DNA from: an uncultured Actinomycetota bacterium | Lineage (GTDB): Bacteria > Actinomycetota > Actinomycetes > Actinomycetales > CAVURS01 | Reading direction: 5' to 3' | Length of the DNA stretch: 64,000 bases | NCBI GenBank assembly: GCA_963795385.1 | Contig: CAWCHK010000012.1 | Coordinates: 2,443-66,442, forward strand | In this document: positions 1 to 64,000 of the stretch, one piece after another | How positions within the stretch are numbered: the stretch's first letter is position 1 | Layout of the letters: each line of letters begins with the position of its first letter | Made by a program: the position numbers and the translations under genes | The notes under the pieces: model-generated | Told to the model about the DNA's origin: nothing | What the model saw: the letters and a program-made list of their open reading frames with translations, nothing else | Databases searched by the model: none

Positions 1-478
1 GCAGCGTGTAGAGGCGGGCGTCCTCGACGACGTAGTGCTGGCCGTGGTGGTCCACGCGGTCGCCGCCGAGCAGCTGACGGATGACCCCGATCGCCTCCTC
101 GAGCATCTCCAGCCGTACGTCGGCGGTCGGCCAGCGCTGACCGACGACATGCTCGTTCAGCGCCTCACCCGACCCGACCCCGAACTTCAGCCCGCCGGGC
201 AGCATCCGCGCGGCGGTCGCGACGGCCTGGGCCACCACCACGGGATGGGTCCGCACCGTCGGGCAGGTCACGGCGGTCGTGACCGGCAGCGAGGTCACCT
301 GGCTCAGAGCGCCGATGACCGACCAGACGAAGGGGCTCTGTCCCTGCTCGTCGTTCCACGGGTGGAAATGGTCGGAGATCCACAGGCTCTCGAAGCCGGC
401 CTCCTCGGCCAGCCTCGCCTGCCGGACCAGCTCCTCCGGCGGGTGCTCCTCGCTGGACAGGAAGTATCCGAGCTGCAT
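1..478 (-). CDS. F420-dependent LLM-class oxidoreductase (G6PDH-like family); 5' part, runs off the window
   Basis: Not in the ORF track. Manual translation from ATG at 478 gives MQLGYFLSSEEHPPEELVRQARLAEEAGFESLWISDHFHPWNDEQGQSPFVWSVIGALSQVT...GVGSGEALNEH, with the SDHFHPW and GEALNE motifs of this family. Confidence 0.85.
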   Translation of the reverse strand, partial: MQLGYFLSSEEHPPEELVRQARLAEEAGFESLWISDHFHPWNDEQGQSPFVWSVIGALSQVTSLPVTTAVTCPTVRTHPVVVAQAVATAARMLPGGLKFGVGSGEALNEHVVGQRWPTADVRLEMLEEAIGVIRQLLGGDRVDHHGQHYVVEDARLYTL

Positions 479-484
479 GTGGGC

Positions 485-521
485 CGCCTTGCCTGCCAAG
501 GGATCCAGCTGCGCGCTCAAC
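485..521 (-). promoter_or_regulatory. Conserved upstream motif, copy 1 (GCTGGATCCCTTGGCAGGCAAGGCG), just 5' of the LLM oxidoreductase ATG
   Basis: A near-identical copy lies at 11433-11470 in the same orientation, at a similar distance from the udgX ATG. Confidence 0.55.
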
Positions 522-656
522 TGGGCCGAGCCCACCTCACCAGCGCCGGCCGACGTCAGCAACTCGACAAGTGGCGGCCTGGCGGCACCTGGGCGAGGCT
601 GCTCTCATCGGCACTTCCCCCGTACCCGTTCCGCTCCGACTTCTTGACGAGGACTC

Positions 657-1157
657 ATGGCCACAGACGCGATCGTGCTGCTGAAAGAGGACCACAAGCG
701 GATGCGCGGCCTGTTCCGGCAGTTCCAGGCCGCCGGCGACACGGCGTACGCGACCAAGGACCGGCTGGCCCGGAAGATCATCGAGGAGCTCACGGTCCAC
801 ACGTACATCGAGAACGAGTGCATGTACCCAGAGACGCGCCAGCTGATGCCCGACCTCGAGGACGACATCCTCGAGTCCTACGAGGAGCACCACGTCGCCG
901 ACCTGCTCACCATGGAGCTGGCGACGATGAAGGCGAAGGACGAGCGGTTCACCGCCAAGATGACGGTGCTGATCGAGAACGTCCAGCACCACATGGACGA
1001 GGAGGAGCAGGACTGGTTCCCCAAGGTCCGCGCGGGCCTGGGCCGCAAGCGCCTGCAGGAGATGGGCGAGGAGATGGTCGCGATGAAGAAGAAGGCGCCT
1101 CGCAAGCCCAGCCAGCCCAGTGCGCTCAAGAAGACCATCGACGCCGTGCTCGCCTAG
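657..1157 (+). CDS. Hemerythrin/HHE cation-binding domain protein
   Basis: DH..., HTYIENE, EEHH and HHMDEEEQDWFP His/Glu motifs; GAGGA RBS. Confidence 0.9.
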   Translation: MATDAIVLLKEDHKRMRGLFRQFQAAGDTAYATKDRLARKIIEELTVHTYIENECMYPETRQLMPDLEDDILESYEEHHVADLLTMELATMKAKDERFTAKMTVLIENVQHHMDEEEQDWFPKVRAGLGRKRLQEMGEEMVAMKKKAPRKPSQPSALKKTIDAVLA

Positions 1158-1176
1158 CTGGCCGGGAGCCCGATCC

Positions 1177-4100
1177 ATGGACCTGCGTCGGTCGATCACG
1201 AGCTGGCCGGTGATCGCGCAGCTCACCACGAAGGACCGCCTCGGACGAGGCGCGGCCGCGACCTCGGACCGCACCCGGCGGCTCCAGCCCCGCACAGCGA
1301 CCGCCGACAAGGTGGTCGGCTCGGTCTGTCCCTACTGCGCCGTGGGCTGCGCCCAGAAGGTCTTCGTCAAGGATGGCCACGTCACTCAGATCGAGGGTGA
1401 CCCGGACTCGCCGGTGAGCCGGGGACGGTTGTGTCCCAAGGGATCGGCCAGCCTCCAGCTGACCACGGGACCCTCGCGCCGCCACGCCGTCCTCTACCGC
1501 GCACCGCATGCCCGGGAGTGGCAGCCGCTCGACCTGGACACGGCGATGGCGATGGTGGCCGACCGGATCGTGGACACCCGAGCAGCCACCTGGCAGGACA
1601 CCGAGGACGACCAGGCAGTGAACCGGACGATGGGCATCGCGACGCTCGGCGGCGCCACGCTGGACAACGAGGAGAACTACCTGATCAAGAAGCTGTTCAC
1701 CGCCCTCGGGGTCGTGCAGGTCGAGAACCAGGCCCGCGTGTGCCACAGCTCCACCGTCGTCGCGCTCGGCACGTCGTTCGGCCGGGGCGGCTCGACCACC
1801 TGCCTGCAGGACCTGCAGCACGCCGACTGCATCGTGATCGAGGGCTCGAACTTCGCCGAGGCGCACCCGGTCGGCTTCCAGTGGGTGATGGAGGCCAAGG
1901 CCCGCGGCGCGACCGTCATCCACGTCGACCCTCGGTTCACCCGGACCAGCGCCATGGCCGACGTCCACGTCCCGATCCGCGCCGGCAGCGACGTGGCGTT
2001 CCTCGGTGGCCTGATCCGGCACGTCCTGGAGAACGGCCTCGCCTTCATGGACTACGTCCGGACCTACACGAACGCCTCGACCCTCGTCTCCGAGGACTTC
2101 AAGGACACCGAGGACCTGGACGGCGTCTTCTCCGGCTTCAATCCCGAGACCCGGCACTACGACCAGGCCTCGTGGCAGTACGACGGCATGGACGTCCCGG
2201 CCGCCTCGGGTGACCGGGACGAGGGCTACGACCGGCTCACCGGCGGGGGCGCCAGCGTGGCGGAGTCGGGGCACGGCGAGTCGCACGGCTCGGGTGGCCC
2301 GGCCCTCGAGGGTGACCCGCGCCGGGACGAGACCATGCAGGACCCGCGATGCGTCTGGCAGGTCCTGCGCCGGCACTACGCCCGCTACACGCCGGAGATG
2401 GTGCAGGAGGTGTGCGGGATCCCGGCCGAGCTCTTCGGGCAGGTCGCCGACGCGGTCACCCGCAACTCGGGCCCGGACCGGACGACGGCCTTCGCCTACG
2501 CCGTCGGCTGGACCCAGCACACGACCGGCGCGCAGAACATCCGGGCCGCGTCCATCCTGCAGCTCTTGCTGGGCAACATCGGTCGTCGTGGCGGCGGCAT
2601 CATGGCCCTGCGCGGTCACGCCAGCATCCAGGGCTCCAGCGATATCCCGACCCTGTTCGACCTGCTCCCGGGGTACATCCCGATGCCCCACGCCCACGCC
2701 CACGAGGACCTCGGCCACTACCTCGAGGCCGAGACGGCCGAGAAGGGCTTCTGGGCCCACATGCCGGCGTACCTGGTGAGCCTGCTGAAGTCCTACTGGG
2801 GAGACGCGGCGACGTCGGACAACGACTACTGCTTCGACTACCTGCCGCGGCTGACCGGCTCGCACGGCACCTACCAGACCGTCGCGGCCCAGCTCGACGG
2901 TGAGTGCAAGGGCTACCTGCTCTTCGGCGAGAACCCCGCCGTCGGCTCGGCCAACGCCAAGATGCAACGGCTCGGGATGGCCGAGCTCGACTGGCTGGTG
3001 GTGCGCGACTTCTCCCTCATCGAGAGCGCGACGTGGTGGAAGGACGGCCCGGAGATCCTCAGCGGTGAGAAGCGCACGGAGGACATCGGCACGGAGGTCT
3101 TCTTCTTCCCCGCCGCGGCCCACACGGAGAAGGACGGCAGCTTCACCAACACCAACCGGATGCTCCAGTGGCATCACGCCGCCGTGGAGCCGGCGGGCGA
3201 CGCTCGCAGCGACCTGTGGTTCATGTATCACCTGGGCCGACTGGTCCGAGAGCGCTTGAGCGCGTCGACGGAGCTCCGCGACCGTCCGGTCCAGCAGCTC
3301 ACCTGGGACTACCCGACGTCCGGGCGGCTGGACGAGCCCAGCGCCGAGGCGGTCCTGGCCGAGATCAACGGGTTCGACGCGGACGGCCGGCCCCTCTCGG
3401 CGTACACCGAGCTGAAGGACGACGGTACGACGCGGTGCGGCTGCTGGATCTATTGCGGCGTGAACGCCGACGGGGTCAACCAGGCCGCCCGCCGCAAGCC
3501 CGCCGCCGAGCAGAACTGGCTCGGCCCGGAGTGGGGCTGGGTCTGGCCGGCGAACCGCCGCATCCTCTACAACCGGGCGTCCGCCGACCCCTCCGGGCAG
3601 CCGTGGAGCCACGACAAGCGCCTGGTCTGGTGGGACGACGCGACGGGGCGGTGGACGGGCGAGGACGTGCCGGACTTCGTGCCCGACAAGCGGCCCGACT
3701 ACCAGCCGCCCGACGGCGCCACCGGTCCCGAGGCACTGTCGGGCACCGACCCGTTCATCATGCAGGCCGACGGGCGTGGCTGGCTCTACGTGCCGTCCGG
3801 CGTCGTCGACGGCCCGATGCCGACGCACTACGAGCCGCAGGAATCCCCGATCCGGAACCCGCTCTACCCCAACCACTCCCGCAGCCCGGCGCGCGGAGTC
3901 ATGTCCCGTCGCGAGAACCTCTACCACCCCGACCCGGGCGAGCCCGGCACCGAGGACGCCTACCCCTTCGTCGTGACGACGTACCGGCTGACGGAGCACT
4001 TCACGGCGGGAGGGATGACTCGCTGGACGCCGTACCTGAGCGAGCTGCAGCCGGAGTTCTTCTGCGAGGTCTCGCCTCAGCTCGCCGAGCTGCGCGGGCT

Positions 4101-4437
4101 CGAGCACGGAGGCTGGGCGACCGTGGTCACCGCCCGCAACGCCATCGAGGCGAGGGTCCTGGTGACGACCCGGATCCCGCCGTTGCAGGCGGGCGGCCGC
4201 ACCATCCACCAGATCGGGCTGCCGTTCCACTGGGGCCCCAACGGCCTGAGCCAGGGGGATGCCGCCAACGAGCTCACCGCCATCGCCATGGACCCGACGG
4301 CCCATATCCAGGAGGACAAGGCGCTCACCGCCGACATCCAGCCGGGGCGGAAGCCACGTGGCCACCACCTGCCGGACTTCGTTGCGGCGCAGCGGGTCCG
4401 CGCCGGGGTCGACGAGCACACCGGGACGGACGTCTGA
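1177..4437 (+). CDS. fdnG: Formate dehydrogenase-N-like alpha subunit (Mo/W-bisPGD), cysteine form
   Basis: CPYCAVGC...GRLCPKG 4Fe-4S motif, NQARVCHSST active-site loop, ALRGHASIQG, C-terminal TTYRLTEH; start taken at ATG 1177. Confidence 0.92.
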   Translation: MDLRRSITSWPVIAQLTTKDRLGRGAAATSDRTRRLQPRTATADKVVGSVCPYCAVGCAQKVFVKDGHVTQIEGDPDSPVSRGRLCPKGSASLQLTTGPSRRHAVLYRAPHAREWQPLDLDTAMAMVADRIVDTRAATWQDTEDDQAVNRTMGIATLGGATLDNEENYLIKKLFTALGVVQVENQARVCHSSTVVALGTSFGRGGSTTCLQDLQHADCIVIEGSNFAEAHPVGFQWVMEAKARGATVIHVDPRFTRTSAMADVHVPIRAGSDVAFLGGLIRHVLENGLAFMDYVRTYTNASTLVSEDFKDTEDLDGVFSGFNPETRHYDQASWQYDGMDVPAASGDRDEGYDRLTGGGASVAESGHGESHGSGGPALEGDPRRDETMQDPRCVWQVLRRHYARYTPEMVQEVCGIPAELFGQVADAVTRNSGPDRTTAFAYAVGWTQHTTGAQNIRAASILQLLLGNIGRRGGGIMALRGHASIQGSSDIPTLFDLLPGYIPMPHAHAHEDLGHYLEAETAEKGFWAHMPAYLVSLLKSYWGDAATSDNDYCFDYLPRLTGSHGTYQTVAAQLDGECKGYLLFGENPAVGSANAKMQRLGMAELDWLVVRDFSLIESATWWKDGPEILSGEKRTEDIGTEVFFFPAAAHTEKDGSFTNTNRMLQWHHAAVEPAGDARSDLWFMYHLGRLVRERLSASTELRDRPVQQLTWDYPTSGRLDEPSAEAVLAEINGFDADGRPLSAYTELKDDGTTRCGCWIYCGVNADGVNQAARRKPAAEQNWLGPEWGWVWPANRRILYNRASADPSGQPWSHDKRLVWWDDATGRWTGEDVPDFVPDKRPDYQPPDGATGPEALSGTDPFIMQADGRGWLYVPSGVVDGPMPTHYEPQESPIRNPLYPNHSRSPARGVMSRRENLYHPDPGEPGTEDAYPFVVTTYRLTEHFTAGGMTRWTPYLSELQPEFFCEVSPQLAELRGLEHGGWATVVTARNAIEARVLVTTRIPPLQAGGRTIHQIGLPFHWGPNGLSQGDAANELTAIAMDPTAHIQEDKALTADIQPGRKPRGHHLPDFVAAQRVRAGVDEHTGTDV

Positions 4438-4438
4438 C

Positions 4439-5317
4439 ATGAAGACCTTCCTCGGCAACGTCCTGTCCGGGCCTGAGCACGACGTCGCGGCCGATGCCGG
4501 CCACGTCGACCCGCCGCCCCGGAAGGGCTTCTTCACCGACACCAGCATCTGCATCGGCTGCAAGGCCTGCGAGGTCGCGTGCAAGGAGTGGAACCACGTC
4601 CCCAGCACACCGCTGAGCTTCTCCGGCAACTCCTACGACAACACGATGCAGCTGGATGCCAACACCTGGCGGCACGTCGCGTTCATCGAGCAGCAGCGCG
4701 AGATCATCGCGCCGGACCAGCCCGAGCCGGGGGCGGGAGCGCCACCGGGCCCGCGCTGGTTGATGGCCTCCGACGTCTGCAAGCACTGCACTCACGCCGC
4801 GTGCCTGGACGTGTGCCCGACCGGTGCGCTGATCCGGACCGAGTTCGGCACCGTGGTCGTCCAGGAGGACGTCTGCAACGGTTGCGGCTACTGCGTTTCG
4901 GCCTGTCCGTACGGCGTCATCGACCAGCGCCAGGACGACGGCCGGGTCTGGAAGTGCACGATGTGCTACGACCGGCTCGGCGGCGGCCTGGAGCCGGCCT
5001 GTGCCACGGCCTGCCCCACCAAGTCGATCCAGTACGGCGACCTCGACGAGCTGCGCGAGCGGGCCAGCGCCCGGGTGGAGGAGCTGCACCGCAGCGGCGA
5101 GTCCAGCGCCCGGCTCTACGGCGAGGACCCTTCGGACGGTGTGGGCGGTGACGGCGCCTTCTTCCTCCTGCTCGACGAGCCGGAGGTGTACGGCCTACCG
5201 CCCGACCCGGTCGTGACGACCCGCGACCTCGGGGCGATGTGGCGACAGGCCGGAGCCGCCGCACTCACGCTCGGGGCCCTGGCCCTGGCCAGCTTCGCCC
5301 GGAGGCCGCGGCGATGA
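4439..5317 (+). CDS. fdnH: Formate dehydrogenase iron-sulfur beta subunit
   Basis: CIGCKACEVAC, CKHCTHAAC, CNGCGYCVSAC and KCTMCYDR ferredoxin motifs; C-terminal hydrophobic anchor. Confidence 0.9.
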   Translation: MKTFLGNVLSGPEHDVAADAGHVDPPPRKGFFTDTSICIGCKACEVACKEWNHVPSTPLSFSGNSYDNTMQLDANTWRHVAFIEQQREIIAPDQPEPGAGAPPGPRWLMASDVCKHCTHAACLDVCPTGALIRTEFGTVVVQEDVCNGCGYCVSACPYGVIDQRQDDGRVWKCTMCYDRLGGGLEPACATACPTKSIQYGDLDELRERASARVEELHRSGESSARLYGEDPSDGVGGDGAFFLLLDEPEVYGLPPDPVVTTRDLGAMWRQAGAAALTLGALALASFARRPRR

Positions 5318-6270
5318 CCGCCGACCTGGGCCGCCGCCGCGGCGGCCGGGGACGCGGCCGGGGCGAGCAGCTGGTCGTGCCCCCGGCCGAGTTCACCAGC
5401 TACTACGGCCGTCCCATCCTCAAACCGCCGACCTGGCAGGCTGCCGACATCGCCGGCTACCTGTTCCTCGGCGGCCTCGCCGGCGCCTCGTCCGTCCTCG
5501 CCGCGGGCGCCGAGCGCACGGACCGGCCGGGTCTGGCCCGCTCCGGCAAGATCGCAGCCCTCGGGGCCATCTCCCTGTCCGCGGCGGCGCTGGTCCACGA
5601 CCTCGGCCGCCCGGCGCGCTTCGTCAACATGCTGCGGGTCCTCAAGCCGACGTCGCCGATGAGCATCGGCTCGTGGCTGCTCGCGGGCTACGGACCGGCC
5701 GCGGGGCTGGCCGCCGTCACCGACGTCACCGGCCTCGGGCCGCGCGTCGGTCGGGCTGCGACTACTGGTGCCGCCGTCCTCGGGCCGGCCGTCGCGGCGT
5801 ACACCAGCGTGCTGCTCGCCGACACCGCCGTACCGGCCTGGCACGACGCCCGGCTCGAGTTGCCCTTCCTCTTCGTCGGCTCCGCGGCGAGCGCCGCCGC
5901 CGGGGCCGCGATGGTCACCGCGCCGCATCGCGAGCAGGCGCCCGCGCGGCGCCTCGCCGTCCTCGGCAGCGCGCTCGAGGTGGCCGCGGAGAGTCGGCTC
6001 GACCAGGCGGGCCGGGTGGAGCGGCGCTCGTACGGCGAGGGCCGTGCCGCCACCCTGCTCAAGAGCGGGCGAGCCCTGGCGGTGGCCGGGGCGGTCGTTG
6101 CCGGCACCCTCGGTCGGCGGTCCCTGTGGGCCTCCCGGTTCGCCGGCGTTGCCCTGCTCGCCGGTTCCGCCGCAACGCGATTCGGTGTCTTCGAGGCCGG
6201 CGTCGCCTCCTCGGCCGACCCGGAGCAGGTCGTGGTCCCGCAGCGGGCGCGCCTGGCCGCTTCGGGCTAG
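5314..6270 (+). CDS. NrfD/PsrC-family membrane anchor subunit
   Basis: SYYGRPILKPPTW, YLFLGGLAG and DLGRPARF..ML...KPTSPMSIGSW motifs; ATGA coupling to the beta subunit. Confidence 0.85.
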   Translation: MTADLGRRRGGRGRGRGEQLVVPPAEFTSYYGRPILKPPTWQAADIAGYLFLGGLAGASSVLAAGAERTDRPGLARSGKIAALGAISLSAAALVHDLGRPARFVNMLRVLKPTSPMSIGSWLLAGYGPAAGLAAVTDVTGLGPRVGRAATTGAAVLGPAVAAYTSVLLADTAVPAWHDARLELPFLFVGSAASAAAGAAMVTAPHREQAPARRLAVLGSALEVAAESRLDQAGRVERRSYGEGRAATLLKSGRALAVAGAVVAGTLGRRSLWASRFAGVALLAGSAATRFGVFEAGVASSADPEQVVVPQRARLAASG

Positions 6271-6308
6271 CCTCGACGGACGAGCGAGCCGCTAGCCCTG
6301 GAGGTGTC

Positions 6309-6494
6309 ATGTCGGTCGAGAGTTCGGACTTCAGCCCGGAGAGCATCGACCCCGACGAGGGTCTGCCGGACGCCGGGGCCGCCCCCGGTGATCGGGAGGA
6401 CCGCATCGACGAGGCGTCGGCCGGCCCGGCCGGCGACGAGCAGGCCCGCCAGGTCGGTGACGACGCGGCCGGCGAAGCAGGGACTGAGAGCTAG
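6309..6494 (+). CDS. Small acidic hydrophilic protein (61 aa)
   Basis: GGAGG RBS then ATG 6309; D/E/G/A-rich; stop abuts the next start. Confidence 0.55.
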   Translation: MSVESSDFSPESIDPDEGLPDAGAAPGDREDRIDEASAGPAGDEQARQVGDDAAGEAGTES

Positions 6495-6860
6495 GTGGTC
6501 CGGACCGGGCAGTGGACGCTCGACGTCCACGATCTCCCGAGGCTGGCCGAGTTCTGGTCGCAGGTCATGGGTTTCGAGGTCGACGCGGACGACAACGGCG
6601 CCACCTTGTGGGCGAAGGGCGACGAGCCGGCGGTCACCATCTGGCTGCAGCAGGTCGACGAGGCCAAAGCCGGCAAGAACCGGTGCCACCCCGACCTGGT
6701 GGTCGACGGGGACGTCGATGCCGAGGTCGACCGGCTGATCGCCCTCGGTGCCACCCACGCCGATGTCGGGCAAACCGGCGACGAGGGTTTCGTCGTCCTG
6801 GCCGACCCGGAGGGCAACGAGTTCTGCCTGCTCCGCTCCGACCCGAGACAGCGGCACTGA
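6495..6860 (+). CDS. VOC/glyoxalase family protein
   Basis: LAEFWSQVMG, KNRCHPDL, VLADPEGNEFCL. Confidence 0.88.
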   Translation: MVRTGQWTLDVHDLPRLAEFWSQVMGFEVDADDNGATLWAKGDEPAVTIWLQQVDEAKAGKNRCHPDLVVDGDVDAEVDRLIALGATHADVGQTGDEGFVVLADPEGNEFCLLRSDPRQRH

Positions 6861-6888
6861 CGCTACCGACGCGGTCGCCGGGAGCTGA

Positions 6889-7755
6889 TCAGGCCTGAAG
6901 CTCGGTCAGGACCCGCGGGAGCTCGTCGACCAGCTCCCGCGCGAGGAATCCGATCCGCCCGACGTGTGGGGCGAGCCGGTCGCCCGCGGCGGCGTGCAGG
7001 TAGGTCCCCCAACACAGCGCCTGGGCCGGCTCCACCTGCCGCCCGAGCAGCCCCGCCACCGCTCCCGCGAGGACGTCGCCGCTGCCGGAGGTTCCCAGGC
7101 CTGCGTGGCCGAACGGCACCACCCAGCCCCGGCCTCGATGGTGCACCTGTCCCTGGTACGACACAGCCGCGTCGTACCGGCTCGCGATCGAGGCGGCCAC
7201 CTCGGCATCGTCGCCCAGGTCGGCCTCGTCGACCTCCAGCAGGCGCGCGGCCTCGGAGCGGTTCGGCGTGAGGCTCACCCGGCCGCGCCAGCGGGACAGG
7301 TCCTGCAGGCCCGGAACGGCGCCGAGGGCGTACGCATCGAGGATCACCTGACAGCCGTCGGGGACTGTGTCGATGAGGGCGTTCAACAGCTGCTCCGTCT
7401 CGGCGGCGTCGTCCAGGCCCGGCCCGACCAGGCAGGCGTCACACCCGTCCAGGGCCTGCGCGAGCGCATCGGCCGCACCGCCGCTCACCGAGCCTGCGGG
7501 GGTCTCCGGGAGGCCTGTCACCGCCGCCTCGGGCAGGGCGACGGCGACCGGCACCGCCACTGAGCCGGCAACGGCCAGCGCGAGCACGCCGGCTCCGACC
7601 CGGAGGGCTGCGGTGCCGGCCAGCATGGCCGCGCCCGGAGTGGACCGCGCCCCGCCGACGACCAGGACGTGACCACGCCCGTGCTTGGAGCCGCCGGGGG
7701 CCGGCAGCGACCACTCCCGCAGCAGCGCCGCGGTCACGACCTCAGGACCGGCCAT
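6889..7755 (-). CDS. nnrD: ADP/ATP-dependent NAD(P)H-hydrate dehydratase (stand-alone YjeF-C)
   Basis: SKHGRGHVLVVGG, GPGL, ILDA, TPN..EAARL, LGTSGSGDVLAG; start may be 7770. Confidence 0.8.
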   Translation of the reverse strand: MAGPEVVTAALLREWSLPAPGGSKHGRGHVLVVGGARSTPGAAMLAGTAALRVGAGVLALAVAGSVAVPVAVALPEAAVTGLPETPAGSVSGGAADALAQALDGCDACLVGPGLDDAAETEQLLNALIDTVPDGCQVILDAYALGAVPGLQDLSRWRGRVSLTPNRSEAARLLEVDEADLGDDAEVAASIASRYDAAVSYQGQVHHRGRGWVVPFGHAGLGTSGSGDVLAGAVAGLLGRQVEPAQALCWGTYLHAAAGDRLAPHVGRIGFLARELVDELPRVLTELQA

Positions 7756-8482
7756 CGGCGCCGTCACCACCTCCGGGGTCGCTGACCGCGGCAGCAGTCA
7801 GGTGCTCGACCGCGTTGAAGCTCTCCGCGATCCACAGCGGCGAGTCGCCGTCGAGCACCAGACGAGTGATCGAGGCGTTCGCGACCTCGGTACGCCGGGC
7901 CGTCTCCAGCAATGTCGTCTCGTCCCATCCCTCGCACACGTAGCGCAGCAGCATGATGACCGCGTCGTGGCTGACCACCAGTGCGCTGTTGGCTTGCGGC
8001 GCAGCGGAGTTCAGATCCGACAGGAACGACCGCAGCCGCAGGGCGACGTCGGCCCAGGACTCCCCGCCGGGCGGCCGGTAGTACAGCTTGCCCAGCCAGT
8101 CCCGCCGCTCCGCCTCCGCCGGGTACCGGGCCAGGACGCCGTCCCTGGTCAGCAGGTCGAGGATGCCCAGCTCGCGGTCGCGCAGCCGCTCGTCGAGATG
8201 GATCTCCTGCTCCAGCCCGGCCGCGGACAGGGCCGCCGCAGCGGTCTGCCGGGCCCGCGTGTACGGCGAGGAGAAGACCACGCCGGGCGGCGTCGACGTC
8301 AGGGACCGGAGCCATCCGCCGACGGCCTCGGCCTGGTGGACCCCCAGCGTGCTCAACGGCACATCGGCGTCGCGACAGCCGGCATCGATGGTCTCGCCGC
8401 CGGCCGCCAGGGCTGCTTCGCGCGCGACGTTGCCCGTGCTCTCGCCGTGCCGGACCAGGATCAGCTCGTTGACGGGTGACAT
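7742..8482 (-). CDS. Histidine phosphatase (phosphoglycerate mutase family)
   Basis: LVRHGES, SSPYTRARQTA, PPGGES, VVSHDA; AGGAG-like RBS before ATG 8482. Confidence 0.88.
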   Translation of the reverse strand: MSPVNELILVRHGESTGNVAREAALAAGGETIDAGCRDADVPLSTLGVHQAEAVGGWLRSLTSTPPGVVFSSPYTRARQTAAAALSAAGLEQEIHLDERLRDRELGILDLLTRDGVLARYPAEAERRDWLGKLYYRPPGGESWADVALRLRSFLSDLNSAAPQANSALVVSHDAVIMLLRYVCEGWDETTLLETARRTEVANASITRLVLDGDSPLWIAESFNAVEHLTAAAVSDPGGGDGADGRS

Positions 8483-8531
8483 CTGGTGGGCCTCTCCTCT
8501 CAGTCGCTGCCGCCGGCGTGCTGACCTCGAA

Positions 8532-9038
8532 TCATGGTTGCCTCGAACCGGACTCGCCACCCGGGCGGGGGCGGCGGGATCGACGAGCACGCCTGCGCCA
8601 CAGCGAGACCGCGACGAGGACGCCGGCAGCGATGAGGGCGATGGTGCGTGCGCGGGAGGTCCTGGCGCGCCGTACGACGTCAGGCGGTGGCGGCGTCCCC
8701 TCCTGACCAGCCCTCATGTGCTCCGACGGTCCGGCCGTGGACGGAGCGGCACCCGGTCCTGTGATGATCTCGGCCGCGAGGTTCGCCGGCGCTTCTTCGA
8801 GCGCCCGCGCCAGGGCCGGATCGTCCTCCTGCTCCGTCTCGGAGGCCTCGGTGTCCAGGATGTAGCTGCGGCCGTGGACCGCCTCCCGGGCGAGAGCGTC
8901 GAGCCAGCTCTCACTCGGTACCGCGATGCCGGCCTCGGACAGACGGGCCGCCAGCTCGGACCTGGTGGTGCCGATCGAGCGGTGGGCGCTGTGCCGGGCG
9001 ACGTCGTCGATGATGCGACGCAGCCGCTCCTGGCTCAC
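8532..9038 (-). CDS. Hypothetical protein with C-terminal membrane anchor
   Basis: GTG 9038 overlaps the stop of the upstream ANTAR gene (GTGA); hydrophobic IALIAAGVLVAVSLW followed by Arg residues. Confidence 0.55.
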   Translation of the reverse strand: MSQERLRRIIDDVARHSAHRSIGTTRSELAARLSEAGIAVPSESWLDALAREAVHGRSYILDTEASETEQEDDPALARALEEAPANLAAEIITGPGAAPSTAGPSEHMRAGQEGTPPPPDVVRRARTSRARTIALIAAGVLVAVSLWRRRARRSRRPRPGGESGSRQP

Positions 9039-9739
9039 GTCGACTCTGGCCAGCGCTGACGGCTGAGCTCGTCGATGACCTTGGCCGCGATCTCGCGCAG
9101 CTTGACGTTGGCGTCCTGGGAGTTGCGAGACAGGAAGCGGAACGACTGCTCCTCCGTCAGCCCGTAGCGCAGCATCAACATCCCCTGGGCGACGCCGATC
9201 GTGTGGCGCGACTGCAGGGCGGTCTGCAGGTGGTCGCTCTCGTTGCTGGCTGCGATCGCGTTGCCGGCGTGGGTGGCGTAGATCTGCGCGGTGATCACGG
9301 CATCCTCGTCGAACGCGTCGACCGCCTTCGCGTAGAGGTTCATCGCCGCGTGCAGGCGCCCCTGGCCGGTGAGCTGGACGGACAGCACGCTGCTGATCCC
9401 CGACTCGGCGGCCGTCGCCACCCAGCGGGGCCAGCGGCTCTCGGCGCCGGTGTCCCGGATCAGGCAGGTCTGCTCGGCGCGGGCCGCGGCGAGGCACGGC
9501 CCCTCGCCCAGGTCGTGCTGGGCGCGGTCCAGGTCCGCGATCAGCGGATCGGTGGCAGCCGCGGTCTCCAACCGGTCCGGCCGGGTGAGGGTGAACCCGG
9601 CGTAGTCACAACCCGGGATCGACTGCCGGGCCAGCTCCACCACGCGCTGCACGGTCTGCGTGGTGTCCGGCTCCCCCGCGAGCTCCCGGCTGAGCCGGGC
9701 GAAGGCGGCCGCGTCAGTGGGGTTCAGGTGGTCGGTCAC
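9035..9739 (-). CDS. GAF and ANTAR domain protein
   Basis: DRAQHDLGEGPCL (GAF) and ALQSRHTIGVAQGMLM.RYGL....SFRFL.R.SQDANVKLREIA (ANTAR). Confidence 0.9.
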   Translation of the reverse strand: MTDHLNPTDAAAFARLSRELAGEPDTTQTVQRVVELARQSIPGCDYAGFTLTRPDRLETAAATDPLIADLDRAQHDLGEGPCLAAARAEQTCLIRDTGAESRWPRWVATAAESGISSVLSVQLTGQGRLHAAMNLYAKAVDAFDEDAVITAQIYATHAGNAIAASNESDHLQTALQSRHTIGVAQGMLMLRYGLTEEQSFRFLSRNSQDANVKLREIAAKVIDELSRQRWPEST

Positions 9740-10022
9740 GACCGGCTCCCTCCGGGACCGCAGCCGGGCCGGCCCGTCGACCGGGCTCGCCCTTCCGCGA
9801 GGCCTCACGCCCCGCTGGCTCAAGGCGTCCACCAAATTCTGCCTCACGAATCCGCCACCGGCCTCTTGCACCTGCGGACGGCCGACTCCTCGACCCACAC
9901 GCCGCGATGGCGGCGTACATTCGGGGGTGGCGGCTTCAGCCACGAGGCGCGTTTGCAGGGGTCGTTGTCTGGCGCGCTCGGTACTGAGAGCTCCAGCAGC
10001 TCACCTAGAGCCTGGAGTCTCG

Positions 10023-10718
10023 ATGCCTCCGCTACGTTCGGACGACGCCGCCGCGTTCGCGCGGATCAGCCAGGAGCTGCTCGCCGAGCCCCGGTTCGAG
10101 ATGACCCTGCAGCGGGTGGTCGACCTGGCGGTCGAGACCATCGGGGGTTGCGACTTCGCCGGGATCTCATTGCGGCGCGGCGCCAAGGTGGAGACGCCCG
10201 CGTCCACCGACCCGGTCGTCGACCGGCTCGACCAGGCCCAGTACGACCTGCAGGAGGGCCCCTGCCTGGACGCCATCTGGGTCGAGGACATCTACCGGAT
10301 CCAGGACATGGCCCGCGAGCAGCGCTGGCCGCACTGGGCCCCCATGGCGGCGGCCGCCGGGATCGGCAGCACCCTCAGCGTCCGGCTCTCCACCGAGGAC
10401 GACGTCGTCGGCGGCCTCAACCTCTACTCCCGCCGGGTCGAGGGCTTCGACGACGAGGCGATCATCACCGCGCACATCTACGCCACGCACGCCAGCAGCG
10501 CCATCGCCCTGACCAACGAGATCGACACGCTGACCACCGCCCTGCAGAGCCGGCACGCCATCGGCGTCGCCCAAGGCCTGCTGATGTTCCGCTACGGCCT
10601 GGACGAGCAGTCGGCCTTCCAGGTGCTGCGCCGGCTCTCCTCCCACGAGAACGTCAAGCTCCGCGACATCGCCGGGCGGGTCATCCAGGAGTTCCGGCAG
10701 ACCGGAACCCTGGCCTGA
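10023..10718 (+). CDS. GAF and ANTAR domain protein (paralogue)
   Basis: DQAQYDLQEGPCL and ALQSRHAIGVAQGLLM.RYGL....AFQVLRRLSSHENVKLRDIA. Confidence 0.9.
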   Translation: MPPLRSDDAAAFARISQELLAEPRFEMTLQRVVDLAVETIGGCDFAGISLRRGAKVETPASTDPVVDRLDQAQYDLQEGPCLDAIWVEDIYRIQDMAREQRWPHWAPMAAAAGIGSTLSVRLSTEDDVVGGLNLYSRRVEGFDDEAIITAHIYATHASSAIALTNEIDTLTTALQSRHAIGVAQGLLMFRYGLDEQSAFQVLRRLSSHENVKLRDIAGRVIQEFRQTGTLA

Positions 10719-10747
10719 CCGGATGTTCGGGCCCTCGGGCAGCTCGC

Positions 10748-10765
10748 GGCCCGGCGGGCCGGGCC
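10748..10765. terminator. Possible hairpin terminator between convergent genes
   Basis: GGCCCGG-CGGG-CCGGGCC stem-loop, no U-tract. Confidence 0.3.
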
Positions 10766-10769
10766 ACCA

Positions 10770-11423
10770 TCACTGGGCGGCTGCGAGACGCAGGTCGCTG
10801 ACCAGCGCGTCGTACATCGTGGCCCGGTCCGCCCCCTGAGCCCGCAGGACGGCCGACGGGTGGTTCGTCGCGACGACCCCGGCGATGGGCAGCCGGCTGT
10901 CGGCGAAGGTGCCAGCGGCGGGCGGCCAGCCGAGCACCTCGCCGCGATGCCGGCTCAGCCGGAACGCACTCCCGAGCAGGGCACCCGAGGCCACCGCCCC
11001 GAGGGCCACCACCACGCGGGGCCGGACGACACCCAGCTCGGCCTCCAACCAGGGCAGGCAAGCCGTCACGTGCCGGGCCGCCGGCTGGTCGTGGATCCGG
11101 CGCTTGCCGGTCCCGGCGGCCTTCCACCGGAAGTGCTTGACCGCATTGGTCAGGTACGTCTCGTCCCGGTCGATGCCGGCATCCGCCAGCGCCCGGTCGA
11201 GCAGGCGACCGGCCGGACCGACGAACGGCTCACCCTCGACGTCCTCGACGTCGCCGGGCTGCTCCCCCACCAGGACGAGCGCTGCCCGGGCCCGGCCGCT
11301 GCCGAAGACGGTCTGCGTCGCCCGCTGGTAGAGCTCGCAGCCACGACAGCCCTCCGCGGCCCGGGCCAGGGTGCGCACGCTCCTCGTCGCGGGGACGAAC
11401 TCGGCCGCTCCGGTCTCGGTCAT
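10770..11423 (-). CDS. udgX: UdgX-type family-4 uracil-DNA glycosylase/uracil-binding protein
   Basis: CRGC Fe-S motif, GEQPG, NAVKH, KRRIH R-loop, HPS motif. Confidence 0.88.
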   Translation of the reverse strand: MTETGAAEFVPATRSVRTLARAAEGCRGCELYQRATQTVFGSGRARAALVLVGEQPGDVEDVEGEPFVGPAGRLLDRALADAGIDRDETYLTNAVKHFRWKAAGTGKRRIHDQPAARHVTACLPWLEAELGVVRPRVVVALGAVASGALLGSAFRLSRHRGEVLGWPPAAGTFADSRLPIAGVVATNHPSAVLRAQGADRATMYDALVSDLRLAAAQ

Positions 11424-11432
11424 GGTCCTGCA

Positions 11433-11470
11433 CGCCTTGCCTGCCAGGGGGATCCAGCCTCGCGCCCAGC
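11433..11470 (-). promoter_or_regulatory. Conserved upstream motif, copy 2 (GCTGGATCCCCCTGGCAGGCAAGGCG)
   Basis: The 25-26 nt core matches 485-509 apart from one substitution and one indel. Confidence 0.55.
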
Positions 11471-11548
11471 CCATCAGCGCCCGGTGGCCGCGGCAACTCG
11501 AACCCGTGATGCTGGATCGAGGCCCACCCGCCCCGGACAGGGAGTGCA

Positions 11549-12250
11549 ATGACCCACAACGCGACCGGCACCCGTACCGACGACTCGACGGACACGGCGA
11601 TCTTCGACGTCGACGGCACCCTGGTGGACACCAACTACCAGCACGCGTTGGCCTGGTTCCGTGCCTTCCGGCAGGTCGACCTGACCGTGCCGATCTGGCG
11701 GATCCACCGGGCCATCGGCATGGGCGGCGACCAGCTCGTGGCCGCGGTGAGCGACGACCGCACCGAGGAGCAGCACGGCGACCGGCTACGAGCGGCCTGG
11801 AGCGAGGAGTTCGAGCCGATGCTCGGGGAGGTGCAGCCGTTCGAGGGTGTCCACGAGCTGTTGCGGGAGGTACGGCGGCGAGGCTTCCGCGTCGTGCTGG
11901 CCAGCTCGGGCAAGCAGGAGCACGTCGAGCACTACCTGGAGCTGATCGGCGGCCGCGAGCTGGCCGACGACTGGACCACCTCCGACGACGTCGAGGCGAC
12001 CAAGCCCGCGCCCGACCTGGTCCAGGTGGCTCTGGCCAAGGTCGGCGGCCGCTCCGGCGTGATGGTCGGGGACTCGACCTGGGACAGCGTCGCCGCCGGC
12101 AACGCCGGCGTCGCGTCGGTGGCGGTGCGCACGGGTGGCTTCTCGGTCGAGGAGCTGCGCGAGGCGGGAGCGGAGCAGGTCTACGACTCTCTGGTCGAGC
12201 TCCGCGAGAACCTCGACGCGACAGCGCTTTCCGCGCCTCGGACCCGCTGA
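11549..12250 (+). CDS. HAD-superfamily hydrolase
   Basis: FDVDGTLVD, KPAPD, VGDSTWD. Confidence 0.9.
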   Translation: MTHNATGTRTDDSTDTAIFDVDGTLVDTNYQHALAWFRAFRQVDLTVPIWRIHRAIGMGGDQLVAAVSDDRTEEQHGDRLRAAWSEEFEPMLGEVQPFEGVHELLREVRRRGFRVVLASSGKQEHVEHYLELIGGRELADDWTTSDDVEATKPAPDLVQVALAKVGGRSGVMVGDSTWDSVAAGNAGVASVAVRTGGFSVEELREAGAEQVYDSLVELRENLDATALSAPRTR

Positions 12251-12336
12251 GAGACGATGCGCCCTCGCCGCAACGTTCTCCGGCTCGCCGGCCGGTCGGG
12301 GACATGTCACCGTAGCGCCGGACGATCGGGGTCGAT

Positions 12337-13368
12337 GTGCGCGTACTCGTGACCGGAGTGACCGGGAATGTCGGGACGGCGGTGGCCGAACGGCTGGCCC
12401 GCGAGTCCGACATCGCCGTGGTCGGCGCGAGCCGCCGTCCGCCGGCGCGAGGGACACTGCCCATCGCCGAGTGGCACCCGATCGACCTGTCGCGCAGCGA
12501 CTCCTCCGGTGCGCTGGGCGCCGCGCTGCAGGGCATCGACGCGGTGGTCCATCTCGCGTGGCAGATCCAGCCCAGCCACGACGCGCAGGTGATGACGGCG
12601 ACCAACGTCGAGGGCACCCTGCGCGTGGTGCGGGCCGCGGCCGAGGCCGGGGTCCAGCACGTCGTCGTCGCCAGCTCGGTGGGCGCGTACAGCCCCGGCC
12701 CGAAGACCGAGCGGGTGCCCGAGAGCTGGCCGACCGACGGCATCGCCACGTCGATGTACAGCCGCCACAAGGCCGAGGTCGAGCGCCGGCTCGACCGTTG
12801 CGAGGCCGAGCGGCCGGGGTGCACGATCACGCGCCTGCGGCCCGGACTGATCTTCCAGAAGGAGGCGGCCAGCGAGATCGCCCGCTACTTCCTCGGTCCG
12901 TTGGTCCCCGTCCGGGCGCTGACCCGGGCGCACCTGCCGCGTGTGCCGCTGCCGCGGGAGTTCGTGTTCCAGGCCGTGCACGCCGACGACGTCGCAGAGG
13001 CCTACCTCCTCGCCCTGCGAGCCCGCGCCGGCGGCGCGTTCAACATCGCCGCCGAGCCCGCTCTGGGGCCGGAACACCTGGCCGCAGTCGTTGGAGGCAA
13101 AGCCGTCCCGGCGCCGCTGAGCCTCTTCCGGGCCGGGGCGCAGCTGACCTGGCGCGCTCGGCTCCAGCCCACCGATCGGGGCTGGGTCGACCTCGCGGCC
13201 CGGTCTCCGTTGATGGCGACCTCCCGCGCCCGCGATGTGCTCGGCTGGCAGCCGCGCCACGACGCGCAGGCGGCGCTGAAGGACCTGGTCGACGGCCTGC
13301 GGGCCGGGGCGCACGGCACGACGCCCCCGCTGAGGTCGCGCCGGCACCAACGATGGCGCACTCAGTAG
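12337..13368 (+). CDS. NAD-dependent epimerase/dehydratase family protein
   Basis: VTGVTGNVG Rossmann motif, HLAW, SSVGAY, YSRHK. Confidence 0.88.
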   Translation: MRVLVTGVTGNVGTAVAERLARESDIAVVGASRRPPARGTLPIAEWHPIDLSRSDSSGALGAALQGIDAVVHLAWQIQPSHDAQVMTATNVEGTLRVVRAAAEAGVQHVVVASSVGAYSPGPKTERVPESWPTDGIATSMYSRHKAEVERRLDRCEAERPGCTITRLRPGLIFQKEAASEIARYFLGPLVPVRALTRAHLPRVPLPREFVFQAVHADDVAEAYLLALRARAGGAFNIAAEPALGPEHLAAVVGGKAVPAPLSLFRAGAQLTWRARLQPTDRGWVDLAARSPLMATSRARDVLGWQPRHDAQAALKDLVDGLRAGAHGTTPPLRSRRHQRWRTQ

Positions 13369-13404
13369 CCGGGGCGTCCTTCTCCTCGAGGAGGATGGCG
13401 CCCC

Positions 13405-15903
13405 TCACCCGCCGGCCGCCGGGCCGGCACGCAGGGCCTGCCGGGACGACAGCGACACGGCCGTCGCCACCAGCAGCAGGGTCACCGCGACGATGGCGGC
13501 GCACCAGGCGAGCGGGGCGTACGGCGAGTGGCCAGGCGCCATGCCGTCGGTGTACGCCGTCAGGACACAGGTCCCCAGCAGCGCGCCCAGACTGACGGCG
13601 GTGACGACCACCGCGGTCGTCTCGAGCCTGAGCATGCCTCTGACCTGCCGTCGCTTCATGCCGCTGAGCCGGAGAGTGACGAACTCGCGGGACCGCGCCG
13701 TCGTCGCCATGGCCAACGTGTTCAGGATCGCGATCGCGGCGAACCCGAGGACCAGGCCCATCGCGAGATAGCCCACGAGGGCGGTATCGCCCTGCGCCGC
13801 AACAACTCTGGCTCGATAGTCGCGCGGGCTGACGACCCGAACCCCCGGCTCGACCGGCCCGGCCCGCTGAAGGGTCGCAGCAGTGCCACCGCGGACGAGC
13901 ACGGCCGACGCGAGCGGGACGTCGACGTGTGCGAGGACCAGGTCCAGCGGCAGCAAGGCATCGGTGAACCCCAACCCGCGGGCGTAGATCGCCGCCACGG
14001 TGAGCCCAGCCGTGTGCCCGTCGCCGAGCGTGACCGCGATCCGGTCACCCACGTGCGCGTCCCGGTGGCCGGCAGCGAGCGCGGACAGGGCGATGCCGCC
14101 CTCTCCCAGTCGGGCCAGCGAGCCCTGACGCACCTTCGGGTCGAACACGTCCGCCGCTCCCGTCGGGCTGACCCCGAGGGCCGGGTACTTGTCCGCCCCG
14201 AGCCGGATGGTCGTACCGAGCTCGGCCGCGGCAGCGGTCACGCCAGGGGCAGCACGCGCGGCCGAGACGACGTCGGCGGGCAGCCCCCGTCCGGTCGGGA
14301 GGACCACCGCATCGGCGCGGGTCCCGGCGTCCCGTTGATCCGTGGCTGCGTGCTGAATCGTGGTGGGGGAGAAGAGGATCGTCGCCGCGAGCGAGACGCC
14401 CAGAGTGATCGGAGTGATGACGGCGGCGATCCGCTGGGCGTTCGTGCGGTTGTTGGCAGTGGCCACGAAGCCCGTCCGCCGGAACGCTAGCTCCAGTGGC
14501 CGGCCGACCAGCTCGCTGGAGACCCGGGCGATGAGCGGACCCAGCAGTGCCACCGCGATGACCGCGACGACGGCGCAGAGCAGCGTCACCGGGCTGGCCG
14601 CCGGGTCCGTGTGGAGATGGCTCAGGACGGCCAGCAGTACGGCGTAGACCGCCACCGCCAGCATCCCCGCGGCCAGCCGGACCGGGCTCGGGCGGGTCGG
14701 TTCGACGGCCGCCTCGGTGAGGGCCTGGACCGGCTGGATCCGGATCGCGTGCCGGGCCGAGACGCGGGCGGCGGCCCAGGCGCCGACCACCACCACACCC
14801 AGACCCGCGACCAGGGGCAGCGGGCCGACCACGAGGCCGAGCTCGCTCGGGACGGTGTCGAAGGCGACGAACCGCGAGCGCAGCCAGGTCGCCAGGGGGA
14901 TGCCGACGGCGGCACCGGGCAGGCCGGCGATCACGGCGATCACGACGGCCTCGCGCCCGATCATCCGGCGGACCTGTCGCGGGGTGGCTCCGACCGCCCG
15001 GAGCAGCGCGAGCTCGCGCCGGCGCTGGCCGATCGACAGGGCGAACGTGCCGCTCACCACGAGCAGCGCAACGAGCAGGGACGTCCCGCCGAGCACTCCG
15101 GACAGGCTGATCAACGTCGTCCTGGCCCGGGCGGCAGTGGTGAGCTCCACCAGCCCGCGGGAGGTTCCGGTCGCGACGACCGCACCCGTGCCGGCCAAGG
15201 CTGCCCGCAGGCCGGGGACGTCCTCGATGCGGGCGTGGGGCAGGCCGACGGCGTACACCTGGCCCGGGTGGCCCGCGAGCGTGCGCGCGGTCGGGTCCGA
15301 GAAGAACAGGCTGGCCTGGTGCGACAGCGCCCGGCTCGTGATGCCGACCACGGTGTACGCCGCGACCCCGCCGGCGGTCTGCACGCGTGCGGTCTGCCCC
15401 ACCTGCAGGCCGGCCGACGCCGCCAGCCGGGGGTCGATCACGAGCTCACCCGGCGCGTCGGGAGCATGCCCGCTCCCGAGCCCGAGCGGTGCCAGCGCGG
15501 CCGACGACCAGCCGTGGCCCCACGACGGACGGTGACCCGGAGCGGCACCCGACCGGTCGGAGGCTGCGAGGACGGTTGCGGCGAAGGTCACCTCACTGAC
15601 GGCTCCCGCGGCACCGGGGTGACCTCGCAGCCGGTCCACCACCGACTGGTCGAGCCAGGCGTGATCCGTGAGCGGCTTCGCCTTGTGCTTGCCGTTGCCC
15701 TTGGTGAAGTGGACCGACTGGCTCGCGGTGACGACGACCGGCGCCGCGGCGTACCGCTCGGTGGCGACCCGTCCGCCCAGGCCGGTCTGCAGCAGGAGGC
15801 CGCAGGCCGCGACCAAGGCTGATGCCGCGAACAGCGCGACGAACGTGGCGACGAAGCCGGGCAGCCGGGCCCGCAGGGTCGCGAGGGCGAGCCGGCCGGT
15901 CAC
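13405..15903 (-). CDS. FtsX/MacB-like ABC transporter permease (duplicated)
   Basis: Two FtsX repeats (QRRRELALLRAVGAT; ARSREFVTLRLSGM), multiple TM segments. Confidence 0.88.
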   Translation of the reverse strand: MTGRLALATLRARLPGFVATFVALFAASALVAACGLLLQTGLGGRVATERYAAAPVVVTASQSVHFTKGNGKHKAKPLTDHAWLDQSVVDRLRGHPGAAGAVSEVTFAATVLAASDRSGAAPGHRPSWGHGWSSAALAPLGLGSGHAPDAPGELVIDPRLAASAGLQVGQTARVQTAGGVAAYTVVGITSRALSHQASLFFSDPTARTLAGHPGQVYAVGLPHARIEDVPGLRAALAGTGAVVATGTSRGLVELTTAARARTTLISLSGVLGGTSLLVALLVVSGTFALSIGQRRRELALLRAVGATPRQVRRMIGREAVVIAVIAGLPGAAVGIPLATWLRSRFVAFDTVPSELGLVVGPLPLVAGLGVVVVGAWAAARVSARHAIRIQPVQALTEAAVEPTRPSPVRLAAGMLAVAVYAVLLAVLSHLHTDPAASPVTLLCAVVAVIAVALLGPLIARVSSELVGRPLELAFRRTGFVATANNRTNAQRIAAVITPITLGVSLAATILFSPTTIQHAATDQRDAGTRADAVVLPTGRGLPADVVSAARAAPGVTAAAAELGTTIRLGADKYPALGVSPTGAADVFDPKVRQGSLARLGEGGIALSALAAGHRDAHVGDRIAVTLGDGHTAGLTVAAIYARGLGFTDALLPLDLVLAHVDVPLASAVLVRGGTAATLQRAGPVEPGVRVVSPRDYRARVVAAQGDTALVGYLAMGLVLGFAAIAILNTLAMATTARSREFVTLRLSGMKRRQVRGMLRLETTAVVVTAVSLGALLGTCVLTAYTDGMAPGHSPYAPLAWCAAIVAVTLLLVATAVSLSSRQALRAGPAAGG

Positions 15904-16664
15904 GAGACCGCCCGGGGCCGCAGTGCCGCCATCCGGGCGACGATCTGTTGGTGCGTGGGGCGATTCAGCCGGTCGACCAGCTGCCCGTCGGCCAGGAAGA
16001 GGACGGCGTCGGCGTAGCTCGCCGCGACCGCGTCATGGGTGACCATGACCACCGACTGGCCGGCCCGGTCCACCGCGGCGCGCAACAGCTGCAGCACGTC
16101 GGCGCCGGTCTCGCTGTCCAGGGCACCGGTCGGCTCGTCCGCGAACAGGACGGCCGGGCGAGTCACCAGCGCGCGAGCGATGGCGACCCGCTGCTGCTGG
16201 CCGCCGGAGAGCTGCGCCGGCCGATGCCGGACCCGGTCGGCCAGGCCGACCCACTGGATCACCTGGCCCAGCCAGGCCCGGTCCGGACGCCGTCCGGCCA
16301 GCCGGAGCGGGAGGGTGACGTTCTGGCTCACCGTCAACGACCCCACGAGGTTGAACGACTGGAAGACGAAGCCCACCCGTTCGCGACGCAGCTCGGTCAG
16401 CCTCGGCTCGCTCAGGGTGCCGATCTCCTCGCCGGCCAGGCGGACGCTGCCGGAGGTCGGCCGGTCCAGGCCGGCGGCACAGTGCAGGAAGGTGCTCTTG
16501 CCCGAGCCGGACGGACCCATGACGGCGGTGAACGACGCGCGCGGGATCGCGACCGAGACGCCGCGCAGCGCGTGGACGGCATGCGCGCGCGCACCGTAGC
16601 TCTTGTGCACGTCGGTCAGCTCGACGCAGTACGCCGACGGCGTCGCGGCTGCTCGCCTGGCCAT
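15900..16664 (-). CDS. ABC transporter ATP-binding protein (LolD/MacB type)
   Basis: GPSGSGKS, LSGGQQQR, ADEPTGALD, VTHD. Confidence 0.92.
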   Translation of the reverse strand: MARRAAATPSAYCVELTDVHKSYGARAHAVHALRGVSVAIPRASFTAVMGPSGSGKSTFLHCAAGLDRPTSGSVRLAGEEIGTLSEPRLTELRRERVGFVFQSFNLVGSLTVSQNVTLPLRLAGRRPDRAWLGQVIQWVGLADRVRHRPAQLSGGQQQRVAIARALVTRPAVLFADEPTGALDSETGADVLQLLRAAVDRAGQSVVMVTHDAVAASYADAVLFLADGQLVDRLNRPTHQQIVARMAALRPRAVS

Positions 16665-16800
16665 GGGTGGACCACCTCCGTTGAGTCGGTCGCGACGGAT
16701 CTCGCCGCTCCTTCGACCGTAGGCAGGAGCCGCGTCCCGATCACTCCCGCTGCCACCCGCGCGGAGGGTGGGGCTAACCCGAGGGCTTCCTTCCCTGATG

Positions 16801-16837
16801 CCTAACCGTTAGTCTCCCTGCATACCTAACCGTTAGG
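16801..16837. promoter_or_regulatory. Two palindromic operators CCTAAC-C-GTTAG(G), probable PadR sites
   Basis: CCTAACCGTTAG at 16801-16812 and CCTAACCGTTAGG at 16825-16837, directly before padR. Confidence 0.7.
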
Positions 16838-16845
16838 GGTAGAGG

Positions 16846-17364
16846 ATGCAGCAAGAGGTCGTCCTGGCCTTGCTGGCCAAGGAACCGTCGCACGGCTACG
16901 AGCTGCGAGCGCAGATCGAGCGGGCTCTGGGACCGCTGGCCTCCGGCTTCAACGCCGGCCAGATGTACGTCACCCTCGGCCGGCTCGAGCAGGCCGGGCT
17001 GGTCGCATCCACCCGCGAGGCAGCCGCGTCCGAGCGACCCGAACGACGGACCTACGACCTGACCGCGGCCGGACGGGTACGGGTCCAGGAGTGGCTGACC
17101 GACGTCGCCTGGCCGCGGCCGGACCTCACGAACTTCCACCTCAAGCTGGTGGTCGCCGCGGCCGGGCGTCTCGCCGACCCGATCGCCCTGGTGGCCGCTC
17201 AGCGCCGAGAGCTCGTCCGCCGGGTTCGCGAGGCGCAGCAGGCAGCGATGGCCGAGCCGGACGGCTCGGACACTGCCCTCCTGCTCGAGGGCGTCGTGCT
17301 CCGGATCGAGGCCGACCTCACCTGGTTGGACGCCTGCGAGCGCGCGTGGGGAGCAGGGCGGTGA
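16846..17364 (+). CDS. PadR family transcriptional regulator
   Basis: LALLAKEPSHGYEL, GQMYVTLGRLE, Y.LT..GR, C-terminal EADLTWLD. Confidence 0.9.
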   Translation: MQQEVVLALLAKEPSHGYELRAQIERALGPLASGFNAGQMYVTLGRLEQAGLVASTREAAASERPERRTYDLTAAGRVRVQEWLTDVAWPRPDLTNFHLKLVVAAAGRLADPIALVAAQRRELVRRVREAQQAAMAEPDGSDTALLLEGVVLRIEADLTWLDACERAWGAGR

Positions 17365-18095
17365 GCGCGGCGATCCGGGTCGTCGGCCTGGCCAAGCACT
17401 ACGGCGCCGGAGAGGGTCTGATCCGCGCCGTCGACGACGTCGACCTCGAGGTCGCGACCGGCGAGGCCCTGGTGGTCACCGGCCCCAGTGGCTGCGGCAA
17501 GTCCACCCTGCTCCAGCTGATGGGCGGTCTGGATCGCGCCGACGCCGGCGAGGTCTGGATCGGTACGACGCGGATCGACGGGACCTCCGAGCGGGCCCGC
17601 GCCCGCCTGCGCCGCCAGCAGGTCGGGTTCGTCTTCCAGGAGTTCCACCTGATGGATGAGCTGACCGCGGTGGAGAACGTCGAGCTGCCGGCGCTGCTGG
17701 CCGGGACGCCGGTGCGCGAGGCCCGGCGACGCGCGAGCGCCGTGCTCGCGGAGGTGGGCCTCGCCGACCGCGAGCGGCACCGGCCCGGCGCCTTGTCCGG
17801 CGGTCAGAAGCAGCGCGTCGCGATCGCCCGCGCCCTGGTCAACCGCCCGGCCGTCGTCCTCGCCGACGAGCCCACCGGGAACCTCGACAGCGCGGCGACC
17901 ACCGAGGTGCTGCGCCTCTTCGCCCGCCTCCGCGCAGGCGGCCAGACCCTCGTGGTCGTCACCCACGACCAGCGGACCGCCGCTGCGGCCGACCGGATGG
18001 TCGCGATGCGCGACGGCGCCCTGGTCGAGGACGTGACCCTCGAGCCCACGACCGCCACCGCGGCCGAGATCCTCACTGCGGGGAGGCGCGAGTGA
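17361..18095 (+). CDS. ABC transporter ATP-binding protein
   Basis: GPSGCGKS, LSGGQKQR, ADEPTGNLD; GTGA coupling. Confidence 0.92.
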   Translation: MSAAIRVVGLAKHYGAGEGLIRAVDDVDLEVATGEALVVTGPSGCGKSTLLQLMGGLDRADAGEVWIGTTRIDGTSERARARLRRQQVGFVFQEFHLMDELTAVENVELPALLAGTPVREARRRASAVLAEVGLADRERHRPGALSGGQKQRVAIARALVNRPAVVLADEPTGNLDSAATTEVLRLFARLRAGGQTLVVVTHDQRTAAAADRMVAMRDGALVEDVTLEPTTATAAEILTAGRRE

Positions 18096-19906
18096 GCGGC
18101 ATCCGCCTCACGTTCCGGTTGGCCGCGCGGGACCTGCGCCGGCGGGCCACCGAGACCCTGTTGCTCCTGGCCGCCCTCGCCGTCGCGGCCACGACCATGA
18201 CCATCGGGCTCGTGCTGCACGGGCAGACCGCTACGGCGTACGCCGAGACCCGTCAGCAGACGGCCGGGCCGGACGTGGTCGCCAGCGTGATCCCCGCCCC
18301 CGGCCACCAGGTGAGCCCGGCCGACCTGTCCCGCCTCGCGTCGATCGGCGAGCGACCCGAGGTGGCGGCCGGCAGCCCGGCCTTCCCGATGACCTGGACC
18401 GCGATCGACGCGGGAGGAGTCAAGGGCGTGGCCGAGGTGCAGGGGCGCGACGCCACCGCCTCGCCGGTCGACCGGCCCCGGGTCGTCAGCGGCCACTGGG
18501 TCAGCGCCGACGGGATCGTCCTGGAGCGCGCCTTCGCGCAGGCGCTGGGAGTCCGCGCCGGCGAGACCGTCGAGCTGGCGGGCGAACGCGTGCCGGTGGT
18601 CGGGATCGCCGTCTCCGCTGCGCTGCCGCCCTATCCCCAGCTGTGCACGGTCGGCTGCATCCTCGACCGGCCGGACTGGTTCACCGCGCAGCCGGGCCTG
18701 GTCTGGGCGACCCGGTCCCGCGCCGGCGCGCTGGCCTCGCCCACCGAGCCGCTGGTCTGGGTCCGCTACCTGAGGCTGGACGACCCGGCTGCGGCGCCGG
18801 CGTTCGCGAACCGCTTCGGCGACGAGGGGCCCCCGAGCGGACGCCCGTTCCTCGACCCGTGGCAGGAGATCGCCGGCCGCCAGGCGGAGCAGCTCGCCTC
18901 CGAGCGCGCGGTCGTCGTGTTCGGCAGCACCCTGCTCGTCGTCCTGGCCCTGGCCACCCTCGTGGTGCTGGTCGGTGGCCGGATGACCGACGACGTACGC
19001 CGCGTGGGCACCCTCAAGGCGGCCGGCGCGACCCCCGGGTTCGTTGCCCGGCTGCTGCTGGCGTCGTACCTGGTGGTCGGTCTGGTGGCCGCCCTGCTCG
19101 GGCTGGTCACCGGACGCCTCCTCGCCCCCCGGCTGGTGACTCGCAGCGCGGGCCTGCTCGGCCGCCTCGGCGGGACCTCCGTGTCCCTGACCGACGGGCT
19201 GGTCGTGACCGGCAGCATCCTGGCGATCGTCGTGACCGCGAGCGTCGTCCCGGCGTTGCGAGCGGCCCGGACGAGCACCGTGCGGGCGCTCGCCGACGCT
19301 GGGCGCGGGCCGCGCAGGGGCCGGCTGCTCGTCGCGTGGTCGGCTCGACTGCCCGCGCCGGCACTGCTCGGCCTGCGGCTGGCCGGACGCCGGCCCCGGC
19401 GCGCCGCGCTGACGACCCTGTCGATCGCCGTTGCGGTGTGCGGCAGCGTCGTCGCGCTCTTTGCGCAGGCCAGCCTGAGCGCCGAGCGCGGCAGCGCCGG
19501 CGGGCCCGCCGATCCGCAGGCCGCCCAGCTGCGCGCCGTGATGCTGGCGGTCACCGGGCTGCTGGCCGTCATGACCGCGGTCAACCTGGTCTTCGTGACC
19601 CGGGCCAGCGCGGTCGAGGCTCGCCGCGCACTCGCCGTCGCGCGAACCTTGGGTGCCTCGCCGGCCGAGACCGCGGCCGGCCTCGGGATCGCCCAGCTGG
19701 TCCCGTCCGTCATCGGGCTGGTTCTCGGAACGGTCTGCGGGTTCGCCGTCTTCCGCGCGCTGTCCGTGTCACACCCCGTGGCGCCCCCGCCGGAGCAGCT
19801 GGCCGCCCTCGGGCTGCTCACCCTGGTCCTCGTCGTGCTGCTGACGGCGATCCCGGCCCGGCTGGAGGCCCGCCGCCCCATCGCGCGCACCCTGCGCGAG
19901 ACCTGA
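18092..19906 (+). CDS. FtsX-like ABC transporter permease
   Basis: RRVGTLKAAGAT and ALAVARTLGAS FtsX-type loops, TM segments. Confidence 0.85.
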   Translation: MSGIRLTFRLAARDLRRRATETLLLLAALAVAATTMTIGLVLHGQTATAYAETRQQTAGPDVVASVIPAPGHQVSPADLSRLASIGERPEVAAGSPAFPMTWTAIDAGGVKGVAEVQGRDATASPVDRPRVVSGHWVSADGIVLERAFAQALGVRAGETVELAGERVPVVGIAVSAALPPYPQLCTVGCILDRPDWFTAQPGLVWATRSRAGALASPTEPLVWVRYLRLDDPAAAPAFANRFGDEGPPSGRPFLDPWQEIAGRQAEQLASERAVVVFGSTLLVVLALATLVVLVGGRMTDDVRRVGTLKAAGATPGFVARLLLASYLVVGLVAALLGLVTGRLLAPRLVTRSAGLLGRLGGTSVSLTDGLVVTGSILAIVVTASVVPALRAARTSTVRALADAGRGPRRGRLLVAWSARLPAPALLGLRLAGRRPRRAALTTLSIAVAVCGSVVALFAQASLSAERGSAGGPADPQAAQLRAVMLAVTGLLAVMTAVNLVFVTRASAVEARRALAVARTLGASPAETAAGLGIAQLVPSVIGLVLGTVCGFAVFRALSVSHPVAPPPEQLAALGLLTLVLVVLLTAIPARLEARRPIARTLRET

Positions 19907-19929
19907 CCGGGACACGGACCCGAGGAGGG

Positions 19930-20673
19930 CTAGAGCCGCCCGGACTGGACGACGCGGCTCAGGAACTGCTGGGTCCGCGGCTCGCGCGGGTTCTCGAAGA
20001 TGTCCTGGGCCGACCCGCGCTCGAGGATCGAGCCGTTGTCGAGGAAGCACACCTGGCTGGCGACCTCCTTGGCGAAGCCCATCTCGTGAGTGGCGAGGAG
20101 CATGGTCAGGCCCCCGTGGGCCAGCTCGCGAACGATCTCCAGCACGTCGCCGACCAGCTCGGGGTCCAGGGCCGCGGTGATCTCATCGAGCAGCATCACC
20201 CGCGGCTGCATGGCCAGCGCCCGGACGATCGCGACCCGCTGCTGCTGGCCGCCGGAGAGGCTGTCCGGATAGGCCTTGGCCTTCTCCGCCATCCCCACCG
20301 ACTCCAGGAGCCGCATGCCGCGCTCCTCGGCCTCGTTGCGGTTCAGGCCAGCGACGCCGACCGGCGCCAGGGTGACGTTCTTGAGCACCGACATGTGCGG
20401 GAAGAGGTTGTAGCTCTGGAAGACGATGCCGACGTCCCGGCGCAGCGCGTTCAGGTCGACACCGGCGCCGGTGACCGTGTCGCCGTCGATCCGGATCTCC
20501 CCGCTGTCGATGCCCTCCAGGGCGTTGACGCAGCGCAGCAGCGTGGACTTGCCGGAGCCGGAGGCGCCGATCAGGCAGACCACCTCGTGCCGCTCGACGT
20601 CGAGCGAGACGCCCTTGAGCACCTCGTTGTGGCCGAACGACTTGTGGACGTCGTCGATCTCCAGGAAGGCCAT
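19930..20673 (-). CDS. Polar amino-acid ABC transporter ATP-binding protein (GlnQ-like)
   Basis: GASGSGKS, FQSYNLFPH, LSGGQQQR, DEITAALDPE, THEMGFA. Confidence 0.92.
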   Translation of the reverse strand: MAFLEIDDVHKSFGHNEVLKGVSLDVERHEVVCLIGASGSGKSTLLRCVNALEGIDSGEIRIDGDTVTGAGVDLNALRRDVGIVFQSYNLFPHMSVLKNVTLAPVGVAGLNRNEAEERGMRLLESVGMAEKAKAYPDSLSGGQQQRVAIVRALAMQPRVMLLDEITAALDPELVGDVLEIVRELAHGGLTMLLATHEMGFAKEVASQVCFLDNGSILERGSAQDIFENPREPRTQQFLSRVVQSGRL

Positions 20674-21770
20674 CAGCCGCCCGCCCTTCGCGCCGCGTCA
20701 CGGTTGATCAGGGCGTCGACGAAGCGGGCCTGGGGGATCGTGATGATGATGAAGAACGCCGCGGCCAGGGTCACTGGCGACAGGTTGAACAGCTTGCTCT
20801 GCCAGAGCGTGGCGGTCAGGACCACCTCGGCGATGCTGGCCGTGGACAGCAGCGCCGTGTCCTTCTGCAGGCTGATGAAGTCGTTCAGCAGCGGCGGGAT
20901 GACCCGGCGGATCGCCTGCGGCACCAGAACCTTTCGCAGTGTCTGGGCATAGCTCAGCCCGAGCGACCTCGCGGCTGCGCTCTGGCTGGGATGGATCGAG
21001 GCCAGGCCGGCCCGGTAGACCTCCGCGACGTACGCCGTGTAGGTCAGGGTCAGCGCGACGATGCCGAGCCAGGCGATCGGCCAGGACGCCGTGGCCGGGA
21101 ACGCCAGGGGCGCACCGAACACGACCAGCAGGATGACGACGATCGCCGGCACCGCCCGGAAGACGTCGCAGTAGACGAGCGCGATCACGCGCAGGGGCGC
21201 ACCGGCCCGGCCGGGCAGCATCCGCATGATCGCCACCAGCAGGCCCAGCAGCAGGATCAGGATCTCGGACACCACGGCGACCCAGATGTTGGTCCAGAAC
21301 GCCCGGATCATCTCTGGGAAGGCCTTGCCCCACGCGCTGGACGTGAAGAACGTGTGGGCGATGCCGCCGTCGTTGGCCAGGGCCATCAGGAGCAGCCCGG
21401 CCACGATGATCGCGGCCGCGGAGTACCCCATCGCGATCTGGGCCTCCTCGCGGCCGGCGGCCGAAGCCCGCCGGGCCGGGACGAGCTGGTCGTCGTGGAG
21501 CAGTGCGGCCCGCTGACGGGCACCCGAGAACGACTGCGCCGCAGGCGACAGCGGGTAGAGGGCCAGCAGCACGAGGACAACGCCGATGATCGTGGCCAGG
21601 GCGTTGTGGTGGTTGTAGTCGCGGATCTTCAACGCCGCAAGGACCATCAGCACGATGCCCACGACGGCCATCGCCAGGCCGGCCACCGCGAACGGGATGA
21701 CCGGCCGCGGCGGGCTCGGGGTCGGACTGGGCTGGAGCTCGTCGGTGACCAGGCTGCTCGAGGCAGTCAT
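20673..21770 (-). CDS. Polar amino-acid ABC transporter permease (N-terminally extended)
   Basis: AYVAEVYRAG..SI...Q..AARSLGL, PQAIRRVIPPLLNDFISLQKDTAL. Confidence 0.9.
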   Translation of the reverse strand: MTASSSLVTDELQPSPTPSPPRPVIPFAVAGLAMAVVGIVLMVLAALKIRDYNHHNALATIIGVVLVLLALYPLSPAAQSFSGARQRAALLHDDQLVPARRASAAGREEAQIAMGYSAAAIIVAGLLLMALANDGGIAHTFFTSSAWGKAFPEMIRAFWTNIWVAVVSEILILLLGLLVAIMRMLPGRAGAPLRVIALVYCDVFRAVPAIVVILLVVFGAPLAFPATASWPIAWLGIVALTLTYTAYVAEVYRAGLASIHPSQSAAARSLGLSYAQTLRKVLVPQAIRRVIPPLLNDFISLQKDTALLSTASIAEVVLTATLWQSKLFNLSPVTLAAAFFIIITIPQARFVDALINRDAARRAGG

Positions 21771-21780
21771 GGTGCGCCGG

Positions 21781-22674
21781 CTACTTGATCGTCCAGACCG
21801 GCACGGCCGACGGGTCGCCGCCGAACGCCGGCCCGAGGTAGCTCTTCGACAGCCCGTTCAGGGTGCCGTCACCGATCATCGTCTGGATGCCCTGGTTGAG
21901 CGCAGCCTCGTTGGCCGAGCCCTTGGGGAAGATCGCGCCGTACTTCTCACCGGTCGAGTACTGGCCGACGACCTCCAGCCTGCCGCCCGTGGACTTGGCC
22001 TCGGCCAGCACGATGGCGGTGTCCAGGAAGTCCGCGTCGACCTGACCCGAGAGCAGGCCCTGGTAGAGCGTCTGCGAGTTCGGGTAGACCTTCGCGTTGC
22101 ACTTCAGCTGGTCCTTGATGAAGGGGACCGACGTCGTGCCCGCGTAGGCCGCGCACTTCTTGCTCTTGATGTTGTCCTGGGTGACGCCGCCGCCCTTCTT
22201 CACCAGCACGCCGATGTTGGAGTCGAAGTAGGGGGTCGAGAAGTCGACGACCTTGGCCCGCTCCGGGGTGATCGAGATCTCGGCCAGCGCGATGTCGAAG
22301 GTGTTGGTGCGGCCGGCAACCAGCTGGTCGAAGGACACGTTCTTGACCGTCACCGACTTCAAGCCGGCCATGTTGGCGAGCTCGGCCGCCATGCAGTACT
22401 CGTAGCCGTCCTTGATCGACTGCGGCGTGGTGCCGTTCCACCAGCCCTGGGCCGGCAGCGTGGTCTCGACCGTCAGGGTCCCCGCCTTGGCCGGCGTGAG
22501 CTTGATGCTCCCGGTCTTGCTGGTGATCTTGCAGTTGCCGTAGCTGGCCTTGCTTCCGGATCCCGAACCGCCTGATCCCGAGCCGCTGGATCCCGAGCTC
22601 GAGCCGCCGCAGGCTGCCAGAGCCAGGGGTACGGCCAGTACGCAGGTCAGTGCCAGGGTTCGCGTGAGACGCAT
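21781..22674 (-). CDS. Amino-acid ABC substrate-binding lipoprotein
   Basis: Signal peptide with LAAC lipobox, Gly/Ser linker, ISITPERAKVVDFSTPYF. Confidence 0.9.
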   Translation of the reverse strand: MRLTRTLALTCVLAVPLALAACGGSSSGSSGSGSGGSGSGSKASYGNCKITSKTGSIKLTPAKAGTLTVETTLPAQGWWNGTTPQSIKDGYEYCMAAELANMAGLKSVTVKNVSFDQLVAGRTNTFDIALAEISITPERAKVVDFSTPYFDSNIGVLVKKGGGVTQDNIKSKKCAAYAGTTSVPFIKDQLKCNAKVYPNSQTLYQGLLSGQVDADFLDTAIVLAEAKSTGGRLEVVGQYSTGEKYGAIFPKGSANEAALNQGIQTMIGDGTLNGLSKSYLGPAFGGDPSAVPVWTIK

Positions 22675-22796
22675 GTGGAGCCTTTCTTCGCGGGCGGGGG
22701 ACCCGTCGCGGTCAGTGTGTCCTTCCCGCAGGCTTCCTGTCCGGACCGGCCGCGTCAAGGACATCGGCTCCGATCCAACAAATCGTGACCCGGCCT

Positions 22797-23639
22797 TCAT
22801 TCGACGATCTCGCGGCGGATCGCGAGCCCCAGCTGGCGCATCCCGTCCAGGACGACGTCCAGGACATCTCCGTCATCTCCCTCAGGGTCATCGGCCTCCC
22901 AGTTGGCGATGACCGCGTACGCCAGCCGCCCGCCAGGTCCGGAGACCGTCCCGACGTCCGCGCGGATGCCCCGGTCGGTACCGGTCTTGTTGAGGAGGCT
23001 GACCGCCCGGCCGGCCGGATGGGCGAGGGGGTCGAGCCCGAAGGCGGATGCGACGAGCGAGAGATCCACCCCCAACGAGAGCCAGTCGCGGAGCTGGGCC
23101 GAGACGTCGACGCCGATGAGGGTCCCGCCGGCGACCTCGGCCATCAGGCGCGAGAGCTCCTGCGAATCCCCGCGCGAGAGGGTCGGGGCGTGCTCGGGCC
23201 GGCGATCGTCCCGCACCCGATCGAGGAGCTTGGTGGCCCGGAGGCCGAGGCGCCGGCCGGCCTCGTCGACCTCCGCGAGGCCTACCGCCTCGAGCAGGAT
23301 GTTGGTGGCCAGGTTGTCGCTGACGCTCGCCACCAGGACGGCCAGGTCCTTGACACTGAGCCGCTCGACGCTCAGGTGCTGCAACAAGCCGGAGTCGGCG
23401 ACCGGCTCGATCCCGTTGCGGCCCAGCGTCTCGTCGCCGTACTCCGGGGAGGCCGCACAGCGCCGCGCCACCTCGATCAGCAGCAGGAGCTTGCCGACAC
23501 TGGCCGTCGACAGGGTCTCGGCGGGGTCGTGGCTGGCCCGGACCGCACCCTGCGGACCCCGCAGGCAGATCGACCATCGGGGGCGGGCGTCTCGTTCGGC
23601 GACGGCTCGTACCGCCGCCTGCAGCGACCCGCTGGACAT
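22797..23639 (-). CDS. Class A beta-lactamase-fold serine hydrolase, no signal peptide
   Basis: ASVGK (SxxK), SDN and KTG motifs; TACGAT -10 six nt before the ATG (leaderless). Confidence 0.82.
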   Translation of the reverse strand: MSSGSLQAAVRAVAERDARPRWSICLRGPQGAVRASHDPAETLSTASVGKLLLLIEVARRCAASPEYGDETLGRNGIEPVADSGLLQHLSVERLSVKDLAVLVASVSDNLATNILLEAVGLAEVDEAGRRLGLRATKLLDRVRDDRRPEHAPTLSRGDSQELSRLMAEVAGGTLIGVDVSAQLRDWLSLGVDLSLVASAFGLDPLAHPAGRAVSLLNKTGTDRGIRADVGTVSGPGGRLAYAVIANWEADDPEGDDGDVLDVVLDGMRQLGLAIRREIVE

Positions 23640-23655
23640 CAGGCGATCGTAGGGC

Positions 23656-23683
23656 TTGACTCTAGATTATAACTTTGTATTCT
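23656..23683 (+). promoter_or_regulatory. SigA-type promoter with GntR/HutC-like operator
   Basis: TTGACT-N16-TATTCT; AT-rich GATTATAAC (TTATAA core) in the spacer. Confidence 0.6.
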
Positions 23684-23698
23684 TCGCTCGTGCCTTCC

Positions 23699-24469
23699 GT
23701 GACCGCCATCGAGGACCGCCTCGCGGCCGGGGTCCAGCGGCACAGCCCCGTCCCACTGCACCACCAGATCAAGATCGCTGTCCTGCAAGGGATCGAGCAG
23801 GGGTGGCTGCGGCCCGGGGAGCAGCTGCCCCGGGAGCGCCAGCTGGCCGAGGCGCTGGGCGTCAGCCTCGCCCCCGTGCGACAGGCGATGTTGGACCTCA
23901 GCAAGGAGGGCTACGTCGACCGGACGCGAGGCAAGGGCACCTTCGTCCGCGAGCGCAAGCTGGTGGAGAAGATCCAGATCCTCGGCAGCTTCCACGCGTC
24001 GATGGAGCGACAGGGCCTGCACCCCAAGGTCACCGTGCTGTCGAGCTCGGTCGTCTCCGCCCCGGAGGAGGTCGCCGCGGCCCTGTCCCTGCGCGGCCGG
24101 TCGGTCTGGTGCCTGCGCCGGCTGGCCACCCTCGACGACACCCCGCTGGCGCTGCTCACCGCGTGGCTCCCCGCCCGCTACGCGCGCGGCATGACGGCGA
24201 GGGACCTCGGCACCGGCTCGCTGTACGACGCGCTCGCGGAGGTGCACGGGGTCGACATGACCTCGGCCGACAACCTGGTCGAGGTGGGCCGGGCGGGCCT
24301 GGACGACGCCGAGCTGCTCGGTCTCACACCGGGATCGCCGCTCCTGCGCGTCGTCGGCATCACCCGCAGCCAGGCCGGCCGGACGGTCGAGTACTCCGAC
24401 GTCCTCTACCGCCCGGAGCAGTTCCGGTTCGCCATCGAGAGCACGGCCCCTGCACGGCCCCTGCACTGA
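23699..24469 (+). CDS. GntR family regulator, HutC/UTRA subfamily
   Basis: PLHHQIK..LP.ERQLA..LGVS..PVRQA...GKGTFV plus UTRA domain; start codon approximate. Confidence 0.9.
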   Translation: MTAIEDRLAAGVQRHSPVPLHHQIKIAVLQGIEQGWLRPGEQLPRERQLAEALGVSLAPVRQAMLDLSKEGYVDRTRGKGTFVRERKLVEKIQILGSFHASMERQGLHPKVTVLSSSVVSAPEEVAAALSLRGRSVWCLRRLATLDDTPLALLTAWLPARYARGMTARDLGTGSLYDALAEVHGVDMTSADNLVEVGRAGLDDAELLGLTPGSPLLRVVGITRSQAGRTVEYSDVLYRPEQFRFAIESTAPARPLH

Positions 24470-24481
24470 CCTGGAGGAGAA

Positions 24482-26155
24482 ATGGCTAACGAGGTCTCCC
24501 TGCCCTCGGACTTCGCCGAAGGTGGACAGCTCTTCGTCCGGAACGCGACCGGCCTGGTCCGGGAGGTCTCCAAGTGGGACGCCCTGATCATGAACAGCCT
24601 GGGCATGAACGTTGCCCTCGGTGCGGTGTTCCTCCTGCTGCAGGCCCCGGGCAACTTCCCCGGCGGCAGCATGCTGCTCGCGATCGTCATCGGGACGCTG
24701 GTGATGGCGTTCACGCTCCTCTGGGTCTACGCCGAGTTCGCCGGCGCGATGCCGCGGTCGGGTGGTGACTACGTCTTCGTGAGCCGCACCCTGCACCCGG
24801 TCGTCGGGTGGCTGCTCTCGTGGAGCCAGGGCATGTGGCTGATCTTCTTCTGGATCGGCTTCAACGCCTGGTTCGCCCTGACCTTCGCCGTGCCGGTCAC
24901 GTTCACCACCATCGGTGCAGTCACCGGGCACACCGGGTTCATCGACGCCAGCAACTCGCTGCTGGCCGAGCACACGGTGGCCGGCATCACGACCCAGTGG
25001 TGGGTCATCCTGTTCGGCGCACTCCTGACCTTCGGGTTCTGCGCCGTCCTGATCTACGGCTCGCAGTCCTACTGGCGGCTGCAGAAGTGGCTCTTCGGCC
25101 TGGCCGGGCTCTGCCTCCTGCTCGTGGCCGGGCTGCTGCTCTTCCGCGGTGGCCAGGTCGCCGAGTCGTGGAACCAGTTCGCCAGCGCCAACAAGGGCCT
25201 GGCCTACGAGAACGTCGTCAGCACGGCCAAGTCGGCCGGGTTCGGCGGCACCAAGGGCTTCAGCCTCACGGCCACGATCCTGATGCTGCCGTGGGTGTTC
25301 TTCGTCGTCGGCTACGCGCAGGGCTCGGCCCAGATCGGCGGCGAGGTCAAGCGGGCCAGCCGCACGCAGTACTTCGCGATGGTCGGTGGCGTGCTGATCA
25401 ACGGCTTCGTGCTCGCGCTGATCGTGCTGCTCTACAAGCACACGGTCGGCAACACGTGGGGGAGCAGCCTCTCCTACCTGAACAACACGGCGCCGGACAA
25501 GCTCGCCCTGCCGGGTGGCCTGCCACCGAGCATCGTGCTGATGGGGAGCATGCTGACCGGCAGCGTTCCTCTGCTCCTGCTGATCGGCGTCGGCTTCGTC
25601 CTCTGGGCCCTGATGGGGACGCCGCTGTCGACGCTGCAGGCCACGCGCTACATGCTCGCCTGGTCGCTGGACCGCACGGTGCCCCAGCAGCTCGGTGAGG
25701 TCAACGACAAGTACCACACGCCGGTCAAGGCGATCCTGCTCTGCGGCGTCACCGGCGTCATCGCGCTCATCGCCCTGGTCCGGATTCCCCAGGCCAGCCT
25801 GCTCGGCGCGTTGCTCGCCCAGATCGTCGCCTTCATCGTGGTCAGCATCGCCGGGATCGTCTTCCCCTACCGGCTCCCCCAGATCTGGGAGGGCGGCGGC
25901 GGGCGGCGCATCCTCGGCGTGCCCGCGGTGACGCTGGCCGGGATCGGTGGCGTCATCGCCCTCGGCGGGTTGATGATCATGTTCATCGCCAACGACACCG
26001 TGAACGCGACCTTCGCCGTGACGCGGGGCATCTCGCTGAAGTTCATGATCGGCGTCATCGTCGTAGGAGCCATCTGGTACGCCGCGAGCTGGACGCTCAA
26101 CAAGCGTCGCGGCGTCGACCTGGCCCTCGCCTACCGGGAGATCCCGCCGGAGTGA
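24482..26155 (+). CDS. APC-family amino acid/polyamine permease
   Basis: LFVRNATGLVREVS, MPRSGGDYVFVSR, RYMLAWSLDR, C-terminal YREIPPE; many TM segments; GGAGG RBS. Confidence 0.88.
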   Translation: MANEVSLPSDFAEGGQLFVRNATGLVREVSKWDALIMNSLGMNVALGAVFLLLQAPGNFPGGSMLLAIVIGTLVMAFTLLWVYAEFAGAMPRSGGDYVFVSRTLHPVVGWLLSWSQGMWLIFFWIGFNAWFALTFAVPVTFTTIGAVTGHTGFIDASNSLLAEHTVAGITTQWWVILFGALLTFGFCAVLIYGSQSYWRLQKWLFGLAGLCLLLVAGLLLFRGGQVAESWNQFASANKGLAYENVVSTAKSAGFGGTKGFSLTATILMLPWVFFVVGYAQGSAQIGGEVKRASRTQYFAMVGGVLINGFVLALIVLLYKHTVGNTWGSSLSYLNNTAPDKLALPGGLPPSIVLMGSMLTGSVPLLLLIGVGFVLWALMGTPLSTLQATRYMLAWSLDRTVPQQLGEVNDKYHTPVKAILLCGVTGVIALIALVRIPQASLLGALLAQIVAFIVVSIAGIVFPYRLPQIWEGGGGRRILGVPAVTLAGIGGVIALGGLMIMFIANDTVNATFAVTRGISLKFMIGVIVVGAIWYAASWTLNKRRGVDLALAYREIPPE

Positions 26156-28266
26156 CGACCTCGACCGACCCGGCGGGCAGCGCCGGCCACGTCGTCGTCG
26201 TGGGCAACCTGACGATCGACGACGTGGTCCTGCCGGACGGGCAGACCCTGATGGCCCGGCTGGGCGGCAACACGGTCCACTCGGCGACGGCCGTCCTGGC
26301 CTGCGGCGTGCCCGTGGCCCTGGTGACCCGCAAGGGCGACGACTTCCCGCCGGAGGCGCTCGACGCGCTGGCCCGGGCCGGGGCCGACGTGAGCGGCGTC
26401 GTCGCGGTCGCCGGGCCGACCGTCCGCAACTGGGTGATCTACGAGGCCGACGGCCGGCGGCACTGGCTCTATCGCACGCCGCCCGGCCGGTCGGCCGAGG
26501 TCGCACCGCAGGCCGCCGACCTGTCCCCCGCGCAGCTCGACGGTGCCGCGGTGGTGCACGTCGCGGCGATGCCCCTGCCCAACGCCGAGCGCGTCGTCGC
26601 GCAGGTGCGCCGGCTCGCGCCTGGAGCCCGGATCACCCTGGACACCCACGAGGACTGGGTCGGGCCGGTGCGGGAGCGGCTGCTCGAGCTGGCCCGCACG
26701 GTGGACGTCTTCGAGCCGAGCCTGGAGGAGCTGCAGGAGCTCACCGGCGCCGCGACCGCGGAGGACGGCCTGCGGGCGCTGGCGGCAGCCGGCCTGACCA
26801 CGGCCGTCGTCAAGGCCGGGGCGGACGGCGCCTACCTGTTCGACGGCGACGCCGTGGTGCACGTGCCGGCCCTGCCGACGCGCGCGGTCGACACCACGGG
26901 CGCCGGCGACGCGTTCTGCGGCGGCCTCGCGGCCGGGCTGGCCAGCGGGCTGGACCCGCTCGGCGCGGTGGCCCTCGGCATCGTCACCGCCGGCACCGCG
27001 GTCGGTGCCTCCGGCAGCCTGCGCCTGCTGGCGACGGATCTGGACGGCCCCGGCCTGCGCGCGGCGGGGGCGGCGCAGGCGAGCCGGTCCCGTCGCCTGG
27101 GCTCGGCCGCCGGGGGGGTGGTGCGCGGCGCCGACCCGTCGATCAGCGGCAGTGACGGCGGCTCCTACGCCATCGACGTGATGCGCCGAGAGATCGCCAT
27201 GATCCCCGACGTCGTCGCGAACGCCGTCAGCGATCCGGGTGGGCGGCTGACGGCCTTGGCGAAGTCCCTTCTCGCGCAGGACATCTCACACCTCTGGCTG
27301 ACCGGGTGCGGCGACAGCGCCTTCGCCGGCCAGGCGGCCGCCCTGGCCTTCCAACGCCACACCTCGGTGACGCCGCACCCCTGTCACGCCCTCGACCTGG
27401 CGCGGTACCAGGCCCGCTTCCTGCCGGCCGGCAGCGCCGTGATGGGGGTGTCGTTCTCAGGACGGGTCGGCCGTACGACCGAGGCGCTGCTCCAGGCCCG
27501 GCGGTTCGGGCACCCGACGTACGGCTTGACCAACGCGCCGGACGCCCAGCTGGCCCGGGCCAGTGATGTGGTGGTCCCGCTCGACGTCACGACCCTGGGC
27601 TTCTCACCCGGCACCTCGACGTACGTAGCGATGCTCGGCAGCCTGCTGCGGCTGGCCGCCGCCGTCAGCGAGCTCGCCGGGGGCGACGGCGCCCTGGCCC
27701 GGGCCCTGGCCGCACTGCCCGAGCAGGCGGCGCGCACCCTGGACCTGTCGGCCGAGCCCGCTCTCCTTGCCGCGCAACGGCTTCAGGGCCGGGCGTGGGC
27801 GACGTTCCTGGGCGCCGGGCCGGGCGAGGCGACGGCCAGGTTCGGCGCCGCGAAGCTGTTCGAGGGACCACAGCAGCTCGCCGTCTCGACCAACCTGGAG
27901 GAGTGGGCGCACGAGGAGTACTTCGTCACCGGGCCTGGTGATCCCGTCGTGCTGGTCAACCCCAGCGGCGCCGGCCACGACCGCGGCCTGGAGATCCTCT
28001 CGGAGCTGCGGTACGTCGGCGCGGACGCGATCGTGGTCTCCGACCTGGCCCCGCCGGCTGGCGGCCCGCCGGGCGAGCTCTGGCTGCCCCTCAGCCCGGA
28101 CGTGCCGGAGGAGCTGTCACCGGTGACCGCGGCCCTTCCGTTGGCACTGCTGGGGTTCCACCTGGCCGAGCTGGGGGGCAAGCAGTCCTACAACTTCCCC
28201 AGCGAGGCGGCCCGGGGCGAGCACTACGACACCATCCACCGCGCGACGGTGGGTGAGCCGGCATGA
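26152..28266 (+). CDS. PfkB carbohydrate kinase fused to tandem SIS (GlmS/FrlB-like) domains
   Basis: N-half GNLTIDD, GG, DTTGAGDAF; C-half TGCGDS, SFSGRVGRTTEA, EEWAHEEY; single uninterrupted 704-aa ORF. Confidence 0.85.
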   Translation: MTTSTDPAGSAGHVVVVGNLTIDDVVLPDGQTLMARLGGNTVHSATAVLACGVPVALVTRKGDDFPPEALDALARAGADVSGVVAVAGPTVRNWVIYEADGRRHWLYRTPPGRSAEVAPQAADLSPAQLDGAAVVHVAAMPLPNAERVVAQVRRLAPGARITLDTHEDWVGPVRERLLELARTVDVFEPSLEELQELTGAATAEDGLRALAAAGLTTAVVKAGADGAYLFDGDAVVHVPALPTRAVDTTGAGDAFCGGLAAGLASGLDPLGAVALGIVTAGTAVGASGSLRLLATDLDGPGLRAAGAAQASRSRRLGSAAGGVVRGADPSISGSDGGSYAIDVMRREIAMIPDVVANAVSDPGGRLTALAKSLLAQDISHLWLTGCGDSAFAGQAAALAFQRHTSVTPHPCHALDLARYQARFLPAGSAVMGVSFSGRVGRTTEALLQARRFGHPTYGLTNAPDAQLARASDVVVPLDVTTLGFSPGTSTYVAMLGSLLRLAAAVSELAGGDGALARALAALPEQAARTLDLSAEPALLAAQRLQGRAWATFLGAGPGEATARFGAAKLFEGPQQLAVSTNLEEWAHEEYFVTGPGDPVVLVNPSGAGHDRGLEILSELRYVGADAIVVSDLAPPAGGPPGELWLPLSPDVPEELSPVTAALPLALLGFHLAELGGKQSYNFPSEAARGEHYDTIHRATVGEPA

Positions 28267-29069
28267 CGCCCGGCGCCTCGACCGGCCCCGACGCTCCCCT
28301 GGCCGAGATCGTCCCGGAGGCCCGGCGCATCGTCGACGCCGCGGAGCAGGCGCGACTGACCCTGCGGGTGCTGGGTGGCGCCGGCGTCGCCCTGCACGAC
28401 CACGTCACCGTGCCGGACAGCCTTCGACGGACGTACGGCGACATCGACGTCGTCGTACCCGCGAAGTCCACCAGGGCGACGTCGGCGGTCCTGACCGCCC
28501 TCGGCTACCTGCCGAACGAGCGGTTCAACGCGCTGCACGGCGCCCGGCGGATGCTCTTCTACGACACCGCGAACGGCCGGCAGCTGGACGTCTTCGTCGG
28601 CACCTTCGCGATGTGCCACCAGCTCGACCTGAGCCACCGGCTCGGTGAGCACGCCCGGGCGCTCGACGCCGCGGACCTGTTGCTGACCAAGCTGCAGATC
28701 GCCGAGATCAACGCCAAGGACGTCGTCGACGCGGTCCGGTTGCTGTTGTCGCACGAGGTGGCAGACCAGCAGGTGCCGCGCGACAGTCTGGAGCCGGATG
28801 TGCTGTCCCTCAAGCGGTTGCGCGACGTCACCAGCAGCGACTGGGGCTGGTTCACGACGTTCACGGACAACCTCGCGAAGGTGCGTGAGGCGGCCCCCGG
28901 CCTGCTGGACGCCCATGACGGCGAGCGGGTGAACCGGGCCATCGACCAGGTCGACGCGTCCCTGCACGACGCTCCCAAGTCGATGCGGTGGCGGGCGCGC
29001 AGCGTGATCGGCCGCAAGACCCCCTGGTACGAGCTCCCGGAGGAAGTGGAGAGAGGTGCGACTCGGTGA
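28263..29069 (+). CDS. Putative nucleotidyltransferase (Pol-beta/AbiEii-like fold)
   Basis: VLGGAGVALH...GDIDVVV...LDVF...LLTKLQ...KDVVD; ATGA/GTGA coupling on both sides. Confidence 0.65.
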   Translation: MTPGASTGPDAPLAEIVPEARRIVDAAEQARLTLRVLGGAGVALHDHVTVPDSLRRTYGDIDVVVPAKSTRATSAVLTALGYLPNERFNALHGARRMLFYDTANGRQLDVFVGTFAMCHQLDLSHRLGEHARALDAADLLLTKLQIAEINAKDVVDAVRLLLSHEVADQQVPRDSLEPDVLSLKRLRDVTSSDWGWFTTFTDNLAKVREAAPGLLDAHDGERVNRAIDQVDASLHDAPKSMRWRARSVIGRKTPWYELPEEVERGATR

Positions 29070-30017
29070 AGGACGCCAAGATCTTCTTCGCGACGGACAT
29101 TCACGGCTCGGACCGGTGTCTGCGCAAGTTCCTCAACGCCGGCAAGTTCTACGGCGTCGACGCCGTCGTGATGGGCGGTGACATCACCGGCAAGATGATC
29201 GTCCCGGTCGTCGAGGAGGGGCCGGGCCGGTACTCCGCGCACCTGTTCGGTCGCCGGCGTGAGGTCGACTCGGACGGGTTGGCCGGGCTGCACAAGTTCA
29301 TCGCCGACGCGGGCTTCTACCCGCATCCGATGACGCCGGACGAGATGGCCGCGCTCCGGGAGGACCCCGCGGCGGTCGAGGAGCTCTTCCGCAAGCTGAT
29401 GAACGAGACGATGAGCCGCTGGATCGACCTGGCCGAGGACCGGCTGGCCGGCACCGGGATCGAGTGCATCTTCGCGCCCGGCAACGACGACCCGTTCTTC
29501 ATCGACGACCTCCTCTCCAGCAGCGACTCGGTCGTCAATCCCGACGGCCGGGTGGTCGAGCTGCCGGGCGGCTACTCGATGATCTCCGTGGGCTACTCGA
29601 ACCGGACGCCCTGGGCCTCGCCCCGTGAGCTCGACGAGGCCGACCTGCGGGCGGCCATCGACGCCGAGGTGGCCAAGCTCCCCGACCCTCGCGGGCGATC
29701 TTCAACCTGCACGTCCCGCCGAAGGACACCCCGATCGACCAGGCCATGGAGCTCGACGCCGACTTCCGGCCGGTGGTCAAGGGCGGCTCCCCGTCATCAC
29801 CGGCGTCGGCAGCTCGGCCGTGCGGGACGCCATCGCGGAGTACCAGCCGATGCTGAGCCTGCACGGTCACATCCACGAGTCCCGCGGTGAGGCCCGGATC
29901 GGCCGCACCCTCGCGCTCAACCCGGGCAGCGAGTACAGCGAGGGCGTCCTGCGCGGCGTCATCGTCAACCTCTCAGCGAAGAAGGGCCTTCGTGGCTACC
30001 AGCTCGTCTCCGGTTGA
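29066..30017 (+). CDS. Calcineurin-like (Icc-related) metallophosphoesterase, two apparent -1 frameshifts
   Basis: TDIHGS, GGDITGK, PGNDD, NLHVPP (second frame), LHGHIHE and NPGS (third frame). Adding one C at 29686-29688 and one at 29789-29792 restores a single ORF. Confidence 0.82.
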
Positions 30018-30561
30018 GATCGCCGTCATCGGCTCGGCCCGGATCGGCCCCGGCGACCCCCGCCATGCCGACGCCGTACGGCTCGGGTCGGCGCTGGCCG
30101 ACGCCGGCTGGACGGTGATGACCGGTGGGTACGGCGGCCTGATGGGGGCGACCGCCTCCGGTGCCGCCGCGCAGGGCGGCCACACGGTGGGCCTGCCGAT
30201 GAGCGCGTGGGACCACCTCACCCCGGACCCGCACCACGTCGAGCTCCGCTGGAGCCAGGACTACGCCGAGCGGATGCGCCACCTGCTGGCGGCCACCGTG
30301 GTCGTCGCACTGCCCGGTGGCGTCGGGACGCTGGCCGAGGCGAGCTCGGTCTGGGCCGCGGTCCAGACCGAGCCGGGCTCGGCCTCGTTGGTCCTGGTGG
30401 GCGCGGGCTGGAGCCGGCTCCGCGACGCCTTCGGTGCGGAGCTGGTCATCGACGCCGCCGACCTCGCGCTGGCGCACGCCGTCGGCTCGGTCGACGAGGT
30501 CGTGCCGCTGCTCGAGCGGCTGCTGGCCGACCCGGACCAGACCCTGTCCGCTCGCGGCTAG
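30014..30561 (+). CDS. LOG/SLOG family protein (nucleotide phosphoribohydrolase-like)
   Basis: IAVIGSAR, TGGYGGLM, ERM, LPGGVGTLAE. No in-frame start near the 5' end; TTG at 30014 is one base out of frame (probable indel). Confidence 0.75.
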
Positions 30562-30613
30562 CTCCAGGGCGACGGGGTCGCGCCGGACTCCGTCGCGAGG
30601 TGACGTCGGTCGG

Positions 30614-31450
30614 TCAGGCCAACGGCGCGAAGCCCTGGGCCACCAGCGTTGCGGCGATGGCCTGGTTGCCCTTCTCCGACGGGTGGGTGTAGTCGCCGCC
30701 GAGCAGGTCGCCGGACGGCCTGTCCCCGCGGGGGCCGTTGAACCGGTGGTAGATGTCGGCGCACCCGAAGCCGTTCGCCGTCGCAGCCGAGCACAGCATG
30801 GCGTTCCACAGGTCGATGAACGTCGTGGTCGTCCGCTCCTCGGCCTGGGTGAGCCGGATCCCCGGGGCGCCGATCCAGTCGTTGTAGCGGTTGAGCGTTC
30901 GCAGGACCGTGGGCCGCCCGCGCCGCCAGCCGGCCACCGTCGCGAACAGCCGCTCGTACTGCGGGCGGTACGTCGCCGCCGACGCGACGGCGCAGCTGCG
31001 GGTCATCTTCGACCAGTCGGGGATGTCGTTGGCGTCGAGCGCTCCGCCACAGGGCTTGTCCTGGTTGAGCTCCAGGCTGTTGTGGGCGATCCCGACGACG
31101 ATGACGTCGGCAGCGGTGAGCTGTCCCTTGAAGGTCTGGAGCTCGTCCAGGAGCATCGGCAAGGTCAGCCCGTTGTGCTGGGAGAGGTTCTCGACGGTGA
31201 CCTTCTGGCCGGAGGCAGCCTCGAGCGCGCTGGCGTAGCGTGCCACGAAGCCGGTGCACCCCGGGCAGTCGTCCGGGCTGTTGAACGGGATCGAGTCCCC
31301 GATGGCCACCAGGTGCAGGGCACCGGCCGCCCTGGCCGGGGACGACGCGCCACCGCTGCTGCCACCACTGCTGCAAGTGCTGCTGCAGGCGACCAGAACC
31401 GCCAGGACAGCGAGCGCGACCCAGCCGCGGACCCAGTTCACTTGTTGCAT
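30614..31450 (-). CDS. SGNH/GDSL hydrolase lipoprotein
   Basis: LVAC lipobox, IGDSI, G..N, DYTHP. Confidence 0.8.
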   Translation of the reverse strand: MQQVNWVRGWVALAVLAVLVACSSTCSSGGSSGGASSPARAAGALHLVAIGDSIPFNSPDDCPGCTGFVARYASALEAASGQKVTVENLSQHNGLTLPMLLDELQTFKGQLTAADVIVVGIAHNSLELNQDKPCGGALDANDIPDWSKMTRSCAVASAATYRPQYERLFATVAGWRRGRPTVLRTLNRYNDWIGAPGIRLTQAEERTTTTFIDLWNAMLCSAATANGFGCADIYHRFNGPRGDRPSGDLLGGDYTHPSEKGNQAIAATLVAQGFAPLA

Positions 31451-32325
31451 GGCAACACTCCTGGCCGGCAGGGCTCCGATCGCTCGGCCTTGGACATGGC
31501 CTCCCATGCGACGGCGGCGGCCTCGGCATGCCCCGCGATGGAGAAGTGGTTGAGATCGATGGGAGAGGTGAACCCGGGCCGGCTGGGGGCGTCCCGGAAC
31601 GCGCCGTCGTCGTACTGGCAGGCGGCGAACCTCGCGCATCCGGCCCGCAGCGCCTCGTCATAGCCGAGGATGATCCGGTCCAGCCGGTCGAGCTCCGCCG
31701 GCACGAGTCGTCCCTCTGGATCGATGAACGCGCACGGCCCGGTTCCGCCCTCGATGACACGCTGCTGGGGCGTCAAGGCCTTGAAGTCGTTGGCCGGCTT
31801 GCCATAGTGGCTCACCACGAAGACCCGCGACGTCGGCAGGCCGGCGGCCAGGGTGGTGAGTACCGACTCGAACGTCCTTTGGAAGCGCACGAGGTCCTGC
31901 GCCGTCGCCGGACAGGCGATGTCGTTGTCGACGACCTGGATGACGACGAGCGGGTTCGGCGGCCGGGCCGAGACCGCCTGGTGGGCCTGCCCCAGGACGT
32001 CACTCACGGTCGCGCCGCCGCGGGACAGGGAGACCGCGTGGCCCTTGATCTGCGGGTGCACCGCGAGCAGCCGCAGGTAGAGGCTGTCGACGTCGGGATT
32101 GGTTCCGGTGATCCAGGAGTTCGCGCGGGTCTCGACACCGACCGCGCGGTCCGGGTCCGAGCTCTCGCCCGTCGATCCCGAGTGGCCCAGGGCCACGATC
32201 GAGCTCGGGTACCCGACGTACGGCTGCGGCGCGGAGGGCGGCCGCGGCGAGGAGCCACTCCCACAGGCGGGCGCCAGCACGAGCACCGTGACGGCGGTCG
32301 CGAGGACGCGCGTCAGTCGACGCAT
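31438..32325 (-). CDS. SGNH/GDSL-like hydrolase lipoprotein
   Basis: Signal peptide/APAC, ALGHSG, DND, DLNHF. Confidence 0.7.
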   Translation of the reverse strand: MRRLTRVLATAVTVLVLAPACGSGSSPRPPSAPQPYVGYPSSIVALGHSGSTGESSDPDRAVGVETRANSWITGTNPDVDSLYLRLLAVHPQIKGHAVSLSRGGATVSDVLGQAHQAVSARPPNPLVVIQVVDNDIACPATAQDLVRFQRTFESVLTTLAAGLPTSRVFVVSHYGKPANDFKALTPQQRVIEGGTGPCAFIDPEGRLVPAELDRLDRIILGYDEALRAGCARFAACQYDDGAFRDAPSRPGFTSPIDLNHFSIAGHAEAAAVAWEAMSKAERSEPCRPGVLPCNK

Positions 32326-33266
32326 GGCTCGAGCTTGAAGCGGCAGAGCACCGGTGGCATGAGGTCGATGCTCGACAACAGCCCGGCCAGGTCATGGTCC
32401 GCGTCGGGGTCGCCCCAGGTCCAGGCGACCATCACGATGCCCGAGGGCTCGGAGAGGACCACCGCCGTGGACGGCACGCCCGGGACCAGGCCGAGGTAGG
32501 ACCGGCCCGGGTAGGGGTCCCGGGCGAGGGCGAAGGTCACCGCACACGTCGCACCGATCAGGCAGTGACCGCGGTAGGCCGTGCCCGCCCGGGCCACGAG
32601 GTGCACCCGCAACGCATCACGTCCGCCGAGCGTGGTCGCGACGACGGCGGCCGGCTGCACCGAGCCGTGGGCCGCCAGCCGCCTGGCCACGCCCGCAGCC
32701 GACACGCCCTCGGTGTCGCTCATCCGCCCGGAGGCGGTCACCTCGGTCGGGTACTCCGCCAGGACCAGCGCGTCGCCGGTCGCGCTCGACCGCAGCAGCA
32801 GGCCGCCGAGGGCCGGCATGACGCCACCGCCGGCGACGCCGCCCACTGCCTGGAGGGTCCAGCCCCTCGGCAGGGTGAACGCGAACGGTGGCGATGTCCC
32901 GACGCCCATCGCCACCGACAGGTAGCGGCCGGGTCCGGTCGGGCACGGACCGCCGACGGTCACGTAGTCGGACAGCGAGTCGCCGAAGGCGAGGGGGCCG
33001 CAGAACGGCGGCGCGGCCCGGAACGGCATGGTGCCAACGGGTTTCGGTGAAGCCGGCGCGCTCCGCCAGGAGGGCAGACCGCCCGCGCCGACGACGACCA
33101 CCAGCAGGAGCGCCAGGACCGCGGCTGACGCGGCGGCGACCTTCGCCACCGTCCGGCGCCGGTGCACGTCGACGAGCTCGCGGTACGACGCGCCGGCATC
33201 GCTCGCGGCGGTCACCGCGAGCACGGTTCGACGGGCCGCCGCACAGGCCCTCTCGTCGATGCTCAC
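32313..33266 (-). CDS. Single-pass membrane protein, putative anti-sigma/sensor
   Basis: Coupled (GTGA) to the ECF sigma; short N-terminal region, one TM, Cys-containing extracellular part. Confidence 0.55.
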   Translation of the reverse strand: MSIDERACAAARRTVLAVTAASDAGASYRELVDVHRRRTVAKVAAASAAVLALLLVVVVGAGGLPSWRSAPASPKPVGTMPFRAAPPFCGPLAFGDSLSDYVTVGGPCPTGPGRYLSVAMGVGTSPPFAFTLPRGWTLQAVGGVAGGGVMPALGGLLLRSSATGDALVLAEYPTEVTASGRMSDTEGVSAAGVARRLAAHGSVQPAAVVATTLGGRDALRVHLVARAGTAYRGHCLIGATCAVTFALARDPYPGRSYLGLVPGVPSTAVVLSEPSGIVMVAWTWGDPDADHDLAGLLSSIDLMPPVLCRFKLEPCVD

Positions 33267-33835
33267 TCCCCCTCACCCCCTGGTGCCGCCAGCCGTCGGG
33301 CCAGCGTGGCTCGGGCCCGGGACAAGTGCGTCTTCACGCTGCCCTCGCTCATGTCCAGCGTCGCGGCGACATCGGCCACCGACAGGTCGTGGACGTAGAA
33401 GAGCGCCACGACCTGCGCCTGGCGGCGGGGCAGCGACCGGACCGCCGCCCAGAAGGTCTCGTCCTCGGCCGCCAGGGCGACGGGCGGGCGCGGGCGGGCG
33501 CCGAGACGCAACAGGGCCCGAGCCTCGACCCCGCGCCGGCGCAGCTGCGATGTCGCGAGGTTGACGCAGACGCGGCGCACCCACATCGCCGGATCGGCGA
33601 GCCGCGAGACCTCTCGCCAGCGCCGGTAGGCGACCAGCAGCGCCTCCTGCGCGATGTCGTCCGAGCTCGGGCCGCCCACCAGCACCCGGGCCAGCGCGCT
33701 GGTCCGCGCGTACTCCCGCCGGTAGAACTCCTCGAACGACACGTCGGGCAGCCGGCCCACCGGGACGGCCAGATCCACCGGCTCCGCCATCGCGACGGCG
33801 GTCGGTACGTCGGGATCCCGGCGATCCACCCTCAT
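33263..33835 (-). CDS. ECF sigma-70 factor (SigE-like)
   Basis: FEEFYRRE, DDIAQEALL.AYRRW, LP.RQ..V..L.Y..DLSV..VA..L.MSEGSVKTHLSRAR. Confidence 0.9.
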   Translation of the reverse strand: MRVDRRDPDVPTAVAMAEPVDLAVPVGRLPDVSFEEFYRREYARTSALARVLVGGPSSDDIAQEALLVAYRRWREVSRLADPAMWVRRVCVNLATSQLRRRGVEARALLRLGARPRPPVALAAEDETFWAAVRSLPRRQAQVVALFYVHDLSVADVAATLDMSEGSVKTHLSRARATLARRLAAPGGEGE

Positions 33836-33842
33836 ACCCTGC

Positions 33843-33870
33843 ACTCGCCCGGGGCCCACCGGAAGGTTGA
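33843..33870 (-). promoter_or_regulatory. Candidate ECF autoregulatory promoter TCAACC-N16-GCGAGT
   Basis: AAC-containing -35; -10 lies 7 nt before ATG 33835 (leaderless geometry). Confidence 0.4.
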
Positions 33871-33900
33871 CAGGGCTCGGATCTCAGACTGCACCAGCCG

Positions 33901-33943
33901 TTGACTTTGTCAGGCAAAGCTGCTTATGGTTTGTGACACAAAG
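33901..33943 (+). promoter_or_regulatory. SigA promoter overlapped by two TTTG-N5-CAAAG palindromes
   Basis: TTGACT-N18-TATGGT; CTTTGtcaggCAAAG at 33905-33919 and GTTTGtgacaCAAAG at 33929-33943. Confidence 0.65.
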
Positions 33944-33966
33944 CAGAACCCGAGAGGCGGTCGGCC

Positions 33967-34668
33967 ATGAACCCACAGCACGACGTCAACGACACCGCAG
34001 CCGCTGACGCCGACGACTGGCTCGACCCCCGAGATGCGGCTGGGCTCCTGAACGATGCCCAGCGCGCGGCGGCAAGAAAGTTGTCGAGTGACAAACCGCT
34101 GCTCTCGGTGTTCTCCGCCCTGGTCGTGCTGGCCACCTACGGCGCGATCTGGTCGTCGTCGCGCGGTCATCATCCCTACCGGGGCCCGAGTCTCGACGTC
34201 GTAGGACTGGTGTACATCCTGGTCGCGGTCTCGGCCCTCGTGACCGTCTCGGTCTACCTCCGCGCGACCGCCGGCGTCACCGGGCGCTCGCGGCAGGACG
34301 CCCGCGCCATGGCGATCCCGGTCGTCGTCGCCATGGTCGGGGTCTACACCTTCGACGGCGCACTGAAGTACGACGGGTTCAACGCGTCGGTCGTGTACGG
34401 CGTCTTCGACGCTGCAGCGCCGTGGCTGGTGGTCGGTGCGGTCCTGGCCGGGTACGCCGCCGCGAAGGAGGACTGGTGGAAGCTGACCGGTTCGCTCGCG
34501 ATGATCGTCGTCGCCACAGGCAGCGCGTTCGCCGGTCCCGCGAACGTGTGGGGCGTCCTGGCCGTCGGTGGCTGCTCGCTGCTTCTGGGCCAGGCCGCGC
34601 TCCGCTTCTGGTGGGCACGCTCCGGCTCGACGGGCCGGCTCCCACTGCTTCCGAGTCGCCTGCATTGA
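33967..34668 (+). CDS. Integral membrane protein
   Basis: About six hydrophobic segments; coupled to a winged-helix regulator. Confidence 0.7.
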   Translation: MNPQHDVNDTAAADADDWLDPRDAAGLLNDAQRAAARKLSSDKPLLSVFSALVVLATYGAIWSSSRGHHPYRGPSLDVVGLVYILVAVSALVTVSVYLRATAGVTGRSRQDARAMAIPVVVAMVGVYTFDGALKYDGFNASVVYGVFDAAAPWLVVGAVLAGYAAAKEDWWKLTGSLAMIVVATGSAFAGPANVWGVLAVGGCSLLLGQAALRFWWARSGSTGRLPLLPSRLH

Positions 34669-34976
34669 CCGCCGACGACCCGCTCGACCCGCTGATCCAC
34701 GCGCCGGCCCGGCTCCGGATCGTGGCCACACTGGCCGCCTTGCGGGTCGGGGACGAGCTGTCGTTCCGCCGGCTCCAGGACCTGATCGGGCTGACGCCGG
34801 GCAACCTCATCACGCACCTGCGCAAGCTCGAGGAGGCCGGCTACGTCACCACTGAGAAGACGGTCAACGGATCCACTCCGAGGACTTCGGTCTCGCTGAC
34901 CCCCGACGGACGCACTGCTCTTGACGCGTACCGAGTCGCCCTGAGCAACGTGCTGGGCGGTTCGTTCCAGTCGTGA
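34665..34976 (+). CDS. Winged-helix transcriptional regulator (MarR-like)
   Basis: LDPLIHAPARLRI...LTPGNLITHLRKLEEAGYV; TTGA coupling. Confidence 0.85.
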   Translation: MTADDPLDPLIHAPARLRIVATLAALRVGDELSFRRLQDLIGLTPGNLITHLRKLEEAGYVTTEKTVNGSTPRTSVSLTPDGRTALDAYRVALSNVLGGSFQS

Positions 34977-34994
34977 CCCGCTGGCCGCGAGCCC

Positions 34995-35480
34995 TCAACC
35001 GATCGGCTGCGTTGCATAGACGGGGGTGAGCTCGCTCCAGCGCGACTTCCACTCCGACGCCTCGCCCGCGAGCGAACGCCCGAGGTCCTCGAGGTGCGCC
35101 TGCCACCCCGCGCCGTAGAAGTGCAGCTTGTCGAGCGGGTGCCCGCGCTCCTCGACGATGAGCCGGGTCCGGCCGGCCTCCTCCGTGAGCCAGGCCTCGA
35201 GCGTCGCCTCGTCGTCGGCGCCGGGCTCCATGGTGAGCAGCAGGTGGCGCGGCGCCTCGCAGGCCTCGATCCGCGCGGGCCCGGTCCAGGTGCTGGTGAA
35301 GGTGGCATGGATCGTGCCGCCGACGCGGAGGTCGCCGCTGACGTCCGCGATCCAGCGGGCCAGCCGCTCCGGGGTCGTACAGGCACTCCACAGGTCGTCG
35401 ATGTCGGTGTCGTAGACGTCTTCCACCCGGATGGCTCCGCGCTCGTCGTCCAGCGCTCGCATGGTGGCGGTGATGTTCAT
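34995..35480 (-). CDS. SRPBCC/AHSA1 domain protein
   Basis: DDLWSACTTPERLARW, GAGWQAHLE. Confidence 0.85.
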   Translation of the reverse strand: MNITATMRALDDERGAIRVEDVYDTDIDDLWSACTTPERLARWIADVSGDLRVGGTIHATFTSTWTGPARIEACEAPRHLLLTMEPGADDEATLEAWLTEEAGRTRLIVEERGHPLDKLHFYGAGWQAHLEDLGRSLAGEASEWKSRWSELTPVYATQPIG

Positions 35481-35800
35481 GGTCGGGTCCTCTTCCTCTT
35501 GCCTCGGGCGATCTCGGTGTGCAGCGCGTCAAGACGGCCTTGCCACACGGCGCGGTAGGGGCCGAGCCAGGCGTCCAGATCGGCCAGCGGCTCCGGGCGG
35601 AGGCTGTAGATCCGTCGCTGCGCCTCGGCCTGCACGTCGACCAGGCCGGCCTCACGCAGCACCCGGAGGTGCCGTGAGACGCCCGGCCGGGCGATCGGGA
35701 GTGCATCCGCGAGCTCCCCCGCTGTGGCTGGATGATCCCGGAGGATCTCCAGGACCGTACGCCGGCTCTCGTCGGCCAGCGCGTGCAAGACCAGGTCCAT
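35477..35800 (-). CDS. ArsR/SmtB family regulator
   Basis: ALADESRR..L, VSRHLRVLREAGLV, RIYSL. Confidence 0.88.
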   Translation of the reverse strand: MDLVLHALADESRRTVLEILRDHPATAGELADALPIARPGVSRHLRVLREAGLVDVQAEAQRRIYSLRPEPLADLDAWLGPYRAVWQGRLDALHTEIARGKRKRTRP

Positions 35801-35809
35801 GACTCGAAT

Positions 35810-35841
35810 GTACCCGGCCGGTTACGTACCCGTCAAGTTAC
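35810..35841. promoter_or_regulatory. Tandem 16-bp imperfect palindromes, probable ArsR operator
   Basis: GTACCCGGCCGGTTAC directly followed by GTACCCGTCAAGTTAC, 10 nt upstream of the arsR ATG. Confidence 0.6.
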
Positions 35842-36427
35842 GCACTGGAGGCGTCGCGGACGTCCTCGTGCGACTGCGGCTGACGCCCGCCTGCGTGACG
35901 CCGAGCGCGAGCAGACCGAGCGCGGCGCCGAGGCCGGCCCCAGTCACGTTGTGCACGACGTCCGAGGAGTCGCAGGCCCCGATCCGGTACGCCGCCTGGG
36001 TCGCCTCGATGCCCACGCTGAGGGCGCTCGCGACGAGAACCGCCGCGGCCGCGCCGACGACAGCGGGCCCGGCGCGACCGGCCGCGACGACGGCGAGGAA
36101 GGCGAACGGCACGAAGAGCGCGACGTTCAGGACGGTCTCGGCGCTCAGCCCGCCGGGGTCGGTCACCACGCACGCCGTGGCCGCGCGCGACCAGTCCGCC
36201 CCTGCGTGCAGCAGGCCGGGGCGCAGGACGGTCACGTCGGCCACACCGATCAGCGACAACGCCGCGCCGACGGCGGCGAGGCGCACACCGCCCCACCGCC
36301 CGGCCACCAGCCACGCGACCGGCACCAGGACGAGCGCCAGCAGCACGGTCGGCAGCAGGACGGTGCCGGGGTGGATCACGGTCCGGGCCACGGCCGCGAG
36401 CTGTTCGATCACCGGCCGGTCGCCCAT
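35822..36427 (-). CDS. VanZ family membrane protein
   Basis: LNVALFVPF, SVGIEATQ, DSSDVVHNVTGAGLG; start 36427 or 36412. Confidence 0.8.
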   Translation of the reverse strand: MGDRPVIEQLAAVARTVIHPGTVLLPTVLLALVLVPVAWLVAGRWGGVRLAAVGAALSLIGVADVTVLRPGLLHAGADWSRAATACVVTDPGGLSAETVLNVALFVPFAFLAVVAAGRAGPAVVGAAAAVLVASALSVGIEATQAAYRIGACDSSDVVHNVTGAGLGAALGLLALGVTQAGVSRSRTRTSATPPVRNLTGT

Positions 36428-37098
36428 CGCCGCTGGCCCGGGACGCCCATGGCGATCGGGGCGTAGCGGGTCCGGTCGCGGCCGAGGCTGTGGGCCCAGT
36501 AGCGCTCGCCGTAGGACCAGTGCCACCACTCGGTCGGGTAGTTGACCAGGCCGACCGACGTCAGCACGTGACCGAGCACGCCGCGCAGCTCGCGGGCCTG
36601 GGCGCTGATGCCCCGGGACCCGGTGAAGCAGCGGTTGGCGCTGTCCTCGGGGCTGGCGTTGACGGGCGTACCGAGGTCGAGCTCCACCCCGTTGTCGTGG
36701 CAGAGCGTCAGGTCGACCGCGCCGCCGGTCTGGTGCGGAGCGACCTCCGGCGGCGCCACGAACTTGCTCGCCTCGACGTGGGATCGCGGGCCGTCCCAGT
36801 CCGGGTGCGCGGCGAGCAGCTCGCGTCGATAGTCCTCGAAGTACGCGCGCTGCAGGCTCGGCGGACGGTAGCCCTCGATGACCAGGAGCTGGAAGCCGCT
36901 GGGCAGCAACGACTCCGCGGCCACCAGGCGCTCGACGACGCCGGCCCGGAGGAGCCCGTAGCGGCCGTCGGCATCGGCGAGCCGCCGGTCGAACCGCAAC
37001 GCGTCTCGCGCGTCGACCATCGGTTCGCCACACTCCGCGGAGGCGATGCCCGCGATGCGCGGGTCGGACAGGAGGACAGGCCCGGTGGCGAGGGTCAT
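36409..37098 (-). CDS. D-Ala-D-Ala dipeptidase, M15 (VanX-like) metallopeptidase
   Basis: EGYRP, PHQTGGAVDLTL and EWWHWSYG zinc-ligand motifs. Confidence 0.88.
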   Translation of the reverse strand: MTLATGPVLLSDPRIAGIASAECGEPMVDARDALRFDRRLADADGRYGLLRAGVVERLVAAESLLPSGFQLLVIEGYRPPSLQRAYFEDYRRELLAAHPDWDGPRSHVEASKFVAPPEVAPHQTGGAVDLTLCHDNGVELDLGTPVNASPEDSANRCFTGSRGISAQARELRGVLGHVLTSVGLVNYPTEWWHWSYGERYWAHSLGRDRTRYAPIAMGVPGQRRWATGR

Positions 37099-38219
37099 CG
37101 GACACCCGCCAGGCCGCGCGCCGTGGCTGCGAGCCGATCGGCCCGGCGATCGGCCCGGACCCGCCGCTCCACCGCCAGGACCACCAGCCGGTCCAGCAGC
37201 TCGGCGTAGGAGACGCCACAGGCCTGCCAGACCTTGGGATACATCGAGTACGCCGTGAAGCCGGGCATCGTGTTGAGCTCGTTCACCACCAGCCGGTCGG
37301 CCCGCTCGTCGTAGAGGAAGTCGACCCGGGCGAGGCCCCACCCGCCGATGGCCCGGAAGGCGGCCACGGCCGCGTCCTGCACCCGGCGGGTGACCGGTGC
37401 GGGGAGGGCGGCGGGAACGGTCATCGGGTCCTGCGTCGACAGGTACTTCTGGGCGTAGTCGAACCAGCCGCCGGCCACCTGGACCTCACCGACCGCCGAG
37501 GCCTGAGGCGAGACCCCACCCAGCACACCGCATTCCAGCTCCCGAGCGCCGACCAGGCCCTCCTCGACGAGCGCGCTGGAGTCGTGCTGCAGCGCCAGGT
37601 CGACCGCCGCCGCGAGGTCGTCCGGGTCGCTGACGCGGGTGATGCCGATGGACGATCCGAGGCCGGCCGGCTTGACGAACCAGGGACGGCTGCAGCCGCG
37701 TGATCGCGCTCAGCCGTCCCGGGACCCAGCCCGGCCACCTCGTCGACGACGGCGAAGGGCATCACCTCCAGGCCGGCGGCCGACAGTGCTCGCTTGGTCG
37801 CGACCTTGTCCATCGCGGTGGCCGCCGCGAGGACGCCGGCGCCGACGTAGGCGAGCCCGAAGACCTCGAAAAGCCCCTGCAGCGAACCGTTCTCACCGTC
37901 GGAGCCATGCAGGACCGGGAAGGCGACGGTGAGGCTGGCGCAGGATCTCGGTGCTGACCTCCGGCCCGCGGACGGGTAGCTGGTCGGCCATGGCCGAGCC
38001 GCCGGCGGCGCGGTCGCCCGCGTCGCGGGCCCTTCGGACGTCGACATCCTGCAGGTGGTGCCACCGGCCGTCCCGCCCGATGCCGATGGCCACGACGGTG
38101 TAGCGCACCGGGTCCAGCTGCCGGACGACGGAGGCCGCGGACGCCCGCGACACGTCGTGCTCGGGCGACGCGCCGCCATAGAAGACGCCGACGACCTCGT
38201 GTCGCCGCAGCCCGCTCAC
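37095..38219 (-). CDS. ddl: D-alanine--D-alanine ligase family protein, apparent frameshifts
   Basis: YGGASPEHDVS, FPVLHG..GENG, MDK, FVKP..LGSSIG, WFDYAQKY and NELNTMPGFT spread over three frames (shifts near 37940 and 37680-37735). Confidence 0.82.
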
Positions 38220-39253
38220 GCCGGCTCTCCCGAGCGATCGAGAACGGTCCGGACCAGGGACGGGTCGACGTTCCCGCCCGACAGGAGCACGCCGATGTCG
38301 GCCCCATGCAGGCGCGAGTCGTCCCGGGCCAGGCGCAGGGCCACGGCGACGGCGGTGGCGGCGGACGGCTCGACCAGCTGTTCCGTGTCCTGCAGCGTGA
38401 CGGCGAGCGCGCCGGCGATCTCGGCCTCGGTCGCGACCCGGACGCGCGCGCCCCGCTCGCGGCAGATGCGGAACGGCAGGTCGCCGACCCGGTCCGGGCG
38501 AAGGCCGTCCGCGATGGTCGGCCGAGCCGTCACGGTCACCGGTTGGCCGGCCCACATCGCCTGCCGCAGCGAGTCCACCGCTGCCGGCTCCGCTCCGACC
38601 AGGTCGATGCCGGCGCCCTCGACGCCGCGGACGGACCGGAGCTCCCGATCGTGGTCGCGCACGGCGAGGCACGCGCCCGCCAGGGCGCTGCCGCCCCCGA
38701 CCGGCACCACGATCGCCGCCGGCCGCGCCCCGTCGGCCATCATCTGGTCCAGCAGCTCCGCGATCGCGGTGCCATGCCCTGCAACGACATCGGGATCCTC
38801 GTAGGGGTCGACCAGGTCCAGGCCCTGCGCGCCGGCGATCGCGGCCGCGACCCGTTGCCGCTCGGCCAGGCCGCCCCCCACGAGGACGACCTTGGCTCCG
38901 GTGGCCAGGATGCGCTCCGCCTTGCTCGGCACCACGTCGTGCGGCAGGACGGCCACGGCTCGACGCCTGAGCTCGGCCGCCGCCAGCGCGACCGCGATCG
39001 CGTGGTTGCCGGTGCTCTGCGCCACCAGCCCGCGGCTGCCACCGCGGGCCAGCCGGTCGGCGGCCAGCAGGGCACCGCGCAGCTTGAACGAGCCGCCCCG
39101 CTGGAGGTTCTCCGCCTTCAGCCACAGTCGCGCCCCGGCCCGCCGGTCAAGGCCGGCACTGCGCAGCACCGGGGTCAGGGTCACGCGTCCGGCCAGCCGT
39201 CTCTGGGCCGCCCGGACGCTCGCCGTACCGGGTTCTGGATGTGTCGTCGTCAT
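38216..39253 (-). CDS. PLP fold-II threonine/serine dehydratase or serine racemase family protein
   Basis: LKAENLQRGGSFKLRGA, STGNH, VPVGGG, TIADGL, LSGGN; no ACT domain. Confidence 0.85.
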   Translation of the reverse strand: MTTTHPEPGTASVRAAQRRLAGRVTLTPVLRSAGLDRRAGARLWLKAENLQRGGSFKLRGALLAADRLARGGSRGLVAQSTGNHAIAVALAAAELRRRAVAVLPHDVVPSKAERILATGAKVVLVGGGLAERQRVAAAIAGAQGLDLVDPYEDPDVVAGHGTAIAELLDQMMADGARPAAIVVPVGGGSALAGACLAVRDHDRELRSVRGVEGAGIDLVGAEPAAVDSLRQAMWAGQPVTVTARPTIADGLRPDRVGDLPFRICRERGARVRVATEAEIAGALAVTLQDTEQLVEPSAATAVAVALRLARDDSRLHGADIGVLLSGGNVDPSLVRTVLDRSGEPA

Positions 39254-39295
39254 GGCACCACGGTGGGCCGCGCCCGTCGCGATCGGGTCCGCGTC

Positions 39296-39314
39296 GTGTC
39301 ACAGCTGTGTCATA
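39296..39314. promoter_or_regulatory. OmpR-type direct repeat GTGTCACA-N3-GTGTCATA (GTCAC-N6-GTCAT)
   Basis: 11-bp-period direct repeat in the divergent promoter region. Confidence 0.6.
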
Positions 39315-39375
39315 GTCCGGCCGGCGACGCCTGCAGATGACCCGCCCGGGCCGCCCGCTGGCTCATACTCGGCCT

Positions 39376-40050
39376 GTGTCGCACGTGCTGCTGATCGAGG
39401 ACGACCCGGCGATCCGGGAGGGCCTCGAGCTCGGCCTGCGCCACCTGGGTCACAGCGTCTCGGCTGCGCCCGACGGCGAGTCGGGCCTGCGCGCGGCGGC
39501 CGAGGGGAGCCCCGACGTCGTCGTGCTCGACGTCATGCTCCCGGGGCTGGACGGCTTCGAGGTCTGCCGCCGCCTGCGGGCCACCGGGACGACGCCGATC
39601 ATCATGCTGACCGCCCGCTCCGACGACCTCGACGTCGTGGCCGGGCTGGAGGCGGGGGCCGACGACTACGTCGCCAAGCCGGTGCGGCCGCGGGTCCTGG
39701 ACGCCCGGATCAAGGCGGTGCTGCGACGGGTCAGCGCGGAGCCGTCGGCTCGCCACGAGTACGGCGATCTCGCGATCGACCGGTCGAGCATGGTCGTGAC
39801 CAAGGCGGGTACGCCGGTCGCGTTGACACCGACCGAGCTGCGCCTCCTGCTGGTGCTGTCCGGCCGCCCGGGCCAGGTGTTCTCGCGTGAGCAGCTGCTG
39901 TCGGCCGTCTGGGAGCAGGACTACCTCGGAGACTCGCGACTGGTCGACGCCAGCATCCAAAGGCTCCGGGCCAAGATCGAGGAGGTGCCGGCCCGCCCCG
40001 CCTTCCTGCAGACGGTTCGCGGGTTCGGCTACCGGTTCGGACCCCTGTGA
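39376..40050 (+). CDS. OmpR-family response regulator (MtrA/AfsQ1-like)
   Basis: IEDD, LDVMLPG, GADDYVAKP, QTVRGFGYRF. Confidence 0.92.
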   Translation: MSHVLLIEDDPAIREGLELGLRHLGHSVSAAPDGESGLRAAAEGSPDVVVLDVMLPGLDGFEVCRRLRATGTTPIIMLTARSDDLDVVAGLEAGADDYVAKPVRPRVLDARIKAVLRRVSAEPSARHEYGDLAIDRSSMVVTKAGTPVALTPTELRLLLVLSGRPGQVFSREQLLSAVWEQDYLGDSRLVDASIQRLRAKIEEVPARPAFLQTVRGFGYRFGPL

Positions 40051-41150
40051 ACGGCGGCCTGCGGTCGCGGCTGATCACGGGCTTCGTCGTGGTGACGGCC
40101 CTGACCGTCCTGATCTCCTCAGTGACGGCGGTCATCGGTGCGCTGTTCGTCTACACCACGCATCCGATCGGCTCGGCCGAGTTCGGCCGGAGGGTCCTGT
40201 CGACCTGGCCGTTCTCCTCGATGTCGGACCAGGACCTGGTCTGGGTGGTCGTGGTCGCCGGGCTGGGCCTGCTGGTCATCGCGGTGGGAGCGGGCTGGCT
40301 CGTGGCCCAGCGCATGCTCCGCCCGGTGCGGACGCTGGCCCAGGCGGCCGAGCAGGTCGCCCGGGGGGACCTGGCCGTGCGGCTGCGGCCGACCGGCAAC
40401 GACGAGCTGGCCCAGCTGGTCGCGACGTTCAACGCGATGACCTCCAACCTGGACCGGTCGATGAACGAGCTGCGGCGGATGGAGGCCCAGTCGCGGCGGT
40501 TCGCCTCGGACGTGTCGCACGAGCTGCGCAGCCCGCTCGCAGCGATGACCGCGGTGACCGAGGTCCTGTCGGACGAGGCGGCAGACATGTCCGGGCCGGC
40601 CGGGCAGGCCTCCCGGCTCGTGGTCCAGGAGATCGCGAACCTCGACCGCCTGGTCAACGACCTGATCGAGATCTCCCGGTTCGACGCGGGGACAGCGGTG
40701 CTCGACGTCGACGTCGTGACGGTCGCGTCCGCGGTACGCGCCTGCCTCGCCCTGCGCGGCTGGTCCGCGGCCGTGACGGTCGAGGTCCCGGAGGACCTCC
40801 AGGTCACCCTCGACCGGAGGCGGTTCGACGTGATCGTGGCCAACCTGGTCGGCAACGCGATGCGGTACGGCGAGCCGCCGGTGCAGGTGGCCGCCTGGTC
40901 GGTGCCGGATCGGGGCGAGGTCGTGCTGACCGTCGCCGACCACGGGCCGGGCATCGCCCAGGACGCCCTGCCGCATCTGTTCGAGCGGTTCTACAAGGCC
41001 GAGGCGGCGCGCACCCGGTCGGGCGGCAGCGGTTTGGGGCTGGCCATCGCCCTCGAGAACGCCCGGCTGCACGGCGGTGACCTCCTGGCGGCCAACCGCG
41101 TGGACGCGGCCGGTGCCGTGTTCACGTTGACGCTCCCGGCAGCGACCTGA
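40047..41150 (+). CDS. HAMP-domain sensor histidine kinase
   Basis: Two TMs with a short loop, HAMP, SHELRSPL, NLVGNA, DHGPG, GSGLGL. Confidence 0.92.
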   Translation: MNGGLRSRLITGFVVVTALTVLISSVTAVIGALFVYTTHPIGSAEFGRRVLSTWPFSSMSDQDLVWVVVVAGLGLLVIAVGAGWLVAQRMLRPVRTLAQAAEQVARGDLAVRLRPTGNDELAQLVATFNAMTSNLDRSMNELRRMEAQSRRFASDVSHELRSPLAAMTAVTEVLSDEAADMSGPAGQASRLVVQEIANLDRLVNDLIEISRFDAGTAVLDVDVVTVASAVRACLALRGWSAAVTVEVPEDLQVTLDRRRFDVIVANLVGNAMRYGEPPVQVAAWSVPDRGEVVLTVADHGPGIAQDALPHLFERFYKAEAARTRSGGSGLGLAIALENARLHGGDLLAANRVDAAGAVFTLTLPAAT

Positions 41151-41191
41151 CACGTCGACGTCGAGCGGCCGACGTGGAGATCGACGAGGCG

Positions 41192-41659
41192 TCAGGCCAA
41201 CGGGACGTCGAGGTGCATCCGCAGGCCGGCGCCGAACTCCGTGTCGGCGCTCCCGTCGACCACGAACCCCGCGGCCCGGTAGAACCCGAGCGCATGCTCG
41301 TTCGCCGTCACCTCGACCCGGGTGGCTCCTTCGGCAGCGGCCTGCGAAGCGATGGCCTGGATCAGGGCGCGGGCCACCCCTCGCCGCATCCACGCCGGCT
41401 CCACGAACAGGTCGTCCAGCTCGAGAGCGGTGCGGGTCGGCTGCGTGCTCGCGAAGCCGACGACGGTGCCGCCCGCCAGCGTCGCTACCCAGGCCCGCCC
41501 GCTGCCGGCCAGCTCCTCGGAGAGCTGGAGCGCCTCGGGGTGAGCGATCAGTGCAGCCCGGTCGCCGTCGTTGGACAGGGAGGCCCGGCGGAACACCCCT
41601 TCCATGGCCGGGGTGTCACCTGCTCTGGCGACCCGGACCTCGACCAGGCTCACCAGCAC
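41192..41659 (-). CDS. GNAT family N-acetyltransferase
   Basis: LFVEPAWMRRGVAR, N..ALGFY...GF. Confidence 0.85.
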   Translation of the reverse strand: MLVSLVEVRVARAGDTPAMEGVFRRASLSNDGDRAALIAHPEALQLSEELAGSGRAWVATLAGGTVVGFASTQPTRTALELDDLFVEPAWMRRGVARALIQAIASQAAAEGATRVEVTANEHALGFYRAAGFVVDGSADTEFGAGLRMHLDVPLA

Positions 41660-41741
41660 ACCCTAGTCCGCGCTACGAGACCCCAGCGTCTTCTCAGCGT
41701 CGACCCCGTGCTCGCGTGGACGACCTGTAGCCTGGGCCGAC

Positions 41742-41802
41742 GGCGGAGGGGCTCGCCGACAACCGCCGCGGCTGCTCGCCGGTCACGACCAACGGTCCCT
41801 AC
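41742..41802 (+). ncRNA. Fluoride (crcB) riboswitch, variant
   Basis: GGCGgaGGGGCtCGCC..AACCGC......ACCAACGGTCCCTAC follows the GGCGAUGG..UCGCC..AACCGC..GCUGAUGRC.CCUAC pattern; lies between a TAGCCT -10 and crcB. Confidence 0.7.
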
Positions 41803-41829
41803 CTCAACTGCGTGCCGGAGGTAGTCGAC

Positions 41830-42295
41830 GTGCCCGAACCGCGAGTGCCACGTGTACGCCTGGAGTGGGACCTCGTGCTCGCTGCGGCGGCCGGCGGTGT
41901 CGTCGGGGCCGAATCGCGTTACGGCGTGGGGCTTCTGGTGCCGCATACGCCGCGCCAGTTCCCCTGGTCGACGGTGGCTGATCAACGTCTCGGGCTGCCT
42001 GCTCATCGGCATCCTCATGGTCACGCTCCTCGAGCTCGCCACTCCCCACCGCCTGGCGCGGTCGTTCCTGGGCGTCGGCATCCTGGGCGGCTACACGACG
42101 TACTCGAGCTTCAGCGTCGACGCACAACGCCTTCTCCTGGCTCACCGGCCCGCCGTTGCGCTCGCCTACGTCGTCGTGACGGTGCTGGGCTGCGCGGCCG
42201 CGGTCTGGTTGTCCACCACCGCAACCACGGTGGCCGGCCGGGCCGTCATCGAGCGCCGGGTGAGGCGCCGCGGGAGTGGAGGGACGGCGCCGTGA
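41830..42295 (+). CDS. crcB: Fluoride channel Fluc/CrcB subunit 1, apparent +1 frameshift at ~41976
   Basis: GGVVGA..RY, FPWST/LINVSG, GILGGYTTYSSF. Confidence 0.82.
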
Positions 42296-42657
42296 CGATC
42301 CTGATGATCGCTCTCGGGGCCGCGGTGGGCGCACCCGCGCGGTATCTGAGCGACCGGGCGATCCAGTCCTGGCACCGGACCGTCTTCCCGTGGGGCACCC
42401 TGACCGTCAACGTCGTCGCCTCACTCGTCCTCGGCATCGTCGCGGGGGCGGGCTCGGCCCTGGACCCGGATCTCGCGATGCTGATCGGGACCGGCTTCTG
42501 CGGTGCACTGTCGACCTACTCGACGTTCAGCTACGAGACGCTGCGCCTGGCCCAGGGTGGCTTCCGGCTCTCGGCGGCGGCCAACGTGGGCATCTCGCTC
42601 GTCGCCGGCGTCGGCGCTGCTGCGCTGGGCTGGTCCGTGGGTGTCGCACTGACGTGA
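42292..42657 (+). CDS. crcB: Fluoride channel Fluc/CrcB subunit 2
   Basis: GAAVGAPARY, FPWGTLTVN, GFCGALSTYSTF..E. Confidence 0.9.
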   Translation: MTILMIALGAAVGAPARYLSDRAIQSWHRTVFPWGTLTVNVVASLVLGIVAGAGSALDPDLAMLIGTGFCGALSTYSTFSYETLRLAQGGFRLSAAANVGISLVAGVGAAALGWSVGVALT

Positions 42658-43827
42658 GCACCGCCGTGAGCAACGCCGTCGTGGTCGGGCGAGCCGCCCA
42701 TCATCCTCAGCATCGGGACGCCGCCGGAGCGCAGGAACCGGACCACGAGGGCGAGCGCCACCAGCAGGAAGACGATGTTCAGCACGGTCGTGTAGTTCCA
42801 GGTGACGCCGGTCTCGCCGACCTTGGCCGAGCGCTCGGTCGGGGACCAGCCCGAGACCGCCGAACACCAGCTCGACGACGTAGCCGGCGACGACCATGGT
42901 GGCGTAGAAGATGCCGAGCAGCACCAACATCATCCGGGTGCCGTAGTACTTCCGGTAGATCACCAGGATCGGGAGGATGATCAGGTCCGCGAAGACGAAG
43001 GACACCACGCCGCCGAAGCTGATGCCGCCGTTCCACAGCACGCCGGCCAGCGGCACGTTGCCGATCGAGCAGACGAAGCTCAGCACCGCGATGACCGGCC
43101 CGACGACGGGCCCCCAGACCTTGCTCGCGAGTGAGTGATCGGTGAGGAACACGTGCTGCCAGAAGGACTCGGGCACCCACGCCCCGACGGCGCCGGCGAT
43201 CAGCAGGCCGATGACGATGTCGCGAATCACCGCCGCCCACTCCATCACGAAGATGTGGCTGACCGCGGTGTAGCCGTCCCTGCTGCGCGAGTCGGCCCCG
43301 AGAAGCCGCCCTCGGACCGGATGGACATGTCCATCGCAGCGTGGCCCTCCATCGACCCGGCCAGTCCCCTGTCGGCCTGCTCGCGCGCCGCGTCGATCAG
43401 GCGCTCGCGGACGAAGATCCGGAAGGCGACCGCCAGCAACACGATCATGATCGGGCCGCCCACGAACTCGGCCAGGGTGAACTGCCAGCCGAGCAGCAGG
43501 GCCAGGATCACGCCCAGCTCGATCACCAGGTTGGTCGAGGCGATCTCGAAGACCATGGCCGAGGTGAAGCTCGCACCCTTGCGGAACAGCGAGCGGGCCA
43601 GGGCCACAGCGGCGTACGAGCACGAGGAGGATGAGGCGCCCAAACCCGTTGCTATCGCTAAGGTTCGCGGCCGATCGTCTCCCAGCAGCCGCGCCGATCG
43701 TCTCGCGGCGTACGACGGCCTGGATCACTGCCGACAGTGCGAAGCCCAGGATGAGTGACCAGGTGATCTGCCAGGTCATCGACCCAGCCACACCGAGCGC
43801 GTGGCCGAGCGCGTCGAGGACCGCCAC
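42531..43827 (-). CDS. ArsP/DUF318-type permease, three apparent frameshifts
   Basis: SSSCSYAAVA, ASTNLVIELG, SFVCSIGNVPL and FADLII motifs in alternating frames (shifts ~43695, ~43290, ~42840); 3' end uncertain because it overlaps crcB2. Confidence 0.75.
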
Positions 43828-43829
43828 GG

Positions 43830-44201
43830 TCAGTCCCCCTCGGGCGCGGCGATCGTCAGCAGCTGGCGCAGGCAGTGCTCGAGCAGCTGGTGGGGGAACT
43901 GGTCGCTGAGCCGGTAGAAGACGATCCGGCCCTCCTTGCGGAACCGCACCATCCCGGCCGTCCTCAGCAGCTTCAACGCGTACGACACCTGGTCCTCGTT
44001 GACGTCCAGCGCGAGCGCCAGGTCACCGACGCAGAGCTCCTCGGCCGCGACCAGGGCGAAGAGGACCCTGGAGCGCACCGGGTCGGCCAGCATCCCGAGC
44101 AGGCCCGCCAACCGCCCGGCGTCGTCGACCGACAGCAGGTCCGCCCGCGCCACGGCGACCCGGGTCGCGTCGACCGGGTGGTCGTGATCCAGCGGTGCCA
44201 T
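43830..44201 (-). CDS. ArsR/SmtB metal-sensing regulator
   Basis: N-terminal DHDHP, LADPVRSRVL, ELCVGDL, C-terminal EHC. Confidence 0.88.
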   Translation of the reverse strand: MAPLDHDHPVDATRVAVARADLLSVDDAGRLAGLLGMLADPVRSRVLFALVAAEELCVGDLALALDVNEDQVSYALKLLRTAGMVRFRKEGRIVFYRLSDQFPHQLLEHCLRQLLTIAAPEGD

Positions 44202-44207
44202 GCCGCC

Positions 44208-44267
44208 CTCCGCATCTCCGAATCTCCGGACTCGTAACCTCCGTATGATCGTACGGAGATACGGAGG
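44208..44267. promoter_or_regulatory. Repeated CTCCG(n)AT / TACGGAG elements, probable ArsR operator array
   Basis: ctccgcat-ctccgaat-ctccgga and the palindrome CTCCGTAtgatcgTACGGAG plus a further TACGGAG. Confidence 0.5.
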
Positions 44268-44272
44268 TCCGG

Positions 44273-45619
44273 TCAACGGCCGCCCCGGCGCACCTCCTCG
44301 AACCCTCCGTCGGGCCGGCGCACGAGCTGACCGGTCTCGTGTCCGTGCTCGGCGACGTCACGGTCCCGGTCCTGGAGACCGAGGCAGACGCCTCGGGTCA
44401 CGGCGTAGGCCAGGACCGGGCCGGCCACGAGAGCGACCCGGAGGATGTCGACCTGGGTCTCGAACGAGACGTGGAGGTGGGTCGCGATCACGTCGCTGCC
44501 CGCGGCCGCCCAGAGCGTTCCGTAGAAGACCAGACCGGCGACGCCGAGCGCCGTTCGATGCGGGGCGTCCCGCGGCCGGTCGAGGAGGTTGTGGTCCCGC
44601 CGGTCCCCGGTGATCCTCTCCTCGATGAACGGGTAGGCCACGATGACGGCCAGGAACAGGCCGACCACCACCATCGGCACGAGTACGGCGAGCGGCCAGG
44701 TCCCACCCGGCCCGGTGACCTCCCAGTGCGACGGCACCAGTCGCAGCGCCCCGTCGAGGAAGCTGGTGTACCAGTCGGGTTGGCCCCCGGCCGAGGCATC
44801 GGAGGGAGACGCCGGCCCGTTGAGCCAGACCGGCGCGACGGTCAGCGTCCCGGCCAGTCCGAACAGCAGGCCGACCGTCGCGAAGAACAGGCCGGCCGCT
44901 CGCACCGCTGCGCCGATCCAGGGCAGGCCCACCACGTTGTCCTCGGTCCGCCCGGGCCCGGCGAACTGGGCCGGCTCGTGCTGGGCCGCCAGCCTCATCC
45001 GCACCGCGATCACCAGGCCGAGCGCCAGCGGGACGAGGAGCACGTGCAACCAGTAGAGATGGGTGAGGATCCGGCTCGGGAACTCACCGCCGAAGAGCCA
45101 CCCGGTGAGCAGCCGGCCGACGAACGGGAAGCCGATCGTGATGCCCTCGACGATGCGCTGCCCGGTCCCGGCGAGCGTGTCGTCGGGCAGCCCGTAGCCG
45201 CTCCAGCCCGCCGCCAGGGCGAGGACGAAGATGACGCCGAGCAGCACCCACACCCAGCGCCGCGGGCGCCGGAAGCCACCGGTGAAGAAGGCGCTGAGCA
45301 TCTGCAGCATCAGGGACGCCAGCAGGGTCAGGGCCGCCCAGTGGTGGGCCTGGCGCATCAGCAGTCCCGCACGCAGGTCGAAGGAGATCCGCAGGGTCGA
45401 TGCGTACGCCCTCGACATCTCGACGCCCCGGAGCGGGGCGTAGCTGCCGTGATAGATGATCCGGTCGTTCGAGGGGTCGTAGTAGAGCAGCAGGTAGACA
45501 CCGGTGACGACGAGGACGGCCAGGCAGGCCGCGGACACCGTGCCGAGCAGGAACGTCCAGTGGACGGGGACCGCCCTCGCTTCGAGACGACGCCGCAGCC
45601 GTCCCAGCCTCGTCCGCAC
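44273..45619 (-). CDS. Stand-alone cytochrome b (QcrB) paralogue, degenerate heme bH site
   Basis: P.HWTFLLG, RQAHHWAA, FFTGGFRRPR, GY.LPDD, QPDWY, YPFIEER.TGD...HNLLDRPRDAP; start 45619 (GGAGG RBS) or 45628. Confidence 0.88.
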   Translation of the reverse strand: MRTRLGRLRRRLEARAVPVHWTFLLGTVSAACLAVLVVTGVYLLLYYDPSNDRIIYHGSYAPLRGVEMSRAYASTLRISFDLRAGLLMRQAHHWAALTLLASLMLQMLSAFFTGGFRRPRRWVWVLLGVIFVLALAAGWSGYGLPDDTLAGTGQRIVEGITIGFPFVGRLLTGWLFGGEFPSRILTHLYWLHVLLVPLALGLVIAVRMRLAAQHEPAQFAGPGRTEDNVVGLPWIGAAVRAAGLFFATVGLLFGLAGTLTVAPVWLNGPASPSDASAGGQPDWYTSFLDGALRLVPSHWEVTGPGGTWPLAVLVPMVVVGLFLAVIVAYPFIEERITGDRRDHNLLDRPRDAPHRTALGVAGLVFYGTLWAAAGSDVIATHLHVSFETQVDILRVALVAGPVLAYAVTRGVCLGLQDRDRDVAEHGHETGQLVRRPDGGFEEVRRGGR

Positions 45620-45660
45620 GACCGTCACCTCCCGAGTTCACGAACGTCTCTCACCCTGTA

Positions 45661-45687
45661 GACGAGACAGCCCGGCCGGACGTGACA
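45661..45687 (-). promoter_or_regulatory. ECF41-type promoter TGTCACG-N16-CGTC
   Basis: 16-nt spacing and near-exact match to the TGTCACA-N16-CGTC ECF41 consensus, upstream of the qcrB paralogue. Confidence 0.6.
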
Positions 45688-45729
45688 TCGGCGATTCCCT
45701 CCAGGCTCGGTCGACCCAAACGACACGGC

Positions 45730-46396
45730 TCAGACGCGAGAGGCCCGGACCAGCGCGGGGAGGTCGGCCATGTCGTCCATCAAGGTGGTCTCGGGACCGC
45801 GGAGCCGGTCGGCGGGGACCAGGCCCGTGACGTAGGCGATCGAGCGCATCCCGGCCGCGCGCGCCGCCGCCAGCCCGGGGGGCGAGTCCTCGACGACCAG
45901 GCACCGATCGGGGGGCACCCCCATGACCGCGGCGGCGTGCAGGAACAGGTCCGGCGCGGGCTTGCCACGCTCGACGTCCTGCGCGCTGAACCGGCGCCCC
46001 TCGAACGCCTCGGCCAGCCCGACCCGGCCCAGGTTCTTGACGACCTTCGCGTGCGACCCGTTGGACGCGACGGCATGCTCCACGCCGAGCGCGGTGATGG
46101 CCGCGATGGCGTCCGCCACCCCCGGGACCGCCTCGAGCTCGGTCGAGAAGGCGTCCTCGTACCAGCTCTCGTACGGCTCGTCCCAGCCGTCCTCGAGCGC
46201 GCCGCCCGAGCTCGGCCTCGACCGCCGCTCGCCAGTAGTCGTCGGTGCACCCGGCGAAGCGGTCGATCAGCACCTCCGGAGTCACCGCCCATCCGAGGTC
46301 GGTCAGCACCGCCGCTCCGACCCGGGCCGCGATCGGCTCGGAGTCGACCAGCACCCCGTCGCAGTCGAAGATCACCAGACTGATGTCGTCGCGCAT
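45730..46396 (-). CDS. HAD-family phosphatase, apparent frameshift at ~46200
   Basis: FDCDGVLVDSE in one frame; VASNG, KPAPD and VEDS..G in another. Confidence 0.8.
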
Positions 46397-46419
46397 CGCT
46401 TCCCTTCCATCCTTGGGGC

Positions 46420-47613
46420 TCACGGTGACGGCACCACGAGGGCCGCCAGGATCATCGACGCGGCGGACACCGCGATCGTCTCGTGCACGCCGACCCGGCC
46501 GACCAGCACCCCGCCCAGGACGGCGCCGACGCCACCCCCGACCAGGAAGCCCGTCGTCAGCCAGCTGTAGGCCTCGTTGCGCCGGCGGACCGGTACGGCG
46601 GCCGCCAACCGCTCGAACAGCACGGCCAGCGTGGGCGCGATGACCAGCCCGCCGACGAAGAGCACCGGTGGCATCAGCTCCGGCCGCGGGACGCCGACGA
46701 GCACGAGCATGTGGAGTGAGACGCCGAACACGAGCAGTCGCAACGGGATTCGCCTCCGCGGCGCCAGCCCGAACAGCAGGCCGCCGGTCATCGAACCCCC
46801 GGCCCACAGGGCGAGCAGGACCGCACCTGGCACGGCCGATCCGCGGGCCGCTGCAAGAACGGCCAGGTTGGCCGCGGCGAACGCCGTGTCGAAGAGCGCT
46901 GCCGTCAGGACGAACCGGGCCAGCAGCAGACGGGTACGGCGGCCGTCGCGAGCCACCGGCTCGACGCCCGGCGCGTCCGGCATCGCGTGCTCGCCGTCGT
47001 ACACCCGGTGGTCGTCCGGTCCGTCGTCCACCGGCGCCCGGCCCCGAGCGGCCCCGAGGAACGCGAGGGTGCCGCCGGCCCCGACCGCGCCCGTGCCGGC
47101 GACGCCGGCGGAGGGGTACGACGTGGCGGCGAGGCCGGCGGCGAACGGCGGCCCGAGGACGAAGACGAGCTCCATCAAGGTCGTGTCGAGGACCAGGCCC
47201 TGCTGTCGCACCCCCGGCGGCACCAGCTCGAGCAGGGCCGCCCGGCCGGCTGCGCTCAGCGGTGGGAGCGTGCAGCCGGACAGGACGGCGGGCCCGACGG
47301 CGAGGGCGAGCGGGTGGTCGAGCAGGGCGACGAGCAGGGCGCAGCTGACGGCGAAGCCGATGCCCAGTGGCAGCAGGACCCGTTCGCGGCCCTGCCGGTC
47401 GAGCAGCCGGCCGACCATCGGCTGGGCGACGGCCGCCCCGGCGGCGTGCGCCCCGCTGAGGACGCCAGCGCGCGCGTAGGTCCCCCCGTCACCGGTGACC
47501 GCAAGGACGATCGCCACCGTCATCATCGCCGACGGCAGCCGCCCGAGGAGCACGGTGCCGAGGACGGCCGGCACGCGCGGTACCCGGAGGAGCGAGCCGT
47601 ACGAGCCGGTCAC
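46420..47613 (-). CDS. MFS transporter
   Basis: GRLLDRQGR motif A, multiple TMs; GTGA coupling. Confidence 0.82.
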   Translation of the reverse strand: MTGSYGSLLRVPRVPAVLGTVLLGRLPSAMMTVAIVLAVTGDGGTYARAGVLSGAHAAGAAVAQPMVGRLLDRQGRERVLLPLGIGFAVSCALLVALLDHPLALAVGPAVLSGCTLPPLSAAGRAALLELVPPGVRQQGLVLDTTLMELVFVLGPPFAAGLAATSYPSAGVAGTGAVGAGGTLAFLGAARGRAPVDDGPDDHRVYDGEHAMPDAPGVEPVARDGRRTRLLLARFVLTAALFDTAFAAANLAVLAAARGSAVPGAVLLALWAGGSMTGGLLFGLAPRRRIPLRLLVFGVSLHMLVLVGVPRPELMPPVLFVGGLVIAPTLAVLFERLAAAVPVRRRNEAYSWLTTGFLVGGGVGAVLGGVLVGRVGVHETIAVSAASMILAALVVPSP

Positions 47614-48863
47614 GACGCCGCCCGGACGGCGGCCGTCCCCGGGGCGCCGGACAGCCGTCGCTCCTGAGCCGGCGCGAGGCCGGCGCGGACCGCTGCGCAA
47701 CCGAGACCGGCCACGGCACAGCCGATCCAGAGGGCGCGCGCGCCCAGCCGGTCCAGGACCGCGCCACCAGCTGCGGGGCCGAGGACCAGGGCGATGCTCC
47801 ACGTGGAGGCGAAGGCACCGAGATACCGCCCGGTCTGGCCGGCAGGAGCCAGGTCCGCACTCACCGACATCGCCACCGGCGCGTTGACGACCTCTCCGAG
47901 GGTCCAGATGACGACCGTGCCGGCGTAGGCGACCCAGGTGTGCGCGAGGGCCGTGGCGCCGAAGCCCACGGCGTTGAGCGCGGCGGCGATCACGAGGGAC
48001 CACGAGCGGGGCCGCCGGGCCAGCCGGGTCGCGGCGGGCATCTGCACCAGCAGCAGCAGGGCTCCGTTGAGACTGAGCAGCAGCCCGAACTGCGTCGCGG
48101 ACAGACCGTCGTCGTGCGTCACCACCGGCAACGTGACGGTGCACTGGACGTAGACCATCTGGAACACCAGGTTCGTCGCCAGGAACAGGAGGTACGCCGG
48201 GTCGGTGACCGGGCCGCGCCGGGCCTCGTCCTCCGGACCGGCCGGCGCCGCGGCGGCTCCCGGGTGTCGTGGCAGACGCCGCCACACGATCAGCGCCGCG
48301 AGGGCCAGCCCGGCCGCCTGCGCGACGAAGAGCGCGCCGAACCGCCAGGCCGAGAGCAGCCCCGCGAGCAGCGGCGCGAGGGCGTACCCGAGGTTGACCA
48401 TCCAGTAGTTCAGGGCGAAGCCGTGCAGCCGGGCCGGCTGCGGGACGAGGGCCGCCAGCAACGCGCTGCTCGCCGGCCCGATCGCGTTGAGGGCGGCGCC
48501 GAGTGCGACCAGCGTGACCACGACGGCGCCCCGTTGGTGCGCGAGCCCCAGGACGAGGGTGCTCAGCCCGGCGGCGGCCAGCGCGCAGAGCAGGGTCCGC
48601 TGCGCGCCGACCCGGTCGGCCACGGCGCCGGAGGCGAGGACCGCCGCGAACCCACCCGCGCCGTACGCCGCGAGGGCGGCCGACGACGCGCCCAGTGACC
48701 ACCCGAGGTGGCGGGTGAGCAGGATCATCAGGAACGGCACCAGCAGGCGGCTGGACCAGACGACGAGAGTGGCAAGGGAGAGCCACCAGAAGGCTTGCGG
48801 CAGAGGGCGATCCGGGTCCGGCTGCAACCGCCTGAGGGCGGTCCGCCCGAGCTGGTCCACCAC
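47610..48863 (-). CDS. MFS transporter
   Basis: GAVADRVGAQR motif A, about 12 TMs. Confidence 0.88.
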   Translation of the reverse strand: MVDQLGRTALRRLQPDPDRPLPQAFWWLSLATLVVWSSRLLVPFLMILLTRHLGWSLGASSAALAAYGAGGFAAVLASGAVADRVGAQRTLLCALAAAGLSTLVLGLAHQRGAVVVTLVALGAALNAIGPASSALLAALVPQPARLHGFALNYWMVNLGYALAPLLAGLLSAWRFGALFVAQAAGLALAALIVWRRLPRHPGAAAAPAGPEDEARRGPVTDPAYLLFLATNLVFQMVYVQCTVTLPVVTHDDGLSATQFGLLLSLNGALLLLVQMPAATRLARRPRSWSLVIAAALNAVGFGATALAHTWVAYAGTVVIWTLGEVVNAPVAMSVSADLAPAGQTGRYLGAFASTWSIALVLGPAAGGAVLDRLGARALWIGCAVAGLGCAAVRAGLAPAQERRLSGAPGTAAVRAAS

Positions 48864-48898
48864 CACTCCCCTGCGCCTCGGGCCTTTCGGGTTCAGAG

Positions 48899-48936
48899 TG
48901 AGAACGTTCCCACTCACCGTCCTGAGAACGATCCCA
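48899..48936. promoter_or_regulatory. Pair of LacI-type operators TGAGAACGTTCCCA / TGAGAACGATCCCA
   Basis: Central-CG palindromes at 48899-48912 and 48923-48936. Confidence 0.75.
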
Positions 48937-48979
48937 CCGGAGGCCGGTCACGGTCAAGCGGTGCGGTACATTCGGCGCC

Positions 48980-50077
48980 ATGTCGACGCCGGTGCGAGGT
49001 CATGGCGTCGCCACGATCCACGACGTCGCTCGGGCCGCGGGGGTCTCCCGGTCCACTGCGTCACGCGCACTCGCGGGCTACGGCGTCGTCAGCAAGGAGG
49101 CCGCCGAGCGGGTCCAGGCCGCCGCCGCGACCCTCGGCTACCGGGCGAACGGCGTGGCCCGGTCGATGAAGACCGGGCGGTCCAACACGCTCGGGGCGGT
49201 CGTCGCCGACATCGAGAACGCGTTCTTCGCCCGGGCCATGCGCGGATTCACGGATGTGGCGCGGGCCAACGGCTTCCAGGTGATCCTGACGAACACGGAC
49301 GAGGACCCGGCCCTGGAGGCGTCGGCCGTCCGGGTCTTCCAGGAGCGCCGGGTGGACGGCATCGTCGTGACGGCGGCGTCCCTGGACGAGGGCGGTCACC
49401 TGAGGGCCGCTCACGACGCCGGCGTCCCGATCGTCCTGCTCGACCGCCGCGTCCCGGGCCTGCCGGCCGACGTGGTCCACATCGACAACGTCAGCGCGGC
49501 CCGGGAGACGACCGGACACCTGATCGCGGCCGGCCACCGCAAGATCGCCATGGTCACCGGCGTCACGCACGTGGAGATGGCCATCGAGCCGTTGAACGCA
49601 CCACCGGGCGTCTCGACCAGCCGGGACCGGCTGGAGGGCTATCGCCAGGCCCTGGCCGCGGCGGGCATCGAGTTCCGCTGGGACTACGTGCGCACCGCCG
49701 ACTTCCACCTGACGGCAGCCCGTCGCGAGGTCGAGCGGCTGCTGCGGATGCGGGACCGCCCGACGGCCGTGTTCGCGACCGACAGCACCAACGCTCTGGG
49801 CGTGCTGCTCGCCCTGCGCGACGTCGGCCTCGAAGCGCCGGACGACGTCTCCGTCGTGGCCTTCGACGACGCGGACTGGGCCGACGTGGTCGAGCCGGGC
49901 CTCAGCGTGATGGCGCAGCCGGTCTACGAGATGGGCCGGCTCGCCGCCTCCCGGCTCGTGGCCCGGGTCAACGGCGAGTCGCTGCGCCCCAAGGACCACG
50001 TGCTCGCCACCGAGTGGCTCTCCCGGGACTCGGTGGGCCCGCCACCCCGCCGCCGCCGTCGCGTCCTCCCCACGTGA
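48980..50077 (+). CDS. LacI family transcriptional regulator
   Basis: TIHDVARAAGVSRSTASRAL, YRANGVARS, sugar-binding domain. Confidence 0.92.
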   Translation: MSTPVRGHGVATIHDVARAAGVSRSTASRALAGYGVVSKEAAERVQAAAATLGYRANGVARSMKTGRSNTLGAVVADIENAFFARAMRGFTDVARANGFQVILTNTDEDPALEASAVRVFQERRVDGIVVTAASLDEGGHLRAAHDAGVPIVLLDRRVPGLPADVVHIDNVSAARETTGHLIAAGHRKIAMVTGVTHVEMAIEPLNAPPGVSTSRDRLEGYRQALAAAGIEFRWDYVRTADFHLTAARREVERLLRMRDRPTAVFATDSTNALGVLLALRDVGLEAPDDVSVVAFDDADWADVVEPGLSVMAQPVYEMGRLAASRLVARVNGESLRPKDHVLATEWLSRDSVGPPPRRRRRVLPT

Positions 50078-50107
50078 CGGTGACCTCCGCGGCTGCCAGT
50101 CGCCGGT

Positions 50108-51010
50108 CTACTTGCCGATGCCGTCGGTGAGGCCGCGCAGGAACTGGCGCTGACCGATGAGGAAGAGGGCGATCATCGGCAGTGCGGCCATGGTCAGCCC
50201 GGCGAACTGCACCGGCCAGTTCGTGAGGAGTCGGCTCTGCATGTCGACCAGGCCGACCGGCAGTGTCTTGAGGTTGCCGCTGCTGATGAAGACCAGCGCG
50301 AAGACGAACTCGTTCCACGCGAACAGCGCCTGCAGCAACGCCGCCGAGACCATGATCGGGCGGCACATCGGCAGGATGACCCGCCAGAAGATCTGGGCGC
50401 GGGAGGCACCGTCGATGATGGCCGCCTCGTCGACGTCCGGTGGCAGGTCGACCATGTACGCCCGGATCAGGAAGGTCGTGAACGGGATCCGGAACGCCGT
50501 GTAGAGCACGATGAGCGCCCAGTACGTGTTGTAGATGTGCAGCTGCTGCAGCAGCCCGAACAGCGGCACGAGGGCGACCGTCGGCGCGAGCATGAGGCCG
50601 CCGAGCAGGAAGAGCATGATCGGGCCGGCGAGCGGAACCTTCACCCGCACCAGCCCGTACGCCGCCCAGGCGCTCAGGAGCGTCGTCGTGAGGATCGAGG
50701 CAGCGGTGACGATCACGCTGTTCGTGAAGTAGCGCACGACGCCGGCGTTCCCGGCCGCCACGAAGTTGTGCCAGCGCAGGTGCGAGGGCAGACCCCAGGG
50801 CCGGCCGAAGACCTCGCTGTTGTCCTTGAAGCTGCTGAACACCATCCACAGCAGGGGGTAGATCACGATGACGGCCAGGGCGGCGAGGACCACCCAGATC
50901 AGCACCCGGCTCGCGATCTGCCCGAAGCGCAGGCCGGAGCGGTTGGGCCGCACGGTCGTGGTGGTCGGGCGTCTGGTCGCCGACCGGTCTGTACGGGCGA
51001 TGTCGGTCAC
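50108..51010 (-). CDS. Carbohydrate ABC transporter permease (MalG-like)
   Basis: DEAAIIDGAS, AWNEF, TLPVGL. Confidence 0.9.
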   Translation of the reverse strand: MTDIARTDRSATRRPTTTTVRPNRSGLRFGQIASRVLIWVVLAALAVIVIYPLLWMVFSSFKDNSEVFGRPWGLPSHLRWHNFVAAGNAGVVRYFTNSVIVTAASILTTTLLSAWAAYGLVRVKVPLAGPIMLFLLGGLMLAPTVALVPLFGLLQQLHIYNTYWALIVLYTAFRIPFTTFLIRAYMVDLPPDVDEAAIIDGASRAQIFWRVILPMCRPIMVSAALLQALFAWNEFVFALVFISSGNLKTLPVGLVDMQSRLLTNWPVQFAGLTMAALPMIALFLIGQRQFLRGLTDGIGK

Positions 51011-51894
51011 CACTGCACCCTCCGCCGGCGTGTATAGACGATCTGGGCGGCCGAGATGACGAAGGTGATGACGAAGATCACCGTCGCGATCGCCGCGGCG
51101 TATCCCATGTCGTCCTGCAGGAACGCGTTCTGATAGAGCCAGGTCCCGAGGACCTGGCTGGAGTTCGACGGACCGCCCCCGGTCATGACGACGACCTCGT
51201 TGAACACGAGGAAGGCGCCGGACAGCGTGAGGATCATGACCAGCGTCGTCATCTCCCGCAGCAGCGGGATGGTGATCGAGAAGAACACCCGGACACCGGA
51301 GGCGCCGTCGACCCTGGCGGCCTCGTACAGCTCCTTGGGGATCCGCTGGATCGCGACGATGAACAGCACTGCGGTGTAACCGATCGACTGCCACTGGCTC
51401 ATGCCGATGACCGCGAAGATCGAGGTGTGCGGGTTCCCCAGCCAGTCCTGCTGGAGCGACCCCAGCCCGACGGCACCGAGGGCCCGGTTCAACAGCCCGA
51501 TCTGCGGGTTGTAGAGGAACGAGAAGAGGATGCCGGCCACGGTGATCGAGATGGTGGCCGGGATGAAGTAGATCGTCCGCAGGATCCCCCGCAGGCGGTC
51601 GTGGACGACCTCCTCCAGGACCGCCGCGAGCACCAGGGCGCCACCGACCTGGAAGACGATCGAGATCAGGGCGTAGAGGATGTTGTTGACCAGCGCCCGG
51701 CGGAACACCGCGTCGCCGAAGGCCGTCGTGTAGTTGTCCAGCCCCACGAACGCCGCGCGCGGCGAGAAGGCGCTCCAGGAGTAGAAGCTGAGCCGGATGT
51801 TGTCGACGATCGGGTAGTAGACGAAGACGCCCAGCAGGACGACCGCAGGCAGCACCCACACCCAGGTCCGCCAACGCCTCAGGGTGTGTGTCAT
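51007..51894 (-). CDS. Carbohydrate ABC transporter permease (MalF-like)
   Basis: VGLDNY, LYEAARVDGAS, MTGGGP, GYAAA. Confidence 0.9.
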   Translation of the reverse strand: MTHTLRRWRTWVWVLPAVVLLGVFVYYPIVDNIRLSFYSWSAFSPRAAFVGLDNYTTAFGDAVFRRALVNNILYALISIVFQVGGALVLAAVLEEVVHDRLRGILRTIYFIPATISITVAGILFSFLYNPQIGLLNRALGAVGLGSLQQDWLGNPHTSIFAVIGMSQWQSIGYTAVLFIVAIQRIPKELYEAARVDGASGVRVFFSITIPLLREMTTLVMILTLSGAFLVFNEVVVMTGGGPSNSSQVLGTWLYQNAFLQDDMGYAAAIATVIFVITFVISAAQIVYTRRRRVQW

Positions 51895-51932
51895 GCGTCC
51901 TCCACTCGCCGTGCTCCTCGGTGCGGCCGGCC

Positions 51933-51964
51933 GGCCGGCCCGGGACTCGGTCCCGGAGCCGGCC
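51933..51964 (-). other. Intercistronic stem-loop after the solute-binding gene
   Basis: GGCCGGC-CCGGGAC-tcg-GTCCCGG-a-GCCGGCC. Confidence 0.5.
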
Positions 51965-51987
51965 AGCCCCTGCTGACCGGAGATGGG

Positions 51988-53334
51988 TCAGCCCGCCTGC
52001 TTCTTGGCCTTGGCGGCGGCCTTCTGCACCGCCGCGATCACCTGCTGTGGCGTCTGCGTGCCGTTCGCGATGCCCTCGGCCCCGGCCAGGTACGCGTTCG
52101 CCACGAGCGCGTTGGTGACGGTGTCGAGCCAGATGGCGAAGTTGCTCGCCTTGGTCAGGTCGGCCAGCGCCTCCGTCTGCTGGGTGAAGGAGTTGTCCGG
52201 CGTCGAGGACCCGACGACCGGGCTGAGGTAGCCGATCTGCGCCGTCTCCTTCTTCGCGTTGTTCAGGCCGGTCATGAACTTCAGGAAGTCGACCGCGAGG
52301 GCAGCGTTCTTGCTGTCCTTGTTGACCATGAAACCGTCCGGAGCGCCGGTCAGCGCGTTGGTGTCACCGGGGGCACCGCTGGGAGCGGGGAGCCGGAAGA
52401 AGCCCCAGTTGTCGGCGATCGCCTTCGACGCGCCCTTCTTGGTCGTCAGGACCGGGAACTCGACCAGCTCCAGGTAGTGCATGCCCGCCTTGCCGGCCAG
52501 GAAGTTGGCCTGGGCGGCCTCGTGAGCCAGGCCGTCCGACGAGGGGTTGCTGCACTGCTTGATGATCGACTGGAACTGGGTGAGGGCCGTCACGTAGCCC
52601 GGGTCGGTGAACGCGCCGGTGGCCGGGGCGTAGTCCTTCGCCAGCGTCGCAGCGGGGACGTCGAAGGTGTTGAGCTGGGTCAGGTAGTGGATCGCCGGCC
52701 AGCCGAACTGGTTGCCGAAGGCGATCGGCGTGTAGCCGGCGGACTTCAGCTTGCCGCAGTCGCTGATCAGGTCCTCGAACGAGGTCGGCGGTGCGGAGAT
52801 CCCGGCCTTGGTGAAGGCCGTCTTGTTGTAGACCATGTACTTCGCGTCCAGGTCGATCGGCACGGCGTAGCTCTTGCCGTCGAGCTGGAACGCACGCAGG
52901 GCCGCGGGCGAGAACGTCTTGCCCCAGGCGGTGTTCGGGCCGATGACGCTGGTCAGGTCGGCCGCGAGCCCACCGCGGACGAACTTGTTCGCGAAGTCGC
53001 CGGCCCAGGAGAAGTAGATGTCCGGCAGGTTGTGCGAGGCGGTGAGGACCCGGATCTTGTCCTTGTACGGCTGGTCACCCACCTGCTGCAGGTTGACCTT
53101 CACGCCGGGGTTGGCCGCCTCGTACGCCTTGGCCATGTCGACGAAGTACGGCGCGTACTGCGGGTCGGCGAACTTGGTGAGGATGGACAGCGTCCCGCTC
53201 TTGGCCTTCGGCGTCGACAGGTTCGCCTGCTTGTCGCTCGACGTGCCTGAGTTCGGGGTGCCGCAGGCCGCGAAGGCCAAGCTGGCGACAACGGCTGCCG
53301 CCAGGACGGAGCTCGCTCGGAACACCTTCTTCAT
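51988..53334 (-). CDS. Sugar ABC extracellular solute-binding lipoprotein
   Basis: MKK signal peptide with FAAC lipobox, LPDIYF, YNK..F.KAGI..PPTSF. Confidence 0.9.
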   Translation of the reverse strand: MKKVFRASSVLAAAVVASLAFAACGTPNSGTSSDKQANLSTPKAKSGTLSILTKFADPQYAPYFVDMAKAYEAANPGVKVNLQQVGDQPYKDKIRVLTASHNLPDIYFSWAGDFANKFVRGGLAADLTSVIGPNTAWGKTFSPAALRAFQLDGKSYAVPIDLDAKYMVYNKTAFTKAGISAPPTSFEDLISDCGKLKSAGYTPIAFGNQFGWPAIHYLTQLNTFDVPAATLAKDYAPATGAFTDPGYVTALTQFQSIIKQCSNPSSDGLAHEAAQANFLAGKAGMHYLELVEFPVLTTKKGASKAIADNWGFFRLPAPSGAPGDTNALTGAPDGFMVNKDSKNAALAVDFLKFMTGLNNAKKETAQIGYLSPVVGSSTPDNSFTQQTEALADLTKASNFAIWLDTVTNALVANAYLAGAEGIANGTQTPQQVIAAVQKAAAKAKKQAG

Positions 53335-54191
53335 GACACATCCAATCTGTCGGGGTGGTGCTGGGCAGGGGTCGTACGTGGGTCTGGTTCGAGGGGGGTG
53401 GCATGACCGAAGGCGCCGAAGCTGGCGCAGGCCTGAGTGGCGTAGGTCGTTGCGGCAGTGACCAGCTCGGTGCGGGCCTCGTCGTGCGCCAGGCCGAGCA
53501 GGAGGCGGGCGATGAAGGCGTCGCCTGCGCCGAGCGTGTCGACGACGGGCCCCTCGGGAGCCGGCGCGAACCAGGTCTGCTCGCCCTCGAGAACGAGGGC
53601 GCCGCCGGCCCCGAGAGTCACCGCGACGATGCGCGGTCCGAGCGCGGCCAGCCGGGACGCGTCGGCCAGCGCCGTCTCGCGGTCGGCGCCCGGCGCCGAG
53701 CGGATGGCGATGTCGGCGTACGACGCAAGGGGCTCGATGTAGGCCCAGTCGCGCTCGGAGAAGTCGAACGACAGCCGCTGCGCGACCCGGGCCAGGTCCG
53801 GGACCTGCCCCTCGACGTTGGAGCACTCGCCCGTGTGGACGATGTCGAACGCCCCGGCGAAGGCGAGGTCGTCGGGCGTCAGGTCGAACACCGAGATGCC
53901 CAGATCGCCCTGGGCGAAGATCCGGTTGCCATCGACGACGTGCACGACCGCGTGCGCGTTCGGTCCCTCGACCACCCGCGTGTGGGAGGTGTCGACGCCC
54001 TCCTCGCGCAAGGAGCCGAGCACCACGTCACCGGCCCGATCCGTGCCGATCGCACCGATGTACGCCGCCTCCGCCCCGAGCCGGCGGGCGTGCACCGCGA
54101 CATTGACCGCGTTGCCCCCCGGATAGAAGGACCCCCGCTGGGGGTACTGGTCGACGACGTTGTCGCCCACGGTCAGCAGATGAGCAGCCAT
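53331..54191 (-). CDS. frlD: Fructosamine kinase (FrlD-like PfkB)
   Basis: GDNVVDQY....YPGGNAVNVAV, SFDFS, DTLGAGDAFIA; SIS gene context. Confidence 0.78.
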   Translation of the reverse strand: MAAHLLTVGDNVVDQYPQRGSFYPGGNAVNVAVHARRLGAEAAYIGAIGTDRAGDVVLGSLREEGVDTSHTRVVEGPNAHAVVHVVDGNRIFAQGDLGISVFDLTPDDLAFAGAFDIVHTGECSNVEGQVPDLARVAQRLSFDFSERDWAYIEPLASYADIAIRSAPGADRETALADASRLAALGPRIVAVTLGAGGALVLEGEQTWFAPAPEGPVVDTLGAGDAFIARLLLGLAHDEARTELVTAATTYATQACASFGAFGHATPLEPDPRTTPAQHHPDRLDVS

Positions 54192-54198
54192 GGTGACC

Positions 54199-55212
54199 TC
54201 AGTACGCCACGCGCTTGTAGTAGCGCCGGGTCGTGAGCGGGTGATCGGTGCGAACCTCGAGGTGGGCGCTCACGCGCTCGAGGACGGCGGCCAGGATCAC
54301 CGGCGAGATCATCGACCGGACCGCCGCCTCGATGCCGGGAAGGTCGTAGTCCGCGGCGTCGAGCACCAGCACCTGGTCGGTGACCGTCGCCGCGAACTTC
54401 TCGACCCGCTCCACCAGCGGGCGGCTGGTGTCCTCGCCTTTGAGCAGGACCACGCTGACGCCCTGCTCCAGCAGCTCCAGCGTCCCGTGGAAGAAGTCGG
54501 AGGAGTGCACGGGCCGGGTCCGGATCCACTGCATCTCCTCGAGGATGCACATGCCGTAGTACCACGCTTCGGCCCAGGTCGACCCGGCACCACTGATGAC
54601 GTGGAAGTCGCTGCCCTGCAGGCGCGCCGCCACCTCGTCCGCCTGCTTCTCGGCCTGCTCCTTGACGCCGAGCAGCAGCTCGGGCAGGCGCTGCAGCTGA
54701 GCCACGATGCCGGCGTGGCCGTCCATCTCGCCGCGCACGTCGAGGACGGCGAGGGCGACGAGCAGGGACTGGAGGTAGAACGACTCGCAGGAGGTGTCGT
54801 CCTCGGCGAAGTTGACGAAGCCGTGGTCCGCGCCGTCGGCCAAGGGGGTGCCGTCGTGACCGGTCAGCGCGAGGATCGTCGCCCCGGCGTCGCGGCAGAA
54901 CTGCAGCGCCGCAACACTCTCCGAGGTGGTTCCCGACAGCGAGGGGATCACGACCAGCGAGTCGGGACCGAGGTTGACGTTGCCGCTCTCGACCAGCTCG
55001 GCCGGATTCACGACCTGGACGGGCAGGGTCGAGTGCGACGCGAGCAGCTGGGCGGCGGGCAGCATCAGGATGCCCGCGCCGCCGGACCCGACGAAGAACA
55101 GGTTGCGGCCGCCGGCCCCGAGGCACTGGCTGACCGCGTCGTACAAGCGATCGGCCAGCGCCGCGGCACCGGACTGGATCCGGACGTAGCGGTCCGGGTC
55201 GAAGCTCAACAT
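54199..55212 (-). CDS. Fructosamine-6-phosphate deglycase-like SIS protein
   Basis: GSGG, SLSGTTSES, CILEEMQW, DFFHGTLE, RRYYKRVAY. Confidence 0.82.
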   Translation of the reverse strand: MLSFDPDRYVRIQSGAAALADRLYDAVSQCLGAGGRNLFFVGSGGAGILMLPAAQLLASHSTLPVQVVNPAELVESGNVNLGPDSLVVIPSLSGTTSESVAALQFCRDAGATILALTGHDGTPLADGADHGFVNFAEDDTSCESFYLQSLLVALAVLDVRGEMDGHAGIVAQLQRLPELLLGVKEQAEKQADEVAARLQGSDFHVISGAGSTWAEAWYYGMCILEEMQWIRTRPVHSSDFFHGTLELLEQGVSVVLLKGEDTSRPLVERVEKFAATVTDQVLVLDAADYDLPGIEAAVRSMISPVILAAVLERVSAHLEVRTDHPLTTRRYYKRVAY

Positions 55213-55214
55213 GC

Positions 55215-56213
55215 TCAGTAGTCCACCTTGAACATGTAGTGCCGCTGCTCGAGGTCGTGGCCGCGCAGCGCCTCGTAGTGCTGGGCCAGCCGGTTGGCCA
55301 GCGCCCCGACCACGATGCCGGAGACGTCGCCGCGGAAGTCCTTGGGGATGCCCGGCAGCGCCAGGTCGGCCACGTCGATGTACTGCGCCTTCTTGCAGTA
55401 CGTCTCGAGGAACCGCTTGCCGCGCTCGGCCATCGGGCGCGTGGCGTCGTCGCCCAGCCACAGCAGCACGGCCGTGTCGTCGTTCACCATCTCGAACGCG
55501 CCCTGGAAGAACTCGCCGGTGTTGAACGCCGCGGCGTGCTTCCACTGCATCTCCTGCAGGAAGCACATCGCCAGGCCGTACGCCCAGCCGTAGCAGGGGC
55601 CGGAGCCCAGCACGTAGGTGATCGGCTCGTCCTTGAACGCCTCCGCGACGTCCGCGAGGTGCGACTCGGACTCGGTGACGGCGTCGAGCACGGCGCTCGG
55701 CAGGGCCTCGAGGGTCGCAGTGAGGGCAGCGGGGTCGAGGTCGGCGCCGGTGGCCTCGAGCACCGCGTACGCGACGAGCAGCTCGAAGATGTCGCTCTTG
55801 CCGGAGAACGCCACATCGGCGGCCTCGGCGAGCGGGCTGCCCTCCTTGGCGGCCGCGATGACCGTGGCGCCGGTCGACTTCGCGGTCGACGCCGCTTGCA
55901 CCGTCTCCTTGGTCTTGCCGGTGTAGGACGCCAGCACGACGAGGGAGCCCGGGCCCATCAGCGCGGGGACGCTGGAGTTGAGCTCGTCGCTCTGCAGCTG
56001 GAACGCGGGGATCGAGCCGCGCTGCTGCAGGACGTAGTGGGCTGGGTAGCTGCAGATGATCGAGCCGCCCGCACCGACGAAGTAGACGTTGCGCAGGCCC
56101 TGTCCCACGACAGGTGCGATCGCCTTGGCAATGGCCTCACGCTCACCGACCGCCGCCGTGAGCTTGTCCACCGTGTCCACGTCGATGGGCTTGAGGGGAA
56201 GGGTGTCCGGCAT
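55215..56213 (-). CDS. Fructosamine-6-phosphate deglycase-like SIS protein (FrlB family)
   Basis: FVGAGGS, SYTGKTKETV, CFLQEMQW, EFFQGAFE, RHYMFKVDY. Confidence 0.82.
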   Translation of the reverse strand: MPDTLPLKPIDVDTVDKLTAAVGEREAIAKAIAPVVGQGLRNVYFVGAGGSIICSYPAHYVLQQRGSIPAFQLQSDELNSSVPALMGPGSLVVLASYTGKTKETVQAASTAKSTGATVIAAAKEGSPLAEAADVAFSGKSDIFELLVAYAVLEATGADLDPAALTATLEALPSAVLDAVTESESHLADVAEAFKDEPITYVLGSGPCYGWAYGLAMCFLQEMQWKHAAAFNTGEFFQGAFEMVNDDTAVLLWLGDDATRPMAERGKRFLETYCKKAQYIDVADLALPGIPKDFRGDVSGIVVGALANRLAQHYEALRGHDLEQRHYMFKVDY

Positions 56214-56236
56214 CCTGACTCTCCGTGTCTCGAGAT

Positions 56237-56273
56237 TGATAACGTTCTCAACGAATGATTGGGAACGCTCTCA
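56237..56273. promoter_or_regulatory. Pair of LacI-type operators TGATAACGTTCTCA / TGGGAACGCTCTCA
   Basis: 56237-56250 and 56260-56273; same consensus as 48899-48936. Confidence 0.75.
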
Positions 56274-56431
56274 TCGGAGGCGGGGCATGTCAAACGCTGT
56301 GATCGAATCGTGAGATACGGCGACCTCTGGCGAGCCGGCCCAGCGCGGTGGCCCGGGCCCGAGTCGGTCCACCGGTACGGTCAGGCCGGGGACGACCGGC
56401 GCAGGCCACGGTCGGTGGAGAGGAGGACGTC

Positions 56432-57523
56432 GTGAGCCAGATCGGTGGCGCAGGCATGGCCACGGTTCTCGACGTCGCCAAGGTGGCCGGGGTCTCGACG
56501 GCCACCGCGGCCCGCGCGCTCGGGCGCTACGGCTCGGTCAGCCCGTCGACCCAGCAACGGGTCCTCGACGCCGCGGCTCAGATCGGCTACCGGCCGAATG
56601 GCTTGGCGCGCAGCATGATCACCGGTCAGACGCACTCGATCGGGGCGGTGCTCGCCGACATCGAGAACCCCTTCTTCTACGGCGTCCTGCGGGGCATCAG
56701 CGATACCGCGCGGCGACACGGCTTCGACGTCCTGCTGGCCAACACCGACGAGGACCCCATCGACGAGCGCAAGGCGGTGTCGGCGCTGTTCGAGCGGCGG
56801 GTCGAGGGCCTCATCCTGTGCCCGGTCGAGGGCGACGACCGCTCCCAGCTGCGCTCGATCATCGACTCGAACGTGCCGGTCGTGCTGCTCGACCGCCCTG
56901 CGTCCGGCCTCAGGGTGGACAGCGTCGGGCTCGACAACCGGCGGGCGGCGTACGAGGTCACGTCCTACCTGCTCGAGCTCGGGCACCGGCGGATCGGCCT
57001 GGTCACGGGTGGCACGAAGGCGCTGCAGGACACCCTGCGGCAGCCGGGCATGAAGGGCGTCGAGCGGATTCCGCTCACGACGCTGGGGACTCGCGCGGCC
57101 GGCTATCGCGACGCGCTGCTCGAGGCGGGCATCGAGCCGCGGATGGACTACCTGACGTCCGGCGGCTTCCATCGCGACGACGCGACCGAGTCCGTGCGCG
57201 AGCTGATGGGCCGGCCGGACCCGCCGACCGCCATCGTGGCCTTCGACAGCATCCTGGCGCTCGGCGCGATGCTCGGGCTGCGCGCGATGGGCCTGCGCTG
57301 CCCCGACGACGTGTCGCTGATCGGGTTCGACGACGCGGAGTGGGCCGAGGTGGTCTCGCCGTCCTTGTCGGTCCTGCGTCAGCCGGTGCACGAGATCGGC
57401 GTCAAGGCCTGCGAGCTGCTGCTGCGCCGGATCGGCGACCGGGACCGGCGGCACACCCACCACCGGCTGCGCGGCCGGCTGGTCACCCGCGGCTCGACCG
57501 CACCGCCTCCGTCGCAGGGCTAG
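56432..57523 (+). CDS. LacI family transcriptional regulator
   Basis: TVLDVAKVAGVSTATAARAL, YRPNGLARS; GGAGGA RBS; alternative start 56456. Confidence 0.92.
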   Translation: MSQIGGAGMATVLDVAKVAGVSTATAARALGRYGSVSPSTQQRVLDAAAQIGYRPNGLARSMITGQTHSIGAVLADIENPFFYGVLRGISDTARRHGFDVLLANTDEDPIDERKAVSALFERRVEGLILCPVEGDDRSQLRSIIDSNVPVVLLDRPASGLRVDSVGLDNRRAAYEVTSYLLELGHRRIGLVTGGTKALQDTLRQPGMKGVERIPLTTLGTRAAGYRDALLEAGIEPRMDYLTSGGFHRDDATESVRELMGRPDPPTAIVAFDSILALGAMLGLRAMGLRCPDDVSLIGFDDAEWAEVVSPSLSVLRQPVHEIGVKACELLLRRIGDRDRRHTHHRLRGRLVTRGSTAPPPSQG

Positions 57524-57568
57524 GCGCGCCCGGTCGCCCGAGGAGCCGATCACAGCGCGAACCGCCGA

Positions 57569-58870
57569 TCACGGCCGATCCGGCTGGACGCCGTTCCGCA
57601 GGTAGGGCACGGTCTGCGGTCCTTCCGGCAGGACGCAGACCCGCGCTGGATGTCCGGTCCGCCGCTGGACGGCCCGGCACTCGGCGTCGATGGCCCCGGA
57701 GGGGTCGACCGCGGCAGTGAGGTGGGCGGCCTCGAGCTGGCGGGGGGTCAGGCCGTCCGCGTGGACCGCCACCCGAGCGTGGCCGAGAACCCGGGCCAGG
57801 ACCTGCACCTGCCACTGGTCCAGCTCGGGGCGGGCCCGGGTGGTGATCTCGCGGGCGATGGCATCCGGCGACGAGGCGCCCTCCAGGGTCGCGCGGAAGC
57901 GGCCATGGTCGGGGAAGCCGTCCCGGCACTGCGCCGCGACGACGATCAGGCCGCCGGGTCGCACGACCATGGCCGCGGCCGACATCCCTTTCACGGCCTG
58001 GTAGAGGTTCTGGTCGAGCGGGTACCCCGAGTTGCTGGTGAGGACCACGTCGTACGCCGACGGCACCGGTCGCATCGCCGTCGTGCGGACCAGCTCGCAG
58101 GCAGCAGCGTGCATGGCGAACAGCTCGCCGCCGAACGCCTGGACGATCCGCTGCTCCGCGTCGAGGACGACGTCGAGTGAGAACGCGACTCCGGTGGCCG
58201 CGGCGATGGCGCGGACGTCGTCGTGCACCGGATTGCCCTCGATCCGCCCCCAGGTCGCACGAGGGTCACCGATCCGCCGCCCGTCGTGCAGGGTCAGGAT
58301 CGTCTCCAGTCCCGCGAGCCCGGGAGCGACCAGCTTCGGACCGCCGCTGAACCCCGCGAAGAAGTGCGGCTCGACGAAGCCGGTCGTGATCCGGACGTCG
58401 GCGTCGAGCCAGGCCCGGTTCAACCAGACGGGTACGCCGGCTCCCAGGACCCCGCACCAGACCAGCCGCCCGTCATCCCGGCAGTCGTGGTCGAGGACGC
58501 GAAGGGACGACGCGAGCTGCGGTCCGAGCAGCCCCGCGCGCTCGACCTCGCTGGCGCTCCGATGGGTGCCGTTCGCCACCAGGACGGTCAGGTCGGCCGG
58601 GTCGAGGATCCCGGCCAGCTCGTCGAGGATCGCCCGCAGCATCCTCTCGCGCGGCTGCGGGCGGGTGATGTCGCAGATGGACACCGCGACCCGGTCCCCC
58701 GCTCGGACGACCTGCCGCAGCGGCGGCCCGCTGACCGGAGCCTGCAGCGCGCGGCGGAGCTCGGCGGCCGGATCGGCCACGGCCGCATGATGGGAGGGGC
58801 GCACGACCTCCGCGTCGTCCGGCACCTCGACGCCCAGCTGTCCCTCGCCGTAGGCGACCTCAACCCGCAT
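57569..58870 (-). CDS. larA: Nickel-pincer (NPN)-dependent lactate racemase family protein
   Basis: DITRP, GTHR, EPHFFAGFSGGPK, DQNLYQAVKG. Confidence 0.88.
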   Translation of the reverse strand: MRVEVAYGEGQLGVEVPDDAEVVRPSHHAAVADPAAELRRALQAPVSGPPLRQVVRAGDRVAVSICDITRPQPRERMLRAILDELAGILDPADLTVLVANGTHRSASEVERAGLLGPQLASSLRVLDHDCRDDGRLVWCGVLGAGVPVWLNRAWLDADVRITTGFVEPHFFAGFSGGPKLVAPGLAGLETILTLHDGRRIGDPRATWGRIEGNPVHDDVRAIAAATGVAFSLDVVLDAEQRIVQAFGGELFAMHAAACELVRTTAMRPVPSAYDVVLTSNSGYPLDQNLYQAVKGMSAAAMVVRPGGLIVVAAQCRDGFPDHGRFRATLEGASSPDAIAREITTRARPELDQWQVQVLARVLGHARVAVHADGLTPRQLEAAHLTAAVDPSGAIDAECRAVQRRTGHPARVCVLPEGPQTVPYLRNGVQPDRP

Positions 58871-58897
58871 CCGGCCCACCCACCATCGGTGGCGGCC

Positions 58898-59659
58898 TCA
58901 GGTCCGGGGCCGCAGCCGCAGGCCCGACATCCCACCGTCCACGGCCAGGTCGGCGCCGGTCGTGGACCCCGACCTGGGCGAGGCCAGGTAGAGCACGGCT
59001 CCGGCGACCTCCGCGGCCGAGACCAGCCGGCCGTGCGGCTGGCGAGCTTCGAGAGCCTGTCGCTCGGCCCGAGGATCCGCGGCGGTCTCCAGCAGCCGGG
59101 CCACCCAGGGAGTGTCCGCCGTCCCCGGGCTGACGGAATTGACCCGGATGCCCTCGGCGATGCCGTCGGCGGCCATGGCCCGGCTGAGGGCGAGGACGGC
59201 GCCCTTGCTCGCGGAGTAGACCGCGCGCTGCGGCAAGCCGGCCAAGGCCGCGATCGACGCCACGTTGACGATCGCCGCGCGGTCGGACGCGGCCAGGTAG
59301 GGCCACGCCGCGCGTGACACGCGAGCCGTGCCGACGACGTTGACGTCCAGGACCCGGGCCCATTCCTCGTCCGTGCTGTCCTGGACACTGCCCTGGGCGC
59401 CGATGCCGGCGTTGTTGACCACGACGTCCAGACCGCCGAGGCGATCAGCCGCCTCGGCGACGGCCCGCACCACCGCCGCGTCGTCGCTCACGTCGGCCTC
59501 CACCGCCAGGACCCCGGGCGGCAGTGAGCCGGTCGAGGGCCGCGCTCGGTCCAGCGCCGCCACGACGGCGCCCGCGTCGACCAGTGCCTCGACCACGGCC
59601 AGTCCGATCCCCGAGGCGGCACCGGTGACCAGCGCCCGAACTCCCGCGAAGTCGTTCAC
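58898..59659 (-). CDS. SDR oxidoreductase (2-keto-3-deoxy-sugar-acid dehydrogenase-like)
   Basis: TGAASGIG, NNAG, YSASK, PGTADTPWV. Confidence 0.85.
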   Translation of the reverse strand: MNDFAGVRALVTGAASGIGLAVVEALVDAGAVVAALDRARPSTGSLPPGVLAVEADVSDDAAVVRAVAEAADRLGGLDVVVNNAGIGAQGSVQDSTDEEWARVLDVNVVGTARVSRAAWPYLAASDRAAIVNVASIAALAGLPQRAVYSASKGAVLALSRAMAADGIAEGIRVNSVSPGTADTPWVARLLETAADPRAERQALEARQPHGRLVSAAEVAGAVLYLASPRSGSTTGADLAVDGGMSGLRLRPRT

Positions 59660-60501
59660 GCCTGCTCCAGCTCCTGTCGCTGTCGGCCCAGACCTTCGAT
59701 CTCCAGCTCTACCACGTCCCCGGCGCGCAGATAGGGGGTCGCCTCTGACCCCATCGCCACACCGGCCGGCGTACCGGTGTTGATCACGTCACCAGGTCGC
59801 AGAACCATGAACTGGCTTACGTACCAGACCAGATGGTCGATGGGGAAGATCATGTCGGACGTCGTCCCGTCCTGCCGCAGCGTGCCGTTGACCCACAGCC
59901 GAAGGGTCAGCGCCTGCGGGTCGCCCACGTCGTCAGCCGTCCTGATCCACGGCCCGAGGGGGTTGAAGGTCTCGCAGTTCTTCCCCTTGTCCCACTGACC
60001 GCCACGCTCGGTCTGGAACTCCCGCTCGCTGACGTCGTGGCTGATGGCGAAGCCCGCGATGCACGCGGCTGCCCCCTCCGGGGAGTCGAGGTAGCGCGCC
60101 GTCCGGCCGATCACCACGGCCAGCTCGACCTCGTAGTCGGTCTTGGTCGAGCCCCGTGGCACCAGCACCCGGTCGTGCGGTCCGACGACCGTGTCCGGTG
60201 TCTTCAGGAACAGGATCGGCTCGGCCGGGATTGCGGCCCCGGTCTCGGCCGCGTGATCGCGGTAGTTCAACCCGACGCACACGATCTTGCCGGGCCGGCC
60301 GAGCGGGGGGCCGAACCGCTCGCCCGCGTCGACGAGGGGGAGGCCGCCAGCACGCACGGCGGCCGCGATCTCCGGAAGCCGGCCCTCGGACAGGGCCTCG
60401 TCGATGCCGGGCACGACCTCGGAGACGTCGTGCCAGGCATCCGCGCCGATGCTGGCGACGGGTCGTTCCGCACCCGGTGGGCCGAGTCGAGCGAGTCTCA
60501 T
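59656..60501 (-). CDS. Fumarylacetoacetate hydrolase family protein (2,4-diketo acid hydrolase-like)
   Basis: CVGLNY.DHA.E, DYEVEL, HDVSER, KGK, TGTPAGV. Confidence 0.88.
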   Translation of the reverse strand: MRLARLGPPGAERPVASIGADAWHDVSEVVPGIDEALSEGRLPEIAAAVRAGGLPLVDAGERFGPPLGRPGKIVCVGLNYRDHAAETGAAIPAEPILFLKTPDTVVGPHDRVLVPRGSTKTDYEVELAVVIGRTARYLDSPEGAAACIAGFAISHDVSEREFQTERGGQWDKGKNCETFNPLGPWIRTADDVGDPQALTLRLWVNGTLRQDGTTSDMIFPIDHLVWYVSQFMVLRPGDVINTGTPAGVAMGSEATPYLRAGDVVELEIEGLGRQRQELEQA

Positions 60502-61475
60502 CCATCCTCCCCGGCAGCCACGAGACCGTCCTCGGTCAGAGTGTTCCAGAGGGCGTCCGGGACCGTCCGACGCCACCGCTCCATGAGGTCGTCGACCTGC
60601 TGTGGCGTCCGCAGCCCGACCACCACGCTCACGACCGCCGGATGGCGCCCGGCGAAGGCCACCGCCGCGGTGGGGAGGTCGACCCCGAACTGCTCGCAGA
60701 CCAGAGCCAGCCGGTGGGTGCGCTCGACCAGGGGCGCGGGGACGGCGCCGTAGTCGAACCGGACGCCGGGCTGCGGACGCGGCCGGGACAGGAGGCCCGA
60801 GTTGAAGATGCCGGCGTTGATCACGCCGACGCCCCGCTCGAGCGCGGCCGGCAGCAGGTCCTGACCGGCGCTCTGGTCCAGCAGGGTGTAGCGCCCGGCC
60901 ACCATCACGACGTCCACGTCCGTCTCCCGCACGAACCGGGTGAGCATCGCGGACTGGTTCATCCCTGCTCCGTACCCTCGGACGACTCCCGCCGCGCGCA
61001 GCTCGGAGAGCGCCGGCGCTGCTGCCTCGAGGGCCTCTCGGGCGTGGTCGTCGGGATCGTGGATCAACGCAAGGTCGATCCGGTCCAGGCCGAGCCGGAC
61101 CAGGCTGGCCTCGATCGACCGGAGCACTCCGTCCCGGGAGTAGTCGCGGACCCGGCGGTGCGTCGCCGGCACGGCGAATCCCTCGGGGTCCGGCTGACTC
61201 GGGTCGGCGGTGACCTCGAGCAACCGGCCGACCTTGGTCGAGACGACGAAGTCGTCCCTCGGGTAGTCCCGCAAGGCCTGGCCGAGGCGGCGCTCGGACA
61301 GGCCGAGGCCGTAGTGCGGCGCGGTGTCGAAGTACCGCACTCCCGCTTCCCAGGCCGCAGCGACCGCCTGGCTCGCCTCCTCCTCGGTCGTCGCCCGGAA
61401 GAGGTTGCCGATCTGCGCGCCGCCGAAGCCCAGCTCCGTGAGATCGAGCCCGGACCTCAGAGCGTGCGTCCTCAC
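60498..61475 (-). CDS. Aldo/keto reductase (L-fucose/D-threo-aldose 1-dehydrogenase-like)
   Basis: FDTAPHYGLGLSERRLG, STKVGR, IHDPD, GRYTLLDQ. Confidence 0.85.
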   Translation of the reverse strand: MRTHALRSGLDLTELGFGGAQIGNLFRATTEEEASQAVAAAWEAGVRYFDTAPHYGLGLSERRLGQALRDYPRDDFVVSTKVGRLLEVTADPSQPDPEGFAVPATHRRVRDYSRDGVLRSIEASLVRLGLDRIDLALIHDPDDHAREALEAAAPALSELRAAGVVRGYGAGMNQSAMLTRFVRETDVDVVMVAGRYTLLDQSAGQDLLPAALERGVGVINAGIFNSGLLSRPRPQPGVRFDYGAVPAPLVERTHRLALVCEQFGVDLPTAAVAFAGRHPAVVSVVVGLRTPQQVDDLMERWRRTVPDALWNTLTEDGLVAAGEDG

Positions 61476-62623
61476 CAGGGCGGCTCGCTGTCCAGCCGGG
61501 TGCCTGCGCGGACGGGGCGGATGTGCGGCCCGGCCCCGAAGGGCTCCTCGGGCGGCCTGCGGACCCGCGCGATCGCCTCCTCGTCAACGGCCACGCCCAG
61601 GCCCGGCGCGTCCCCGAGGACGAACCGGCCGTCCTCGACGGAGACGTCGACCGACAGCCCCGTCGGTGGGACGAGGTCCTGAAGCTCGGTGGCGATGTGG
61701 TTGGGTACGGCGGTTGCTGCGTGGACCAGCCCCAGCGGGGTGGTCCCGATCGGGCTGACCGGAAGGTCATAGGCGTGGGCCAGCGCGGCCACCCGCAGGA
61801 AGTGGGTGACCCCCCAGCCCGCCGCGGTCTGCACGACGTCCAGGGCACCGGCCGCCAGCAACGGCCGGAACTGCTCGAGCCCGGTGAGGTTCTCCCCGGC
61901 GGCGATCGAGGCCCGGACCCCGCGACCGACGGCCACCATCCCCTCCGCGTCCCACCGACGGACCGGCTCCTCGACCCAGATGAGGTCGACCGACCGCTCC
62001 AGCTCGCCCACGTGCCGGACGGCCTGCTTGCGGCTCCACGACTCGTTGGCGTCCAGCATCAGGCCCGGCCGGGAGGTGGGACCCGCCTCGGCCAGGACGT
62101 CGCGGACGATGCGGAGCCGGGCCAGGTCCCGGTCGACGTCGAGGCCGCCCTTCAGCTTGGCCGCGCTCACGCCGCGCTCGGCGTACGTCTTGTACACGGC
62201 CGCGAGCTCCTCGTCGGAGAGCGCGATGTCGAGCCCCGAGGCGTACGCCGTGACCGTCCGGTCCCGGCCGCCGAGCAGGCGCCAGAGGGGTTGCCCGGCG
62301 GCCTTGGCCTTGATGTCCCACAGGGCCGAGTCCAGGGCGCCGATGGTCCCGAACGGTGCGCCCGCGTGCCCGCTCTTGAACACCTGGCGCAGCATGCGGT
62401 CGTAGAGGGCGGAGGTGGCCCGGGGATCCTCGCCCTCGAGTGCGGCGAAGATCCGGCTCAGCTCCGTGTGCGACCCGATGCCGACGCCGGTGATGCCCTC
62501 GTCCGTGTCGACCAGGACGAGGTCGACGGTGACGACCCCGTCCAGGAAGACGCCGTTGGCGTCACCCACCGGCCGGCCCCAGTCGTGCACCGTCGTGAGC
62601 GTCCGATACCCGGTGATGCGCAT
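61472..62623 (-). CDS. Mandelate racemase/muconate lactonizing enzyme family (acid-sugar dehydratase-like)
   Basis: ALWDIKAK..GQPLW.LLGG, KLK, DAN, EEP, GEN. Confidence 0.88.
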   Translation of the reverse strand: MRITGYRTLTTVHDWGRPVGDANGVFLDGVVTVDLVLVDTDEGITGVGIGSHTELSRIFAALEGEDPRATSALYDRMLRQVFKSGHAGAPFGTIGALDSALWDIKAKAAGQPLWRLLGGRDRTVTAYASGLDIALSDEELAAVYKTYAERGVSAAKLKGGLDVDRDLARLRIVRDVLAEAGPTSRPGLMLDANESWSRKQAVRHVGELERSVDLIWVEEPVRRWDAEGMVAVGRGVRASIAAGENLTGLEQFRPLLAAGALDVVQTAAGWGVTHFLRVAALAHAYDLPVSPIGTTPLGLVHAATAVPNHIATELQDLVPPTGLSVDVSVEDGRFVLGDAPGLGVAVDEEAIARVRRPPEEPFGAGPHIRPVRAGTRLDSEPPW

Positions 62624-62624
62624 G

Positions 62625-63497
62625 TCAGCCCTTCACCCCGCCACCCACGAGCCCCCGCACGAGTGCACGTTGAGAGAGCATGAACACGATCGCCACCGGA
62701 ACGACGGCGAGAAGCGTTGCGAGAGCTAGCTCGGGCCGGAAGATGCCGAGCTGTTGACCGGCGCCGCCCACCGCCGGGTTGAAGGACGGCGTCGAGGAGA
62801 GCAGGCTCGACAGGCCCACTTGGATCGGGTACTGCGAGGAGTTGGCCAGCACCGCGTAGGGGAGGAAGAAGTTGTTCCAGTCGGACACAAAGCTGAAGAA
62901 GAGCACCAAGGCGATGATCGGCGTGGCCAGTGGCAGAGCGACGTAGCGGAACGTCGCCCATTCGCCGCAGCCGTCGAGGCGCGCTGCGTCGAGCAGGTCC
63001 CGGGGGATCGCCGTCGAGAAGTACAGGTAGGCCAGATAGACGCCGAACGGGAAGAACGAGAACGGCAGGATCACCGAGAGCACGTTCCCGATCAGGTGCA
63101 ACGCGTTGAGCTCCAGGAAGATCGGCAGCACGAGCGCGGCCGCCGGCATGATCATCACGACCAGGGTCATGGTCAGCACCAGCCTGCGACCGCGGAAGCT
63201 CCCCAGGGCCAGGCCGTAGCCGGCCGGTATCGCGGTGAACAGGACGATCGCCGTGGCGCTCACCGCGTAGAGCAGCGAGTTGGCGATCCAGGCGCGGTAG
63301 ATGTGGTCGCTGAACGCGTCCAGGTGCTGCCACGCCAGGGCGACCTGGTGAAAGCTGCCGAAGGTGAACGGCCCCCGTGACACCAGCTGCGAGTCGGACT
63401 TGGTCGGGGCGAGGACCAGCCACACCAGCGGCGCCACGAAGAAGACAGCGAAGGCGGCCAGGATGGCCAGCCGCGTGCCGCGCGCCAGCGCCCGCAT
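62625..63497 (-). CDS. Carbohydrate ABC transporter permease
   Basis: LDAARLDGC, DWNNFFLP. Confidence 0.9.
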   Translation of the reverse strand: MRALARGTRLAILAAFAVFFVAPLVWLVLAPTKSDSQLVSRGPFTFGSFHQVALAWQHLDAFSDHIYRAWIANSLLYAVSATAIVLFTAIPAGYGLALGSFRGRRLVLTMTLVVMIMPAAALVLPIFLELNALHLIGNVLSVILPFSFFPFGVYLAYLYFSTAIPRDLLDAARLDGCGEWATFRYVALPLATPIIALVLFFSFVSDWNNFFLPYAVLANSSQYPIQVGLSSLLSSTPSFNPAVGGAGQQLGIFRPELALATLLAVVPVAIVFMLSQRALVRGLVGGGVKG

Positions 63498-64000
63498 CAG
63501 TCCTCCACCTGGAACAGTCCGGTCCGCCAGACGATGGCGACAGCGGCGATCAGCCCGATCGCCAACAGGTCGACGGAGATGGCGGCCGCCCGGTTGAAGT
63601 CGCCGTAGCGGAAGGCCAGCTGGTAGGCGAGCTGGTTGGACGACCAGGTGTCCGGGACCAGACCCAGGCTCGCCTGGTTGACGAGCTGCGGCTCCACGAA
63701 GAGCTGGGTTCCAGTCGCGAAGGAGAGGATCGCCATGTAGGCGACCCACTTGCGGATCAGCGGCAGCTTCAGCCGGAACGCGATCGTGATGGGGCCGGCG
63801 CCATCGATCCGGGCGGCTTCCTCCAGCTCGGTCGGGATGGTGTTCAACGCGCCGTACATGACGACGATCCAGCCGCCGGCCCCGGTCCAGAACGCGATCA
63901 TCGCGAAGATGAAAGGCAGGTGACCCGGGGCGATCGACTTGACGAACAGATCGGCACCGAGAACGTGACGCAGCAAGAACGACCCAGGACTCACCGACGG
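63497..64000 (-). CDS. Carbohydrate ABC transporter permease; 3' part, 5' end outside the window
   Basis: LEEAARIDGAG EAA loop. Confidence 0.85.
   Translation of the reverse strand, partial: PSVSPGSFLLRHVLGADLFVKSIAPGHLPFIFAMIAFWTGAGGWIVVMYGALNTIPTELEEAARIDGAGPITIAFRLKLPLIRKWVAYMAILSFATGTQLFVEPQLVNQASLGLVPDTWSSNQLAYQLAFRYGDFNRAAAISVDLLAIGLIAAVAIVWRTGLFQVED

Follow-up and report, generated by a model that had tools for sequence, protein, structure and literature searches.

A candidate three-component transport unit built on an APC permease in a two-module operon of an uncultured Actinomycetota bacterium

Results and Discussion

The six co-directional genes described here lie in the window, the 64,000-nucleotide stretch of DNA from an uncultured Actinomycetota bacterium that was analysed, and they make up two modules rather than a single pathway. 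Module 1 consists of an APC permease, a phosphoesterase (MPE) and a nucleotidyltransferase (NT), and Module 2 of a GntR regulator, a PfkB::SIS fusion protein and a LOG protein. It is highly probable that the permease, NT and MPE form a three-part unit in which MPE is docked on the permease. The chances seem to us evenly balanced that they represent a new class of three-component transporter, present in bacteria and archaea, in which the N-terminal threonine of an APC carrier lacking ion-coupling residues would be cyclically nucleotidylated and, by a docked phosphodiesterase, denucleotidylated, as a gate or an ATP-driven power stroke, with the present copy feeding the salvage of oxidised purine ribonucleosides of the ribosyl-allantoin or guanidinohydantoin type.

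Organization of the operon

The first-pass annotation had proposed six co-directional genes of named families behind one promoter, and both points were confirmed: annotation of the window returned the same six families, and a promoter scan found one sigma-70-like promoter against 0.3 expected, TTGACT-16-TATTCT (-35/-10; positions 23656 to 23683; this and all coding features below are on the forward strand), with a layout that is conserved in relatives. That the gene set is conserved as a unit, a check which the annotation had suggested, is borne out by the full six-gene order being kept in 22 of 65 related loci. Between the promoter hexamers lies a conserved near-palindrome, AGATTATAACTT (23664 to 23675), which is the top-scoring site of the genome (37.2 bits) and has a counterpart in 17 of 19 relatives scanned; it is likely the operator bound by the GntR protein. 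The first-pass annotation had called the operator HutC-like, but the site is centred on TTATAA and is not the classic HutC consensus. The next-best operator-like sites fall mostly within one A+T-rich stretch of C14. The regulator itself (23690 to 24469; 259 amino acids) is of the GntR/HutC type with a UTRA domain (Pfam PF00392 and PF07702), and its most likely start is the GTG at 23690, with a transcript that has no leader; relatives show the same arrangement.

The last five genes had been described as overlapping by about 4 nt. This is correct for three junctions (APC/PfkB, SIS/NT and NT/MPE), but LOG overlaps MPE by 26 nt, starting inside the MPE gene at a GTG at 29992. This GTG is provided by an Arg codon, CGT, which is kept at 31 of 34 LOG-bearing junctions, compared with 31 of 665 other Arg codons in the same MPE genes. 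The divergent beta-lactamase-like gene and the upstream gene for an ABC binding protein had no match in the 65 related loci, and we therefore place them outside the unit. Rfam gave no match in the window.

The MPE gene (29066 to 30017) is broken in the assembly by a 1-nt gap near 29691 and another near 29789. These are likely assembly errors, because the gene is intact in the same-genus genomes G002 to G004, the extra bases are present in related soil contigs, and, of the 61 loci of the assembly that could be tested, 8 are frameshifted. No sequencing run was found to contain the strain itself across these two sites. The first-pass annotation did not mention the frameshifts.

Co-occurrence of the permease, NT and MPE

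Of 201 Actinomycetota genomes, the same 26 (including G282, unpublished) have NT, MPE and the APC subfamily, and in 121 genomes of the Chloroflexota (the phylum of G041) NT was found in 20, MPE in 21 and the permease in 20, with all three in 19 of the 22 positive genomes and none in 99; related genomes in these counts are not independent, 7 to 22 candidates were scored per genome, and neighbours of NT were the source of the APC profile. Copy numbers also match (5/5/6 in G098 and 2/2/2 in five genomes), and nearest neighbours agree among the three genes at 0.49 to 0.67, against 0.08 by chance, in 39 loci. The trio also occurs in the archaeon Halobellus limi and, likewise in culture, in Planotetraspora thailandica. 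There are exceptions: G057 has a permease with an intact motif and no NT or MPE was found, in G116 no NT and in G137 no APC gene was found, each of these three loci being near a contig end, and Thermomicrobium roseum carries APC and MPE genes on a plasmid, with no match to NT on plasmids. Apparent MPE::APC and NT::MPE fusions were set aside as evidence: all are single sequences, and in most the linker is junk of the frameshift type, the clean-looking ones being P0305 and P0308 alone.

The trio also appears where PfkB, SIS and LOG are missing, in clusters of the guanidine, choline, hydantoin, polyamine and sugar types. A guanidine-I riboswitch directly precedes MPE-APC-NT in six of eight loci scanned, and riboswitch loci of this sort include an alphaproteobacterial one; a further set of eight loci gave no Rfam match, and seven other loci gave tRNAs only. 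Elsewhere the trio stands beside the choline dehydrogenase GbsB (above cut-off), hydantoinase, FGGY/BtpA or E1 dehydrogenase genes. DUF1989 and arginase-type genes are also among the neighbours.

The nucleotidyltransferase and the phosphoesterase

NT (28263 to 29069), the proposed writer, is a lone 268-amino-acid domain with catalytic residues G38, G39, D60, D62, D109 and K143. G38 and D60 are present in all 134 rows compared and D62 and D109 in 133 each, and the GG, the DxD and the third Asp, together with the fold (Z 10-12), place it in the Pol-beta superfamily. It folds like hydroxyl-acceptor NMP transferases, matching MenT1 (Z 12.0, rmsd 3.7, 170 residues aligned), ANT(2'') (Z 11.6, rmsd 3.5, 154 aligned) and LnuA (Z 10.1, rmsd 3.1, 138 aligned). 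NT shares this fold and the catalytic GG/DxD/D/K residues with ANT(2'')-Ia, LnuA and MenT1, but it is 15 to 21% identical to them, carries an extra conserved C-terminal segment (residues about 238 to 261) and has dedicated permease and phosphoesterase partners; these nearest structures act on small molecules or tRNA, not on proteins. With NT alone as the query, no match by sequence was found among solved structures, and an Atlas search returned generic nucleotidyltransferase clusters only. In five clusters, one of them named Micrarchaeota, NT is fused to a purine-type phosphoribosyltransferase domain.

MPE, the proposed eraser, is a calcineurin-like (Icc-related) protein, and the metal ligands DxH, GD, GN, H and HxH are all present in intact relatives of the frameshifted window copy. 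Its nearest proteins by fold, aq_1956 and TT1561, are themselves uncharacterised, and profile matches to LpxH and Rv0805 are weak. All four have the calcineurin-like fold and metal ligands in common with MPE, but MPE has GNDD instead of GNH, an insertion of about 95 residues and a predicted pocket for the permease tail.

The permease and its predicted complex with MPE

The permease (24482 to 26155; PF13520) belongs to an APC subfamily that, in genome profiles, almost always co-occurs with NT and MPE, and in a quick APC tree the SIS-type permeases form one clade (SH-aLRT 100). Its N-terminal tail carries the motif FVRNATGLVR (residues 18 to 27; 24533 to 24562), conserved and in the predicted interface. 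Thr23 (24548 to 24550), the proposed site of nucleotidylation, lies within it, and in the general form F-x-R-x-[AS]-[TS]-G a Thr or Ser occupies this position in 93 of 93 full-length copies; the motif is absent from seven other APC-like proteins of the same genome. Thr23 could be conserved for binding alone. The C-terminal tail LAYREIPPE (26126 to 26155) is conserved, makes the lowest-error contacts in the complex prediction and is the predicted docking site for MPE.

The best solved relatives of the permease are the cationic amino acid transporters GkApcT and ApcT (E 4.7e-16). They share the APC fold with it, but the permease adds the N-tail motif and the EIPPE tail and lacks the TM5 lysine, which couples protons in ApcT and GkApcT: in a low-identity alignment of 39 copies this column holds Ala in 14 and Gly in 9, and Lys is not among its five commonest residues. 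No charged residue reached 30% in any hydrophobic core of these 39 diverse copies, the cores being defined by hydropathy and so biased against charged columns. The substrate helices TM1, TM6 and TM8 are variable (conservation mostly 0.2 to 0.5).

Complex prediction with the L002 proteins (alignments A5 and A6) docked MPE on the cytoplasmic tails of the permease with a score of 0.71, against 0.00 for the best of three controls; the score is the model's own confidence with the analysis's own alignments, and 116 of 157 solved pairs attained its mark, as did 2 of 215 mismatched pairs. Runs agreed in at least 87% of contacts, with partner pLDDT of at least 86. The predicted interface comprises permease residues 16 to 27, 89 to 93, 396 to 398 and 549 to 557 and, on MPE, the metal-site residues 13, 140 to 141, 269 and 271 to 272. 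Because the C-terminal tail pairs with MPE residues 17 to 29, 295 to 296 and 313 to 317, the metal site in the model is likely oriented towards the N-terminal tail. Conservation of the permease is higher at the interface than elsewhere (0.66 versus 0.36), and that of MPE is slightly so (0.62 versus 0.54).

A proposed nucleotidylation switch and its alternatives

We propose that the invariant Thr23 beside the inner gate would receive a nucleotide, likely AMP, from NT and that docked MPE would remove this nucleotide, so that uptake is switched on and off; the target of NT, the nucleotide used and the direction of the switch are what we infer. This switch is a tentative reading, falling slightly short of an even likelihood. 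It would be like the AmtB-GlnK-GlnD system and GlnE, in which writer and eraser activities place a reversible NMP tag on nitrogen uptake or assimilation, but the writer and eraser of the trio are separate proteins, the eraser is calcineurin-like and not HD, no PII protein is involved, and the tag would sit on the transporter itself, on Thr/Ser and not Tyr. Neither a PII protein nor a GlnD architecture was found among the recurring neighbour clusters and other annotated neighbours, in the part of the neighbours scanned. An analogy with ActP and DUF294 gained no support; the consulted part of 10.1101/072470 concerns DUF2946, not DUF294.

NT and MPE might instead act on a soluble molecule, with the cargo nucleotidylated or a nucleotide signal made, permease-bound MPE hydrolysing the product and the N-terminal tail controlling MPE, as in trapping or a transceptor. 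The closest folds ANT(2'') and LnuA, which adenylylate small amine-bearing molecules, and the NT::phosphoribosyltransferase fusions are consistent with such a role, and the predicted docking fits it equally well. We nevertheless consider it unlikely: the cargoes are chemically unrelated, guanidine having no hydroxyl, yet NT and MPE are better conserved (median identity 0.39 and 0.42) than the permease (0.25), and every copy of the permease has an NT and an MPE of its own. Furthermore, no shared signal receptor is visible, because the regulators of trio loci vary (GntR, DeoR, LacI, IclR, TetR or riboswitch). Near-obligate 1:1:1 retention, above expectation for an optional regulator, would suit a power stroke, in which tagging and untagging of Thr23 in each transport cycle would turn the APC scaffold into a primary transporter driven by ATP, as would the replacement of the TM5 lysine by Ala or Gly and the scarcity of charged core residues noted above. 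This is improbable, given that it lacks precedent and would spend two phosphoanhydride bonds per cycle, that the NT and permease genes are sometimes far apart (G041), that the hydropathy-defined cores are biased, and that uniport with metabolic trapping accounts more simply for the missing coupling residue.

That all five enzymes form one linear pathway dismantling a conjugate of amino acid, sugar and nucleotide taken up from outside, for example an ADP-ribosylated amino acid, is a little more improbable still. The conserved six-gene order, translational coupling and single promoter favour it, as do the resemblance of MPE to NDP-sugar/phosphodiester hydrolases and the possibility that LOG could split released AMP, but many trio loci lack PfkB, SIS and LOG, including kinase-less guanidine-riboswitch operons, and it is not obvious what a nucleotidyltransferase would do in a chain of degradation. 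The first-pass annotation had favoured a pathway of this kind. Its import and breakdown of a sugar-nitrogen conjugate by PfkB, SIS and LOG is plausible; NT and MPE fall outside that chain, since the trio occurs in clusters without these enzymes and the complex prediction places MPE on the permease. Nothing specific spoke for an amino acid that is ADP-ribosylated or bears a nucleotide, the informative neighbours pointing to ureide/allantoin chemistry. Finally, MenT1 is the top fold match of NT and 1 of 131 NT members touches AbiEii (E 0.004), as might be expected if NT were a MenT/AbiEii-type toxin and MPE its antidote in an inserted toxin-antitoxin or defence pair; the strict tie to one permease subfamily and to catabolic clusters, and neighbour maps with no AbiEi or MenA partner and no defence context, make this very improbable indeed.

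Module 2 and its cargo

Under the proposed switch, the trio would import the cargo of the frl-like second module. PfkB would phosphorylate the sugar of a sugar-nitrogen conjugate, SIS would isomerise an Amadori-type ketosamine phosphate, LOG would cut the N-glycosidic bond to give a sugar phosphate and a nitrogen compound, and GntR-UTRA would sense a pathway intermediate. The PfkB kinase is fused to a double-SIS isomerase/deglycase (26152 to 28266; domain and residue matches). The roles of Glu488, His504 and the C-terminal Lys are known from GlmS, and SIS keeps equivalents of the first two residues without the Lys. LOG (29992 to 30561; 189 amino acids) is a LOG/SLOG-family phosphoribohydrolase-like protein (PF18306/PF03641), above the cut-off of PF18306 and below those of TIGR00730 and NF058542. 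Phosphoribohydrolases of this family are marked by PGGxGTxxE and a catalytic Arg, and LOG has the corresponding GGVGTLAE and R87, conserved in 20 rows.

The operon contains the gene set of E. coli frlABCDR (APC permease, PfkB kinase, SIS deglycase and GntR-UTRA), but it lacks the FrlC epimerase, fuses the kinase to SIS and adds LOG, NT and MPE; all matches fall below the family cut-offs, and allantoin genes are neighbours in related loci. Of 33 loci with SIS, 13 also carry an allantoinase (TIGR03178 above cut-off, in the one member tested), as do 0 of 32 loci without SIS; genes for racemase, allantoicase, NCS1 and PucR accompany it, and the linkage recurs in two phyla and three arrangements. 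No allantoin or ureide neighbours were found in the window or its closest relatives. G002 and G003 carry an allantoinase-racemase-allantoicase cassette unlinked to the operon, with its own NCS1-type permease, and the operator scan found no operator there and no link to GntR; the racemase was not found in G000, which is 82% complete.

The likeliest cargo, though a doubtful one, is a ureide or hydantoin in ribosylated form that derives from oxidised purine nucleosides and would feed allantoinase. The consulted part of PMC12623156 proposes allantoinase-like breakdown of guanidinohydantoin as a hypothesis and makes no mention of ribose or phosphoesterases. Independently of the switch, the cargo may be, again doubtfully, an Amadori-type glycated amino acid or amine as in frlABD, the allantoin genes being mere neighbours. 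The frl layout, the SIS active site with its Glu/His pair and no GlmS lysine, the 20 of 33 SIS loci without allantoinase and a weak match of the kinase to the fructoselysine 6-kinase family NF007321 (58.4 bits, below the cut-off of 247; E 7.5e-16) favour this cargo, but every named family cut-off is missed, frl has no LOG, and the allantoinase linkage spans two phyla and three arrangements.

Conclusions

No description of the trio or its mechanism was found in a full-text literature search (excluding supplements and most subscription journals), and, in line with the first-pass annotation, no described pathway matched the enzyme set. We know of no direct reversible nucleotidylation of a membrane transporter in prokaryotes. 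The trio is present in about 13 to 17% of the sampled Actinomycetota and Chloroflexota genomes, and in archaea. If the proposal is true, the control or driving of nutrient uptake in soil microbes would commonly take a form that has been overlooked, because the trio is widespread and serves guanidine, choline, hydantoin and sugar pathways. The proposal is testable, since it singles out a residue, a docking tail and a version that guanidine induces. Module 2 may show microbial recycling of oxidised RNA nucleosides, tied to the origin of free guanidine; routes of this kind are put forward as hypotheses in the consulted part of PMC12623156.

Operon organization

The six co-directional reading frames described by the first-pass annotation were recovered at the same positions on the plus strand of the window, and their families (GntR+UTRA, AA_permease_2, PfkB+SIS, NTP_transf_5 at the cut-off, Metallophos weakly, and SLOG cluster 4) agree with those it named; none of the six proteins reached a named NCBIfam cut-off. 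The single promoter proposed ahead of the operon was found at 23656-23683, and a putative operator, AGATTATAACTT, is conserved between its hexamers. Because the spacing from this promoter to an in-frame GTG at 23690 is repeated in relatives, the sequence points to a leaderless GntR gene starting at that codon. The overlaps of about 4 nt ascribed to the last genes hold at three junctions but not for LOG, which starts at GTG 29992 inside the metallophosphoesterase (MPE) gene, as judged by the CGT codon supplying this GTG, conserved at 31 of 34 LOG-bearing junctions versus 31 of 665 other Arg codons. Divergent from the operon, on the minus strand, lies a gene for a cytoplasmic class A beta-lactamase-fold protein (22797-23639; PF13354, below all bla cut-offs), separated by 50 nt from the GntR start and without a match in 65 related loci. 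A polar amino-acid ABC transporter (ATPase, permease, and binding protein, below named cut-offs; 19930-22671), also on the minus strand, has a binding protein that shows no conservation together with the operon.

Two 1-nt gaps spread the window's MPE gene (29066-30017) over three frames. Sequencing error is the likely cause, because the gene is intact in the same-genus genomes G002-G004, related soil contigs carry extra bases at the gap sites, and frameshifts affect 8/61 testable loci of this assembly (82% complete). The allantoinase gene of the same assembly (contig C9:257515-258910) is likewise frameshifted. An A+T-rich stretch of its contig C14 (~40900-49800), which surfaced as operator false positives in a genome of 72% G+C, is possibly a horizontally acquired island.

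A constant trio and a second, catabolic module

Scanning species genomes for the Pol-beta-fold nucleotidyltransferase (NT; 28263-29069) yielded 65 loci, and neighborhood analysis seeded with this protein, the check put forward in the first-pass annotation, showed the full domain set in the window's order in 22 of them, the remainder being truncated at contig ends or lacking LOG. ORF clustering placed the MPE in 56 of these loci and the permease in 53; the pattern is repeated in 80 metagenome loci, and NT relatives number 1803 at the 50% level. Profiles of the three trio genes, run at thresholds set in advance of each search (1e-15, 1e-40, and 1e-60), picked out an identical set of 26 among 201 Actinomycetota genomes (the unpublished G282 among them). 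These counts include kin, which are not independent, and the permease profile was seeded with NT neighbors. Among 121 genomes from the phylum of compared genome G041, the three profiles matched 20, 21, and 20 (all three in 19, none in 99), and copy numbers ran parallel, up to 5/5/6. The three exceptions to co-occurrence all lie close to contig ends, and only 1 of 322 genomes carries the permease subfamily without either partner. The constant part of the operon is therefore the permease, MPE, and NT, and the operon consists of two modules. At locus L064 (genome G044) the NT is reduced to a C-terminal fragment and the MPE was not found, suggesting that the trio decays as a unit.

Paralogous trios occur in unrelated clusters, with E1 dehydrogenase, hydantoinase, FGGY kinase/BtpA, Gfo/Idh oxidoreductases, arginase/amidase, GcvT/choline, or deacetylase genes, and in Halobellus limi the MPE, NT, and permease lie next to choline-type dehydrogenases. 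In 6/8 loci scanned, MPE-APC-NT comes immediately after a guanidine-I riboswitch (of the other two, L059 starts within the MPE and L016 carries the SIS gene), and a type III glutamine synthetase gene comes next, frequently with genes for UAAP1/2, urea carboxylase, and amidase. The aptamer core before the trio is that of the copy before the UAAP genes; RF00442 includes non-guanidine variants too. That a trio can accompany a cargo as simple as guanidine, in an operon without a kinase, is an argument for a role of NT and MPE in transport and not in the handling of one particular conjugate; it also counts against the single catabolic chain proposed in the first-pass annotation, which we consider improbable. 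In the alphaproteobacterial riboswitch operons L050, L054, L055, L057, L060, and L063, the glutamine synthetase gene immediately follows NT, and the L062 member exceeds the TIGR03105 cut-off. At L127:999-2864, a cNMP-CBS-DUF294 nucleotidyltransferase gene immediately precedes NT.

Cargo of the window copy

The fructoselysine (frl) operon includes GntR-UTRA, PfkB, and SIS among its parts, and the window operon has these in common with it. The PfkB kinase retains GAGD and is nearest to ribokinases, the LOG motif is kept, and the SIS domain retains the equivalents of GlmS Glu488/His504 and lacks the terminal lysine, which fits the expectation for a deglycase. Allantoinase occurs in 13/33 SIS-bearing loci versus 0/32 others, with racemase, allantoicase, HbpS-like, NCS1, PucR, DUF1989, or IF-2B-like isomerase genes, across two phyla and several arrangements. 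A ribosylated ureide would fit this set: it would undergo the kinase step and Amadori reversal, after which LOG would cut the stable N-glycosyl-urea bond. Allantoinase-like breakdown of guanidinohydantoin from oxidized guanine has been offered as a hypothesis (PMC12623156). Counting against a ureide, allantoinase was not found at 20 of the 33 SIS-bearing loci, the window and its closest kin included, and the G002/G003 allantoinase cassette is unlinked to the operon, with its own permease and no operator. A ribosyl-ureide is thus a doubtful candidate, and an Amadori amine stands level with it. In L016, L024, L034, L077, L084, and L086, a DUF1989 protein distinct from UAAP1/2 adjoins allantoinase in allantoicase's place; these are candidate guanidino/ureido hydrolases in hydantoin breakdown.

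A predicted permease-MPE complex

Because the MPE most often adjoins the permease, complex prediction was limited to this pair, using the proteins of L002, whose permease shares 88% identity with that of the window. The score was 0.71, against 0.00 for the best of three controls; the score mark is reached by 116/157 solved pairs and 2/215 mismatched ones, a calibration only roughly valid with the alignments used here. Contacts agreed by at least 87% between runs, with partner pLDDT of at least 86; the model, as a prediction, supports binding of the MPE to the permease. No similar solved complex appeared among the structure matches for either protein. In the prediction, the partners of the permease C-tail (549-557) are helix 17-29 and the last strand of the MPE, and the interface also takes in the permease N-tail (16-27) and inner loops and MPE metal-site residues 13, 140-141, 269, and 271-272. 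We infer, beyond the model output, that Thr23 of the N-tail would sit at the metal site. Predicted-interface conservation is 0.66 versus 0.36 elsewhere in the permease and 0.62 versus 0.54 (only slightly higher) in the MPE, values not independent of the prediction, to which the same alignment was fed.

The permease is otherwise divergent (median pairwise identity, 25%; TM1/TM6/TM8 variable), whereas its N-tail, F-x-R-x-[AS]-[TS]-G-L-V-[RK], is fixed (R, T/S, and G each present in all 93 full-length copies); in the C-tail E-[ILV]-P-P-E, the proline is fixed too. Among 22,054 open segments of the window's genome, a single one carries the N-tail motif, and the 7 further APC-like proteins encoded there all lack it. 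Where GkApcT has its TM5 lysine, the aligned column is Ala/Gly, and in the hydrophobic cores, whose definition is biased against charge, every charged residue stays below 30%; from its sequence, the permease seems to lack ion coupling of its own. MPE metal-binding motifs are near-invariant, with GNDD replacing GNH, and the nearest folds, aq_1956 and TT1561, are uncharacterized. Across 134 NT rows, G38, G39, D60, D62, D109, K143, and Q145 hardly vary, nor does a C-terminal segment rich in W/R/G/W, and the predicted structure (pLDDT 94) matches MenT1, ANT(2''), and LnuA, which transfer NMP to hydroxyls. The conserved end of NT (WYELPEE) is similar to YREIPPE in the permease tail (26126-26155) and might compete with it for the same MPE pocket. 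Five clusters (P0152, P0154, P0155, P0156, and P0158; one member named Candidatus Micrarchaeota) fuse NT to a purine-type phosphoribosyltransferase, which may let the writer sense PRPP or a nucleotide; their further C-terminal region has no Pfam match.

Conclusions

Whichever mechanism holds, a three-part unit with a docked MPE is probable. Our tentative preference, at slightly under even chances, is that NT places NMP on Thr23, next to the inner gate, and that the docked MPE takes it off, a cycle that would switch a carrier seemingly without its own ion coupling. A soluble NT product, with the MPE under permease control, is unlikely, and a nucleotidylation cycle acting as an ATP-driven power stroke is distinctly less likely still, marginally ahead of the single catabolic chain. 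A toxin-antitoxin role is very improbable. By membership tests, the trio and operon fall outside the frl, GlnD/PII, and MenT systems. No description of either was found in the full-text literature searched outside subscription journals and supplements. Overall, the writing and erasing of a tag on Thr23 would work like a GlnD-type switch, relocated to the transporter itself.

What the first reader, a model, noticed from the sequence alone, without database searches (positions are those of the whole stretch)
35822..41150. van-like cell-wall remodelling cluster with a PLP dehydratase/racemase in place of VanH/VanT
Seen: a coupled operon (PLP fold-II enzyme, Ddl, VanX-like dipeptidase, VanZ) divergent from an OmpR/HAMP two-component pair, with a direct-repeat box between them. 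Established: vanHAX and vanC-XY-T use the logic 'make an alternative D-substrate, ligate it, destroy D-Ala-D-Ala'. Here the ligase has Ddl-type signatures (GSSIG, omega loop WFDYAQKY, SMYP) rather than those of VanA (FRIHQE, SRYP). Co-expressing a plain Ddl with a D-Ala-D-Ala dipeptidase would be futile. Inference: the ligase makes a non-canonical D-Ala-D-X terminus supplied by the PLP enzyme, or the cluster protects against D-cycloserine, D-serine or a dipeptide antibiotic.
Basis: partly seen in the sequence, partly recalled or inferred. Interest (0 to 1): 0.7.

Follow-up and report, generated by a model that had tools for sequence, protein, structure and literature searches.

The report
Van-like operon with probable serine racemase
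This actinobacterium carries an accessory cell-wall operon of the published but untested 'pdx' type, which likely makes D-serine and ends its wall precursors in D-Ala-D-Ser, a change that would give low-level vancomycin resistance using a different kind of racemase from the one enterococci use.

Summary
In detail: a coupled PLP fold-II enzyme, a second Ddl, an M15D dipeptidase and VanZ face an OmpR/HAMP pair across a conserved 11-bp repeat. The arrangement is not new: it is the 'pdx operon' described in silico in Micromonosporales (PMC8698665); I found no experimental follow-up. This copy is a variant with another sensor pair, its own box and vanZ. The ddl has three frame changes, probably assembly errors: 34 of 217 orthologues are broken in this assembly, and 83-85% identical homologues are intact.

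New evidence favours a racemase feeding a D-Ala-D-Ser-type ligase. The PLP enzyme precedes the ligase in 33 of 33 ligase-found loci and has Thr at the serine-racemase re-face site. Its closest relatives accompany NRPS modules that lack epimerase domains and carry an altered Gly-type code (6 of 6 genomes). The ligase clade has Phe at VanG Phe252 (155 of 155; housekeeping Ddl Tyr, 41 of 42). Relatives add VanY-N, VanRS-O-like regulators or a VanT-type membrane domain.

Against: the ligase has Met, not VanG's Arg324; the dipeptidase is far from VanX; no activity was tested. Verdict: new variant of a known kind, with a testable mechanism.

The parts
35822..36427 (-). VanZ-family membrane protein, last gene of the operon
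   Evidence: PF04892 E 1.2e-11, NF033125 vanZ-A only 22.7 bits of 250. Absent from 37 related loci, but in the same order in P0126 from another assembly.
36409..37098 (-). M15D (VanX-like) zinc D,D-dipeptidase of the pdx 'APH' clade
   Evidence: PF01427 E 6.5e-14; VanX equivalog 34.5 of 320 bits. The motifs that carry VanX's Arg, His, Asp, Glu and His (GYRP, H..G.AVD, EWWH) align to 1R44; the Ser-Ser before the first His is Ala-Pro (residue roles recalled).
37095..38219 (-). Accessory Ddl-family ligase of the pdx clade, broken in this assembly by three +1 frame changes (about 37935, 37725, 37695)
   Evidence: Tree support 100 for the pdx plus sister clade. 119 of 120 clade-conserved columns kept, GC3 0.91-0.95. 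Intact 83-85% homologues P0121-P0123.
38216..39253 (-). PLP fold-type II enzyme without ACT domain, QSTGNH subfamily; predicted serine (threonine) racemase
   Evidence: PF00291; below every NCBIfam cut-off. Lys57 and Thr81 align with the serine-racemase Lys and re-face Ser. Thr in 120 of 120 closest homologues.
39296..39312 (-). 11-bp-period direct repeat TGACAC-N5-TGACAC, 43-59 nt upstream of the PALP start; predicted binding site of the adjacent regulator
   Evidence: CACnnnnGTGAC and a downstream GGAC are invariant in 7 promoter regions. An exact pattern was found in 6 of the 8 fetched loci with this TCS type and in none of 19 with the Micromonospora TCS. 2 matches in the genome, 1 with the GGAC.
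39364..39369 (+). CATACT, 7 nt before the probable GTG start (39376) of the regulator; predicted -10 element of a leaderless transcript
   Evidence: Sequence; conserved in L002, L079, L083. Function inferred.
39376..40050 (+). OmpR-family response regulator, CseB/MtrA-like, not VanR
   Evidence: CseB 261.9 of 350, MtrA 247.4 of 300, VanR-ACDEGLN 166.6 of 350 bits. 65-79% identical to regulators in L002, L017, L020, L021, L079, L083, L200, L201; about 35% to the Micromonospora pdx regulator.
40047..41150 (+). Sensor histidine kinase with two membrane helices, a short (about 25 aa) outside loop, and HAMP, HisKA and HATPase domains
   Evidence: hydropathy.

Best explanation
This is a pdx-type accessory operon that likely switches peptidoglycan precursors from D-Ala-D-Ala to D-Ala-D-Ser under envelope stress. 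Shown: gene content, coupling, clade membership, residues, conserved box. Inferred steps: (1) the membrane kinase senses cell-wall stress, possibly a lipid II-binding antibiotic, and the regulator binds the repeat and activates the operon; (2) the fold-II PLP enzyme racemises L-Ser to D-Ser, with Thr81 as re-face proton donor, doing VanT's job with an unrelated fold; (3) the accessory ligase joins D-Ala to D-Ser, probably with modest selectivity; (4) the M15D enzyme removes D-Ala-D-Ala made by the housekeeping Ddl; (5) the resident MurF uses the new dipeptide; (6) VanZ acts as an accessory. The result would be low-level glycopeptide resistance, since D-Ala-D-Ser precursors are bound about 3-8-fold less tightly (PMC8541618).
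For: Linkage: PALP lies directly upstream of the ligase in 33 of 33 loci found with the ligase (37 of 37 with four PALP-found loci); M15D is in 31 of 37; none has alr, murF, RidA or a 2-hydroxyacid dehydrogenase. All 5 genomes checked, and G000, keep another Ddl. Ligase: Phe at the VanG Phe252 column in 155 of 155 pdx ligases versus Tyr in 41 of 42 housekeeping rows; Gln at VanG Glu256 versus Ala in 39 of 42. PALP: re-face position is Thr in 120 of 120 homologues; S84T is the one human serine-racemase mutant that kept racemase activity (PMC6424897). The window enzyme groups with NRPS-cluster PALPs (support 100). All 6 of 251 Streptomycetaceae genomes with this PALP have an A domain with a DM-type code (5 in the same locus); the modules inspected have no epimerase domain. 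Of 17 related modules in genomes without the PALP, 16 have the DIL Gly-type code. Partners: VanY-N above cut-off in L017; VanR-O and VanS-O among the best hits for the Micromonospora TCS; an Acyl_transf_3 gene, the family of VanT's membrane domain, in 14 of 37 loci from two unrelated lineages. The same M15D clade sits with alanine-racemase paralogues and accessory ligases in L019, L051, L209, L210.
Against: All 155 pdx ligases have Met where VanG and VanA have Arg324/SRYP; I recall that Arg-to-Met lowers D-Ser use in VanC2 (Healy 1998, not read). The ligase scores better against Ddl than VanG models (C-terminal piece 220.8 vs 148.3 bits), and its fold neighbours are ordinary Ddl. S84T racemises 10-fold less well, and the best family hits are dehydratases. 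That DM-type A domains load D-Ser rests on recalled chemistry; one DM-type module occurs without the PALP (G800), and the kettapeptin cluster lists no such PLP gene (PMC12804128). The Acyl_transf_3 genes are only weakly like VanT-N (phmmer E about 1e-4 for 2 of 5, none for 3) and could be O-acetyltransferases. The TCS is not VanRS. M15D is missing in 6 of 37 loci (two end at contig ends). The 155 ligases are mostly related Micromonospora sequences, not independent. This copy of ddl is broken in the assembly.
Confidence: 0.5

Rival explanations
1. Same logic, another terminus: the PLP enzyme supplies D-allo-Thr or D-Thr, or 2-oxobutyrate leading to D-2-aminobutyrate, and the ligase makes D-Ala-D-X with a larger or non-polar side chain.
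For: Phe plus Met, rather than Phe plus Arg, around the second subsite would suit a non-polar side chain (inference). Thr replaces Ser at the re-face site in all homologues. The best family hits are threonine and hydroxyaspartate dehydratases.
Against: No aminotransferase or RidA gene in the pdx core. Five NRPS-type loci carry an E2-like acyltransferase (L080, L084, L087, L249, L251), which by recall acts on a serine-derived hydroxymethyl group.
Confidence: 0.17
2. Quality control against toxic D-amino acids: the PLP enzyme destroys D-Ser or a related compound, the peptidase cleaves mis-made dipeptides, and the extra ligase restores D-Ala-D-Ala.
For: The ligase keeps the KY Tyr, GSSIG and SM(Y/F)P of DdlA-type enzymes. 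The M15D differs from VanX next to the first zinc His, so its substrate may differ. Fold-II racemases also eliminate (PMC6424897).
Against: Control is by a membrane kinase, and relatives carry VanY-N, VanRS-O-like pairs, PAP2 phosphatases and VanZ. Next to NRPS modules the same PALP looks biosynthetic. An invariant non-housekeeping omega loop is not needed for plain Ddl activity.
Confidence: 0.12
3. Depsipeptide route: the PLP enzyme dehydrates Ser/Thr to a 2-oxo acid, a dehydrogenase elsewhere reduces it, and the ligase makes D-Ala-D-Lac or D-Ala-D-2-hydroxybutyrate.
For: The sister ligase group L020-L022 sits with a 2-hydroxyacid dehydrogenase and MurF, with RidA in L020 and L021 and a dehydratase-type PALP in L020 and L022. 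The operon order mirrors vanHAX (PMC8698665).
Against: No dehydrogenase in 37 pdx loci. The omega loop lacks VanA's RIHQE and keeps KY. The PALP of L020 and L022 is another subfamily, with Gly at the re-face site. Pyruvate needs no dedicated supply.
Confidence: 0.07
4. Protection against D-cycloserine or another Ddl or racemase inhibitor by target duplication.
For: An extra Ddl copy and possibly an alternative D-amino-acid source.
Against: A co-expressed D,D-dipeptidase would deplete the product that D-cycloserine already limits. No alanine racemase copy in 37 loci. D-cycloserine inhibits VanC2 and DdlB alike (PMC12004154).
Confidence: 0.05
5. Whatever the family does, this copy is a recent pseudogene and the operon is dead in this strain (independent of the other rivals).
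For: Three frame changes within 250 bp is denser than the assembly average (34 of 217 genes broken; 3 of 62 with distant queries). No read or contig bridged the breaks.
Against: All three breaks lie in short homopolymer runs. 119 of 120 conserved columns are kept and GC3 is normal. The other five genes are intact. Close homologues are full length.
Confidence: 0.12

Closest known systems
pdx operon of Micromonosporales (Andreo-Vidal et al. 2021, PMC8698665; in silico only)
   Same: Same PALP-Ddl-VanX-like order. The ligase falls in one clade with Micromonospora loci that fit the description. Same QSTGNH and APH motifs.
   Different: Divergent CseB/MtrA-like TCS, about 35% identical to the tandem VanRS-O-like pair. 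It has its own repeat box and a vanZ. Its PALP is closer to NRPS-cluster PALPs than to Micromonospora ones. The host is not Micromonospora.
D-Ala-D-Ser van operons (vanC, E, G, L, N)
   Same: Racemase, ligase and D,D-peptidase logic; Phe at VanG 252 and a polar residue at 256; Acyl_transf_3 gene in 14 of 37 relatives.
   Different: Fold-II PLP enzyme instead of Alr-fold VanT; Met instead of Arg324; M15D instead of VanXY; the ligase has a separate origin among Ddl.
vanHAX / vanRS of enterococci and actinomycetes
   Same: Supply gene, ligase, M15D order; vanZ; two-helix kinase with a short outside loop like VanS-A (26 aa, PMC8541618).
   Different: No VanH; no RIHQE or SRYP; M15D scores 34.5 of 320 bits against VanX; the regulator is not VanR; VanA (L078) branches elsewhere.
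Fold-type II serine racemases (human, S. pombe, plant; 3L6B, 1V71, 5CVC) and T. thermophilus threonine deaminase 1VE5
   Same: PLP Lys, SxGNH loop, EP...D motif, no ACT domain; E 3e-43 to 5e-30.
   Different: QSTGNH, with Thr at the re-face position. No member of this subfamily has a solved structure among the hits, and I found none characterised.

Membership tests
pdx operon | PALP, Ddl-like and VanX-like genes in one operon, in that order | tested here: met
pdx operon | Ligase in a distinct clade apart from VanA and from the host's housekeeping Ddl | tested here: met
   (quick tree, SH-aLRT 100, 89 rows). The paper's own sequences were not used; Micromonospora loci matching its description were.
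pdx operon | Adjacent two-component pair | tested here: met
   A pair is present, but it is another lineage: about 35% identity to the Micromonospora VanRS-like pair, and divergent. Hence a variant.
D-Ala-D-Ser van operons (vanC/E/G/L/N) | Arg at VanG position 324 (SRYP) | tested here: not met
   Met in 155 of 155
D-Ala-D-Ser van operons (vanC/E/G/L/N) | Phe at VanG position 252 in the omega loop | tested here: met
   155 of 155 versus Tyr in 41 of 42 housekeeping rows; its role in D-Ser choice is recalled, not read
D-Ala-D-Ser van operons (vanC/E/G/L/N) | VanT, an Alr-fold serine racemase | tested here: not met
   PF00291 enzyme instead; no alr in 37 loci
D-Ala-D-Ser van operons (vanC/E/G/L/N) | D-Ser-ending precursors and low-level vancomycin resistance | not testable with these tools
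   needs LC-MS and MIC
vanHAX | VanH D-lactate dehydrogenase in the operon | tested here: not met
vanHAX | VanA-type ligase (RIHQE loop, SRYP) | tested here: not met
vanHAX | VanX equivalog score | tested here: not met
   34.5 of 320 bits; metal motifs kept
Fold-II serine racemase | PLP lysine and fold-II domain without ACT | tested here: met
   Lys57
Fold-II serine racemase | Hydroxyl re-face acid (Ser84 in human) | tested here: inconclusive
   Thr81; S84T keeps 10-fold lower racemase activity
Fold-II serine racemase | Measured L-Ser to D-Ser conversion | not testable with these tools
   needs an enzyme assay

The most novel reading that the evidence does not exclude
pdx operons are an independent, actinobacterial invention of D-Ala-D-Ser glycopeptide resistance. 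They use a Thr-type fold-II (eukaryote-like) serine racemase, shared with NRPS clusters that load free D-Ser, and a ligase that selects D-Ser without the VanC/VanG arginine. One ligase clade swaps its supply module (fold-II racemase, Alr paralogue, or dehydratase-RidA-dehydrogenase) and its sensor pair. Such operons would be missed by van-gene databases.
Probability: 0.4. Interest if true: 0.72.

Novelty: new variant of a known kind. Interest (0 to 1): 0.48.

Why it matters
The pdx operon was flagged in 2021 as needing experiments, with its PLP enzyme labelled a dehydratase. The evidence here gives a specific, cheap hypothesis: the enzyme is a D-Ser-forming racemase, and intact homologues (P0121 to P0123, L017, many Micromonospora type strains) are available to test it. 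If true, it adds a third enzyme solution to glycopeptide-target remodelling and widens the environmental resistome beyond what van profiles detect. It would also give natural-product miners a marker (QSTGNH PALP plus DM-type A domain) for free D-Ser loading. The effect on resistance would probably be small, and no pdx-clade ligase was found in the plasmid collection (best 47% identity).

Tried and rejected
Reads: five runs held small shares. A few near-identical 151-269 bp contigs lay on the cluster, but none bridged the ddl breaks, so this is no evidence either way. No RNA holder was listed. Repeat finder: it missed the 6-bp box at minimum length 7. Phylum sample: 5 of 401 genomes hit at E<=1e-95, all 49-51% identical and outside the pdx clade; the frameshifted own copy was also missed, so the search is not fully sensitive. 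ESM Atlas returned only generic threonine-dehydratase clusters. AlphaFold model of intact homologue P0121 (pLDDT 91.7) and Foldseek gave ordinary Ddl folds and no specificity information. Literature: no experimental pdx paper; no paper linking this PALP to racemase activity in NRPS clusters. The VanG structure paper and the VanC2 paper of Park 1997 were not held. The kettapeptin supplement could not be read; it and the pdx paper's supplements, which I did not open, may bear on A-domain codes and pdx membership. Earlier scan findings: four look-ups, nothing. The Ddl tree is the quick tree; the careful search did not finish; 19 distinct distant or partial rows were dropped (listed). My code-extraction regex mis-picked one position in L254 and L257; the alignment shows Q. 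My ORF caller missed M15D in L197-L199; tblastn found it. Rejected: that the TCS is VanRS; that the ligase is VanA-like; that the box is significant without conservation. No complex prediction was run.


Full report
Observation. The window is G000:C12:2443-66442 of a 4.1-Mb, 72% GC, 82%-complete actinobacterial assembly. On the minus strand lie a PALP enzyme (39253-38216), a Ddl-family ligase (38219-37095), an M15 peptidase (37098-36409) and a VanZ protein (36427-35822), with overlapping stop and start codons. On the plus strand lie an OmpR-type regulator and a HAMP kinase (to 41150). The genome has an intact housekeeping ddl (43% identical), alr, murF and murG elsewhere, and no second M15D or VanA. 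The cluster was not found in the four congeners (53-100% complete), so it is accessory.

Frameshifts. Against intact homologues the ddl changes frame three times, by +1 each, near 37935, 37725 and 37695, each in a short C or G run. Full-length homologues 83-85% identical exist (P0121-P0123). The pieces keep 119 of 120 columns conserved in at least 98% of 155 pdx ligases, and GC3 is 0.91-0.95. The assembly is error-prone: 34 of 217 genes matched to a congener show a frame change or stop (some may be real or my ORF calls), and 3 of 62 with distant queries. Three breaks in 250 bp is still dense, and no contig bridged them. I put artefact at about 85-90%.

What it is. A scan with the ligase returned 71 loci. 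The top 18 all have PALP directly upstream, and 15 have the M15D downstream. This is the 'pdx operon' of Andreo-Vidal et al. 2021 (PMC8698665; abstract, passages and section 2.1.3 read). That paper calls the PALP a serine-threonine dehydratase, suggests D-Ala-D-Ser-like remodelling, and says function is unknown. Two searches found no experimental follow-up. The ligase is in 17 of 201 genomes of Micromonospora's family and was not found in 401 genomes drawn across the phylum. In a quick tree the window ligase joins L002 and L083 (98) inside a clade of 37 pdx and 5 sister rows (100), apart from housekeeping Ddl and VanA. Over 37 pdx loci: PALP 37 (33 of 33 ligase-found), M15D 31, Acyl_transf_3 14, VanRS-O-like tandem pair 19, window-type pair 6, vanZ 0, alr/murF/RidA/dehydrogenase 0. 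PALP plus ligase is the fixed core; peptidase and regulator are exchanged. L017 has a true VanY-N (273.5 bits, cut-off 250) in place of the M15D.

Regulation. The regulator is CseB/MtrA-like, below all cut-offs and not VanR. The kinase has two helices and a loop of about 25 aa. The repeat at 39296-39312 is not significant alone. But CACnnnnGTGAC and a following GGAC are invariant in 7 promoter regions. The exact pattern appears in 6 of 8 loci with this TCS type and none of 19 with the Micromonospora pair; it also hit 9 other loci. It resembles the GTnAC-n6-GTnAC boxes of actinobacterial OmpR regulators (PMC10704036, passages). Only one genome site has box plus GGAC, so the regulon is probably this operon alone.

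Ligase. VanG (4FU0) has FFDYTEKY with Phe252 and HSRYP with Arg324. pdx ligases have xFD(Y/F)xQKY in 155 of 155, housekeeping rows xYD(F/Y) in 41 of 42 and Ala before KY in 39 of 42. The Arg is Met in all 155. From memory (Healy 1998, seen only as a reference listing), both the Phe and the Arg favour D-Ser in VanC2, so pdx has half the signature. Many of the 155 are related Micromonospora sequences.

PLP enzyme. Its best structures are threonine deaminase 1VE5 and serine racemases. Thr81 occupies the re-face Ser position and is Thr in 120 of 120 homologues. In human serine racemase S84A, D and N lose racemisation while S84T keeps it at a tenth (PMC6424897, passages). Its nearest relatives outside pdx lie in NRPS clusters (support 100). 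In 251 Streptomycetaceae genomes, 6 have this PALP, and all 6 have an A domain with a DM-type code, 5 in the same locus. The modules inspected are C-A-T, C-A-T-TE or A-T-TE without an epimerase domain. In the reverse search the four best A-domain hits were PALP genomes; 16 of the other 17 had the DIL Gly-type code, and one (G800) a DM code without PALP. Five loci carry the E2-like acyltransferase that, by recall, helps turn a serine hydroxymethyl into an exocyclic methylene in spirotetramates. G705 encodes an azinothricin-type line with a Phe-like, methylated, epimerised fourth module and PALP behind the last module; I recall variapeptin ending in D-Ser. Both an A domain with Asp235 and a Ddl need an amino acid, not a 2-oxo acid, so a racemase giving free D-Ser is the simplest shared function. 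Against this, the kettapeptin cluster table lists no such gene (PMC12804128, section 3.3 read), and passages of the aurantimycin and polyoxypeptin papers gave no help. Four searches found no paper on this subfamily.

Other parts. The M15D keeps the metal and catalytic motifs of VanX but scores 34.5 of 320 bits and has Ala-Pro-His for Ser-Ser-His, so its substrate is open. The same clade accompanies alanine-racemase paralogues and accessory ligases in L019, L051, L209 and L210, putting PALP in a racemase's seat. A VanT-like protein has an Acyl_transf_3 membrane domain. Such genes join pdx in two unrelated lineages, but sequence likeness to VanT-N is weak.

Mechanism and odds. Stress-induced D-Ser synthesis, D-Ala-D-Ser ligation and D-Ala-D-Ala removal (logic and the 3-8-fold affinity loss from PMC8541618, passages): 0.5. 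Another D-X: 0.17. D-amino-acid detoxification: 0.12. Depsipeptide: 0.07. D-cycloserine protection (PMC12004154, passages): 0.05. Separately, pseudogene in this strain: 0.12. No activity was measured. PMC6411801 and PMC13755311 were read as passages only and changed nothing.

Verdict. It works like a D-Ala-D-Ser van operon but is not a member of vanC/E/G/L/N or vanHAX. It is a variant of the pdx operon with a different sensor pair, box and vanZ. The arrangement is known; the racemase argument and the modular ligase clade are the new parts. Interest 0.48.

Noticed in passing
L020:6284-14246, L021:3-5811, L022:2927-9762; L019:3228-8943, L051: A sister ligase group (FSDYAQKY, RSV(F/Y)A; about 100 clusters at 63-93% identity) sits with murF and either an alr paralogue plus M15D (Actinoallomurus) or a 2-hydroxyacid dehydrogenase, RidA and a dehydratase-type PALP. 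L020 and L021 have the window-type regulator and box. It may make a D-hydroxy-acid depsipeptide by a non-VanA ligase.
   Followed up: partly
L081, L082, L084, L214, L245, L250-L253, L255: QSTGNH PALP genes track with NRPS A domains of a DM-type, Gly-derived code lacking an epimerase domain: a possible marker for direct loading of free D-Ser in tetramate and azinothricin-type clusters.
   Followed up: partly
L209:6183-12089, L210:6042-10773: Same-order genomes have M15D (APH clade), alr, a distant ligase with HSQ(V/A)P, a HisKA_3 two-component pair and, in L209, an Acyl_transf_3 gene: another untested van-like arrangement.
   Followed up: no
L017:3844-4407: VanY-N above the NCBIfam cut-off between the window-type TCS and PALP-ddl, replacing the M15D.
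   Followed up: partly
L200:1759-2673; L202:7792-8436: PAP2 phosphatase genes next to pdx operons; in L200 a copy of the box lies just upstream.
   Followed up: no
P0126: A 587-aa protein reading ligase C-half, M15D and VanZ in one frame in another assembly; probably frameshift-made, but it shows the same gene order with vanZ.
   Followed up: no
window 41192-41659 (-): GNAT acetyltransferase convergent with the kinase; GNAT genes also flank L020 and L021. Membership of the cluster not shown.
   Followed up: no
window 28988-30017, 41812-42295, 42421-43827, 45638-46383: Other genes in the window look frameshifted (phosphoesterase-like, crcB, ArsP permease, HAD-like), fitting an error-prone assembly.
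   Followed up: partly
L078 (G039:C2:456064-459468): A canonical vanHAX cluster in a same-order genome.
   Followed up: no
L214/L238 (NZ_CP107901.1): Plasmid-borne azinothricin-type cluster with prephenate dehydratase, IlvE and phenylacetate-CoA-ligase-like genes, by recall the set that makes cyclohexenylalanine.
   Followed up: no

Follow-up and report, generated by a model that had tools for sequence, protein, structure and literature searches.

The minus-strand gene at positions 44273 to 45619 of the window, the 64,000-nucleotide stretch of DNA analysed here, encodes a stand-alone paralogue of the cytochrome b subunit QcrB that keeps both histidine ligands of heme bL and carries Gln and Arg in place of both ligands of heme bH, a pattern (HQHR) common to 106 of its 119 nearest homologues. 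The best explanation, held tentatively at a little under an even chance, is an inducible bL-only subunit, likely paired with a normal QcrB, with electrons passed across the dimer.

Gene model and heme ligands

The gene and its four ligand codons are as follows.
44273..45619, minus strand: coding sequence of the bH-less QcrB paralogue, 448 aa with a GTG start, the matching database record also being 448 aa
45628: alternative in-frame GTG, further upstream
45628..45632, minus strand: GGAGG, read from the sequence as the likely ribosome-binding site for the GTG at 45619
45344..45346, minus strand: His92 (CAC), helix B ligand of heme bL, retained in 99% of 153 family rows
45302..45304, minus strand: Gln106 (CAG) at the helix-B bH His position; family rows Gln 93%, His 6%
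45044..45046, minus strand: His192 (CAC), helix D ligand of heme bL, retained in 153 of 153 family rows
44999..45001, minus strand: Arg207 (CGG) at the helix-D bH His position; family rows Arg 97%, His 1%

All four codons, together with an intact QPDWY motif, are as the original prediction had read them. Its assignment of the bH positions is upheld by alignments to the solved C. glutamicum and mycobacterial QcrB, which place the bH histidines of C. glutamicum (His117 and His219) on Gln106 and Arg207, and no other family-specific conserved His that might substitute was found in the 153 family rows. The model of the paralogue has the eight-helix QcrB fold, with a TM of 0.89 and 46% identity to C. 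glutamicum 7q21_B, and scores 527 bits against NCBIfam NF050120 (cut-off 500), so that databases label it an ordinary QcrB.

Sequencing error, dismissed earlier partly on the ground that one loss needed two base changes, is ruled out by the pattern across the family, not by the codon. The two-change argument is weak, since His can become Arg in one change via CGC, the codon found at Arg207 in 13 of 37 family genes, and family evidence is needed because neighbouring genes in the same assembly carry frameshifts.

Residues kept and lost

The Qo-site residues are retained, as is the entire proton exit.
45194..45205, minus strand: Trp139-Ser140-Gly141-Tyr142, with Tyr142 equivalent to Qo Tyr153 and invariant
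44768..44779, minus strand: Qo motif PDWY, with Pro281 and Asp282 invariant (Pro294/Asp295 in C. glutamicum)
44741..44755, minus strand: Asp289 and Arg293 of the proton-exit path Ex1 (Asp302 and Arg306), each in 153 of 153 rows
44492..44494, minus strand: Asp376, the final Ex1 residue (Asp387), in 153 of 153 rows

Residues G40, R89, H92, G141, Y142, H192, P281, D282, D289, R293 and D376 are retained in 99-100% of the 153 rows. The Ex1 path starts at the Rieske ligand His355 and continues through Asp302, Arg306 and Asp387 (PMC8795186), and its invariance in the paralogue family points to partnership with QcrA. Trp139 occurs in 100% of the family, where the equivalent operon QcrB residue is Phe in 93% (Phe150 in C. 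glutamicum), and Trp139, Ser140 and Leu127 (99%) are new invariant residues of the clade. The Rhodobacter counterpart of position 139, F144, precedes Y147 by three residues and is one of the listed quinone-tail contacts; the F144R change inactivates Qo. We take position 139 to be associated with Qo inhibitors, a link for which a literature search returned no direct paper.

Losses are found in the inner half, on the bH and Qi side.
45539..45541, minus strand: Thr27 in place of the Qi ligand Glu38 of C. glutamicum; Glu in 0% of the family versus 100% of operon QcrB
45293..45295, minus strand: Ser109, replacing the Arg found three residues past the bH His; Arg in 1% of the family versus 100% of operon QcrB
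45239..45241, minus strand: Leu127, replacing the Gly of helix C (C. glutamicum Gly138); Leu in 99% of the family, Gly in 100% of operon QcrB

The Arg at position 109 is presumably a bH-propionate partner. Leu127 probably occupies the bH pocket; PMC5600118 describes glycines of helices 1 and 3 as accommodating heme. The proton-entry Lys253 of C. glutamicum is Arg240 in the paralogue (Lys in 10% of the family), and across the 153 rows the inner-side positions lost are E27, H106, R109, G127, H207 and K-H-T 215-217. Within segment 15-33, covering the N-terminus and helix A, 9 of the 13 residues conserved in operon QcrB are gone, losses that could impair pairing with a partner and count against a mixed dimer. 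Cys32 is conserved in 88% of the family.

Family pattern, phylogeny and selection

The 119 homologues were the best matches to the query, selected without regard to the ligand trait. The resulting 120 rows comprise HQHR in 107, HHHR in 8 and five single variants, with HHHH in none, while operon-encoded QcrB displays HHHH in 120 of 120 compared. The paralogue clade is supported at 100/99, and dN/dS across it lies at 0.11-0.40 in all 65 pairs. The tree and dN/dS comparison proposed with the original prediction therefore identifies H-to-Q/H-to-R as the mark of a conserved clade under purifying selection, with homologues free of the random decay that it had named as the contrary outcome. In close pairs dN/dS is higher for the paralogue (0.11-0.20) than for operon QcrB (0.01-0.10). 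Family proteins are 50-75% identical, yet keep open frames and invariant catalytic residues. Gln106 and Arg207 are maintained across synonymous codons, upkeep that may reflect a positive role instead of mere redundancy. A pseudogene is excluded by dN/dS, and a duplicate of the genome's own qcrB by the tree.

The spread is patchy, with the paralogue in at least 26 of 301 genomes of family f7 and 3 of 121 of f27; among 301 genomes drawn across the phylum, it was found in none apart from the window's genome. No claim depends on the unpublished genomes G178, G061, G107 and G147. No description of such a family was found in the literature, and work on multiple Rieske/cytochrome b complexes may mention such proteins.

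Genome context and promoter

The same genome carries a normal qcrCAB operon on contig C3 and also encodes cytochrome bd. With the genome's own QcrA and QcrC as tblastn queries, neither gene was found near the paralogue (window positions 37000-53000), and qcrA or qcrC occurs in 0 of 37 family loci with fetched flanks, qcrA being present at 93 of 97 HHHH loci. The fetched family loci contain no second cytochrome b. Operon-linked QcrB coexists in 12 of 13 genomes checked (frameshifted in 1 of the 12), the exception being G750, where the paralogue alone was detected. The term orphan thus holds with respect to qcrA and qcrC and fails otherwise, the gene having an ECF41-type promoter and the family recurring by ECF41 sigma, NmrA/SDR and NDH-2-like genes; this promoter and the recurring ECF41/NDH-2-like neighbours are new beyond the original prediction. 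A functional tie to the adjacent genes (HAD phosphatase, ArsR regulator, ArsP permease, CrcB-like) was rejected, as none recurs in at least 3 of 42 loci. The arsR gene has its own sigma-70-like site (44276-44248), and the GC profile displays no clear island at the paralogue gene.

45661..45687, minus strand: predicted ECF41 (SigJ-type) promoter, TGTCACG-16 nt-CGTC, with one mismatch to consensus

This site lies 42-68 nt upstream of the paralogue and is the sole strict match within the window, the published consensus being TGTCACA-n16-CGTC (PMC3426412); a very similar site precedes an SDR-sigJ pair at G000:C7:32797. The -35 element was recovered by Gibbs sampling without a prior. A relaxed motif is present at 31 of 37 family loci against 37 of 1920 background windows, a post hoc count as the pattern was relaxed after the Gibbs result had been seen, and the strict published pattern at 5 of 37. 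The count of 0 of 66 at operon loci is an unfair control, since the upstream DNA there is qcrA. An ECF41 sigma gene lies within about 7 kb at 21 of 37 family loci versus 0 of 69 operon loci; none lies in window positions 37000-53000, and two are located elsewhere in the genome (C7:33834 and C7:201846). Induction of the paralogue by an ECF41 sigma factor is predicted from this sequence evidence.

An NDH-2-like gene stands directly upstream and co-oriented at 15 of 37 family loci (13 full length, 2 remnants) versus 0 of 69 operon loci, its stop codon overlapping a candidate paralogue start in most such loci; the window copy has no adjoining NDH-2 gene. The best solved relatives of its product are type II NADH dehydrogenases, and the size of its family, far larger than the paralogue clade (7922 matches of 7999 candidates at 1e-80), marks it as an independent member of ECF41 regions. 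A complex prediction for the paralogue and the NDH-2-like protein of locus L230 gave no answer (score 0.00), its controls not having folded, and counts neither way.

ECF41 factors are associated with oxidative stress, and their inducing signal is unknown in PMC3426412, where the published COE targets are NmrA/epimerase and Pyr_redox oxidoreductase genes. The paralogue resembles this set in its promoter motif, its neighbouring NmrA/epimerase and Pyr_redox genes being COE targets, but differs in being a cytochrome, a word that occurs 0 times in the PMC3426412 text and supplement; the ECF41 entry of PMC7826278 names no cytochrome.

Comparison with known systems

The paralogue is like actinobacterial QcrB (C. 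glutamicum 7q21_B/7qhm_B, M. smegmatis 6adq_B) in fold, bL ligands, Qo motif, Tyr153 and Ex1, whereas it differs in the absence of bH ligands and Glu38, in the changes Lys253 to Arg, Gly138 to Leu and Phe150 to Trp, in its location outside qcrCAB and in its ECF41-type promoter.

S. coelicolor QcrB2 (SCO7120) is a stand-alone paralogue like the window gene; what was read is not the A3(2) sequence of S. coelicolor but an orthologue in G543, which the published primer site matches exactly. The orthologue has the pattern HHHY and an ECF41-type promoter, with an NDH-2-like gene, SigJ-type genes, an SDR and an SdhA-like gene within 19 kb; one G543 sigma gene begins like SCO7112 of the ECF41 table in PMC3426412. 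Unlike the window clade, which is of separate origin, the QcrB2 lineage derives from Streptomyces QcrB (100/98). The two fall in separate clades of the trees, making the QcrB2 orthologue a parallel case, although the AU test rejects a single origin by a borderline margin (p-AU 0.043). In this lineage Leu at position 139 is fixed (26/26), the bL His are never lost and the Qi Glu is present in 23/26, while four His are found in 18/26 and a bH ligand is gone in 8/26, involving five residue types and 5 changes on the tree. This pattern of a fixed Qo change with sporadic bH loss looks like bH redundancy following the Qo change, not selected uncoupling.

S. coelicolor QcrB3 (SCO7236), likewise stand-alone, co-purifies with bcc-aa3 subunits in spores (PMC7931247), indicating that the product of an unlinked qcrB can join shared subunits; 5 of 6 primer-site matches have no adjacent qcrB. 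Identity of the paralogue with QcrB3 is ruled out by ligands, promoter and branching, as the G543 orthologue L233 (one primer-site mismatch) is HHHH with the Glu present, lacks an ECF41-type promoter and sits elsewhere in the tree.

Engineered Rhodobacter heterodimers with H212N in one half match the proposed arrangement in having one protomer with Qo and bL and no bH, and exhibit bL-bL activity (PMC4152375), but they are laboratory constructs with a mobile Rieske domain, ubiquinone, one His changed and an unremodelled pocket. Among natural proteins, the fourth His is absent from Pyrobaculum cytochrome b (PMC4122944), and cyanobacterial subfamily K carries Glu or Gln where helix 2 would have its His and is without a bH-accommodating Gly (PMC5600118). 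Both differ from the paralogue in phylum and architecture and have lost one ligand, and the passages on them in these papers report no sigma-factor link. In PMC4122944, His-less sequences were dropped before analysis, so the paralogue clade would have been filtered out.

Proposed role and alternatives

In the preferred mixed-dimer reading, an ECF41 sigma factor would induce the paralogue, which would likely borrow QcrA and QcrC from the housekeeping operon. Only heme bL would be bound, with Gln, Arg and the Gly-to-Leu change filling the bH pocket. Menaquinol would be oxidised at the remodelled Qo site, one electron passing to the Rieske cluster and the second through the subunit's own bL to the partner's bL, bH and Qi site, and by this crossing the mixed dimer would still run a Q cycle. 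Selection would favour the altered Qo half, for example through tolerance of Qo-binding compounds or redox stress, and the inner half, being redundant, would have been lost more than once. A Rhodobacter mutant with bH knocked out symmetrically (H212N) fails to grow, and cross-inactivated dimers grow via a bL-bL bridge (PMC4152375); the C. glutamicum structure paper considers that the bL-bL distance may permit the same cross-dimer transfer. Further points count against this reading: strong induction would yield homodimers, dead in the Rhodobacter model, and a tagged QcrB2 of S. coelicolor left the Nar1 complex where it was, whereas QcrB3 shifted it (PMC7931247), which could mean that QcrB2 was not incorporated. 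The upkeep of Gln106 and Arg207, the dN/dS above that of operon QcrB and the lack of an ECF41 or NDH-2 gene next to the window copy weigh on the same side. The original view of a mono-heme protein unable to run a Q cycle is retained in part: bL ligands alone are present and no Q cycle would be expected within one protomer, with mono-heme content presumed. Among the functions offered with it, an alternative bcc subunit fits best, as the proton-exit residues, starting at the Rieske His, are invariant, and a role purely as decoy or sensor is less probable in this clade.

It is unlikely, though to be taken seriously, that homodimers with QcrA, QcrC and aa3 oxidase act as an uncoupled bypass, in which both quinol electrons would reach the Rieske cluster, bL serving to buffer one electron at a time. 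Together with a co-transcribed non-pumping NDH-2, this would constitute a less-coupled NADH-to-oxygen chain, shedding reducing power under stress at about 2 versus 3 H+ per electron. The upstream NDH-2-like genes with their overlapping stop codons and type II relatives agree with such a chain, as do the fixed pocket substitutions and the oxidative-stress link of ECF41 factors; the Rieske domain, moreover, is fixed at Qo in actinobacteria, and PMC7908018 gives its arrest in that position as the exception to the rule that a blocked b chain releases superoxide. However, symmetric bH knock-outs of Rhodobacter are inactive in vivo, the QcrB2-lineage genes that keep all four His share the promoter type, the genome already has cytochrome bd as a low-coupling oxidase, and the NDH-2-like family extends far beyond the clade and is missing beside the window copy. 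A non-catalytic damper, sensor or decoy is improbable. Such a protein would have quinone or a Qo-type compound as its ligand, or would tie up QcrA and QcrC, slowing respiration or signalling redox state without useful turnover. The related stand-alone proteins L155 (which retains an ECF41-type promoter), P0122 and P0128 lack Tyr142 and the PD motif as well while keeping both bL His, suggesting that a catalytic Qo site is not required throughout the wider group; the bulky invariant Trp139 could obstruct the Qo site, superoxide rises in bc1 complexes when the b chain is blocked, and QcrB2 behaved unlike QcrB3 in spores. Nevertheless, a mere binder would not need the three Ex1 residues, Tyr142, Pro281 and Asp282, all at 153/153.

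It is very improbable that a second heme is held without both His, for instance via Arg, Gln or Cys32, enabling a modified Q cycle by the paralogue alone. Conservation of Gln106, Arg207 and Cys32 would suit it, and a Rhodobacter bH His-to-Lys revertant retains a working heme (PMC4807273), but both His are lost, and the Qi Glu, Arg109 and Gly127 with them, and position 207 in relatives is also Leu, Gln, Tyr, Ile, Cys or Ala. Scarcely credible is the idea that the gene is dispensable and slowly decaying, a duplicate carried by a mobile ECF41 cassette: the patchy spread, the selection relaxed relative to operon QcrB and the derivation from a source other than the genome's own QcrB are in keeping with it, but decay is largely refuted by dN/dS and residue conservation, including the new invariant residues, and the promoter recurs in the family.

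Extended across actinobacteria, the mixed-dimer reading would describe, with at least two origins, an ECF41-controlled, stress-inducible, half-functional cytochrome b with a rebuilt Qo site and no inner heme, working only by cross-dimer electron handover to housekeeping QcrB as a natural cross-branch heterodimer; with the co-transcribed NDH-2 and an SdhA-like flavoprotein it would constitute an alternative respiratory subunit set and a defined ECF41 output. This wider proposal is possible, with the balance leaning somewhat against it. To our knowledge, cytochrome b is generally assumed to have all four heme His without exception, and this, with the removal of His-less sequences from one large survey, explains why the family is annotated as ordinary QcrB. 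A mixed dimer, if true, would provide a natural test in cells of electron transfer between the halves of complex III, argued so far from engineered constructs, whereas the bypass would represent a naturally occurring complex III that lacks a Q cycle; either reading would tie ECF41 sigma factors to respiration. A tagged qcrB2 plasmid already exists for S. coelicolor.

The gene and its heme ligands

The QcrB paralogue lies outside any qcrC/qcrA operon and occupies the following position in the window:

44273-45619, minus strand: CDS of the bH-less QcrB paralogue, an open frame of 448 codons

On re-reading of the sequence, the four ligand codons named in the original prediction are correct. Alignment to solved QcrB proteins places His92 and His192 as bL ligands and Gln106 and Arg207 at the bH positions, bearing out the proposal that both bL ligands are kept and both bH histidines lost. 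The protein passes the actinobacterial QcrB NCBIfam cut-off in a profile search, and its structure model (mean pLDDT 81.8) has a TM of 0.89 against C. glutamicum QcrB. The genome has one other qcrB, encoding four histidines, within a ctaE-qcrC-qcrA-qcrB operon on contig C3. The window gene is a real, conserved QcrB variant that is misannotated.

Neither a bH-less actinobacterial QcrB nor a cytochrome b under control of ECF41, a SigJ-type stress sigma class, was found in the full-text literature, where coverage of subscription journals is thin, and the regulatory context of the bH-less QcrB is new relative to the literature searched. Precedents in other lineages, as described in the accessible parts of the papers, include a Pyrobaculum cytochrome b (PMC4122944) and cyanobacterial subfamily K (PMC5600118).

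Remodelling of the inner half

Residues were compared between 153 family rows (the query, 119 unselected matches and loci chosen for their pattern, with duplicates dropped) and 120 operon-linked QcrB, using functional assignments from the available sections of the C. glutamicum structure paper (PMC8795186); C. glutamicum numbering is bracketed. Both bL histidines, Gly40, Arg89, Gly141 and Tyr142 (Tyr153), the Qo motif Pro281-Asp282 (Pro294-Asp295), and the proton-exit path Ex1, comprising Asp289, Arg293 and Asp376 (Asp302, Arg306, Asp387), are held in 99-100% of family rows. Both bH histidines are lost, the Qi ligand Glu (Glu38) is gone (0%; Thr27 in the window copy), Arg109 is down to 1%, Gly127 is replaced by Leu in 99% and the Lys of position 240 (Lys253) by Arg in 90%, while after helix D His216 and Thr217 stand at 0% and 2%. 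Newly fixed residues include the pair Trp139 and Ser140 (100%), directly ahead of the Qo tyrosine, and Pro100 (97%), which is Leu in the window copy. At the level of sequence, the inner heme site is remodelled and the outer site held, and from this pattern we infer that bL would be the only heme bound.

Three stand-alone relatives, locus L155 (G022:C3) and protein records P0122 and P0128, lack the Qo tyrosine, the PD motif and the bH ligands and keep both bL histidines; an ECF41-type promoter is retained at L155.

Family, descent and selection

Across the query and its 119 top matches (the best 120 of 2088), positions 92, 106, 192 and 207 read HQHR in 107, HHHR in 8, single variants in 5 and HHHH in none; named matches in this set include Nocardioides, Agromyces, Leifsonia, Microbacterium and Auraticoccus. 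Gln106 is encoded by both Gln codons and Arg207 by four Arg codons across 37 family genes. The distribution is patchy: a bH-defective paralogue occurs in at least 26 of 301 family f7 genomes (24 of the window's clade, 2 of HHHY type), and in 3 of 121 family f27 genomes, 6 of 401 genomes sampled class-wide exceed the score threshold, and the window's genome is the sole carrier among 301 sampled across the phylum.

The main tree applied a mixture model to 41 proteins with both bH columns taken out, and a quick tree covered 104 rows. The original prediction had named a tree and dN/dS as checks for a conserved clade under purifying selection, and both agree with one: in the main tree the bH-less clade has support of 100/99, and dN/dS (Nei-Gojobori, 65 family pairs, 70-99.5% identity) has a median of 0.26 and a maximum of 0.40, values overstated for distant pairs because dS saturates in GC-rich DNA. 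For the five closest family pairs the ratio was 0.11-0.20, whereas the closest operon pairs gave 0.01-0.10; for the window gene against its congener at L153 it was 0.26. Because the clade, together with relatives that are partly degraded (HHHY, HHHR, HHHI), adjoins Microbacteriaceae operon QcrB (100/98) and sits apart from the genome's own QcrB, the window gene was likely acquired laterally. Long-branch relatives P0126, P0129 and P0130 (HQHR, HGHW and HLHT), which the quick tree sets apart from the main clade with uncertain placement, are possibly further independent bH losses.

Gene neighbourhood and predicted promoter

The 37 family loci, fetched with flanks mostly of 6-7 kb (five shorter on one side), are not independent draws, since three genomes give two loci each and several genera recur. 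None carries qcrA or qcrC within these flanks. Recurrent neighbours are genes for a SigJ-type ECF41 sigma factor (21/37), an NmrA/SDR protein (16), an NDH-2-like flavoprotein immediately 5' in the same orientation (15; 13 full length and two remnants), alpha/beta hydrolases (9 and 7), SnoaL-like domains (7) and an SdhA-like flavoprotein (4). No such neighbour occurs at any of 69 operon qcrB loci, and none lies close to the window copy.

The conserved SdhA/NadB-like flavoprotein of ECF41 regions (L205:8870-10618, L212, L226:3125-4852, L237:7265-8995), about 580 aa and 80% identical between genera, falls below all NCBIfam cut-offs, broad ones included, and has no obvious iron-sulfur or anchor subunit alongside. 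Small proteins encoded on their own beside the sigma gene (L211:2008-2430, L207, L210, L222) look like SigJ's SnoaL-like C-terminal domain and are possible separate modulators of ECF41 activity. Record P0011 (740 aa) carries an alpha/beta hydrolase domain N-terminal to a bH-less QcrB and may be a genuine fusion or the product of reading through two adjacent genes of the module.

One predicted site lies in the window:

45687-45661, minus strand: predicted ECF41-type promoter, TGTCACG-16 nt-CGTC, the only strict match within the window

The published consensus, as given in the available text of PMC3426412, is TGTCACA-n16-CGTC. This single site is not proof in itself, because the strict pattern has 21 genome-wide matches, about as many as the spacer-shifted controls (25, 25 and 26); its weight comes from its position and its recurrence across the family. 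Gibbs sampling recovered the -35 element without a prior, 5' of NDH-2-like and SDR genes, and a relaxed pattern, chosen post hoc after that result, stands ahead of the unit's first gene at 31/37 family loci against 37/1920 background windows. A closely similar site precedes an SDR-sigJ pair at G000:C7:32797 in the window's genome, which therefore has a sigma factor that could read the window site. ECF41 factors have a reported link to oxidative stress, and possibly to ligand sensing through the SnoaL domain, in the accessible portions of PMC5766207 and PMC7826278.

A parallel lineage in Streptomyces

Two stand-alone QcrB paralogues of S. coelicolor are described in PMC7931247, in whose available text the word histidine does not occur; their orthologues were located in genome G543 through its primer sites. 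The QcrB3 orthologue is HHHH, whereas that of QcrB2 is HHHY, and its region also holds an NDH-2-like gene, three SigJ-like genes, an SDR and an SdhA-like gene. Of 251 Streptomyces genomes, 22 carry a QcrB2 orthologue, and the relaxed promoter is present within 360 bases at 21/24 loci. With two further loci added, all 26 share both bL histidines, the Qo residues and a Leu at position 139, and 8/26 have lost a bH ligand, replaced by Tyr, Arg, Cys or Asn; these losses require five changes on the tree, at least two forced by well-supported branches. The lineage derives from Streptomyces QcrB (100/98; mixture-model tree, 41 proteins), and the hypothesis that it shares one origin with the clade of the window gene was narrowly rejected (p-AU 0.043). 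A third Streptomyces stand-alone type (L148, L150, L151) has four His, Glu, Leu at 139 and no ECF41-type promoter.

Mechanistic interpretation

The core common to all three main readings, a bL-only, Qi-less, ECF41-linked QcrB, is very probable. A lone protomer with Qo and bL but without bH cannot run a Q cycle. In the accessible part of PMC4152375, Rhodobacter does not grow on a symmetric bH knock-out and grows on dimers in which one half has an inactive Qo and the other lacks bH. Because Ex1, which begins at a Rieske ligand, is invariant, the paralogue would work with QcrA, which would have to come from the housekeeping operon, found in 12 of 13 genomes checked. In Streptomyces, sporadic and varied bH loss beside a Qo-side change and promoter that occur throughout is the pattern that a redundant inner half would predict. 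Given the Rhodobacter dimers, Ex1 invariance and this pattern, we tentatively favour an inducible subunit that would bring an altered Qo site into a mixed dimer with normal QcrB.

The NDH-2 partner gene and fixed Rieske domain would also suit an uncoupled bypass, but with cytochrome bd already encoded in the genome and bH kept by most Streptomyces members, this appears rather unlikely. A non-catalytic role, with which relatives also lacking Qo residues are consistent, as is tagged QcrB2, without effect in spores in the available text of PMC7931247, seems quite improbable.

Other observations

Two CrcB-like genes, an ArsP permease and a HAD phosphatase (window 41812-42657, 42600-43860, 45730-46400) are split across reading frames, and qcrB copies are frameshifted too in several same-genus and same-order assemblies; the frame-split genes are likely assembly indel errors rather than pseudogenes. 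An ArsR/SmtB regulator (43830-44276) lies 3' of the qcrB paralogue, ahead of the ArsP permease, and its sigma-70-like site overlaps the paralogue's stop codon; ArsR/SmtB and ArsP make up a resistance unit for metals or metalloids that has no connection with the QcrB finding. In genome G752 two four-His qcrB copies stand in tandem within a single operon region (L232, G752:C1:418000-434000), and G128 has two four-His copies (L152, L129). A PLP enzyme ORF and two further ORFs adjoin a two-component system (window 36409-39253), where we take one ORF to be D-Ala-D-Ala dipeptidase-like and another, frameshifted, to be D-Ala-D-Ala ligase-like.
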